DNA of 64,000 nt from Phyllosticta citribraziliensis (lineage: Eukaryota), in the NCBI RefSeq assembly GCF_038025025.1, contig NW_027117353.1, forward strand, positions 558,001 to 622,000, in the 5' to 3' direction. Shown here piece after piece: positions 1 through 64,000 of the stretch; the first letter of the stretch is position 1; every line of letters begins with the position of its first letter. Under the pieces are notes generated by a model. It saw nothing but the letters and a program-made list of their open reading frames with translations, ran no database searches and had not been told where the DNA came from. A program made the translations under genes and the position numbers.

Positions 1-227
1 AATGATCGCCATCCAATCACCTACCCATATTAGTCCGAGGGAGATCAGATTACAGATGACGCTGGTGGGGACGCTAAGGAGGGGTTGAGGGTGAGTACTT
101 AAGGCAGTGTGAGCTTTTGAGCGGGAGTTCTAGAATTCGAAGACGAAGAACATTTCCCTGTGCACATTGCTACCATCTAGAGTCTTGACTTGCTCAGCAG
201 AAAAAGCAGAAAGGAATCGGCAGCAAA

Positions 228-1815
228 ATGGCATCAACAGAACCTGCATCCACCGAGCACGTCGAAGTCCACTACGACATTCCGGCAAAGACGAAAGCCG
301 GTGTTGTCGTCAATGAGGGTCCAGACTTTAGGATAGAAGTCCAAGAAGTCGATGTACCAGAACCAGGTCAGTGTCTTCCGATTCCTGTTGACGGCGTTGC
401 GTGGCCGTCATCGCGAGAGGGAGTGTAGTCAATGCAACGACTTTCGCGGCCGACATCGCTCTGTTTGGCTTCTCCCCCGCGATAAAAATATCAAACTTTG
501 CTCAGCCCTACATCTCGACCTGGGTGCTGGAAGCTTCAACTCTACGCCACTCTACGCCACTCGCCGCCTAATTGATGCCAAAGACTTGTCAAAAGAAGCC
601 AATTACTGACCAGACTGTCGCAAAGGGCCGAATGATTTGCTCCTCAAGCTCAGCTGTACTGGTCTAGTAAGCGCCCTCCCAAAGTCAAACGGTTAAGCGG
701 CTAATGCCGCGACAGTGCATGTCCGATGTACACTTCATGGCAAACGACTGGGCTCTGCCCAAGATGTCGGCCTTCGGCGTGCAGTGCGCAGGCCACGAAG
801 GCGCAGGCGTAGTCGTCAAGGTGGGCGCAAACGTCAAGCACTGGAAGGTCGGCGACCGCGGCGGAGTCAAGCCGCTCATCGACGTGTGCGGCAACTGCGA
901 GCTCTGCTGGGATGGCAAAGAAAACTACTGCCCACGGGCCTCCTACACTGGCTTGGTTGCAACTGGTAAGCTTGAAATGACTCCGCTGAGCTTCGCGGCT
1001 TTCGGCCAGTCGTCCGCTCCGTGCTGATGGCTTTTGCAGGCACGTATCAGCAGTACATCGTTTCCCCGGCCAAGTACACGTCGCCCATACCGGCGGGCGT
1101 CCCCGATTATGTCGCTGCTCCAATCATGTGCAGTGCCAGCACGATGCACCGGTCTCTCATCGACGCCCAACTCAAGCCTGCCTCATTTGTCGTCTTTCCC
1201 GGCGGTGGCGGCGGCGTCGGAATCCAGGGCGTGCAGCTCGCGAAAGCTCTGGGACACCGCCCAATAGTCGTCGACACTGGCGCTCAGAAGAGAGACCTCT
1301 CCCTGAAGTTGGGCGCCGAAGCTTTTGTCGACTTCATGGAGCACGGCGCGGAGACGTCCGAAGAGGTGAAGCGCGTCTGTGGTGATTTGGGCGCTCACTG
1401 TGTGATTGTGACGGCTCCGCAGGCCTACAAGAATGCAATCAGCTACGTTGGAAACCGCGTCGGTTCCAAGATCATGTGTGTCGGTCTGCGTAAGTAATCC
1501 CTCGTTCTAGACCCCCTAAGACGATGGTGGAATGAATGCGCCGGCATTGCCAACAAGGCTGACTGTCACACAGCTCCTGCTGGCACGACCAAGATCGAGG
1601 CGGAGCCGTCCGAGTACATCTTCCGCAACCTGAGCATCGTGGGCACGCTCGTCGGCACCATGAAGGACACTGCGGCGTGCCTCGACTTTGCGCAGCGCGG
1701 CTTGCTGCAGCAGATTGCAGAAGTGCGGCCGCTGAGCCAGATGCCCGAGTCGGTGCAGCAGCTGCGAAGAGGTGAAATCGCCGGACGCGTCGTCATTGAC
1801 TTTGATCAACAATGA
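228..1815 (+). CDS. Zn-dependent alcohol dehydrogenase (MDR superfamily), 5 exons
   Basis: Exons about 228-366, 626-666, 716-965, 1040-1489, 1574-1815 joined by GT-AG introns. Motifs GLCMSD, GHEGAG, CGNCELC..C and GGGGGVG; ends RVVIDFDQQ*. Confidence 0.93.
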
Positions 1816-2557
1816 GCTTCTGATTCGGTGCGTGTCGTTGGAGCGTGGAGTTGGCAGGAGAAAGCGACTGCAGCATTTGAGCGCGGAGAATTCACCTTCG
1901 TATATGATATTTGAAACGTTTGTTTGGCATGCTCCTTCCTTCTCCCGTTGTTGGTGGATTCTCTTGTGCAAGCTGGCTGCAAAAGTTCAGCGCGCAAGAC
2001 CTCAGATTCCTCGGCCTCTCCTTGACGACGTGATCGTCCCGAGCAGACCCACCACACCCCACAACACCAAAACGAAATGCAAAACGTACAACAGCCGGGA
2101 TTCGCTGCTGGTCACCCACGCAACTACTAATCGGCCGCAACGTAGCTTGTCTATGGAAGAGCGGACGGGGTTCCGAATTCTCTACGTGCTATGGTCGTAC
2201 GTGGAGTTGTCTCTTGGAAAGTTTGCTTATATCCAGGGTTGGTTCATGTACCACAGCCCGAGTTCAAATGGTAGACATGTCACATTAAAATTTGAGGGAG
2301 AGGAGTTTGAGGAAGCACAAGGACATAATCGCATTATATGCATTAAGGACAGTGGCCATGCAGTATCCAACACTGAGGTATGCACTCCGTCTACACCGGT
2401 CATCCCATTCATAACTCCACCCTGAGCCCATCACCGTGCGATCAAATGCTAAATGAGAGGCTTGAAAGAACGACACCGTCGAGCTAGATTTCAAATCAGC
2501 GCCGTACCATGTTGGAATCATTAAGAGGTACTCACAGCTAGATCATCGCCGCCATTT

Positions 2558-2881
2558 TTACTCGCAAGCATCGGCGCCCTCCTTGTAGTCGATGTTGATG
2601 ACGCCCAGGGGCGTTTCGCTGAGTGATTCCGGCACGTTGAGGAAGGCGTTGTGACACTCGGCGCGCCACACGCGGTTGACGTAGTCTTGCTCCGTCTCGT
2701 GGAATGCTCCTCCGCGTTCGTAACAAGACACCTTGAAGTATTCGTTCGGGTTCTTGTCCGGGTAGTCCGCTTTCGTGGTGATGGTGCCGCAGTATGTCGT
2801 CTCGCCATCCCCCGTTGGAGCGGGGGCGGCGCTGGTGAGGAGGGGAAGGAGGACGACAGCGAGGAATCCGAGTCCGTACAT
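2558..2881 (-). CDS. Small secreted protein (107 aa, 4 Cys), effector-like
   Basis: Single-exon ORF with hydrophobic signal peptide MYGLGFLAVVLLPLLTSA-AP, C/G-ending codon bias, CA-rich leader and a TATA-like element at about 3031-3037. Confidence 0.8.
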   Translation of the reverse strand: MYGLGFLAVVLLPLLTSAAPAPTGDGETTYCGTITTKADYPDKNPNEYFKVSCYERGGAFHETEQDYVNRVWRAECHNAFLNVPESLSETPLGVINIDYKEGADACE

Positions 2882-5800
2882 GATGGTTGATTTGATGAGG
2901 TGTTGGACTGCTGATGTGTGGAGAAGGTGTTGAATATTGTTTGAGTTGTAGGGAGAGTGGATTGTTGGTACTGGCTGAGCGGGGAGGATGTGTTGATGAT
3001 GGTGTGGAGGATGTCGCGAATGCGCCCCATTATATAGTCCAGCAACTCTTCAGAAGAAGTCCGCATTGTTGTGGTTAGCAGCCGTCGAGCCCGGATGACT
3101 CGAGTCATTGACTATATTTAGTCGAGCGTTGTCGTCGAAACCCTGGGTAAGTAAAAAAGCATATCTTTAGGCACAAACGCTCGCTTGCCAAAGGCATTTT
3201 GAGTCGATAGAGTTCAGAATTTGGCACCATCACCACGGCGAAGATGTGGAGAAGGAAGTTGATGCCCATATGCCGTCGCTTAAAATTCTCCGTGTTATTC
3301 CATTGTTTTTCTTGTCGCACAAGTACGGCGCGACGATGTAACGGCTGTCGCGGATGTCCTTCGTGAAAGTACCGAGGAGGTTATGTAACTGAAACATCCA
3401 GATTGGGACAGCTGACTACGCTGGTAGACAAATATTGACAGGTTCAAGGAACCGATTGCTCCGAGTGGGTGCGTCGCCTTGTGTACGAACGGGCCGCGCG
3501 GCCGTGTATGAATGACACTGCCCCGCCCACGCCTCGCCGCATAACCTTGATGGAATTCTGGTGAGGAGTGAAATTCGCCAAGGTAGTTGTCAATACAGCT
3601 CGGGCCTCCCGAAGCTGTATGCTTTGTCCAGCCGGTAATACGCCTGAGAAATCCAAAGAGCCACCACGCGAAGTGGACAGCCACAGAGTACGAGTAACTT
3701 ACGCTTACAGCTCTTTTACCAATTGTGGTTAGTTGATGATCGGAAGAGGCGTCAAAAGGCGTCAAAAGGCATAAAAACTAGAGCCCATAGATATTGCTTG
3801 TGTCTCAGTTCAATCTGGACGATACCATTTCGAGAAAGAACGAGGTGTTGATGCAGGGCTGAGCGGAGTTTAGCCTCTTCGGTGCGGAAGCCCGCTGCGA
3901 ATCCCAGTCTGCTCCGAGCGGTCCGTCCCAACCTCACGGGCCGTGCCATTCGTTGAATCGCTCGCAGTTCCAAAGATATTCTCTGGCTCTGGCGTGTCAT
4001 GGTCGAAGATCAAACCCCGACAAAGAATCAATACTCTGTCTCCTCCCAAGCGGGCCGGGAAAATGCGAGGTCGGCTCGGTTTCAAGAGCACTGCAGGCAG
4101 CTGTGTACTTGGCCATCAGGCCCGGATGCAGCGCAAGTTCCAAGTATACTACGCTGTGGCGTACAACCAAGGTGAGCTGCTCGTGTTCTGGAAGCTTTAA
4201 GGCAACGGGCGTGTGCCACTGACGAAGCTTCCTCGTACTCAGCCTGACGTATGTTACAACGGACACGTGAGAAAGAGGGGTCTTGCACCGGATCTGGAAG
4301 CCTTGGGCGACTTTGCGTTGGCCTCTTCCTTTGACGATTCTTATTGCGGAGGTGTTTCCGCCTGCGCTGAAGCAGATCAGGCAGTGGTAACGACAACTAA
4401 GTTTAGATCCAGAAGTATCCTTTCGCGGCCGGCGAGCAGGTCTGGTAGTTGAGAGCGCCGGGTCCACGCGAAGGCAAGCAAACAGAGTCCGTGTTTTAGT
4501 TCATAGGGTTGCGTGGAAGCATGCAGATGCGCGTTCTCGGCTGTCGGATTGTTGTGCCGCGACCCTCGAGTTGGGGTTGTTGACTTGTTTTGGTGACAAG
4601 AGTCCTTTCCCCGCGGGCCGGCTAACATCGATTAACCTTGTTTGAATTTGCGGGCCTCAATTTGCCTTCTTTTAGCAATGGGCTTTGGGGCTGGCTTAGT
4701 CGACTGAATAGCATGTCGCTTTGACAATTGGCTGGAGCCATCCAAAATATCCATGCGATTGATCCACATAATTCGTGTTTCCGGGAGTGGCTTTTAGGTC
4801 GTTGTCAAGCCGCGGGATAACAGGGTGCGAGCCACCCGTGTTTATCGAAGATCTTGGTATTTTCCTTTCGTTCCGGTGCTCTTCATCATCGCAGATGGAG
4901 GACGAGACTTAGGCGAGCCACGTCAAATAAAATGGCTTGGATGAATTGTCGGTCTCTTCCGGTAACCGCCAAGTATAGAGAGCGTTGTCTCCTCCTGTTC
5001 TTCACCATTTTCAAGCCGCCATCGATTGATCCTCTAGCCAACCCCTCTAATCGCTTTCCCCGCTTCACGACGTGCCGTTAAGACCCAAGTCGACAAAGTT
5101 AGTACTGTAAGGTGTTAACGCGTCCTCAAGCAAAAATCCCGTAGCCTTGATTGTTTACTCACCGTCAAAGTGTAATGGGGTGACATGAATGGCCCAAGCT
5201 AGTGCCGAGCATGAGCACAAATACCTTGTCTTGTACATGCTTTTCGGACAAGAGCATAATTGCCCCAGTAAGCGATGGCTTTGGCTAAAAATTGATCATG
5301 GCCAAAATTCTTCCGTCTTGGCCAGTCGTTTCTGTTACTCACTGCTTGAACTGTGCCTTGGTCTTCGTTCGAAGTGCCGGGGAATCTTTGCTACATCCAA
5401 GCGGACCGCCGGAGCAGTTTTGAGGTTTAGAGTTGCAGTCGGATAAGCTCGGACAACGCCTGCGGATGGAACCTCAAGGGTATGATGCAGAATCGTCTCG
5501 AAGAATTTTTCCGGGAAAGATTTTTCGCATGCGGGGGAAGAAGGGGAAGGAAACCAGGTAAGCTCACGAATGTCGCTTTCGCACTCGCTTTCGAGGATTT
5601 TGGAGGTATCTCCTTTGGCGTGATTACTGTGTCTGGTATCAGAGCAGAAGCTGCGACGATTATGAGCTCCCACATCCAGTGTTTAGAGAGGAACGCGACA
5701 AATGCCTTGGTGGTCATTCTCTGACGCGTTGGGACGGGGAAATCTTGCCAGAGAAATGCATGATCGTCTTCCTGACTCACGAAAGCGCGATGAATTCAAA

Positions 5801-7026
5801 AGGCTCTTCGTACTCGGCCCTCGCGGCGAGCATGCATCGGTCGTCCATCCCGGATTCCGTGGAAGCTGCCTGTGATGAGACTGGACATGTTTCCTGGACG
5901 GCCTGGAGATGTGGATCCAGCCAGTTCTGCCTCATCAACGGAGGTTCGTGCCAAAAGCCGGGGGCATGTCCAGCGCCTGAAACCAGAGGATGGCAGCAAC
6001 GATCTTGTGGGCGACTCAAGGCAAGCCCATGGTCTACCGAAGAGAGCCTTTCGTCTGCCAAATCCGAGAGACTGGACATCGCAGGTACACTCAAAATTTC
6101 CGATTCCTCCACCAATTTTTGTGTGTCACTGGCGACCAGAGGCAGGACCGCTCGCTACCGATCAAGCCGTAGTCCTTTATCCAAGCAGACCGGGGCCATC
6201 GGAGGTTTTCGTGTTCGCCCGGATCGCCGCCCGAGCTGGTTTGCGCTGCAGTTGAATGAGGCAATCCGACGGGTCCGCGTGCTTCCTGAGCCGTGGGTTC
6301 CTAGTTTTTCGCCTAGGGAATAGAATCTGGCGCAACAACGTCAGCGTTTTGTAGAAGATTCGTTAGACGGAAGATGTCAACGCCGACTGCTGGCGAGTAC
6401 CTACCAGACCGGCTCTCCGAACGCGTCATGCGACAAAGCAGCGGTCCCGCCTCTCGAAGGAAAATCCATTGCTGAGAAGGTAAAAGAATCAACGCTCAGA
6501 GCGGTTTGGCGACAGAATTGTAGAAGAGTTGATGAAAACGTGTCGTCAGAAGGCGACGGGTTGACGTCGTTCGGCGGGGTGATGGAAAAGGAAAGCGCCC
6601 TGCGGGACGAGCCGAAGCCACGCGACCATCATATCAAAAGTTAGGAAAGCCACAACTTTTGTTCCGGTCACTGCACACCTGGAAATAGACTTGATTTAGC
6701 CTGCCTTTCTCTGTCGCCTCAAAATTTGTACGAATCTGCTGAGATTGAGGCTGGAGGTCGGTGCAGTGACGCAGCTGGTGGGTGAGTTCCTGGTTCCATC
6801 CAAAATTCGCACCAGCCCCAACTTCGCATTCCATCACGCATACAACCACCATTGATCAGAAAAGCTGTCCTTACATAGCTCGAGCATAAACAAGCTCCTT
6901 CGAAAGAACGGCCGTGAGCTCGCGCGCCACATTGAACAATGTGAGCTCAAAAGTAGTAGTATATATTGTATACAGGCGAGCCCAATTTTCAACAGCAGTT
7001 AACTCTGAATGGAGCAAGCTGACCTG

Positions 7027-7142
7027 GGCTGCTTGGCCGAGTGGTTATGGCGCTAGTTTCAGGACACCTGAACAGAGTTCCGAATTAAGGAATCCAATTA
7101 CTAGTTGGGCAACCTTCGTGAGTTCGAGTCTCACAGCAGTCA
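7027..7142 (+). tRNA. tRNA-Leu(CAG) with 35-nt intron (7064-7098)
   Basis: Acceptor stem GGCTGCT/AGCAGTC with discriminator A, D-arm GCC-GAGTGGTTAT-GGC, anticodon stem CTAGT/ACTAG with CAG at 7060-7062, long variable arm, T-arm GTGAG-TTCGAGT-CTCAC, T-run terminator at about 7148. Confidence 0.95.
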
Positions 7143-7646
7143 ACATCTTTTTTGCTTTTTGTTTTGCCCTTCCAGCGCATCAAGCGAGCATCTGAACATG
7201 TCAACGAAGCGAAAATGTGCAAACGTTGGCCCATACCGGTTTGCGTCTGTTACATCTTCGCCACTCGTTCGGCAGCTCAGCCACGCTCCTCAGCTTTGTT
7301 CTCGCTCGCATTTCCAGTCCAACATGTCCGAGTCTTTTCAAAGCGGACCGTCTCTTTTGCTCTTCGCCCTGAAATTTGTTCGGGTCCATGGCTCCATCTG
7401 TCACACCAATATTCCCAGTTCTCGAACGGACTGATGCCCTCGGAAAGACACGGCAAACGCATGCTCGTTGAACGAGAGATGGACACTTCGACTGAGTCCG
7501 AAATTGCCTTTGCTCAACACGCTTACGTGCACAAAATGTTTTCGGACCGACAATAAATCGAAGACTGCGCGTCCAACTCTGAGCCCGTTCTCCTTAAGAA
7601 CATGTGCATTTGAATGGAAGATATTTACATCGACGGCATCTGCACT

Positions 7647-9013
7647 TTACAAAGCTTCGTACTCCAAACTGGCCAGAATGAAGGGACCGGCTCCCTTCAA
7701 GTCATTCTCGACAACCGGCACAGTGGTGTAGTACTCGTAGCTTGCATCGCCCTTCAAGCTGCCCACTTCGACAGTTCCCTCCCAGTTCAGGTACCCACCA
7801 GTCGCGTTCGCCTTGACAAAGTTCTGCACCAATCCCTGGTAGCCCGTCGTACCCGCGGTCTTTGCGCGCTGCGCCAGGTCGCCAGTAAAGTACTTCAAGC
7901 GGAGTCCCTTGAGCAGAGAGTAGACAAACATGGCAGAGCCGCTGCTCTCAATGTAGTTGCCCTCGCGCTCAGCGAGCTCAGGGTCGAGCAGAAGCAACCA
8001 GCCATTGGCAGTGTCGGACGTGTTTCCGACGCGCTGCACGTCGATGACGCCGCTCATGACGTCTTGGAATTGGGCCTTGAGATCCGCAGCGTTGGTCTTG
8101 ACATGCTGCATGTCGCCGGTGGCCGACGAGTTGGCCAGCAGCGCGTCGAGCTCTTCGAGAATGTCGACGGCCGCCATGGTCCACCAGCCCAGCGCGCGGC
8201 TCCAGACGTACGGGCTTGCGCCGGTTTCGGGGTCGCTCCAATTGCGCCGGGACGAAGCAGGCTCGGAGCCGTCGTAGCCGTGGTACAAGAGGCGCGTGGT
8301 CTCGTTGTAGACGTGCTCGTGGATCAGAGTGAACTGCTTGTGGACATCCAAGAATGCAGTGGCGTTGGTCGGCGCAAAGAGGCGCGTGTGGTGCACGTAG
8401 AGCGGAAGGGCCATGTAAATGCCATCGAGCCACTGCAGTTTGTCAGAGTGGGTTTCCAGGTAAGTCCAGTCCAAGTCAAACTCTTGAAAGCAAAAGAAGT
8501 TTCGCCCAAGTCATTTCTTTGTGGAAAGGAGCAAACAAGACAGGTCAAGGAACCAAAAGGAAGAATACGCACCATCTGATTCGGGTAGTCCGGATCACGG
8601 TGCCAAAAGCCTCCCTCTTCGTTTCTTGGTTGAACGTTCAACCTATCCCTCAACGTGTCGGCCGCAACTTTCCACTTCTCTTCACCAGTCTTTTCCCAGA
8701 GGAGCAGGTAGATGTTTCCCATGCGAAAGTCGTCCAACGACTTCTTCTCCGGAGGCCAGTCCGCAATCGACCCGTCGTCATTGACCAGTCCCTCGAGCTG
8801 GGAATCAATGAACGACGAGTAGCTGGCATTGCCAGTTGCTGTGTGTACCTTGTCAAGGGCGCGGTACAACACTGCTTGCTCATAGCCCAAGTCCTTCTCC
8901 ACGCCCTTGGCCAAGAAGGAAGAGGCCATCCATGATGAGTAGGGCTGTGCGGAGAGGACAGGGGTGGTCAAGAAGGGAAGGAGGGAGAGGGAGAGTGCAA
9001 TTGGAGACTTCAT
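7647..9013 (-). CDS. Secreted glycoside hydrolase family 105 (unsaturated rhamnogalacturonyl/glucuronyl hydrolase)
   Basis: Signal peptide; exons 9013-8573 and 8432-7647; motifs GGFWHR..YPNQM|WLDGIYM, LLYHGYD, WSRALGW, YIESSGSAMF, GPFILA. Confidence 0.92.
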
Positions 9014-9166
9014 GTTTCTGTTTGAGCGCCCACTGGCCGAACAGTATAGAAGGAGTGGGAAAAGCGTGAAACTGCGGCTGAAGCACAGTGGATCGAAACC
9101 TGGGAATGAGTGACTGATAAACGCCGAACTTGCTGAAGCAGGAACTAGGAGAGCTGAAGTCCAGTT

Positions 9167-9410
9167 TATACAGCCATTGTCCTACTTACTCGCCTACAAG
9201 GCATCGCCGCGGCGGCCTGCATTCACCCTCCACTACCGTCTCCACAACGCCCCTTTCTTTTTCCACTCCCTCCGCCAAGGTGCGGCCTCCACAAGGAACA
9301 GCGTCCTCGAAAGAGATCAGGCAAACATCCAACACGTTCATGGCCCCCAACCGACTTGGCGCTGTATGAAGTGACCGGGTAGAGGGCTTGGCTGCCGTTT
9401 CTGGCCTGGC
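9167..9410 (-). promoter_or_regulatory. GH105 promoter: TATA plus CCNCCAA (GaaR-type) and GCCARG (PacC-type) motifs
   Basis: TATAAA on the minus strand at about 9165-9171; TCCGCCAA 9271-9278, CCCCCAA 9344-9350; GCCAAG/CTTGGC at 9274, 9355 and 9387. Motif matches only. Confidence 0.4.
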
Positions 9411-10066
9411 GGAATGGTGGAGCGGACATGCTTGACTGATCTTGCCTCAAACAAGCTATTCTGGAACAGGTAGGTGGATAGATGATTCGACGGAGAAATT
9501 TTGTTGGCGAGCTGAGGGCCCAAGCGAGCGCGCGCGCAGTAACCTGGTCCGTGAACGTGGTGTGGTACTCATGGGGGCCGCGCGTGCGGGGCCCCACGCT
9601 GGTTGTTGGGCGGATCCAGTTCTCCCGCTTTTGTGGCTCTTGTCCGCGATCCGATCTCTTCTTCCTCATCTTCAGCCTCTACCGGATGCATCGATGGCGG
9701 TTGTTCTGTTTTTTGCGCGAGACGCTGCGCGTGGTGTTGAAGTGAGTTGCTCGCTTAGCGAGCGAGATACGAGAGATTGCTCGCTCGTACAGTTGAAACG
9801 CCGAGATCAGGCCTGTGGGCCCTGCCGACTGCTCTGATCCTTCTGACGACAAAACGGCTGCAGCCGCATGGAAATTTGGATGGAGTTCAGACTACCGGCG
9901 TATGCAGCGCACTGAGAACCCTCCAGTCATGTTTCAATTCTCACCCAAGCCCAGAGTCCATCCGCAGACGGAGCTGTCCAGCTTTTCATCCCATAGCTAA
10001 CGACAGAACGTCTTCTGCGTGTAGGTTCAGCTCTCTCGACTCGATGACAAGATCAAACAGTGAATC

Positions 10067-11571
10067 TTACCAAATAACCCTTATGTCCGCAGTACTTGAT
10101 ACCATACCTAGACGGATTTTGAGCATCGCAATCTTCCACAACACCCAAATTCGAATGCACCACAATCGATACCGTAGCATGACGCAGTGCGGACCCATGA
10201 TGAAGTTTCGTACTTCATTCAAATACAAGACAAAGTATGTAGCCAGGAGCAGTAAGGCCGAGGTGACAGCCCAGCTCCAGAGACTTGCGCTCGTCAATTC
10301 CTGGAGAAGTGAGCATTACATCCAGCTTAACATATGTTTACGCTTACTTTGAAATTCATGCCGAAAACGCCCGCAACAAATGTCAGGGGAATAAAGAAAA
10401 ACGCAAGTTGTGTAAGTTGAGTAACGTGCTCAGCTTCCCTAATGACTTTACTACTTTCCTTGATGCTCATCGTACCAATGAGAGCAGAGAAAGTTGAATC
10501 AAGGTGGCGCTGAATAGATTCGAGCTTGAAATTGTTGCGTTGTGATTCTTCAAGAATCTGCTCGATGAGTTCACGCGGATATTTTATATCCTCCAAAGCT
10601 CGAGCAACTTGATGGTAGAAGTGGCGTCGGGAGTGTATGTACGCCCGCCCATGTCCCATGATCCACTGCCAGCCCTCCATCATCTGCTTCAGAACTTTGC
10701 TGAAAATCATTTCCTTGTCGATTTCTTGGAGGCCGCGCTCCAAGGTGTCGAGAATCTGGCCCTCATCGAACGGAATGATTTGACAGAGGATGGCCTGTAA
10801 GAATTCGGCGACAAATAAACCCCTGGCTGGCTGGAAAATGCCGCCTCGAAGAGTGGCGACCAGGTAGGAGTAGGCTGATGAATTTACTGAGAGGACAAAC
10901 ACAGTGGTTTCAGGCAGTTTAAGATAACAAACGCGTTCTTTCCTAGCCCACGTAAAGTTGAGGGAAGGTGGTGCGGTCACTCTTAGTGGCGTTTTGAATG
11001 TTTCTTTGAATCCATCGATGTCCACACCGGCAGCTAGCGGAATCGGAGAGAAAGTGATTCGGTTCCAAGCCAGGTACAGGCCGCGGCTCCCAGAGCCGTC
11101 ATTCACGTTTATCGACATGGCCTCTTCTTCTTGGTCATTACTGACGAGAGATTGGGCGAATTGTGTGACTGGTTCAGGAGCTCCTCGAAGCGCGAGGTAG
11201 GAAAGGAGAATGGGCATGCGGTCTGGGTGTGTATCGAACCCCCCTCCACCGCAATCAATGAGCAGAAGAACTTGGTAAGAATCTTCCTTCCGTGCATATT
11301 GTGACTCGTGTGTCGCAACACTGTGTTCGAATTTCTCCACGGGCGTGTATATCGTTCTGTGCGACTCGAAACTCCCGTCCTGAGCTTCGATGAAGTCGAA
11401 TACATAGACTGCCGTGCTGTCTTGTTGCGGAATCTGTAAATCGAGTCCACAACCAGAAGCCTGGTCGACGTCTTCGGACACCGTATCGTCGAGATCGTGG
11501 TTCGAAAGTGACTCGTCTTCGTCGGTTCTCGCCGGCTGTTGCCCCTTCTCAAGGTCATCAGGGGTATTCAT
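10067..11571 (-). CDS. CorA-like membrane protein, tandem copy 1
   Basis: Exon 11571-10348, intron 10347-10301, exon 10300-10067. C-terminal AEHVTQLTQLAFFFIPLTFVAGVFGMNFK|ELTSASLWSWAVTS carries the CorA GMN signature and two TM helices. Confidence 0.85.
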
Positions 11572-12172
11572 GACAGCTTTCCAGAAACAGGTGATGCTTT
11601 GAAGTGTGGTAGAGTCTCCCAAGTGTCGATTTTGGATCAGGTAGGAGTGTGTCAATTTGACGGTTGTGTGTCGTCCTAGAGTAATTTGCGCAAAGATTTC
11701 GTTTTACGAGCGACTTGCAGCGGAACAGTACGGAAAAGAGATGGGGATTCAAGGTCCAAGGCTGGAGGCCGGTCGCAGAGACTTATCTCTATGAGCCACA
11801 TCATAACTCTTGCTGACAATACGTGGTGCAGCTGTCAGCAACACTGCGCCTTGTTTTCTGCAGACCCTGGCGTATTGACTGTGGCTTGCAGCGGAATGAG
11901 GCTGCGCAGCACCAGACGTTTCCTGCTGTTAATGGGCTTCCCGTGGGTGGTTCCGCTCAGATGATAGCTGGGAATTCTTATCAGTCGTTGAGCATGCAAA
12001 ATAAAGCCCATACAGGTTGATCATCTTAGTATGATAACGATCACAAATTGGATCCTTTCTCCATTCAAGTCCGTCCTGCAACCATGTCCTAGTTGGGCCA
12101 ATATGGACCGATAAACAGCGTTGAGCATAAAAGACATCGCTCTGAAGAGTTTCTCCACGGTCCTCGCAAACG

Positions 12173-13142
12173 TCAAGAGATAAGCTTGTACAAGGATTGT
12201 ATGGCCAAGAAGTAGAAAAACGTGGTCATGGTGTACGAAAACAGAGCCAGTGCCATCCAGAAGACTACAGTCAGCGCGGCTCTTGTCCAAATTCTGACCA
12301 GCAACTTCCAAAATATTCGGCAATTCAACACCACGTAAGTAGCAGCGAGCCGTGAAAGCCAATGCTATTGCCTAGATCCAGATATTGAAGTCGGCAAGCT
12401 CTACATCGCCCTGGGCAGTATTTGCGATGGATGTCTTACATTGGGTTGCACGTTGCAACCCACGCAGACCACGCGCCGAAGAATACCCCTAGTCCCGCTA
12501 CGCCTAAGCTTTGCTCCGTCCTTTTGATTTGGCGATGGCTCATCATCTCAGAAAGAGCTGGACGTGTAGTATCCAGATGACGCTGGACCTCATTTGATCG
12601 AGCATCAAGTTCGTTGTAAGATTTTTGTAAATCTTCCCCTGTTGCTCCTGAAAGAGCAGCGACATCCAATGCTTTTGTGAGCCGCCGCTTGAATTCACGG
12701 CTTGAATGCAAATGTGCTTGCCAGAAAATCACAAGCCACAACAACTCAGATCCCAAGCGATGAAGCCATTTCCGGCTGCCCCTGAGCTGATCGATCCCTC
12801 CTAGCTCTTGTTTGATACGATCCAGGACGTTGTGCTCGTCAACCGCCACCATTCTGGCGAGGCATTCTTTGAAGAGCTGAGGCGGACCGCGTCTATCTGT
12901 CGCTTGTCGGCTTGAATCTATCAAATTGTTGGCAAGACGTTCCACTGTACTCTTGAAGTGTTCGGCTTTTTCGGCTGGAACCAGTTGGTGCTTTTCTCAA
13001 TCTCCAGTCGACCAGGCTTTAGGCGAGTTCCTCGAAAGTTGACAGCCAGAGTAGTGTGAGTCGTTGAAAGAAAACAAGTCTCCTGCTTCAGAGCGCATTC
13101 GAGTTCGATATTCTTCCCGACGCTGTGTGTGTGCAAGGGCAA
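12173..13142 (-). pseudogene. CorA-like pseudogene, tandem copy 2
   Basis: Helical region homologous to the neighbours (DEHNVLDRIKQEL..ID; RHLDTT..AL). GMN segment lost, N-terminal half absent, frameshift at about 12945. Exon-2 remnant ELADFNIWI*A..LAATYVVL has TAG (12372-12374) where paralogs have TGG, plus a second frameshift. Confidence 0.7.
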
Positions 13143-13537
13143 ACCGTTAATGCGAGGTAATTTGGTCGGCTGATGTGGCCTCAGTGAGACAAGGGGCGGA
13201 TACCCCTGAGACGTCCACTTCTGTAGTCCGTGGGCCGACTGGAAGATAGGAATTCGAATTGCAGCGCGAGGAGTCTGTTATCTAGACAAAAGGCCTGCGA
13301 ATCCAATTGCTCAAATTCCAAGAGAGCGGCGATTGGAGTTGCTACTCCGAGACCATGCTGGACAAAACAGGTCGGAGTGAACGCGCAGCCCGGAGCAAAG
13401 CGATGAAGTGGGAATCTGATGAAGGTAAGCTAGCGATTGTGTAGCTCCGACTAAATGACCTAGTCCTTCTTTGATTCGACTGTTGCAGCTGCTTGAAGGC
13501 TCGTGGCTTCTTGGCAGCTTGGAGGGAACTTTCTTTT

Positions 13538-15094
13538 TCAGCGATACATGTGTCCATCAAGATGATCTGGAAAAAGCCTAAAAACATCTCCTTGCACTAC
13601 CGTCCCTATCACCTGTTGATGTACCTGCTGATGCCTTTGCATTTTTACAGTAAAGAATGCTCGGGCATACAGGACAAGGTAGCTTGTGAGCAGTAGCGCT
13701 ACTGAAGCCACTACCCAGACCCAGATGCTCACGTTACTAAGCCCCTAGGTAGACTTTAGCGGTGATTAGATCAGTCATGATAGTGTTTAACTTACGTGTA
13801 TATTCATGCCAAATATGCCGGCCACGAATGTTAGAGGAATGAAGAAAAAAGCGAGCTGAGTAAGCTTTGTTACTTCCTCAGCTTGTTTGACGGCTTTGTT
13901 GCTTTCAATGATGCTCGCCGTACCCACCAACGTGCTAGTCACACTTGTGAGCGCGTTGGTAGTTGATTCTAAGTGGCGTAGGCCATCCTCAACCCACTGC
14001 GCATACTCAACGTACGCTTCTTTCATATCCTGTCCTTGACTTCTGATCAACTGGCCCGTGACCGTCATGTATCGAGCAATATGCCGTTTAAAGTCGAGCC
14101 TGGAATATAGTTTTGATCGAAATACCCCAAGAATAGACTGCCAAACCATCATGGAGAGGATAAGCAAGCGCTTGTCCCCCATGTCGACGTCCGTTCGGGA
14201 AAGAAAGCTGTCCAGTCGGCCAAAAAATTCTCGCTCACGTTCCAAGATAATCCAGAAGAACCGGCTCTCAAAACATCCGAAAAGCTCCGGTCCAGAGACT
14301 GATTGGCCGTCAAGCTTGGCCATATCCGCAACGAAATGTCGCATTGTGATTTGTGCGTGCTGCCTCTTCTCCCTCTCGCGTTCTCCTCGGGCTTCAATCA
14401 TATCGTTGTCGAAAAGAATAACCAATATGGTATGAGGTAGCCGAAGGAAGTGTAGTTGTTGACTCTTGTTATATTCCACAGCGATGCCCCAGATGTCTAG
14501 GTGGTGCGTCAACCATGAGTTAGAAGTTGACCCCTCAACCTTACCCTCTGAGTCCATTCTGTAAAATTGAGCTTTCTTCATTGAACTTTCTCGCATCCAA
14601 CTTGGGCGGACGCTTCCACCTTGAGATAGAGTATAGAGAGGTTCTTTGATCAGCTGTTGTAGAATTTCTTTGTCCGTCGCGTGTAGAAGTTCGCGTTGAA
14701 ACAAGTAGTTCTTCAAGTGTCGATTCACCGCACAATGGCTGTCCGTCTTAACGATAACTATCTGCAGGCTGTCATCATTTCCCGCCTGTTGAGTTTTCGA
14801 TCTTTGGGAAAAGTCTTCCAGAGTACTGAACGTCGTTCGGCGACAGCGGCTATTTCCATCTTGGTCTTCGACGAGTTCAAGGATGCAGACAGCTGCCGTG
14901 TCGTGTGATGAAGTATCTGTACCGTCCAAGTTCTCGGAGTCGTCGTCTCTGGTGGTGCTTTCGACTGGCTGAGAGTGATCCGTCTGATCCGAATCGGTGC
15001 GATTCTCGTCGGGCATCGGTTCGATGTTGTCTCCATTCTCAGGCTCGGGCCCTTTTTCCAAATCCTCGACTGGATCCATGCCAGTTGTTCGCAT
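13538..15094 (-). CDS. CorA-like membrane protein, tandem copy 3
   Basis: Exon 15094-13796, intron 13795-13745, exon 13744-13538; QAEEVTKLTQLAFFFIPLTFVAGIFGMNIH|GLSNVSIWVWVVAS. Confidence 0.85.
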
Positions 15095-15837
15095 GGCGAA
15101 AGGCCTGAAAACGGTATCACAAATGTCCAGCTCGCAGTGGCGGTTTCCTGTGGTCCGCGTCCATTGGACTCAGAGAAGGCACATGGCTTGAGGTTCGTGA
15201 TGGCGCTCTTGAAAAGAGTGGACCGGGAGCCAGGTTTGGGGTTGCGAAAGGGCTTCGCGAGGCTGAAAATCGACGAAAAGCTGTTTTCAGCCGCCGAGCT
15301 GGTCGCAATTGCTGACGGCGCAGCTTGCAGCGGTGAGTCCCGTCACTTGCTTGCTATCAGCAGATTCTGGCGATCCAATTGAGAGTGTCGATTAAGATAC
15401 AAGGACCCATGGAAGAAAGCTGCGCGATACGCTGCAGCTGATAGTGGGGGCGGATACGTAAGCGCCATGCTCATGCAGTGTTTTCCAGATTTTTCAGCCC
15501 GCAGTCGGCAAGACTGCCGTCCAAGGCGATTTCGTCTTCCAGCCTTTTGTAGCGAGGCTGGCTTTTGAGGGGCCAGTGTGGCCACCATTTGAAAGGATGG
15601 GTCAAGGCTCCTTGAACGTTCGCAATTTCTGCAACCCCTGAGTGGAGGGAAGGCAAGAAGTTTCCTTTCGGGGGCGCGGGCCGAGGGACGTATACAGGGC
15701 AACTTGAGTCGAGAATCGGACTTCGACCCAAGAGGGAATGAATGCAGTGCTCAATGCTTTGGATTATGGAAATCTACAAAAGGTGAAAGACAGCGAAGTT
15801 AAATGGAAGTCTAGTCCATATCCCAATTTCGTCCGAC

Positions 15838-17485
15838 TCAAAGATTTCGTAGGTCTCGTTTGATCGAGAAGTATAGCGTCTGGAGTACAGATATGAGCTC
15901 AAGGACCCGCCCAACCTCTCCAAGGCCAAAGACATCCAGCCCGCCGCTTCTGCCAATAATAAAGCAGGATGTTGGAAGGAGCCAGATCGGTATGGTGAGA
16001 GTGATGAATGCGATCTTGAGGATTTTAATAGTCCTTCGGGGATACAGGACCAAAATAGTGATCGATAGAAGCACGATGGAAGTGACGGCCCAGACCCATA
16101 TGCTCAAATTTGCAAGCTCCTGGACACATGTTAGATGCTGAAATAGAAACTGGAATGTCTTAGAATCGACCGACCTCTAGATTCATGCCGAACAACCCCA
16201 CGACAAATGATAAAGGGACGAAAAAGGACGCCAACTGAGTCAATTTAGTAACCTCCTCGGCTTCTCTAATTGCTCTTGTACTTTCGTTGATGCTCATTGT
16301 TCCGATCAAAGCAGTGAATGTAGATTCGAAATGGCGCAGGGTGCCATCGAGCTTTGAATTGAAATCATCAAGGGCATCCTGTTGTTGCGAAGGGATTCCA
16401 CCTGGAGTTCCTGAACGCTTTATGATACGCTCGATTTGCCGTTGGAGGTTGTGTCTAGAGAGGATGTGGCTGCGCCATTCTCCCATGTTCTTTTTCAGTA
16501 AAGCCATCTTGAGCTGTAGGAACTCACGGGTGTCACGAGCTTTGAAAAGGAACCCCACATCTGGAACACCCATATTTGGAAGTCCCATTTCCACGTCAAT
16601 CTTTTCGAGCTCTTTCTCAATATGTGTGAGAATCTCACACTCATAGTCAAGTACACTCTGGCAAGTCTCTTCTTGGATGAACCGGATCAGTTTAGACTTG
16701 GACGGAGTTTGGGTATTGAGTTGTGCCAAATCTGATGCTAGACGCTGGGCAATGGTTGTGAATCGCGGCCGTTGAAACTCAGTGGTGACGAGAACCACAA
16801 TGTTGGAAATCCAGAAACACCAAATGTGCTCATAACTTAGTGGGCAAGGGGTGTTGAGAAAGCGGTAGAAATCCTGTGTATTTTCTGTTCTGCCCGCTTT
16901 GATCATGTCCCCGAGGAGGTCGTCGATTCCGAACGCGGTTCTGGTCAATATGAAAGGAATGTTCTTCCAACCTAAGTGGAAGCAGTCGTCGGCGCTTCTT
17001 TCAATAATCGACAACGGCGGGTCTACCACTATTGCACAAAGTGCCTTGATCTCCTCCTGCGGCACTCTACGGGTCTGTAGAAAAGTTTCGAGGCATCTTT
17101 CAGGAGGTTGACCGCGCAAAAGCAGGAGATGCAGATTTTCCTGGATTTCTGCCGCATTTGACGTCTCTTTGACATTGGCTGTGTCGAGCTGGTGGGTCCA
17201 TTCGCTCGAAGACTGAAAGGAAGTCGTGTGCAGGTCGACTTTCCCATGCTGACTTTTGACGTATTCGAAAATCCAGGCTTTTGGATTTCCTGCATCACTC
17301 GCGCCGCTATAGTCGTCGGACGGGAGCTTGATGGAAGAGAACTGGTGATTTGCGCGGTCCTGGTCTGTGTGGCCTCGTTCTGTATGTTCCTGATCGCCGG
17401 CAGTCTGCTTTTGTTCTTCATCCGGATCAGGTCCGCTGCTGCTTTGATTCCGGAGGCCCAGTTCAGGGTCGCTGTTTGGACTCAT
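15838..17485 (-). CDS. CorA-like membrane protein, tandem copy 4
   Basis: Exon 17485-16175, intron 16174-16120, exon 16119-15838; EAEEVTKLTQLASFFVPLSFVVGLFGMNLE|ELANLSIWVWAVTS. Confidence 0.85.
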
Positions 17486-17990
17486 GGTCGATTTCCAGCG
17501 GCTGCAAAGACTGCAGCAGGCGTGATCCTTGACACTGAATCGGTGGGCCACAGGCGAAAAGATGTTGTCGCTTCGCGAGGCTAAATGCAGGGCGTGCGGC
17601 ACTTATCTACCCTTTCCACAAAATCTGTTGCTGTTAGGGAATGGCTGATGGCGCCGCACGGCAGCATTGCCGACGTATTGTCTGCAAGTCCAGGCGGCTG
17701 GCCTCACGGTGCTTCCCGAGTCCCATCGAACAGCATAGCTGTGACGTTGAATGATTGGCTTACCGGCGTCTGTTGCTGAAATGGGGGCCATGATTGTCGA
17801 TGCCACTGCACTGCCGACGCATTTTCTGCAGATTGAGCCAGTCAATTTCCGAGAGGCGTCCTTTTGAGTGGCTTGCGCATCGATATGGCGGCTTGCCTCG
17901 TGATTCAAGTGGGCAAGACAGATGTTGAAGCCTTCAGTTCTGCGTGGTTGCAGTGAGTGTCCAACAAGGGCAAAAAGCAAAAAGAAATCA

Positions 17991-18098
17991 TGACTAGGGT
18001 GCGATTCGAACGCACGCGGTTTCCCACTACGGGCTCAGTTCTAGCCTGGAAGAGCTAGCACCTAAACGTAGCGCCTTAGACCACTCGGCCACCTAGCC
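17991..18098 (-). tRNA. tRNA-Leu(TAG) with 28-nt intron (18033-18060)
   Basis: Reverse complement reads GGCTAGG-TG-GCCGAGTGGTCTAAGGC-G-CTACG-TT-TAG-G[intron]C-CGTAG-TGGGAAACCGC-GTGCG-TTCGAAT-CGCAC-CCTAGTC-A, with a downstream T-run. Confidence 0.95.
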
Positions 18099-19349
18099 TG
18101 GATGATGCCGGCATCTCATTGAGACACGGCGAACATTGTCGAGATTGAACCGAATCGAGCAGCTTATAAACAGGGCATGCTCCGAACTCGCCCTCGCCTC
18201 CCAATATCTCTTCGGCACTCAGTTTGATTTGACTTGATGTCTTCGATATCTTCGAGAGAGAGGGAGATCCCAGACGATGTCGGCAAAGGAGCGTCAATCT
18301 GCGAGTGCCTTGACGAGATGCGACCGGGGGAGACAAGAGACGCCGACGAAACCAAGCGGAGGGGAACGGGTCAAAGCATTGTTCCGGAGCGGTGAGAGCT
18401 GCGCCAATCATGTCTCAGGTTGCGGAGAAGTGGTTGAGATGCTATCAAGCCAAAATTCGATCCTCACGAGTCAGCTGTGGCTGTGACCAATGCTTGGTCG
18501 ATGCGACTGCAAAGGATACCCGGCAACCCTATATTTAAACATGGCAAAGGCAGATTTGGTTGGAGGTTTGCCATGCTATTCCCGATCGCAGGCGGATGTC
18601 GGGAGAGCGGGACAGGGAAGAGAGTCTGCATGGATATTCGAGTTGCCTTCTTTGGACCATCAGCGCTCGCTGCGGAGGCCGTACGGTTGACTGTCCAGTG
18701 GATCATCTCTCTAACCAGAAGAGAAACGGAAGCAGTCCGCGGCGAGAAGCGTTTGATCCGCGCATGTTCTGGCCGACATTCATCGTGGTGGTCGATAGCA
18801 TTATCTGCATGTCTGGAGCGTAGTTGCATCAAGATAGACCGAGTCAGGGTAGATGTCGAACACGAAATGCTAATAGTCGGCGGTTCCTAGCCGTCTGACG
18901 CGTCCTGGAGCAGAGGATCAAGACCGAAAGCAGGCTGGGGTTGGCGCAAAGCGGCAAAGGCTGGAGATGATGCTGGAGACGATGCGGGCGACGGATTGGG
19001 GCGCCATTCCATTCCGCAGCTAGTTTCTGGCCCAAGACGTGAGTAGTTTCGGCGACTTTGCGGAGAAGCAGAGGAAAAGGTTGGTCTGCGGGCGGGGGAG
19101 AGTCTGGAGGTGATGGATTGCGGTGCGGCGGTGCGGCGGGGCAGCGTTGCGCGCGGGTTGAGCGGCGGGACCCGGCAGAAAAATCGCATCTCAAGCAAAC
19201 ACTCGTCTCTCTCCATCTACTCCTCGTAACCCTCCGCCATTCTCTCCTCCAAACTCTTCCTCCGTCCTGCTCGCCGTCGCCTCTTGCCACTCGTCTTTGG
19301 CTCTTGTCGTCCCCTATCTCCCCGCTTCTTCACCACCCCACCACCCAAA

Positions 19350-20531
<1,182 letters not shown>

Positions 20532-23500
20532 GCCGAGACACGCAAAGCGTTGCCGGATGCGTCGAGATTGGACATAGATGGAGGGCAATGGATGTCTGTG
20601 AAGAAAAAGCATATGACGACTTGTACGGCATGTCATGTGAAATGGAAATGCAAATAGCGGAAATGAAGCATGTGTGCACGGCCAAGACTGCTCAGTTCGT
20701 GTGCTCAAACCTTTGGTGCTGAAAGACGCAGATGCGGGAAGGATGGCGTTCAAATGAGATGTGATGGGTGTTGTGCTTGAAGCACAAGACCCAGCTTTCA
20801 ATCAAGGCTAAGTCCAAAAGTTGTGAGCAAACCGCCGGTGCTGACCACCCAGTGGATTCTACAGGACGAGCTCAGTCGCTCTCCGCACACTTCCATCATC
20901 AACCAGCGCCGCGCCGTCTTGTCATCTTCAGAAAATGCTGTCCATCATCAACCTCAAGTAGACGATGCCAACACCGTGTTGACACGGAATGCAGAGCTTC
21001 CCGCACTCCCTGATCCCATATGGACGCAAGACGCAAGGAAAGAACAGTAAGGCCGTTTTGGAACAGTGAAGAGCGAAGAAAGTATCCGGAACGCGAGGAT
21101 ATTTTCTCTTACCGGAAGAGCAGAGCGGCTGTTGGACCTACCCCAGAAGCGTGGGAGAGGGAAGCCTTTATACACCTTCACCTCCCAATAGCCTGTACGC
21201 TACTTCGCCGGCATCACTATCACAGGGACAGCGCGCGGCCCTGTCAAAAGTCCAGGTGACGCACTGCCGCATGTGGTCCAGCTCAGCCCCTGCACGCGCT
21301 CAGGACTTCCTGATGCCTTGCGCCTGTGACTGGCCTGTGCTGCCTTGCTGGCGGGCTGTAGAGCAGTACAAACACCGCCCATCTTGCTCCGCTTCCACTT
21401 CTCACTGCACAGCGGCGCCGGTCTGTGGCTCGACGCCAACCGAAGCAGGCAAACCAGTCACTGGTGGAGTATGGTGCATCGATTCTGAGTACTGTGGAGG
21501 ACGGACATGGGAAGCGCTCAGCGCGTGTCTAGAGTCAGCCGGCTTCATATATCCTTACTCTGATGGACAGCTTCGTTGTGCAGTGCTGCTGTCGACCCAG
21601 ATACGGCAATGGTGAGATGCAGCATTGACGCATCAACTTTTCTTTTGGGATTAAAGCAGCGGTAGTACGAGTGTATCCTGACCAACATGCCGGAGCACCG
21701 CCCATCCAACCACTAGCAAGCCTTGCCAGTCAACCAGTCTGCAGAGCCTCGATGGGGTATTAAAACCCCTAGGCTTCGGCTCCAGCTTCTCACAGTCCGA
21801 CAAACGCGTCCTCACGGCAACACCGTGAGCTTTCGGATGTTGAAGACTCACTCGTGGAGAGAGACCACGAAGAGAAATCTAGCACTGGACGGTGCGTTCT
21901 GTGTTTGTTCAAATTTCTCGAATCCGCGGAAAGGAGTCCGGAGTCTGACGTAACCCGCAAGTCCGCACAACAAAGCCTGTCATCGCGATGCAGTAATAGT
22001 TCAGGGCATCATTAAGACACGCCACACTCACTACACCTCGATCACTCTGCCCAAACAGCCAAGCAGCCGAACGACGCGACGCAGCTGGACCGAGACAAAC
22101 GACCGCACGCGCAGTATGTAGCATATCCCCCACATGCCACGCAAGTATCCTGGTAGACTGGTCGCTGGAGCCATACCAGCGTTGGCGGAATGCGTGCTGG
22201 CTGTAGTTGTGGGGGAAAGAGGTGAGCCTTTATACCCCTAGATTTGGACTTAGGGGCTACGGCGGAGGCAGGTGCTGCGCTTTGCGGCACTCACATGCTC
22301 TCTTGCGAGTCACATTGCCTTCGCTTTGAGCCTCTGACGGCCTGTGATTGCTGTCGTAGCTTCGAGGTCCGTGCCGGCGGCTTGACGTATAAAAGCGGCT
22401 TTACTCCTCCTCTGGACTGAATTGTCAAGCTGCTCTGCTTAATGCCTTGGGAGCATGGAGTTAACATCAAACGCTTGAAACAAACCATAACAAAAGATTT
22501 TACTTTGTGCGGCGCGTCCCGGCAAAATGTGAGAGGGTGAGGCAGAAGAATGCCCCCAGCCTCACGTCTTACAATGACGTCGCTCGTCAACGCCGTCCAA
22601 CGGTGGACATAACCATCGCCCTCCCCTGACAAAGAGGACCATTGCAGAGCAACACCACTATGGGTTCCCGGATTTGACAGCGCACACGCTTAGCTCAGGG
22701 GAAGCCACGAAAAAAGGAAACCCCTCGCAAGAAAAGAAGTCTCTTCGATTGCGACGAGTTTTGCCACTTGCCCATAGGAAGCGGGTGAGAGGTTGACAAT
22801 CCAGCAGTCCTGGAGCTGCAAGAGTAGCGTTTTTATACCGCTCCCGCCTAGCACACAGACGCTGATCACGGACAAACCTTCGACTCACATGGCGTCCATG
22901 CCACGACACCGCCGCTGCTAACAGCTGCATCTGCGCGAGGGGCTAGCTTGTGACAGACTGCCTGTCTATCTCGTGCGCGTCCTTCTCCTCGTAATTTCTA
23001 CTTGGATAGGTATAAAAGGAGGCGCTCCGCTGTGATGAGTACCACATTCGGTGGCCAGGACAGCCTACGTTGTGAAAAACATCATGAGGAGTCTGACTGG
23101 TCTGCCTGTGTGTCTATTCGGATGCAACAACGTACTGCGTGGCGTGTGTGCTTTTGTGTCCTTTTGGGCAGCGCCGCGCCTTTCGCTTCTCTTTTCCTGT
23201 CAGAAGGCAGAGGCGAGATACTGCGAGGACAACGGTGGTTGGCACTATCTTTCCACAATGAAGGTGAGCTCCTCATGCTACGCTGACGCTGGAAACCTTC
23301 TTCCGTCGTCAACGGCAATCTCTGGTCAGTAGAATCAACCACAGAGGGACCACGGATGAGCCCAGCAAGGCGAACAAAAAGGCAAAGCCAAGAGTGTGTC
23401 ATGTGGTAGGTGAAGAGTTTTTCATACTCGCGATTTGCGAGAGGTGGGTGAGGATTCCTCGCCGCCAAAGCAACGGCTTTTATACCTCCCACCGTTACGC

Positions 23501-23807
23501 TCTAGCCGAGCACATGTCCCACACCGCGTCGTCACTTGACCGGCGTACGTAGCAGAAAGCTCGTGACAGCTCTATCCATGTCCTGCGCTTCCAGGTATGA
23601 AAAACGCCCTCCTCGCGCCCAGACCGAGACCCAGCATGTCCAGCATTCCATCATCTAGAGGCAGAGAAGAGAACAGAGACATCCTTCTAGAATCAACAGC
23701 AGCAACGACCCCAACACAACAACACGGGGACCGGCGACCTCCAAATCACCCCACAAGCAAGTCCGCCAAAAGTCTACTGTATAACGCAAAAACGGCGGTC
23801 AATCCCT

Positions 23808-23981
23808 AACCGCCAGTTAGCCGGGGCGCCGCGATACAGTATGACGCTCCTCGCCTGCGAATGATTCTGTCAGGCGCTGCCGAGAACGCTGGCGGTTGTA
23901 AGTTCGATCCTCGGGTCGAGCGGCAGATGTAGGGCACGGAATCCGGACCGTGTCTGAACTGTTTTGTCGTTTTTCTTTTTT
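23808..23981 (+). ncRNA. Candidate structured non-coding RNA
   Basis: 9-bp terminal stem AACCGCCAG/CTGGCGGTT enclosing two hairpins, followed by two further hairpins and T-runs. No family recognised. Confidence 0.3.
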
Positions 23982-25517
23982 GCCCGTCTGCGGTCTCTGG
24001 TCTGGCTGCTTCGCGACGACGCCTGTTGCTCACTTTGCTTTTATGGCTGCCGCGCGCGGAGTCAGAGAGTTGAACATCTCTTTTGGCACGTTCAGCATTG
24101 GGGAATCGTAATGCTCTCCACCGCTTGTGGTCCGCTGGGTCAAGGTTGTCGAACGATGTTGAAGCACGTTGACACTACTCCACGTGCCATGGTCACAATC
24201 CGGGCGAAGGATGAGAATCTTGATCCGGTCTGGGCCAGCAGGTGATGTGCGAATGCAAGGCTGGGTTGGTCAGAGGTAGAACGTCAATCCTTCTTTTCGA
24301 TTCCTCCAGCTATTTCATGGCAAGATATGCCGGTAAGGAGCATCAGGAACTGCCACTAAAGGGATCTTTCAAGATCCACCAAGTAACAGGACGGAGAGCA
24401 TGAACATGTACCTGTTGCACATGGACATGACAACAACATGTGCCAAATTCTTTCAACAGACATCAGACCCTGAAACACCCAACCAAAAGCAGACGCAGGT
24501 CAAATGCGCTGGAAGCCGAATCTCTGCACGACATGCCGACCATACGCGTCACCAAAGCCGTCCGTCCCTGACAACACTTTCGCTCTCGCTCTCGTTTAGC
24601 TACGAGCGAGGCTCGTACAGACACATCACCACCTCAGCCGCAACCGCAGCCAAACCAGACAAATGAGGAGCATCGCCCCGGGTTGGAGACATGTACCGAC
24701 GCCGTAAATCCGACGACGGCACCGGGTCGCGGATCCAGCGCGATCCGCTCGGGGTCCTCGACGTCTCTTGGTCTGAAGAGGCGAGCGGCCGTCGCCCGAA
24801 TGCTTTGGGCTTAGCTTGATGCACTTGTTTCCTCACGTCCACCGCGGCGGTGTCTGGGGGTTTGAAACTGTTGTGGGGTGGGGAAGGCAAGGGACGGATG
24901 CGCGCGGGGGAGTGCGGAAGGACATGTTTCTGTTGTTTGAGCTGGTCGAGAGGTGAAGTTGGGATGGCTTGCCTGCTGTCTTGTCGGGTCAGCATCTGCT
25001 GGTACACTAGTGGCGATCACAGCGGCAGAAGCGAGCGTAAACTCAGGGTCTTTTCCACTTGGGAAAGCTGCTTTCCCCTGGGCGCGAGCGGCTGTTCATG
25101 TTGTGTTTTGCCTCGTTTGCCGAGTGGTGTTGTGATGGCGGGACCTGCCAAGTCGGCAAGACTTGCAAATGCTGGAGGTGATTGGTATCGAAGATGTTAC
25201 TCGTGATACGGGAGCGAAGTCTGAAATTTGATTTCTTTTCTCTGTATAGCTGCCCAGACGCAGTTGATGGGTATGATGCCGAGTAATGTCGGTGTTGAAA
25301 ACCAAATGAGCCATCCGTCGAAAATACAACCAGCCCAGCCGACGCTGTTGAAATCAGCTCATTCAATGTTGAAACATCACGCCAATGCCATTCCCATTGT
25401 GAAACCCCACTCTCCCAATCCAAACGCCGTGCCGAAGTTGTTGAATCAGAGATCTTTCTATGGGAGCGCGTGGTCCCTGGTGTTGAAAAAGTCTTCAAAG
25501 GCGAATGTTGAGACGCT

Positions 25518-26428
25518 CTACACCTTCTTTTCGAAACCGTACCCACCTTTACCCTCGAAAGATTGGTACGTCTTACCTTGTCCTGACTGAGGATTCCGCG
25601 GGCCTCTCTCCTCAAGGTCTTCCTGCAGCCACTTGAGAACCAACTCTCCAAGCTGACTGTTGTTGGTGCGGTTGACAGCCGGCTGGTTGGGGTCGACAAA
25701 GGACTCGATGTCGCCCAGCTTTTTGACTTTGCCGAGGCTCATGTGAACGAGATGTGTCGGCCATTGCGCGAGGTTGTCGAGAATGTGGGTTGCGTAGACA
25801 ATTGTACATGGCCTCGTCTCGGTCTCTCTCTTGAGGAATTGCAAAAAGTTGCTGCGCGACAAGAGGTCGAGATCGACCGTAATCTCGTCGAGCAGCAGGA
25901 TGCTCCAAGGGCGGAGGAGGCCCATGGCCAGTTGAACCCTTCTGCGCTCGCCATCGCTGACCGTGTGCATGCGCCACCTCAGATCAATGTCCAGGATTTG
26001 CACCAATTCATCCCGGCGCTCGCTGTAGTAGTCTCCGCCAACCGAAGAGAGCAGGGTTGGCACGTCAATGTCGGTTCTTACGATGGGGTTGAGCACCCAT
26101 TCAAGGCCCAGGTAGGTGACGCCTTCGAGGCCTTGGGCAAACGGATCGACGCCGGCGATGGAGACGGTGCCGGCGGGGGCCATGCGCTTGCCGGAGAGGA
26201 GGCGGAGGAGGGTGGTTTTGCCAGCGCCGTTGGCTGAGGCGTGTGTCAGCATGCGATCTATCAAGACGGGTGACACAAGTTACCTCCTATGAGCAGGGTA
26301 CGACTGCCCGGAGGGAGATTGAGAATGACGTCCTTGAGACCGAGCGACCCATCTGGAAAGGCGTAGTTCAAATTCTTGACGCCGATGGAAGGGGCGACGC
26401 CATTGGCGACAGCGCTGGAGTCTCCCAT
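25518..26428 (-). CDS. CAF16: CCR4-associated factor 16, soluble ABC ATPase
   Basis: Exons 26428-26284 and 26234-25518; Walker [11 protein letters not shown], signature [29 protein letters not shown]. Confidence 0.93.
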
Positions 26429-26630
26429 CTCGACAACTGAAAGATGGTGGTTTGAGAGGGCGAGTGCGCGAAGAACAAGGTGCGTTGACGTGATAAATCG
26501 TCGACGCGCACATCGGACCCTGGTCTCCCGCGCTATCGCATCTTGGGCAAAGCGCCCGCCGACCCAAATCCTTGTCCCGGCCTCGACCCAACAACACCAT
26601 TCATTTCTTACCTTACGACAACAACTGTCC

Positions 26631-28179
26631 ATGTGGAGAACAGCGCGGCTGCTGCAAAAGTGTGCAACCATGACACGCGCTCCGCCGCAAAGTCCCCTCG
26701 TCGCCGTCATTGGCGCCACGGGCACCGGAAAATCACAGGTAAGAGCAGGCCAGAAGCTGGAACGCGCGAGTAAGGCAGCACTTCAGTTTCGAAACTTTTG
26801 TCCGAGGATCTTCTGACGCATTGTAGCTCGCCGTCGAGCTTGCGCGTCGCTTCAACGGCGAGATAATCAACGCCGATGCCATGCAGCTCTACCACGGCCT
26901 GCCCATCATCACCAACAAAATCACCCAAGAGGAGATGAAGGGCATCCCGCACCATCTCCTCGGCTCCATAGATTTCGACCAAGACACCTGGACCGTGGTT
27001 GAATTTGTAAAGAAAGCAATGTCCGTCATGGACGAAATTCGAGCGCGTGGCAGACTTCCCATCCTCGTGGGCGGCACCAACTATTACATTCGATCCCTTT
27101 TATTCAAGGAGAGTCTGATTGAAGACATTGACGCCTCCGGAGCTGAAGACGGCTCCGATGGCGAGAGTAGAGAGTTTCCTATCCTGGACGAGCGCACCGA
27201 AGTCTTGCTCGCCAAATTGCGGGAGCTTGATCCCGTAATGGCGGACCGCTGGCATCCCAGGGACCGTCGCAAGATCCGGCGATCTCTGCAAATTTGCCTC
27301 AGGACGGGCAGGCCCGCCTCGCAAATGTATGAGGAGCAGCACGCGCGGAGACAAACGAGCAACGCAGTAAACGACGATCATGCAGCAAGCAACTCGGGCC
27401 CCAGCGACCTGGTGAGGTTTCCAGCCTTGCTTTTTTGGGTCCACGCAGACCAAGACGTCCTTCGAGCAAGACTGGATGGCCGTGTAGACAATATGCTCGA
27501 CAAAGGTCTTTTGGAAGAGGTTGAAGAGCTTCACGAGTTTCAAAATCAGCGCAAGGACGTCGACCTCACGCGTGGTATCTGGGTGTCGATTGGGTACAAA
27601 GAACTCCTTCCCTATCTTCGCGCAAGACGAGCAGGTCTGGCCTCCGAGGACTGGCTCGAAAAGTCAAAGGCCCAGGCCATTGAGCAAATCAAGGCTGGCA
27701 CCAGACAATACGCGAAGCGTCAGATCAAGTATATTCGCATCCAGCTGCTCCACGCACTCAAGGACACTCGCCTATCAAACAACGTGTTCGTACTAGATGG
27801 CACAGACGTCTCAAAGTTCGCGGACAATGTGGAAAGACCCGCGTTGGAAATCGCCGAACAGTTCCTAAGCGGGGATACCCTGCCGGATGCGATGGCGCTC
27901 TCTGAGGCGGCCAAGGAAATGTTGACGCCAAAACGCGACTACGTCTTGAGCGAACGCAGGGACCTGTGGGTCAAGCGGGAGTGCGAAATGTGCAACGTGA
28001 TTGTCGTTGGCGACGAAGACTGGAAAAAGCATGTGAAGGGCCGCATGCACAGGATCAAAGACAAGAAGAGGAAAAAGGCGGGAGCGCGCCCACATCGGCA
28101 GGATAACGACGGCCCCGCCCGGCGGGAGAGCGGTCCGCCTCAGGACGTGCTCGACTTCAAGTTGTCTGACGATTGGTGA
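26631..28179 (+). CDS. MOD5: tRNA dimethylallyltransferase (isopentenyltransferase)
   Basis: Exons 26631-26738 and 26827-28179; VIGATGTGKS, INADAMQLY.GLPIITNK, ILVGGTNYY, SIGYKE, TRQYAKRQ, C-terminal C2H2 finger. Confidence 0.95.
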
Positions 28180-28683
28180 TTTGCCTCTGTTTTTGCTGCA
28201 CGGGTGGCGCTAAGCATGGCGCGACCCTGGGCCATCCTTCGCGCCTCCACCTTCGTCCAGCGAGTCGATAGTGGTATACCCGCAGCCTGCCATGAGTGCT
28301 CGTCTTCTGAGGCTCCAGAGCCTCTGAGAAGTGAAATGATGACGCGAGAGCGGCATCCAGCTCTTTCGTACCCGCGTGCTGCGGCTCTTGGGTATGCAGA
28401 GCATTCAGCGATTGTCTCACATATTTCGACTCAAGATCGCGGCCATTACAGATCTGCGCGGTGCAGATCGAGAAAGTCTGCCAAGTCTTGACCAAAATAC
28501 CATACTAAATCCGATGTCTAAAAGGCAAGGCTTCAAGGCTGCCGTTCGCGCACTGTTTCGCAAGAGTTTGGAGTCGGCGGTTGAGGGGCGACCCCTGGAG
28601 CTGGTCGAGCAATAAGACCATTAAACCGTCCCTCTGCTGTCATCGGATTTTCCGAATGGTCAAAGCGCACATTGTTCTTCAGT

Positions 28684-31511
28684 ATGGTGGACCAGAGCAG
28701 GTTGTTCATTCACTTCGGCGTCATGACGCCCTTGGGGGTGATTACGACGACGGTGGTGGCTCTACGGTTTTACACGCGGCTCGCAATTACCCGACTGCAC
28801 CTGGCTGCCGATGATTATTTGATACTTGTGGCCATGGTAAGTTCAGCTGGATGGATCGGTAATTCAAGTTGACCATGTGCAGTTTCTATCAAATGGGTCC
28901 TCTATCATGGTGGCCGTCGCGGGTACGTTTACGGACGTGGAGCAAAAGAACACATCTAATGATGCCACCAGATTTTGCCTTTGACGAGGGCCAGGCGCTG
29001 GGAAACTCGCGATCCGACCTTGAAAAACAGATTGGCATGCGCAAGGTCCGTCTGCTCTCTGACTTGTTCGACAACGAAGCTGACAGTTTACAGATCCACT
29101 GGGTTGCAACGCAAATGTATCCCATCATGTCATTTACCCTGAAAATATCCATCCTCCTGCTATACCGGCGCATCTTCTTCGTCGTGCCGACCTTTACGCG
29201 CGTCTGCAACGTCCTCATCATTCTCATCTCGGCACTTCACCTCGCGGGCTTCAGCTCGGGCATCTTTCTCTGCGTCCCTATTTCCTACTTTTGGGAGCAG
29301 GTGCTGCCTCCAGGGACGCCAGGAGCACCGACGCACAAGGGCCGATGCCAAAACTACCAAGTCGCTTGGCTGGTGCTGGGCTCGTTCAACGTCCTGACGG
29401 ATCTCATCACCGTCGTGCTGCCGCTGCCTGTGCTAGGGCGTCTCAAGATCACGGCCCAGCGGCGGGCGTTTCTCGTCTTCATCTTTGCCCTTTCCTCGGT
29501 GCCCGTCATTGCCAGCCTGCTGCGCATCCGGCCGCTGGTGCGCATACCGGGCGGCAACGATGATCCGCTCTTCTCGCAGCACGTGTGGGAGCTGCAGCTT
29601 TACTGCGGCATCGAAATTTCCGTCGGCATCACCTGCGCGTGCTTGCCCACGTTGACGCCTCTTGCTGTCCGCCTGTTTCCCCAAATCATGGGCAGCCAAG
29701 GCGCCAATGGGTCGGAGCCTGTCGGCGCGTTTGGGGCAGCACTGGGTGGTCTCGCCAAAGTACTGAATGGAAAGCGAGCGAGTGACGACGCGGCCAGGCA
29801 TGCTGAAAGCCGTGGCGACGACTTTGATCCAGTAACCACCATCGGCGGAACGAGCGCGAAGCTTGCCGGCTTCAAGACCGGGCGCAAGAGCAGCGTGGGG
29901 AGACAGTCTGGCAGGAAGCGAAGCGGCGCGGACGCGGACATCGCAACCCTTACCGCGGACGAGACGATCGCAACCAAGACGATGGAAATAGAGGTGCCTG
30001 TTGACTCGGTGGAAGAGCAGAGGTCGCCGCCTTCGCCAACGTCCAAGCAAGACGACCACCACTACAACAACAGCAAGAAAAGTAAGAAGAAAAACGCCCT
30101 GGGGTTGCGTCTAGCGGACGGCAAGTCTTGGACGTCGAAGGTGGCCACGGCTCTGACTCGGCAACAGCACCCTCGCCCGCAGCAAGACCAGCAGCAGCAG
30201 AAGAGCGCCAACTGGAGATTGAGCCCGCTTCCCCTGCCCAGCCCCAGCTTCAGCCTCAATCTGATGCTCAGCCCGAAGACGACGTCGACGCCGCAGCGCC
30301 AGGCCGCCTGGGCCGCGCGCTTGGGTGAGGTCGTGTCCGGCACGCTCCACCATCAGGGACGCGATGAAGCCCAAGCAGACGAGATTTTCGAAGACAAGGA
30401 ATCAGCCTTTGCCGGCGCAGACGCATCGCCATCGGCACCAGCAGCGGTACCTGAGACGGCAGTCGAAGAGGACTGGGACGACCGCGCCAGGCCGCGCACG
30501 AGACCGAGCCAGCGGCGTCGTCGCAGCAGCCGCTCGCTCGACTGGCAGGCAGCCAGCAGCGCACGCGAGAGCGCCGAGCTGCGTCGCGAAGCGGCTGCCG
30601 CGACGGCGGCGGCGTGGGGACGGCGCATTTCAGCGGCGTCGTCGAGGGATGGGAGAGGCCAAGAGCACGATGATGGACCAGGACAGGTTGAATGGTGGAC
30701 GCATCAACAACAGCAACAGCACCACCACCAACAAAACCATCCACATCCGCATCCCCTACACTCCCACCCCCACAACCCCAACCCGACATCTCCGCACACC
30801 TTCTTCAACGCCCACCCCTCCCCTACATCGCCATCGCAGTCACAAACAACATCCCCCACGCCCTCCCCCTCCCTCCCCTCCCCCTCCATCTACAGCCGCG
30901 CCTCCGTCATCACCGCCTACACGCGCCGCCCCTCCTCTGCCATGGACCACCGCCGCCGCCCCTCCGCCGCCGACAGCGTCGCCTCCTCCGCCTACCCCAC
31001 GCTCCCCCACCCGCACACCTACTTCAACCACAGCCGGCGCCCGTCAGCCGCCGACAGCGTCGGTGCGAACCACCTGCGCCGGCGCCCCTCGGCTGCGGAC
31101 GCGTACGCGACGATCGAGGAGGTGGATGTCGATGCTGACGATGTGGGAATGGGAAGGGGGGAGGGCGATGCCGAGTGGGCGGCGGCGCTGCGCGAAGTCG
31201 ACGAGCGCAGCGAGGAGGATGACGACGACAGCGACGGGGAGCGGGAGCGGGGAAGACGCGTTCCTGCTGCTGCTGCTGCTGCTGTGGGCCAGGAAGCGGG
31301 CGATGCCACGGCAGCAGCGGTGCAGGAGAAGTGGTGGATGGCGCTGCGCAAGGCGTCGAATGCGACGACGGCGTCGAGTTTGACGGCGACGGGTAGGGAG
31401 GGAGAGGGCGAGGAGGTGGAGGGAGTTGAGGACGTGTTTGACAGGAGGGGCAGTGTGGCGAGTGAGTTGAGGAGGAGGCCGATGAGCTGGACGGCGGATT
31501 TGGGGGCGTGA
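28684..31511 (+). CDS. PTH11-like (fungal rhodopsin-domain) integral membrane protein, no CFEM, long disordered C-tail
   Basis: Exons about 28684-28836, 28883-28922, 28972-29045, 29094-31511; motifs LRFYTR, DDYLI, KISILLLYRRIF, C.PISYFW, TDL...LP.P, EISVGITCACLPTL. Confidence 0.85.
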
Positions 31512-31983
31512 TGGGATGGGTGTTTTTGGAGAGAGAGAGTGAGTGAGAGTGAGTTGTGGAGTGAGCGTGGGAGGGAGGGCGAATAGGAAGAGATGCATGC
31601 ATTTGTGGCGTTGGCGTTGGGATATGGGATCTTGGATCGGGATTTGTTCCCTTGTAAAGTTATGTATGTACGTGTAGGATATTGGTGTTGTAGAGCGCCC
31701 GCAGCTGCAGCTGCAGTGAATTATTCCCGACAGTTATCAGTCACATCACTGTGAATGGTTTGTTTGAGTGTAGCAATGTCTTCCGATTTGCTGTTTGTAC
31801 AATGCCTAGGTACAAGGCAAGTCCATGTCCACCAGTCCGTTTCTTCCAGCATGAAGTCGTGAGTCGTTAAAGGCCAATGGTGTATCGACAGACACTGCCA
31901 GGCAGCGCACCATCAGGCCGAGGGTATACCAAAGCAAGAAAAAAGACCTCCCACTACGCAATCTGTCCACCACCGCTCATCGC

Positions 31984-32585
31984 TCACTTCTTCTCAGCCT
32001 CAGCCTGCTTCTGCAGCTCCGCCTCGACGCCCCTCTGCGCCGTCTTGCCCTGGTCATGCTGCCTCTCATACTCGTCCTTGGCAGCCTCGTTGCCAGTCAA
32101 GCCAGCGACGGCGCCGCCCACGCTGCCCTTGACGCGGTCGCCGACGCCCTTGCCCAAGTCGCTGACCTGGCCCTGCGCCTCCTGGCCCTGGCCCTCGGCG
32201 TTCTGCTTGCGGCCGGCGCTCTTGAGGTCCTCGCTGCCCAGCACGTTGCCCAGCGTCTCCTTGGCCGAGCCGATGGTCTGGTTCCAGCTGCCTTGCTGCC
32301 GGTCGCTGGATTTGGGCGCCACGCCCGAGGCCGAGACGTCGACGGGGCCCGCGCTGGCGCCTGCGTGCGAGAGGTCGTGCTTGACGTCGGCTTCGGCTTG
32401 CTTGTCGGCGGCTTGCTTCTGGGGGTGTGTTAGTGGTTTGTGTGGAGACGTGGGGAGTGAGGGGGGGAATGGGAGCGACGCACCTTGTCGGCGGTGTTGC
32501 CGGTCAGAGAGCCGACGGCCGACTGCACGGTCGAGGTGGCAGAGTCGACGTAGGATTGGAGAGTGGAGGTGTTCTTGTCAGACAT
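31984..32585 (-). CDS. CsbD-like / Hmp1-like small hydrophilic stress protein
   Basis: Exons 32585-32484 and 32418-31984; MSDKNTSTLQSYVDSAT..., GSWNQTIGSAKETLGN, HDQGKTAQRGVEAELQKQ. Confidence 0.85.
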
Positions 32586-32725
32586 GATGGCTGTGATTGT
32601 GGTTGAAGGTATTGGAGTTGGTTGAATTGGTTGGTTCGTTGAGAGTGACGAGGTTGTTTGGTAGAGCAGAGGCGAGGTTGTTTTGTTTTGGTGATGGGTG
32701 GCAGCAGTGAGGTTCTGTCAAGGGC

Positions 32726-32840
32726 GTTTATATGCGTGGTGTTGAGTGGAGGTGCAGGCCATGACGTATGTGGAGCGCAGGGCAAAAGCAGGGCAAGCGC
32801 ACATCACCCGCGCCTTCCATTCCTTTGTTTTTTGACGTCA
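32726..32840 (-). promoter_or_regulatory. TATA box and CRE/ATF-like sites upstream of the CsbD-like gene
   Basis: TATAAA on the minus strand at about 32728-32733, TGACGTA at 32762, perfect palindrome TGACGTCA at 32833-32840. Confidence 0.5.
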
Positions 32841-33902
32841 CTTACCATGTGTTGCTCCAGGTCCTGTCCTCTCTGCTGTGCCACTCGAAGCTGCGGGCTG
32901 TTGTGCTGTGCCGCTTGCGCAATTGATTGATGCGAAGACCATGGACGTGTCTGGAACTGTCCATTCGATAACATGCCGTGGAGCGTGCACCGGACGCGTT
33001 TGCCCTCTGCCCTGCAGCACTGCGCGTCAACCCGGGAACCACTCGGAATTGTTCATCGACGACGGCACATTCCTCACACGAGGTGTTGGTTCTTCAGACA
33101 GATCGAACCCGGCGCCATGGCATCTGCCCTCTGCTGGCTGCTCGGGTTGGGGAACGTGAAAATGCTCGGACAAGGTGCACATCCCGAACGGTTGTTGCGA
33201 CAGCACTACATGACGGCGTCTCTACTTTCGTGACACGCCTCTGCTACCTTATCAGATTGAACATGGCACGCTTCCAGCGCCAGGCTGTCACGGGATCGTG
33301 TACACGATGAGGGAATGCCAACACTCGCAGCGTCGCAAGCGGGAGGGCTAAATAAATTCCACCAGTCGCAACAGCGCATTCGCAACGACAAGTGCCCAGA
33401 AGACGAGGCAGCCGGGTGTGAGGCAGGGATGAGACGTCGCAGTGGTCGAGGACATGTCGTCGACATGTGGTGGTGGAGTGGTGTGGGTGGTACAGTACCT
33501 GAGGAGGGCCAACGGGACGGGCGTGTCAACCAACGGCGGGCCGCTAGCAGAGGTCAGGAATAGAAGGACTCGAACTGCATCCTTCGCTGGCCCACGGTCC
33601 GTCGCTCGGCCGGTCATGTCGAAGCTGAGGATGGAGGCGTCTGGCGGTTTGATGCAGAGGCCGTCTCAACCAGCGCTGAGGCTGACATCAGACGGCGCTC
33701 GACTTTGACTCCAGGCGCGCTGCGTGTGAGGAGCGCGCGGTTGCCGCAGGGCTGGCGGGCGAGGGGGAACGACTACATATTAGTGAACATGATGCCTTGT
33801 CGTCAAAGAATCCTTCCGCTGCTCATCTTCGCGACCTTCTCTCGAAAAAGCCTCCAGGCGTCAGCTCGGACAGCGACGGGAGCCTGCCTGAGGGCCTAAG
33901 CA

Positions 33903-35921
33903 ATGACCGACACGGCCGGCTCCGCTCTGCATCCGCCTGAGCCTGTTTCTCCACCTCTGCATGTGTCCCTACACAATAACGGCCACCACGGCCATGTTCA
34001 TCCTCAGCATCGTCATGGATCCTCGCTCCCCGTCTCTCACCCTCATCGCCAACCTCGACACCCGCCCCGGCTGAGGAGCCTCTCCGCCCACGCCCACCAC
34101 TATCCCCGCCCTCGGCCGTCCATCTCCATCGTCGCCGGAGATAGTCGCAGCGACGGCTGCTGCTCTCGCCCGACAAGTCCGCTTGTCCATGTAAGCGCCC
34201 CGTCGCCCTCCAGGACCCTCTACAGCGACGACGACACCGTATCCACCCCCGTCGCGACGCTCTCTGAGCCCGCCTCGTCGCTGCGTCTGTCGCCATCGCC
34301 ATCGCTCGTCCTCTCGCCGCCCCACACCCACAGGGCCCGGTTCCGCGACGGCCGACATCGCAAAAAGGCCGTATCAATCGACTCGGTCCCCCGCCAGACC
34401 ATCATGAAGGCCCTAGCCTCGCGCCCTCCCGCCACCTCCAACATGTCCATTGCCTCGTCCATCAATGGCCTGCTGAACAACGACCCCGAACCCTCGTCCT
34501 CCCGCCCGGCCCTATCCCGGCGCCGCCTGTCGCAGGCCATTTCCGATCTCACCCTCAACCCCGAGTGCTTGACCGCCAGCAAAATCACGGCCCTCGCCTC
34601 GCCGTGCTTCTACCACAAGAAATTCGATGCCGCCATCAACATTGACCGCGTGCTCGAAGAGATTCGGGAAGAGGAGGGCATGTCGCATTCCCGCCTGGTC
34701 CAGACGGCCACGGGCGTCCGCGAGGTCTCCAAGCAGCTGCAGCGCCGCCCCATCAAGATTGCCGTCAAGAATGTCATGATTGTCACAAAGGCCCGCGACA
34801 ATCAGCTCGTCGACCTCACGCGCGAGCTTGCCCAGTGGCTGCTCACCACGCCGCGCCATGGCTACGACGTGGGCGTAAATGTCTACGTCGATAGCAAGCT
34901 GCAAAAGTCGCAGCGCTTCAACGCCGCCGGCCTGCTCGCCCAGGATGCCCGGTTCCACCACATGTTGCGCTACTGGTCTCCGGAGCTCTGTCTAACGACG
35001 CCGGAAAAGTTTGACCTCGTCCTTACCCTCGGCGGCGACGGCACCGTCTTGTACACGAGCTGGCTGTTTCAGCGCATCGTGCCGCCGATCCTGTCCTTTA
35101 GTCTTGGTAGTCTTGGGTTCCTCACCAACTTTCAATTCTCCAGCTACAAGGAGCAGCTGGACCGCATCATGGGTGAAGCCGGCATGCGCGTCAACCTGCG
35201 CATGCGCTTCACGTGCACTGTGTACCGCGCCAACAGCAACCATGACGCAGCCGATGAAAACTCGCCCTCGCACTTCGAGGCCGAGCAGTTTGAAGTGCTG
35301 AACGAGCTCGTCATTGACCGCGGGCCCAGCCCTTACGTCTCCAACCTTGAGCTGTACGGCGACAACGCGCTCCTCACCGTTGTCCAGGCTGACGGCTGCA
35401 TCTTTTCGACGCCCACCGGAAGCACCGCATATTCGCTCTCTGCCGGCGGCTCGCTTGTGCACCCCGACATTCCCGCTATCCTGCTCACGCCCATCTGCCC
35501 GCACACCCTATCTTTCCGCCCGATGCTGCTCAACGACAGCATGCTGCTGCGCGTTGCCATTCCGCGCAACAGCCGCGCCACGGCGTACTGCGCCTTTGAC
35601 GGCAAAGGCCGCGTCGAGCTGCGCCAGGGCGATCACGTCACCATCGCCGCGTCGCAATACCCCTTCCCGACCGTCCTGAGCCAGCCCACCGAGTGGTTCG
35701 ACAGCCTGAGTCGCACGCTGCGGTGGAACACGCGCGGCGCGCAGCAAAAGGGGTGGGACGCGGGCGGCAACGAAGACGAGGCCGACGGCGAAGAAAAGTA
35801 CGACATTGACATCGACGAAGACGAGGCTGGCCGCGACTCGGGCTACAGCGCCGCGACGAGCAGCGCGGGCGGCAACGGCAGTCCGGTGCGGCGCGGGGTC
35901 AGCGGGCTGTGGGCGTTGTGA
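33903..35921 (+). CDS. ATP-NAD kinase (Utr1/Yef1-like)
   Basis: Intronless 672 aa; LGGDGTVL, SLGSLGFLT, VLNELVIDRG, QADG...STPTGSTAYSLSAGG, TPICPHTLSFRP. Confidence 0.96.
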   Translation: MTDTAGSALHPPEPVSPPLHVSLHNNGHHGHVHPQHRHGSSLPVSHPHRQPRHPPRLRSLSAHAHHYPRPRPSISIVAGDSRSDGCCSRPTSPLVHVSAPSPSRTLYSDDDTVSTPVATLSEPASSLRLSPSPSLVLSPPHTHRARFRDGRHRKKAVSIDSVPRQTIMKALASRPPATSNMSIASSINGLLNNDPEPSSSRPALSRRRLSQAISDLTLNPECLTASKITALASPCFYHKKFDAAINIDRVLEEIREEEGMSHSRLVQTATGVREVSKQLQRRPIKIAVKNVMIVTKARDNQLVDLTRELAQWLLTTPRHGYDVGVNVYVDSKLQKSQRFNAAGLLAQDARFHHMLRYWSPELCLTTPEKFDLVLTLGGDGTVLYTSWLFQRIVPPILSFSLGSLGFLTNFQFSSYKEQLDRIMGEAGMRVNLRMRFTCTVYRANSNHDAADENSPSHFEAEQFEVLNELVIDRGPSPYVSNLELYGDNALLTVVQADGCIFSTPTGSTAYSLSAGGSLVHPDIPAILLTPICPHTLSFRPMLLNDSMLLRVAIPRNSRATAYCAFDGKGRVELRQGDHVTIAASQYPFPTVLSQPTEWFDSLSRTLRWNTRGAQQKGWDAGGNEDEADGEEKYDIDIDEDEAGRDSGYSAATSSAGGNGSPVRRGVSGLWAL

Positions 35922-37330
35922 TGATGCATGAATTCAGCCTTCTTGCTGACTCTTGACGCCATTTTGTACATTGGTTCCGATCGACAACTACCTTACCCAC
36001 CTACACCACACACTTTGGATTCCTCTTCCTCCCTCTCCACCTCCACCGAGTTGGATCAGACGGACAACAGCAATGTTTTAGACATTTAGACGCAACAACG
36101 ACACGGACGCACCGTGAGGGATTTAGCATGGCGCACTTGGAGTACTACGGCGCTTCTCGGGATATGTAGAAGATAGAAAGAGCGAGCAGATGATTCGGAT
36201 CTGCGCTGCGCGGCGTATCTTGTGGAGGCGATCGCGCGAGCGACTCGCTGCTGCTGCTGCTGCTGCGCTGGTCGTCGACGACACTTTTCATATGAACAGT
36301 TGGACAGGACATTTCTTAGCTCAGGGCGGGATGGGATGGAATAGGATGGCATGGGATCGGGAGCGCTCGTATGCGCCCTTCTTTTCGGAAATATCATCGA
36401 CATCTACCTAGTCACTCTCTTTCCTCACGTCATTGTCGTCATCGCCAGGTTCGTCTGCTGCCTTGAGGTGTTGGGTGAGCAGAAAGGCAGACAGGTCACG
36501 GGGAGCAGCCGTTGCGCTGCCCTGGCTGCCATCCGGGTGCTGGTGGTGGTCACGCATCAGCTGCCGCATCCACCATGCGAGACATGGGTGGGTGCCCACC
36601 TCACCACCACCTCACTCACTACTTGACTTTGACAGAACGACCGCCGTGCGCTTCCTCGTCAGCGAGACAAACAAGGCACGACGCGTTGTTCACCTGCCTG
36701 TCTGCCTATCTGCCTATCCGCCGCGACGGCAGTCACTTCCATTTCTCTCTTTCCCTTCTTTTCGGCCGCCCGCACGCATGCAACCCTTTCGCCGCCGCCG
36801 CCGCAGCAGCACCACCTGGAGACCAGACCCGTCATGAGGTGCTCAACTGTCATCTCGCTCAGGTCTCTTCGCTGCTCAGGCGGGAGCGCGCCTCGCGCCG
36901 TGCTCGCTGGCCTGCTGAGTGCTCGCCCTCCTGTCTTGCGGGTGCGTCGTGACGCGCTCACGTTTAGTCCTTCTCTTGTTTCTTCTCTCTTCGCGTCTCG
37001 CTCAGCGTGCCTCCATCTCTATCCTTGCGGGCTCGTGTGCGCTTAGGCTCTACGCACGGTGGGGATGTGGAGAGGGAGAGAGAGGGTGAGAGAAGGCCGC
37101 GTGCGAACGAACAGAAGGCCATGTATGAAGTCAGGCGTGCGTGTCATTCTCTCTCCCGAGGAGGCAGAGACAGAAACGATGTATATGACGGCCAATCCAT
37201 CCATCCCTTCTGTCTCTCCCTACCCCTTCCCTTCCCTTCCACTTCCCCATCCCATACACACATCCCCCATAACACAACGCCCCCGCCCCCAGCCAGCCAT
37301 CAACCAAAACCCGGCCCGGCGCTGCACGCG

Positions 37331-37891
37331 ATGGTCCTTCCGCCCCTCGCAATCCTCATCCCGCGCCTCATCCGGATCCTCGAACTCGTCGTCGACGTCT
37401 ACGGCATCGTTGCACCGTGCGTTGGTTGTGCGCTGCGCGGCTGCTTTGGCGATTGCGGGTGCCGTGGGAAGAAGGGAGAGAAGGACAGAACAGGAGAAGG
37501 GGGCGACGATTGTCCGGCGCGTCCGATTCCGGATCGTGAAGGACAGGGAGAGGGGCAGGGACAGGACAGATTGAAGCAGGAGAGAAAGAGCGAGAAGACG
37601 AGCTGTTTTCCGTGGTCGTCGGGGAGTGAGAGTAAGAGCAAGGGGAAGCGGGAGCACAGGAAATTGCACAAAGATCCACCGCCAGGGCTTCGCTCGTCGT
37701 CTGATTCTCCGTCGGCAGCAGCAGGAGTAGGAGAGGAAATAGGGTTGGAGGCAGATCACGTCCTCGCCGTGCTGCAGCAGCAGTATTCGACGTTGCCGCC
37801 ACCGCCAACGCCGCCAGAGACGCCTGTGTTAAGGCCGCTTCGTCGTCGTCATCATCATCATCATCTTCAGGTGGGGCAGTCAGTTAAGTAG
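37331..37891 (+). CDS. Hypothetical protein (hydrophobic, Cys-rich N-terminus; low-complexity tail)
   Basis: ATG after a C/A-rich leader, MVLPPLAILIPRLIRILELVVDVYGIVAPCVGC...; no recognisable domain. Confidence 0.35.
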   Translation: MVLPPLAILIPRLIRILELVVDVYGIVAPCVGCALRGCFGDCGCRGKKGEKDRTGEGGDDCPARPIPDREGQGEGQGQDRLKQERKSEKTSCFPWSSGSESKSKGKREHRKLHKDPPPGLRSSSDSPSAAAGVGEEIGLEADHVLAVLQQQYSTLPPPPTPPETPVLRPLRRRHHHHHLQVGQSVK

Positions 37892-37944
37892 TGGACTGAG
37901 GGAGAGAGGAGGGAAAAAAGGGAAGAGAAAGCAAGAGAGCCAAC

Positions 37945-38718
37945 ATGTGCTGGTTCCCCTTCCTCCCCCGCCCCCGCGGCGTCAACCGCAACACCAAAAC
38001 CAACCACTACAAACATCAACGCGACGACTCCTCTCCGCTCCTCGGCCCCCGCCTCGCCGCCGCCCCGACATCAGCTAAACACCACCGCCGCATCCCCCTG
38101 CCCTCGCACCACCCCGCCTCCTCCCAAACGTCCCTGACCCCACACTATCAGCACATCTACAACGTCCGCGCACCTCAACCTCGCCCACAGCAGGCCCGAC
38201 ACACCCGCGGCCACGCCGTGCTCAGCGGCACAGGCGTCAAGCGCGCGCCGCCGCGCGCGTGGGACGAATGGGACGACGAGGCGCTGGACCGACGGCTGCT
38301 GCGGCGGCGGCGGTATAGGCCGGCAGAACAGGCACAGGCACAGGAATGGCATCAGCATCCGGATCGGCAGAATGACTCCAGTGAGCAGCGCCCACGCGCC
38401 CGCGCCCGCGCCAACTCGTCCGCGCGGCGGCAACGGCCGGTCATCGACGTCGGGAATGGGAACGGGACGAGCTTTGCGGCGCGGGCGCAGAGAGGCGGAC
38501 GCGGTGCGTTGGATGATGTGCTGAGGGCGGCGATGTACGATGGTGATGGTGATGCTGGCGTGGTGAGGGTGGCTGCGCCTGTTGGTGGGCGGCGGCGAGG
38601 GCGGAGGGGCGGCGGCGGCGGGCCAGGCGCAGGAGAAGGGGGCTTTGGGGTTGGGATCGGTGGGAGGGGAAGACCGCGACCGTGGCCGCCGGCGGGAGGA
38701 CTGGAGGGCTGGATGTAG
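37945..38718 (+). CDS. Hypothetical Arg/Gly/Pro-rich protein
   Basis: 257-aa ORF with CAACATG start context and GC-rich codons; no domain recognised. Confidence 0.4.
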   Translation: MCWFPFLPRPRGVNRNTKTNHYKHQRDDSSPLLGPRLAAAPTSAKHHRRIPLPSHHPASSQTSLTPHYQHIYNVRAPQPRPQQARHTRGHAVLSGTGVKRAPPRAWDEWDDEALDRRLLRRRRYRPAEQAQAQEWHQHPDRQNDSSEQRPRARARANSSARRQRPVIDVGNGNGTSFAARAQRGGRGALDDVLRAAMYDGDGDAGVVRVAAPVGGRRRGRRGGGGGPGAGEGGFGVGIGGRGRPRPWPPAGGLEGWM

Positions 38719-40790
38719 GGAGGGAGATGTAGGGGATAGGTAGATAGATAGAGAGGGGAGCGGGTCGAGGGAGAGTTGTCTTGTTTGACGTGTTGGCTTT
38801 GATTGTATACCCCTTATCAACGACTGAACGATTTCTTCTCCTGCTTTCATCTACCAGGGGCTGGACGTGGTCGTTGAGGATACGCAATAGAGGAAGTGTA
38901 TGCCTCCATCACGCACTGATGTTGTTGAGCATCATAACCGTCGCCGCCGCCGCCGCAACCATCCTTCTCCTCTTCGCCTGTCAACTCGACTACGAAACGC
39001 GGCGCAAAGCCACCAAAGTGCGTGGAACTGAGAGCGCTGTACCGCGAAATCGAGCCTCCTGTATAGTCTCGCTTGTCAGGCAAGCGACCTCCAGCGTTGT
39101 TCCGCCCAGAAAACGGAGGAGTTGAGGCCTCCTTTCATGTCCATTCAGTCTAGCGGATGGCACATGCGCCGCCAGTGTTGGCGGCAGGCAGCAGCGCGTC
39201 GCGAGCCAACGCTCTGACAGACGGGTTTTGTTTGCTTGTGATTGGGAACAGATAGTTTCGTTGGTATATATCTCCGCTCTTCGCTGCGTCCTGGGTTCTG
39301 CCAGCACATTTCTGGCGTCGGGGGTGGCAGGGAGCAAGTCGATAGCTGGGGAAACACGCACTGTTCCTTTTTTTTTTTTTCGCGCCTCCGTTTTTCGAGT
39401 TGAGTACTGCTGTCTCTCGGGGATTGTTTTGTGGCGTCGACGCTGCGGGGAAAGGCTAGCCTTCAGCGTGATGCAGTGATAGTGACGTGCGCTATCAGAC
39501 AGTCATGCTGCCAATTTCCCAACTTAAAGGGTGCATTCAGGGGCACACCCGTCCACAAAAGTCTATCTGCAGCAGCTCGCGACAGACGCCGCAAAACAAT
39601 CAGAAACAACTACATCGGCAAGAGACACAGTGAATTCTATGTCGATCATTCATCCATGGTCGACTCGTTGCTCTGTTGTGCGATACAACTCAAGCCAGGG
39701 GCAAGAAGCAAGTCTTTTATACCAAAGACCAGCCGCAGCAGCGTCACGGGCGCGGCTTCAGGGGCTCGAGCTCGAGCTCGGCCTCGATCACATGCTCAGC
39801 ACCAACTTCCGCCTTCGCCTTCGTTGTCTCCTGATTCCCTGTCGGGGGTATAAAAGGTGTCGACTCACGACCTGCGTTCTTTCAGTGCAACGGCGAGTTT
39901 GCTCTTACAACAAAACCCGAATTCTGACAGAGGCACTGCAGGTGCACGGATTTGACAGGATTTCTACTTTTTGGCGGGGAGGGAGCGGCGAGTCAGATTT
40001 TTGAACGCGGGATTTCAGGGGCAAGTGAGGAGGGAGCTCTCTGCTGTTGTGAAGTGTTTCTTCATTGCGTGGCGATGTTGATGAACACCAATTGCGCATC
40101 TTTCGGCTTAACAGCACAATTGACAACTGAAAAGCGTGAAGTGTCGAAGTCAGTGCGGCTTAAAAGCTCAAAATGCAAAACCAAGTACACCATGTTGTGG
40201 ACCTCCCTGTCAGAGGAAGCCAGTGTAACGTGTGGTGAAATTGGTTGCTAGAAGTGCTATGGAAAGTTGATGTCCTCGTCCTGCCCGGGGGACGGCAAGC
40301 GTTTCTGTACCCCTGAATTCAGGGGTGCCGGTCAGCGGGGCCGCCACATGCAAGATCGCGCCACGCGCTCGTGCGCTTGGTCGCGTCACTTGATCATGTG
40401 TTTCTTGTGATTGACTGGTGTTGAAAGCGGCTTAGCTTGCTAGTGTGGAAGGAAGGGTGTACAATATGGTCTTCCTGGGTGGAAGATCTGTTCGACGTGG
40501 GTGTCCGTTCCTCTCAAGGATCCTGGAAGCATACCGGACCAATTGAGAACTCTTTGTTGCTTAGAAGACAAACTAGCATTCATTTGTCCGCTACTTGTGG
40601 CCCCCGCAACGCAAATTATTTTGCTTGTCCTGCGGCGACGCGAAGTGGAAAGTTCACATTGATAGACTGCTATTGTTTGTGATTGGAGCCAAATTACCAA
40701 GTACCGTACTCTAGAGTAGGGCAGACTCTCAGTTGAGACTCCATAACTCGAACTCGAACCCCAAATCCCTTTCGATCCCACTTGACCATG

Positions 40791-40960
40791 CATCCATCAA
40801 CAGCACGATCCCATGTAAACTCCAACCGCGAAAGAAAGTCCACCGCCGATCCATCAAGAGCAAAACCTCATGGAAACTCCAACCGTGAAAGAAAGTCCAC
40901 CGCCGATCCATCAAGAGCAAGACTGCAAGTGAACTCCAGTTGTGAAGGAAAATCCACCAC
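40791..40960. repeat. 57-bp tandem repeat, about 3 copies
   Basis: Unit around AACTCCAACCG(C/T)GAAAGAAAGTCCACCGCCGATCCATCAAGAGCAA recurs at 40812, 40869 and 40926 (period 57). Confidence 0.9.
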
Positions 40961-40992
40961 AAAGCCGACTCCAGCCAACCATCCCAAGATTC

Positions 40993-42432
40993 TCAACCTT
41001 GTTTGTAGGCAGCCACCTCCTCCTCTGGCTTCGGAGCGAAGTAAGTCCCCAGGGAGAAGAAAGTAATCTTGTCTCCACAATGCTTTGAGAAGGCGCGCTG
41101 AGCCTTGGAGCTCTGAAATACCCATTGAATGGCCTCCTTGCTGTATCCGCCGATCTCGACGTGCAAGACATCCTCAATCGTGAGTTTGGGGTAGTCGCTC
41201 TCGGGCATGTTATTGAATTTCTGGTTCACGCCTCTCACCATGTTCCCAATCAACAGATCTTTTCTCGCAATCCAGGAAAGATCTTCGTCGAGGTCGTAAG
41301 CCTTCCGTGACAAACACACCACGCGTTTCCACTCGTCTTTCGGCCTGGATCGATCTTCGAACCAGAGGTAAGTGGTACCGGAGCTGAGTTCGTTGAGCAT
41401 AGCGTCAGGAATGAAGACCCGAGTGATGAAGACCTCTTGGTCATTGAACTTGTGCTTGGCCCATTGGGCGAACTTGTGCGCAACTTCTTTCTGCGGCGTG
41501 AAGTACGCGACTTTCTTACGTCCAGAAAAGTCGCCGGGCGCTGTCGAAATCAGTTCGAGTCTGATACTGCCACTTTGGCTGTCCTGCATTGCGAGAGTGG
41601 CATTCTTGTAGCTTGCACGCCATATGATGGTATGGCCCGGAAGGGTTTTCGAGATTTCGGCGTCGGAAACGACAGGCTGAGGTTCCGAGTCTTCTTTCGT
41701 CGCGCTCTGTGCGCTCGATCCAGCGAAGGTCAAAGTGGAGGCAGACGAGGATCCGATGGAGGCGCGTTCTTTCTTGCTCCTCGGGCTCGGCGCGGATGGC
41801 GTTTCTGAGATTGATCCGCTCTTTGGACGTCCGCCCTTCTGCGACCGTTGGCGCAAGGCAAGGGCATGTCGGGCTTCATCTTCCAAGTGCTGGAGAAATT
41901 CAAAGCGCTCTTGGACCACTTCCCGAACCCAGAATTTGGCGGTGCCGGTGCAGCGGATGTCGGCAAATTCGGGCATCATGATAGCATCCTTCAACTCCTG
42001 GTTGATACCAATCCCGTCCAGGCATCCGTTCCAGTCTTCGCTGCCACCTGTGACATCAAGCCCAGAATCCTCAATCCGCATGTATGCGAATTCTTCAAAA
42101 GGGCACTCCCACTCAGAGGCAAGGTCAACAAAGTTGCTCCAGAGCTCCTTTGCCACGCTCTGCTTGAAACCCATGTACTCGTAGGCTTCGATACTGAGAC
42201 GGTCGGGAATGGTGATTGTGTCGACAGGTTGGTTTACTGCGGCGGCCGTGAACACAGCTGATGTAGAGCTGACCGATACTGAAGAAGAGGACGACGAGCT
42301 CGAAGATGAGTTCAGGACGGTCGCTGAAAGGTTTCGCTTGTTGTTGACTGCGGGCGACAGCAGGCCTTCGCGCTCGAGTTGACTGGTCGTTTCGTCTCCC
42401 AAGAAAGGATGGGGGATGCTGACATCAATCAT
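40993..42432 (-). CDS. Hypothetical 479-aa protein with putative DUF3990/ART-like C-terminal domain
   Basis: Long intronless ORF with two globular regions separated by a Ser-rich linker. C-terminal motifs GDFSG....YFT, W..VV...R, DLLIG, QWVF.S.KA. Confidence 0.75.
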   Translation of the reverse strand: MIDVSIPHPFLGDETTSQLEREGLLSPAVNNKRNLSATVLNSSSSSSSSSSVSVSSTSAVFTAAAVNQPVDTITIPDRLSIEAYEYMGFKQSVAKELWSNFVDLASEWECPFEEFAYMRIEDSGLDVTGGSEDWNGCLDGIGINQELKDAIMMPEFADIRCTGTAKFWVREVVQERFEFLQHLEDEARHALALRQRSQKGGRPKSGSISETPSAPSPRSKKERASIGSSSASTLTFAGSSAQSATKEDSEPQPVVSDAEISKTLPGHTIIWRASYKNATLAMQDSQSGSIRLELISTAPGDFSGRKKVAYFTPQKEVAHKFAQWAKHKFNDQEVFITRVFIPDAMLNELSSGTTYLWFEDRSRPKDEWKRVVCLSRKAYDLDEDLSWIARKDLLIGNMVRGVNQKFNNMPESDYPKLTIEDVLHVEIGGYSKEAIQWVFQSSKAQRAFSKHCGDKITFFSLGTYFAPKPEEEVAAYKQG

Positions 42433-43424
42433 GATGGAGATTTTGTATAGGCAAGGAAAAAGTCGTGGTTGCAGTGGTTGTGAAGGTGAGGTAGAGGATG
42501 GAGGGGACAGGAAGAATTGGGGGAGGGTGCCAGTCTTTTAAAGAAGTAAGAAGGCTACATGTGCCTACTCAACCAAGGAATCACCGGGCGCATAACATGA
42601 GTTCGACCACCTCAACGCTAAACAAGGAGGTCGCCTACCAACAGTGGGTGCGCCGCCCATGATAGGAAGCTATGACTCACCGGTGTTCGTTTGCATGTGT
42701 GTTACTCCCCCGCTCACGCAACGCACCCGACTCTTGCGTATAAAAGTCTGCTTGCTTACACACTCCAGACTCCTGATCCTTACCTACCGACAGACTGGTA
42801 AAGCGCAAACTTTTCGAACTGACTTTTGTTTTGCGCGCTGCGTCGAGCTCCCAAACTAAAGGCACACGCGGAATACTACTTGCAGCTACAGTTACAGTGT
42901 AAGCCTTCATCATCTCGACGCAGTGAGCTGCAGCAAGTAGACGCAACGTCGAAGCCCCTAAGCACGACCGCTGCCCCGCCCCCTTAAAGACAGGCCAAAT
43001 CCCAAAGACAAGAAAGGAAGAAAGACAAACAGTCACAAAGTGTGAACACTCCGCACCAGAACAGCACCAATCGAGCATTTCTTGATTGATGTGACCAAGT
43101 GTCTCAATCCTTCCTGGCTATCCGAGCCCAGGAAGGGAGCGATGGGCAGTGAAGAGCGAGAAGGAGAAGCGGTTTATATACCTGCGCTTCGGTCGGCCGG
43201 CTGTCAGTAGCTCGTCAGAAGCTCGATTCACGAGCGCTGGAGCCTGCTCTTCTTGTGCTCGTGCCAGAGGCTGCGCTGGTATAAAACCACTCCTCTTCTC
43301 CCTTCTGTTCAGGAACTCCAAGGCGTAACGCACCACCTTTGAAGTGGAGACCAAAACCGAAAGAACTGGTACACTTGTTGTTATTTTCAGAGACCGAGCC
43401 GTTGACTGTGTCTGGTCTCGGGAC

Positions 43425-43718
43425 ATGCACAACTCACCGACCGGCGTGGCATGGACATCGACAAGTAGCAAGAAGCGAGAAACGAGAAACGAGGTCGAAA
43501 ACGCACAACAGTATGACAGCACAACGACGAAGTCCAGCGCGATACCACAAGAAGCCAACGAGGAGTCGAGCAGACCCGAAGAAAAGAACGCCAAAGAAAG
43601 GAGAGCAAGGAAAGAGTGCGCCGCTCCCCGCACGACTTCGGCCACAAAGAGCGAGAAGAAGTGTATGCTGGGTTGTAGTACTCTTTCCAGAGCTGGGGGA
43701 TTGAGATGTCGGGTGTGA
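43425..43718 (+). CDS. Possible small charged hypothetical protein
   Basis: ATG about 140 nt downstream of GTATAAAA (43279); Lys/Glu/Ser-rich; no other support. Confidence 0.2.
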   Translation: MHNSPTGVAWTSTSSKKRETRNEVENAQQYDSTTTKSSAIPQEANEESSRPEEKNAKERRARKECAAPRTTSATKSEKKCMLGCSTLSRAGGLRCRV

Positions 43719-44031
43719 AGGAGAGATGCGCACTGAAAAGAGGGCGATTTATATGGTTCTACGAAGAGCAGTGTCACAAGCCAGCGGCGGAGCCAAAGAC
43801 GTGTGTAATGCCGTCGACGGGAGTCTGTCTCATGCAATACAACCAAACCCACTCCAACGCCGCATCCCCATGCCCACCACCAATCCTCAACACCAACCCA
43901 AGCAAAGCCAACGAACGTAATTCCCCCATCCCAATCCCAATTCCAATGCCCTTCCGCCTGAAACCTCAAAATGCAAACCCAAACACCGCAACCTTAGCAT
44001 GCAAAAAAACAAAATTCAGAACTTGACAAAT

Positions 44032-44616
44032 TTAAAACCCCTTCTGGCCGCGCTCATCCTGCATCCCGATAACGACGTCAGGCGCCTCGGGATGCTCTTT
44101 CTTGGCGCGCTCCGTGCTGTGCAGCTCGTCGCGGCGCGCGGTTGCGTTGCCGCCGGTGCCGGCGTGGTGTTCGCTGCAGCGATTGACGGCGTTAGTGTGA
44201 GACGAGAGAGGGACAAGACAACGTCAACAAGACATGATGGTGGTAATTGGGAATGTAAGTAGATAGGTGGGCACATACCGCTGCCTCTTCTGCGCATTCT
44301 CGCTCTGGACATCATAGCCATCCTTATCAAGCGGGTGCGCGTCGTCGTCTCTCTGATTCTGGCGCTTGCCGGCCTCGTCTTTGCGGGCGTCGTCTTCTTC
44401 AAGGCTGCGAGCGGCGGCCGCGAAGCATCGTCGAGGGACAACCGAGAAGCATCGTTGAGAAGCAGATGTTGAGGGTGTTGATGCTGTAGCGCGGGACATG
44501 GCATAAGGTGTTGCTGTGATGCAACGCGGACGTGTGAGCAGGGAGGAGGGGCATTTTGTCGCCACGCGGATGTGGCGGTAGAAGGTGAGGAATTCGGAGG
44601 GCGAGGGTTGCGCCAT
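44032..44616 (-). CDS. Small fungal hypothetical protein, possibly mitochondrial
   Basis: Exons 44616-44279 and 44173-44032 (GTATGT...CTAAC...CAG); Arg/Ser-rich N-terminus; C-terminus AKKEHPEAPDVVIGMQDERGQKGF*. Confidence 0.7.
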
Positions 44617-45153
44617 GTTGTGTCGTGTGTGGAGGAATGAGGTTAAATGAGGTAAATGTACGATTCAGCTCAAGACAGACAGTGAAGAGACAGACTGGAC
44701 GAGTTGCAAGGGGAAAATTGTCGACGAATGAATAAGAGGTCGACAGGATTGGAGAAGGGCGGGATGCGGGCAGAGACGACAGCCAGGATGAAAAGGGAAG
44801 GAGACGATGAAATAACGATGACGGGGCTGTGAGCGAGGGATTGACGACCTGACGCCGTGCGCCCTCGATCCGATCAGCCAGTCAGCCAGTCATCGGGTGG
44901 ATGGAAGCAATCCAAACACTGGGTCTGGTCCGGCTGTGCAGGTGTGGGTGGCCGCCATATGATGTCATGGTGGTGAAAGGCGGGGGGACGGGAGTCTGGA
45001 CCCCTGCAACCATCGTCGGATCGCGGGGCTTCACCGCCTGCCTACCGCCCGGCTTTTTCTGCCCGCCATCCGCTCACGCCTGTCGTTGACTTGACTGCAT
45101 CGATTGCGATTCAACACCACAGACAGACAGACAGACAGAAAGCCAGCAGCACC

Positions 45154-45559
45154 ATGGCGACGCCCTCGTCCCCCGACTTCCCCTGCCAGCTGTACGCCCA
45201 CCCCCCCACCTCACCCCCACCATAACCCACAAACTAACCCTCCCCCCTCTTACAGCACCCTCACAATCCCGCTCCCAACACCGACCCTCGCGTCCACCGC
45301 GCACCGCGTCCTAACCATCGACGCGGAACTGTCTCCCCTCGTCCACCGACACCTCTCCATCTCCCCCGCGGCCCCAAATATCCTCGTTGTCCACTACGTC
45401 GCCACCACCAACCGCATGCTGCGCGTCGCCGTCAACGGCTTCTTCGACTCACTGGCCGTCGTGCTGGGCGTTATGCACGAGTGCGATGAAGACGTTGTGC
45501 TGGTGCCGGGAGGGGAGAGCGTGGAGGGGGCGCAGGGCGTTGTGCAGGTTGAGGGGTGA
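45154..45559 (+). CDS. PCC1: EKC/KEOPS complex subunit Pcc1
   Basis: Exons 45154-45191 and 45256-45559; FPCQLTLTIPLPT..LA......L.ID.ELS...V.R, ATTNRMLRVAVNGFFDSL. Confidence 0.88.
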
Positions 45560-46078
45560 AGGTGAGGGGATGCGGGTTTCTTGTTTTGGGGTTTGCGATT
45601 GATTGGGGGCATGGAGGACATGCGGTGCGGCGAGAGTGCTGCGTGGTCAGAGTCGCCTTGTCGCCGCCATCTCGCTGACTAGCGGGCTCTCGAATGAATG
45701 GCGACTGCTGTGTCGGAAGGAACAAAAAGAAGAGCGCGAGGGCGCTTGCGTTTGGCGTTTGGGCGTTGACATATCCTTCGCCGCCACACGCCGCGGACGA
45801 CCTTATGGATACCAAGGATTACAGGAGGGAAAAGGTGATACAGGGATATCGACATCTGGCTGAATTCTGGAGGAGAAATGACATGCACTACGAGACTGAT
45901 GTCGGATTGGCGGCGGCATAAGTTCCACATCACATACCTCACGCACATCACGCAGCAAATGGAGGCTACGTACATGCATGGAGAAGAGATTTTTGTCCAC
46001 TGTATCCAGATCGACCCGTGGTCTGATATGCGCCAAATGCCGTCTATTTCTTCCCAAAGAGCCATCATCCCAGGCTCC

Positions 46079-48622
46079 TCACAACGACTCTTCCCCGCCC
46101 TGTTTTACGCCCTGCTTCGCGCCCCCCGTCTGCTTCATTTCGCTGAGATTCTGCTCCGACTGGCCCTCCGACTCCTCCCCCAGAAGGCCTCGCAGCTCGC
46201 CGGCCACAGTCTCCGCGCCCGCGCCCGTCGTGCCCTCGTAGTGCGTGATGGGCACGCCCAGCGCGCGCTTCGAGTCGTCAATCTGCTCGTGCGCCTTGCG
46301 GATGAAGGCCTTCGTCTGATGCCACTCATTGTGGTAGTAGAATATGCGATAGCTGACGACGACGATCATGGTGCGGCGCATGCCGTTGTGGTAGTTGTCC
46401 AGCAGCATGGGCTTGATGTCGCCGATGATGCGGATTAGGTCCGTGTAGACGGCGGCGAGGCTGCGCTGCCGCGCGCCCACGTCGAACTCGTGCGTCCACT
46501 TCACGTCCTCCTGGGAACGGCGCAGCGACATGCTAATCTGCGTGGCGGCCCGGTCGATGAATGTGGTTGTGGAGTTTATCGTGGAGAGAATCTCCTTGTG
46601 CGTCTTCGCAAATTCTTGGCGCTGGCGCTTCTCCTTCGACGTATCGGCCATGGTGTTGAACCGAGAAATGCCCCGCGAGAGGTATGCGACTCCGCCTGGG
46701 CTAACAGTCATCAGGATCTGGATGAGCGAGTCGGTGACCGGCATGATTTGGTCTCGACGTGTTCGCAGGTCGACTTTTGCATCGCGGTCCAGCGCAATCG
46801 AACTGTCTCGTAATACTACCCAGAATGTATCACACACATATCGTAGAAGTTTGTAGCCTGTCCTTAAAACGGACTGTCCCAAATCGACCAGTTCTGTAGG
46901 CCGAATCTGTCGATGCGTCAGCGCTGTGCCTTGAGTTGGGTCTCGGGTACGCTCAGCTTACACTAGTTCTGTCCAGATCTGAAAAGGGCTCTGCCCTCAA
47001 ATAGGTAAAGGACGCAAATGGAACATCGACCTTTGTCCGAGTCGTCTCCTTGGGATGCTCTTGTAGGGTTGGAAAGTTGGCCTCGTTGATGCTAGTGTTT
47101 GTCCTGAAGCTCATGCCTTCATAAGAAAGGGCCACAAAGCTCATCGAGTAGATGTCCTTTTCGCGAGATTTCACCGGCGGCACCCACTTGGGAGTGCCAT
47201 CTGGCACCACCCCCATGTGGAATCCTTGGCGATATTGAAACAATTGAGGAGCAGGCGAGTTTGTTGACGTGAAGAATTGGACGTGGGTATAATCCGAGTT
47301 GTCAGAGCTGAATTGAGAAATTTCTTCCTCGTTCTTCCTCGGGGTCTGGATCAAGTCGTGGGGATCCAAGGCAAGCAATCCCGCCTTGTCACCCCATCCT
47401 CCACCACCACTCAAGACGCGTTGCAGTTTGGCGCCGTCGAGCACAATTGACTCCCGCAGCGGGAGGTTGTATTCATCAGAGGCTTCTAAGTCGGGCTTGC
47501 TCCACATGATCTCGAGGCCGCTGCGCTGGCTAGGCTCGGCGGACAGAGCGTCCATAAACTTGGCGTTGTGAAATACCAGGCGTGACCGCTCAACGCCAGA
47601 CTCGTCCGTGAGCAATGCCCACACTGGCCTTGGGTGTGGTTGTTGCTCGGTGGTTCTGAAGTAAGATTCGAGATTGGCCTCCAACTCGTGAGACGCAGGG
47701 CGCTGCGAGCCGTCTGGAAGTTCGACTGTGCGCAAAATGTTGCCCAGACTGACTGATATTTTCCGCGGCTCTGTCAGAGGGACGAGCGAGAGATTGAGGA
47801 GCTTGTCTGTTTTCAAGACCCGCTCGTCAAAGTTGTTAAGGAAGCGATGTTCGCTAGCATGGTATGGAATCGAGCAATGCGCCAGCCACTCGTGGTGGGC
47901 CAGGTGCAAATCGCCAGCAGGATCCACAAGGTACTTTGCGTCCAGAAAAGTCTTTTTGCGGCCTGATAGAAAGAGCGTGTTGGCAAGCTTGATGGCGACG
48001 CGGTAATCGGTTAGACCCCAGGCGGGGTTTGTTTTGGATTTGACGTCCTGATGCCACTTGTCCGAAAACTTGAATTCGAGGGTGCCTTCCTCGTCTTGGT
48101 CTGCCTGATCTGGAACTATGACAAGATCTTGTTCACCATCAGGCGTCAGTATCATGTAGGAGAAGCCTTCGGCAATGTGACCGGTCTTGGGAGCGGGCAA
48201 AGCGTCAACGACGGCCGACACGACACGAATGCCGGAAATGCTGGCGCCGAATTGATGTTTAAGAGATCGACCAAAGATCCTGGCGAGCAAGGTCTGCAGG
48301 GTTGAAGTAGGACCAGAAGGAGAAAGCAGTCGGCTAGACAAGGCCGGCGTAAAGAGAAGCACCATCATGGGCTCTTGGGTACTTTCGATTTTGGCAGTTG
48401 CTTGTGGAAAACCGGCCAAAATGGTTTCATCGTTCTGGACAAATTAGCAGAGGCATGGTGAAGAGGCAAATGGCGGGCAAAACGTGCCATGTTTTCGCTT
48501 CCTTGAAGAAGCACAGTGCGACACTGTCGCGGTGTAAACCAGCGACGCTGGAGTCGGCTTGGGAAGCCAGCTCGCCATGATGTGCGCAGTTGTGCCGGCA
48601 GAGCTCTCCGGCTCAGAAGCAT
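46079..48622 (-). CDS. Fungal hypothetical protein with mitochondrial-like presequence, 3 exons
   Basis: Exons 48622-48488, 48434-46962, 46906-46079 join in frame; motifs LANTLF, LGNILR, RVLSGGGGWG.KAGLL.LDP. First intron is GC-AG. Confidence 0.72.
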
Positions 48623-49016
48623 GGTGGGAGTTGGAATTCAGGTTGACATTATTTTGTGGCAGATGAGGTCAGGGCACCGCAGGTCCAGGTCCCGGGCTCC
48701 GTAGATTGGGGCACCATTGCCGGAGATGAGCCGTGAGGGTCCAGCCAGGCGGGTGTCACTACCCACTGCCCTTACGTTGGCTCCCGTCTTCCTCCGCACA
48801 CCACCACTGTCCGCCTCCGCTCCACCTGGCCTGGATACGTACACCATATCGCGCGACCTCTGCCTCTCCCCAGACGGCCAGGACAGCCCCCGCGAGGCTA
48901 AGCTCGCCGCCTATGTCCCCGATTTCTCTCGACTAACTCTCCGCGCCGTCCAGCCGACCTGAGCTTTGGACCTTGAGACTTGCGACCTGTGCTTTTGATT
49001 TGACCAGCGCGACACC

Positions 49017-50193
49017 ATGCGTTCGACACGATCTTTTCGAAGAACCAATCCCATCACCATCATCCTCGCCTGCGTCCTCGGCTTCGGCTTCCTCTACTTT
49101 TTATTCTCGTCGGATTCGGATGGCTCCATCAGCACCCATCAATGGCGCACCTCGGCAGCCAATGCGCTGTCGCCGCCGTCGCTACCTTTCCGCAAGGCCA
49201 AATCGGATGGCCTCCAGTCGGCACCGCCCGTCGTCCACTACCACATGAACAACCTCACGACCACGAGCGACCCCGTCGGACACCGAGAAACGGTCCTCAT
49301 CCTCACGCCAATGGCTCGCTTTTATCAAGAGTATTGGGACAATTTGCTCAAGCTGAGCTATCCGCACGAGCTCATTTCTTTGGGCTTCATACTGCCCAAG
49401 GGGCGCGAGGGCAATGCCGCGACAGCTGCTCTGCAAGAACAGGTGGCCAAGACCCAGAGCGGATCACAAAAGAAACGCTTCGCAAGCGTCACCATTCTAC
49501 GCCAGGACACGGAAAACCCGTTGCATTCACAGGCCGAAGCGGAGCGACACAAGCTGGAGAATCAGAGGGAAAGAAGAGCAGCCATGTCCAAGGCGCGAAA
49601 CTCGCTCCTCTTTACGACACTGGGCCCCACGACGTCGTGGGTGCTCTGGCTAGACTCGGACATTGTCGAGACGCCCCCGACGCTGATTCAAGATCTGGCG
49701 GCGCACGACAAGCCCATCATTGTGCCCAACTGCTTCCAGCGCTACTACAACGAGGACAGCAAGAAGATGGACATTCGACCGTACGACTACAACACGTGGA
49801 TCGACAGCCCGACGGCGCAAAACCTGGCCAAGGGCATGGAAAAGGACGAGATTCTGCTCGAGGGGTATGCGGAGATGGCGACGTATCGGTCGCTCATGGC
49901 GTACATGAAGGACGGAGGCAACTCGATCGACATGAGCAAGGAGATTGAGGTTGATGGAGTGGGAGGCACAGCCCTGCTGGTCAAGGCTGACGTGCATCGA
50001 GACGGAGCCATGTTCCCGCCGTTCGCCTTTTACCACTTGATTGAGACGGAGGGGTTCGCAAAGATGGCGTCGCGGCTGGGGTGGAAGAGCTACGGACTGC
50101 CAAACTATCTGGTAAGTGACGGGGACGAAACGACGAGACGACGGGCGGAGCGAGGGCTAACGCGGAGCGCAGGTGTTCCATTACAACGAATAA
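49017..50193 (+). CDS. MNN9: Mannan polymerase subunit Mnn9 (Anp1/GT62 family)
   Basis: Type II membrane anchor; VLILTPMARFYQEYWDNL, WVLWLDSDIVETP, DGVGGT, HLIETEGFAKMA; intron 50112-50172; ends VFHYNE*. Confidence 0.94.
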
Positions 50194-50975
50194 TCTAGAA
50201 GGACACGGGAGTTCCATTGGGCGGCGTTTTGGGCGCTTGAGGGGGGGATCGGAAGGAATCTAGACGTTTGCAGAGAAATGCAGCAGCATGTTGAAACCAG
50301 AGTGCGTTTGGTGATGAGGCGGGATAAATGTAGGCATGGTAGCTGAGAAGTGAGAGAGGCCGTGCCGGTGCCGGGTTGGGGGGTCGAGGGAGGTCGAGGG
50401 GCGGGCAGTCTAGAAAAAGGGCCTTGCCCGTTACGGCTCAAGAATTTGCTCAGGTGCATCACCACCACGACAGCCCTCGACAGCCCTCGACAGCCCTCCG
50501 GCTCCGTCAAGTCAAGTCGACTCCCGTCGCGCCTCAAAAGTCACGGCCGCCCGCTTGTTGTTCAGCTCAGCTCAGGTCAGGTCACGGCCAACGTGCTCGA
50601 TTCTGCTCTTTGATCCTTACAGCAACTCAACCTTGAGCCTCTTTGTGTCGTTGTCGTCCGTCGCCTTTGTCCCCGCCATACGCCGTCGGCCAGTCTCTTC
50701 ACCTTACCTGGACGGCATCTCCCAAGTCGATCTCGTCTCTACTGCCGCTGTCCGTCCGTCATAAGGTACGTGTCAGCTCCATCGTCTGGTCTCTGCTTGG
50801 CCGTCCGTCGTCGTCGCCGTCGCGTCGTCACCCTCATTCTTCGTTCTCGTCGTCACCGCCATGTCCTTCTCCTCGTCCTCACTGACCAGCAGGGATGCGC
50901 CCCTTTGCAGAGTGACAGGCATTCCAACCTCTGCCCTCATGTGTGCCCTCGTCCTGGTTCCACTCCGCTAGAGAC

Positions 50976-64000: not shown

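What the first reader, a model, noticed from the sequence alone, without database searches (positions are those of the whole stretch)
10067..17485. Tandem array of four highly diverged CorA-like (GMN) membrane proteins: candidate sensor-pore / non-self-recognition locus
Seen: four same-strand paralogs. The three intact copies share an intron position (after GMNxx), an acidic N-tail with a DLEKG/DPELG motif, and a common domain start (AVYVFDFIEAQDG / AVCILELVEDQDG / AWIFEYVKSQHG). Their stalk-TM1 is nearly invariant (L.GT.SI.ES.K...AEEVT.LTQLA.FF.PL.FV.G.FGMN), while the roughly 350-aa cytoplasmic part is barely alignable. The block also looks less GC-rich than the flanking housekeeping genes. 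Known: GMN is the CorA/Alr1/Mrs2 pore signature, and CorA-family proteins serve as membrane effectors in some bacterial type III CRISPR systems. Inference: a conserved pore with a hypervariable soluble domain and birth-and-death turnover fits an immune, allorecognition or ligand-gated channel family better than housekeeping Mg2+ uptake.
Basis: partly seen in the sequence, partly recalled or inferred. Interest (0 to 1): 0.8.

Follow-up and report, generated by a model that had tools for sequence, protein, structure and literature searches.

The report
Fast-evolving fungal CorA channel gene array
A leaf-dwelling fungus carries three working genes and one dead gene in a row for magnesium-channel-like membrane proteins; the pore is kept constant, while the inner domain changes so fast, and differs so much between strains of a sister species, that ordinary magnesium uptake is an unlikely job.

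Summary
The window is from Phyllosticta citribraziliensis. At 10014-17485 (minus strand) lie three intact CorA-family genes (A, C, D; 484/501/530 aa) and one decayed copy (B). All three pass Pfam CorA. Each has a phase-0 intron two codons after GMN, and contigs of two runs carry the spliced form. Stalk-TM1-GMN is 70-72% identical; the soluble part is 21-24%. The array holds all 8 low-GC stretches of the window.

The "hypervariable soluble domain" is not a new sensor. AlphaFold models of C and D match Thermotoga CorA over about 390-430 alignment columns, so it is the usual CorA funnel. A conserved pore beside a divergent funnel is normal for this superfamily.

Other evidence does point away from housekeeping. 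The array is syntenic across the genus but evolves far faster than a neighbouring gene (55-77% against 96%). Copies are truncated or fragmentary in other species. In six P. capitalensis assemblies the C and D genes form allele classes only 43-90% and 70-99% identical, while the neighbour is 97-100%. These classes are reshuffled between the two adjacent genes.

Verdict: a fast-evolving, expressed CorA-like channel array carrying old haplotypes. A self/non-self role is plausible but unproven.

The parts
10348..11571 (-). Copy A, exon 1 (408 codons: acidic N-tail, funnel domain, stalk, TM1, GMN+2)
   Evidence: ORF and ATG; Pfam CorA 6.6e-12; contig joint 10299>10347 in two runs
10301..10347 (-). 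Copy A, intron 1 (47 nt, GTAAGC..CAG, phase 0, two codons after GMN)
10071..10300 (-). Copy A, exon 2 (TM2 and C-tail). Its last two bases, TG, join the A at 10014 to make the stop, giving a 484-aa protein.
10015..10070 (-). Copy A, intron 2 (56 nt); splicing creates the TGA stop
   Evidence: joint 10014>10071 in both runs; sequence read
12436..13160 (-). Copy B, a decayed relic. It has a funnel/stalk remnant in two frames and no TM1/GMN. Its best relative is the middle gene of the P. capitalensis array (P0155).
   Evidence: family HMM E 1.4e-20; tblastn with P0155 E 9e-20 at 13160-13023 (frame -3) and 12978-12478 (frame -2); one unspliced contig covers 12032-13743
13796..15094 (-). Copy C, exon 1 (433 codons)
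   Evidence: contigs run unbroken over 13795-15249 and 13845-15370
13745..13795 (-). Copy C, intron (51 nt, GTAAGT..TAG, same position and phase)
13538..13744 (-). Copy C, exon 2 (TM2, C-tail, stop)
   Evidence: P0300 is identical apart from a 16-aa stretch that its model removes
16175..17485 (-). Copy D, exon 1 (437 codons)
16120..16174 (-). Copy D, intron (55 nt, unusual GTCGGT donor, same position and phase)
   Evidence: joint 16118>16174 in both runs
15838..16119 (-). Copy D, exon 2 (TM2, a further hydrophobic helix that may be a third TM, C-tail, stop)
   Evidence: the spliced product equals P0001
10354..10534 (-). Conserved stalk-TM1-GMN segment of copy A (71% DNA identity to 16181-16361 of copy D)
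   Evidence: protein identity 70-72%; pN 0.16-0.18 with saturated pS
16181..16361 (-). Conserved stalk-TM1-GMN segment of copy D
17303..17485 (-). Disordered acidic N-tail of copy D (aa 1-61) with the N-terminal D-x-E-x-G motif. A and C have equivalent tails.
   Evidence: pLDDT below 50 for residues 12-15 and 17-61; motif in 18 of 52 stored family proteins

Best explanation
This is a genus-wide, syntenic tandem array of an Ascomycota subfamily of CorA/MIT '2-TM-GxN' channels. In P. citribraziliensis, three members are intact and spliced in assembled contigs, and one has decayed.

Each protein has four parts: a disordered acidic N-tail of about 60 residues bearing a D-x-E-x-G motif, a complete CorA cytoplasmic funnel, the long stalk helix running into TM1-GMN, and TM2.

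Inferred from the family (not shown here): they assemble into pentameric divalent-cation channels, and the cytoplasmic funnel controls opening, as in T. maritima CorA.

They are accessory, dispensable channels, not the housekeeping Mg2+ uptake system. The pore and stalk are under strong purifying selection. The funnel and C-tail turn over very fast between species. In the sister species P. capitalensis they exist as old, very divergent haplotypes that recombination has reshuffled. So the gating/sensing domain, not the pore, is what selection (diversifying or balancing, agent unknown) or drift acts on.
For: Family and fold.
- Pfam CorA is above cut-off for A, C and D and for 13 of 14 homologs tested.
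- GMN and two hydrophobic helices are present.
- AlphaFold models: D has pLDDT 79.1 and C has 76.7. The best PDB matches are T. maritima CorA chains, E 4e-9 and 1.7e-9, about 390-430 columns.
- The Atlas's own model gives the same answer.

Splicing. The three predicted introns are removed in contigs of two runs. All 12 listed joints have GT..AG ends on one strand or the other. The four joints inside the array are on the minus strand, as the genes are.

Pore under selection. pN is 0.16-0.18 against pS 0.67-0.83 in stalk-TM1, and pN is 0.51-0.55 in the funnel.

Not housekeeping-like.
- A is 76.5% identical to P. citrichinensis P0010 and D is 55% identical to P0002. The best P. capitalensis relatives are 34-46% identical.
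- The neighbouring tRNA isopentenyltransferase (IPT) is 96%, 92% and 87% identical.
- TIGR00383 scores 26-30 bits against a cut-off of 200.75.

Turnover.
- Relic B.
- P0010 stops before the stalk/TM, and P0002 lacks about 240 N-terminal residues.
- P. citricarpa and P. paracitricarpa entries are fragments of 147-184 aa.

Synteny. The CorA-like genes sit a few accession numbers from the IPT gene, on the same contig, in six P. capitalensis assemblies.

Tree. The Phyllosticta clade has support 93/92, the D-group 100/99 and the C-group 95/94.

Old reshuffled haplotypes (15 strain pairs).
- IPT is 97.0-100% identical, the C-group 42.9-89.7%, the D-group 70.0-99.4%.
- BKA78/HDK90: IPT 470/470, but C 42.9%.
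- HDK64/IWZ00: D 99.4%, but C 52.2%.
- BKA78/HDK64: C 89.7%, but D 70.3%.
- Differences concentrate in the funnel and C-tail. The N-tail and stalk-TM stay near-identical.
Against: - No transport, localisation or oligomer data exist for any member. Pentamer and gating are inferred from the fold only.
- The loop after GMN lacks the MPEL of T. maritima CorA. Copy C has no acidic residue there, so ion selectivity may differ.
- Synteny and 'allelism' in P. capitalensis rest on accession order and contig lengths of deposited gene models, not on DNA. Several models are truncated, so identities cover overlaps only. For the C-group gene of BKA78 I used the unnamed record P0288, which is 252/252 identical to P0015 over their overlap.
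- The baseline is one gene.
- P. capitalensis assemblies differ by up to 3% in IPT, nearly as much as two named species (96%). Part of the 'within-species' divergence may therefore be between cryptic lineages.
- Differential retention of recent paralogs could mimic alleles.
- No polymorphism could be seen in P. citribraziliensis itself. The two assemblies give identical A (484-aa prefix), C and D proteins, and the contigs show 0 differences over the array.
- Low GC3 (0.52-0.54 against 0.67 for IPT) and frequent truncations also fit weak constraint.
Confidence: 0.5

Rival explanations
1. Self/non-self or immune death channel. The conserved stalk and pore would let products of different alleles or paralogs co-assemble. 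Mismatched funnel domains in a heterokaryon, or a non-self ligand bound to the funnel, would fail to hold the pentamer closed. The resulting ion leak would kill or wall off the cell.
For: - Divergent allele classes are reshuffled between two adjacent genes, while a neighbouring gene is 97-100% identical.
- Variation sits in the funnel and C-tail, with an invariant N-tail and pore.
- There is birth and death of copies.
- A CorA-domain gene (mimpvic32, PF01544) is one of two candidates linked to vegetative incompatibility in Morchella importuna by bulk segregant analysis (PMC8940278; abstract and passages read).
- A CorA transmembrane family is listed among the expanded families of Endocarpon pusillum, in the same table as HET, ankyrin and P-loop families (PMC3897900, passages).
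Against: - No HET, NACHT or other known death or recognition domain was found in the proteins, nor in the 21 flanking ORFs scanned.
- P. capitalensis alleles form their own clades, so no trans-species polymorphism is seen at the depth sampled.
- The Morchella authors note that barrages also form between strains sharing the alleles, and those alleles are 92.6% identical. Whether that gene belongs to this subfamily was not tested.
- The PADLOC CorA match is weak and covers the TM region only.
- No toxicity data exist.
- Loss or truncation in several species shows the genes are dispensable. That is compatible with this reading but not specific to it.
Confidence: 0.25
2. A family drifting towards loss. 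These would be leftover duplicates under relaxed constraint, whose funnel evolves nearly neutrally. The apparent alleles would be differently decayed or differently retained paralogs.
For: - Relic B.
- Truncated or fragmentary entries in P. citrichinensis, P. citricarpa and P. paracitricarpa, and an internally deleted P. capitalensis entry, P0187.
- Low GC and low GC3.
- Rearranged gene order between species. Counting outward from IPT, the order is D-C-B-A in the window but C-group, P0155, D-group in P. capitalensis IWZ01.
Against: - Stalk-TM1-GMN is 70-72% identical among paralogs whose synonymous sites are saturated, and 83-90% among alleles.
- The extreme N-terminal motif is kept in paralogs that are about 25-35% identical overall.
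- All three intact genes are spliced correctly in two runs.
- Confident CorA folds are predicted for C and D.
- Strain pairs with one gene 99.4% identical and its neighbour 52% identical cannot come from a uniformly high local rate.
Confidence: 0.15
3. Ordinary Mg2+ uptake or distribution transporters of the Alr1/Mnr2 or Mrs2 type.
For: GMN motif, FGMN as in the ALR clade (PMC4945025 passage), CorA fold, and transcripts present.
Against: - Extreme divergence against a neighbouring gene.
- Copies lost or truncated in congeners.
- Nearest Atlas clusters are Ascomycota 'CorA family / hypothetical' sets; none is named Alr1, Mnr2 or Mrs2.
- Solved Mrs2 is matched only at E 0.033, against 8e-10 for bacterial CorA.
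- A tree against Alr1/Mnr2 could not be built, because no such sequences were on hand.
Confidence: 0.04

Closest known systems
Thermotoga maritima CorA (prokaryotic CorA Mg2+/Co2+ channel; PDB 2iub, 4i0u, 3jcf and others)
   Same: Whole-chain fold: an alpha/beta funnel, a long stalk helix continuous with TM1, then TM2. The TM1 sequence is also very close, with ..PL(T/S)FV.G.FGMN.. aligned to ..PLTFIAGIYGMN...
   Different: About 11-13% identity outside the pore. These proteins add a disordered acidic N-tail of about 60 aa with a D-x-E-x-G motif. The MPEL loop motif is absent. Copy D has an extra hydrophobic C-terminal helix. TIGR00383 scores far below its cut-off. The genes are eukaryotic, carry an intron, sit in a tandem array and evolve very fast.
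Fungal Alr1/Alr2/Mnr2 and Mrs2/Lpe10 Mg2+ transporters
   Same: CorA superfamily, GMN, two C-terminal TM helices. The ALR clade also has F before GMN (PMC4945025 passage).
   Different: Those are conserved transporters that rescue yeast Mg2+ uptake (same paper). The window's genes diverge 5-10 times faster than a neighbouring gene and are lost or truncated in congeners. Direct tree placement was not tested.
Expanded 'CorA-like' gene sets of filamentous ascomycetes, as noted in genome papers
   Same: Same Pfam family. Papers report expansion (Scedosporium, PMC10694956; Endocarpon, PMC3897900), accumulation of variants between two strains of one species (PMC10694956), and a population-divergence outlier in Fusarium graminearum (PMC10754465). 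I read passages only. The representative search gave 682 clusters at E<=1e-3, mostly matching only the stalk-TM part.
   Different: Those papers treat the genes as Mg2+ transporters. None that I read describes a syntenic tandem array with divergent, reshuffled allele classes.
Morchella importuna mimpvic32 (candidate vegetative-incompatibility gene with a CorA-like domain)
   Same: An ascomycete PF01544 protein that is polymorphic and genetically linked to a non-self reaction (PMC8940278).
   Different: It is 765-773 aa with 8 introns. Its alleles are 92.6% identical and differ mainly at the C-terminus. The link is a mapping interval, not a functional test. Its relationship to this subfamily was not tested, and its supplementary figures were not seen.
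CorA-family membrane effectors of bacterial type III CRISPR systems (PADLOC PDLC01043 / PDLC01174)
   Same: A GMN-type pore with a cytoplasmic domain that could act as a ligand sensor.
   Different: The match is only 13-23 bits and confined to the TM region. The host is a eukaryote, and there is no signalling enzyme next door.

Membership tests
CorA / MIT superfamily (Pfam PF01544, 2-TM-GxN) | Profile match above the curated cut-off | tested here: met
   Exon 1 of A, C and D scores 45.8, 44.8 and 46.4 bits. Full-length D scores 55.2 bits. The cut-off is 27.
CorA / MIT superfamily (Pfam PF01544, 2-TM-GxN) | G-M-N at the outer end of the first of two C-terminal TM helices | tested here: met
   FGMN at aa 404 (A), 429 (C) and 433 (D). 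Hydrophobic segments lie on either side, and the models show helices there.
CorA / MIT superfamily (Pfam PF01544, 2-TM-GxN) | Cytoplasmic alpha/beta funnel domain plus a long stalk helix | tested here: met
   Foldseek against PDB gives T. maritima CorA chains first for both models, at probability 1.00 over about 390-430 columns.
CorA / MIT superfamily (Pfam PF01544, 2-TM-GxN) | Homopentameric channel conducting Mg2+/Co2+/Ni2+ | not tested
   No complex prediction was run, and transport cannot be tested with these tools.
CorA / MIT superfamily (Pfam PF01544, 2-TM-GxN) | MPEL motif in the loop after GMN (as in T. maritima CorA) | tested here: not met
   In the alignment to 3jcf, GMNFEYMPEL lies opposite GMNLEELANL. 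A has GMNFKELTSAS and C has GMNIHGLSNVS. MPEL defines the bacterial type, not the superfamily.
Bacterial CorA equivalog (TIGR00383) / ZntB (NF007092) | Score above the equivalog cut-off | tested here: not met
   26.7-30 bits against 200.75, and 12-17 bits against 292.
Fungal Alr1/Mnr2 or Mrs2/Lpe10 Mg2+ transporters | Clusters with these clades in a tree; conserved 1:1 orthologs | tested here: inconclusive
   No Alr1/Mnr2 sequences were available for a tree. Solved Mrs2 is matched at E 0.033 against 8e-10 for bacterial CorA. Ortholog conservation is far below that of a neighbouring gene.
Type III CRISPR-associated CorA effectors (PADLOC CorA) | Full-length match to the defence-type CorA profile, in a CRISPR/signal-synthase context | tested here: not met
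   E 2e-5 to 8e-3, matching 55-75 residues of the TM region only. The locus is eukaryotic and its neighbours are ordinary genes.
Fungal allorecognition (het/vic) loci | Several highly divergent alleles within a species at one locus | tested here: inconclusive
   Seen in the sister species: 15 pairs of six P. capitalensis assemblies give C-group 42.9-89.7% and D-group 70.0-99.4% against IPT 97-100%. Allelism is inferred from accession order, not DNA. No variation was seen between the two P. citribraziliensis assemblies.
Fungal allorecognition (het/vic) loci | Trans-species polymorphism | tested here: not met
   P. capitalensis C-group and D-group sequences each form a clade that excludes the window's copies (99/98 and 100/100). 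Closer sister species were not sampled.
Fungal allorecognition (het/vic) loci | Cell death or barrage when incompatible alleles meet; known HET/NLR-type partner | not testable with these tools
   No HET or NACHT domain in the proteins or in the 21 flanking ORFs. A phenotype needs bench work.

The most novel reading that the evidence does not exclude
The Phyllosticta CorA-like array is a new kind of fungal self/non-self locus, in which the executioner and the recognition surface are one protein. A conserved GMN pore and stalk would let subunits from different haplotypes co-assemble. The hypervariable cytoplasmic funnel normally locks the pentamer shut through contacts between subunits. It would fail to do so in mixed pentamers, or when a non-self ligand binds, and the channel would become a lethal cation leak. 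The many CorA-like paralogs of filamentous ascomycetes would then be an overlooked class of recognition or immune pores.
Probability: 0.2. Interest if true: 0.85.

Novelty: new variant of a known kind. Interest (0 to 1): 0.6.

Why it matters
Filamentous ascomycetes carry many CorA-like genes that genome papers routinely read as magnesium transporters. This locus gives a concrete and tractable case where that reading is doubtful. Three things stand out:
- The pore is kept by purifying selection.
- The gating domain diverges about as fast as it can.
- A sister species holds very old haplotypes that recombine between two adjacent genes.

Loci with that signature in fungi are usually mating-type, incompatibility, driver or immune loci (general knowledge, not tested here). 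If the signal holds at the DNA level, it offers a new channel-based mechanism for fungal non-self recognition. At the least, it is a natural library of CorA funnel variants for studying how the funnel gates the pore. If it does not hold, the array is still a clear example of birth and death in a membrane-protein family.

Tried and rejected
- Whole-genome copy count: no genome is held for this window. CorA paralogs elsewhere in the genome could therefore not be counted. One P. capitalensis paralog, P0296, lies on another contig.
- The look-up of sequencing runs: no RNA holder is listed; both holders are typed 'RNA? (guess)'. I treat them as RNA only because their contigs carry exact GT..AG intron removals. 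Depth was not used to rank genes.
- RIP as the cause of low GC and fast divergence: rejected. TpA/ApT is 0.58 and (CpA+TpG)/(ApC+GpT) is 1.29 in the array, like the flanks.
- Gene conversion as the cause of the conserved pore segment: rejected. pS is 0.67-0.83 there.
- A new sensor domain fused to a CorA pore: rejected. The fold is full-length CorA. Pfam finds no second domain. A Pfam family PF26616 'CorA-like' appears on a related Atlas cluster but did not hit these proteins.
- Specific kinship with CRISPR-type CorA: not supported.
- dN/dS between species or alleles: not possible, because no fungal DNA beyond the window was reachable. Between paralogs, synonymous sites are saturated.
- Literature: the 'CorA' + 'heterokaryon incompatibility' hits in the two papers I opened were the word 'coral'. 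Searches for PF01544, IPR002523, Phyllosticta+CorA, CorA+balancing selection, CorA+vegetative incompatibility and CorA+Pezizomycotina gave only the Morchella, Scedosporium, Endocarpon and F. graminearum mentions.
- Earlier findings of this scan: none.
- Complex prediction: not run. A pass for CorA-like chains would rest on likeness to solved pentamers and would not separate homo- from hetero-assembly.
- Direct repeats or transposons in the array: none beyond the paralog segment.

Full report
WHAT IS THERE.
The window comes from the fungus Phyllosticta citribraziliensis. The translation of 16175-17485 plus 15838-16119 equals a deposited 530-aa protein of that species.

tblastn with the three spliced products finds four related loci in the 64 kb, all on the minus strand. 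The gene models are as follows.
- Copy A: exon 1 at 11571-10348, a 47-nt intron, exon 2 at 10300-10071.
- Copy C: exon 1 at 15094-13796, a 51-nt intron, exon 2 at 13744-13538.
- Copy D: exon 1 at 17485-16175, a 55-nt intron, exon 2 at 16119-15838.

In all three the intron is phase 0 and lies two codons after GMN.

Contigs of two public runs from two studies were laid on 5000-24000. Their library type is not on record. They carry exactly these three joints. They also carry a 56-nt intron at 10015-10070 whose removal creates copy A's stop codon (TG|A), giving a 484-aa protein. All 12 listed joints have GT..AG ends on one strand or the other, and the four inside the array are on the minus strand like the genes. 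I therefore take the runs to be RNA. Contig depth says nothing about expression level.

The fourth copy (B, 12436-13160) is a real relative. The family HMM scores E 1.4e-20 against it. It is nevertheless dead. Its remnant is split over two frames, it has in-frame stops upstream, and the TM1/GMN part is gone. One unspliced contig runs from copy C's second exon through it to 12032, so it is probably transcribed only as read-through from copy C.

The N-tails are acidic and start with DLEKG or DPELG. The shared 'domain start' is the first beta strand of the folded domain.

Identity among A, C and D, by region:
- N-tail: 23-35%.
- Soluble part: 21-24%.
- The 53 columns from the stalk to GMN: 70-72%.
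- After GMN: 35-38%.

Synonymous sites are saturated everywhere (pS 0.63-0.91). pN is 0.16-0.18 in the pore segment and 0.51-0.55 in the soluble part. The copies are therefore old, and the pore is kept by selection on the protein, not by gene conversion.

The array is the lowest-GC stretch of the window. Its GC is 0.495 against flanks of 0.537-0.584, and all 8 of the 125 1.5-kb windows below 0.50 fall inside it. There is no RIP signature.

WHAT THE PROTEINS ARE.
All three pass Pfam CorA, as do 13 of 14 homologs tested. AlphaFold models of D (pLDDT 79.1) and C (pLDDT 76.7) show four elements: a disordered tail of about 60 residues, an alpha/beta domain, two long helices, and a very long helix running into TM1, followed by TM2.

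Foldseek against the PDB puts Thermotoga maritima CorA chains first for both models, at E 4e-9 and 1.7e-9, probability 1.00, over about 390-430 columns. The Atlas's own model agrees. The 'hypervariable soluble domain' is therefore the ordinary CorA funnel, not a novel sensor fused to a pore.

TM1 is close to the bacterial consensus, but the MPEL loop motif is absent. Other profile matches are weak:
- The bacterial CorA equivalog scores 26-30 bits against a cut-off of 200.75.
- CRISPR-type CorA models of PADLOC score 13-23 bits, on the TM region only.
- Solved Mrs2 is matched at E 0.033, against 8e-10 for bacterial CorA.

I had no Alr1/Mnr2 sequences, so a tree against them was not made.

THE WIDER FAMILY.
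A full HMMER scan with copy C's exon 1 found 682 cluster representatives at E<=1e-3, 63 at <=1e-10 and 4 at <=1e-30. Most match only residues of about 270-432. Named relatives are all ascomycetes: Phyllosticta, Glonium, Glutinoglossum, Orbilia, Penicillium and several Sordariomycetes. An N-terminal D-[LIVMP]-E-x-[GQSA] within the first 20 residues occurs in 18 of 52 stored family proteins of at least 380 aa. It fits the D-x-E form of di-acidic ER-export signals. That is my inference only.

EVOLUTION IN THE GENUS.
The neighbouring tRNA isopentenyltransferase (IPT, 26827-28179) serves as the baseline. It is 96% identical in P. citrichinensis, 92% in P. citricarpa, 87% in P. capitalensis and 55-59% in other Botryosphaeriales.

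The CorA-like genes diverge much more.
- Copy A's best relative is P. citrichinensis P0010 at 76.5%. That entry stops just before the stalk and TM region.
- Copy D's best relative is P0002 at 55%. That entry lacks about 240 N-terminal residues.
- P. capitalensis relatives are 43-46% identical to D and 34-38% identical to A and C.
- P. citricarpa and P. paracitricarpa entries in this family are fragments of 147-184 aa.

GenBank accession order and shared contig lengths place the CorA-like genes a few genes from the IPT gene in six P. capitalensis assemblies. In assembly IWZ01, three of them are consecutive (..244..245..246).

A maximum-likelihood tree of 25 rows gives a Phyllosticta clade (93/92). 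Inside it are a D-group (100/99), a C-group (95/94) and an A-group that holds only copy A and its P. citrichinensis relative (100/100). Relic B is closest to the middle P. capitalensis gene, P0155 (E 9e-20). The array therefore had at least four members before these species split. Gene order counted from the IPT gene differs between the window (D, C, B, A) and P. capitalensis (C-group, P0155, D-group).

THE UNEXPECTED PART.
The result concerns the six P. capitalensis assemblies, compared in all 15 pairs.
- IPT is 97.0-100% identical.
- The C-group gene is 42.9-89.7% identical.
- The D-group gene is 70.0-99.4% identical.

The classes do not travel together.
- BKA78 and HDK90 share an identical IPT (470/470), yet their C genes are 42.9% identical.
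- HDK64 and IWZ00 share D (99.4%) but not C (52.2%).
- BKA78 and HDK64 share C (89.7%) but not D (70.3%).

The differences are not spread evenly along the protein.
- Among three full-length D alleles, the first 60 residues are 93-97% three-way identical, the funnel 47-80%, the stalk-TM 83-90%, and the C-tail 14-60%.
- Among five C-group sequences, mean pairwise identity is 73% in the first 30 residues, 20-45% across the funnel and 90% in the stalk-TM.

A uniformly high local mutation rate cannot give one gene at 99.4% next to another at 52%. The simplest reading is old, divergent haplotypes reshuffled by recombination.

Several caveats apply.
- Allelism rests on accession order, not DNA.
- Several gene models are truncated, so identities cover overlaps only.
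- P0288, an unnamed record identical to P0015 over their 252 overlapping residues, stood in for BKA78's C gene.
- There is one baseline gene.
- The assemblies differ by up to 3% in IPT, so cryptic lineages may contribute.
- Differential retention of young paralogs could mimic alleles.
- In P. citribraziliensis itself, the two assemblies give identical A, C and D proteins, and the contigs show no differences over the array. Nothing can therefore be said about polymorphism in the window's own species.

HOW IT LIKELY WORKS.
What is shown: a CorA fold, GMN, purifying selection on the stalk and pore, correct splicing, fast and uneven divergence, and copy loss.

What is inferred from the family: pentamers that conduct divalent cations, and gating by the cytoplasmic funnel.

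My best reading (0.5) is that these are accessory CorA-type channels. Their gating domain, not their pore, is the object of diversifying or balancing selection by an unknown agent.

I read the abstract and passages of that paper (PMC8940278); its supplements were not seen. Against this reading:
- No death phenotype is known.
- No known recognition domain is present.
- No trans-species polymorphism is seen at the depth sampled.

Drift towards loss (0.15) fits the truncations and the low GC3, but not the conserved pore, the conserved N-motif or the decoupled genealogies. Housekeeping Mg2+ transport (0.04) fits least.

WHAT IS KNOWN.
Genome papers mention expanded or variant-rich 'CorA transporters' in filamentous fungi and read them as Mg2+ transport. 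Examples are PMC10694956, PMC3897900 and PMC10754465, of which I read passages only. My searches were PF01544, IPR002523, Phyllosticta+CorA, CorA+balancing selection, CorA+vegetative incompatibility and CorA+Pezizomycotina. They found no description of a syntenic CorA-like array with divergent, reshuffled allele classes. I rate the finding as a new variant of a known kind.

Noticed in passing
window 10015-10070: A 56-nt intron at the very 3' end of copy A. Its removal builds the stop codon (TG + A). The deposited model P0301 (505 aa, 'partial') uses another 3' end, and P0009 (414 aa) reads through intron 1 and so lacks TM2.
   Followed up: yes
window 14498-14545: The deposited model P0300 removes a 48-nt in-frame stretch of copy C (16 aa) as an intron, but contigs of both runs keep it. 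It may be an optional intron. In the window's own assembly, copy C is annotated only as a 93-aa fragment (P0150).
   Followed up: partly
window 8432-11710: One contig in each run joins copy A to the downstream GH88 (Pfam Glyco_hydro_88) gene on the same strand (pieces 8573-10014 and 10347-11710). Either the transcripts overlap or there is read-through.
   Followed up: no
window 7027-7147: Contigs of both runs differ from the window here: 8 substitutions and 3 small insertions at 7067-7112, with loose ends at 7027 and 7147. This looks like a short piece of another locus or a repeat, just downstream of the GH88 gene.
   Followed up: no
window 16120-16174: Copy D's intron uses an unusual GTCGGT donor, yet it is spliced in both runs.
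   Followed up: yes
window 5104-6405: Spliced contigs with CT..AC joints at 5104>5163 and 6326>6405 show a minus-strand gene here. The longest ORF (5562-6323) is on the plus strand and has no Pfam hit.
   Followed up: no
P0151 / P0303 (P. paracitricarpa / P. citricarpa entries): These 147-184-aa entries look like two partial stalk-TM pieces of different array members fused into one model. The first piece has IQL where the family has the invariant IPL. This suggests that the array has eroded in the citrus black spot group.
   Followed up: partly
P0187 (P. capitalensis HDK77): A 216-aa C-group entry in which the N-terminal part of the funnel joins directly to ..AFFFIPLTFVAGIFGMN... It is either an internally deleted allele or a faulty gene model.
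   Followed up: no
window 30000-39000: A GC-rich stretch (0.59-0.66) with strong skews. It holds an 882-codon ORF with a Fung_rhodopsin domain and an NAD kinase gene, in contrast to the low-GC array.
   Followed up: no
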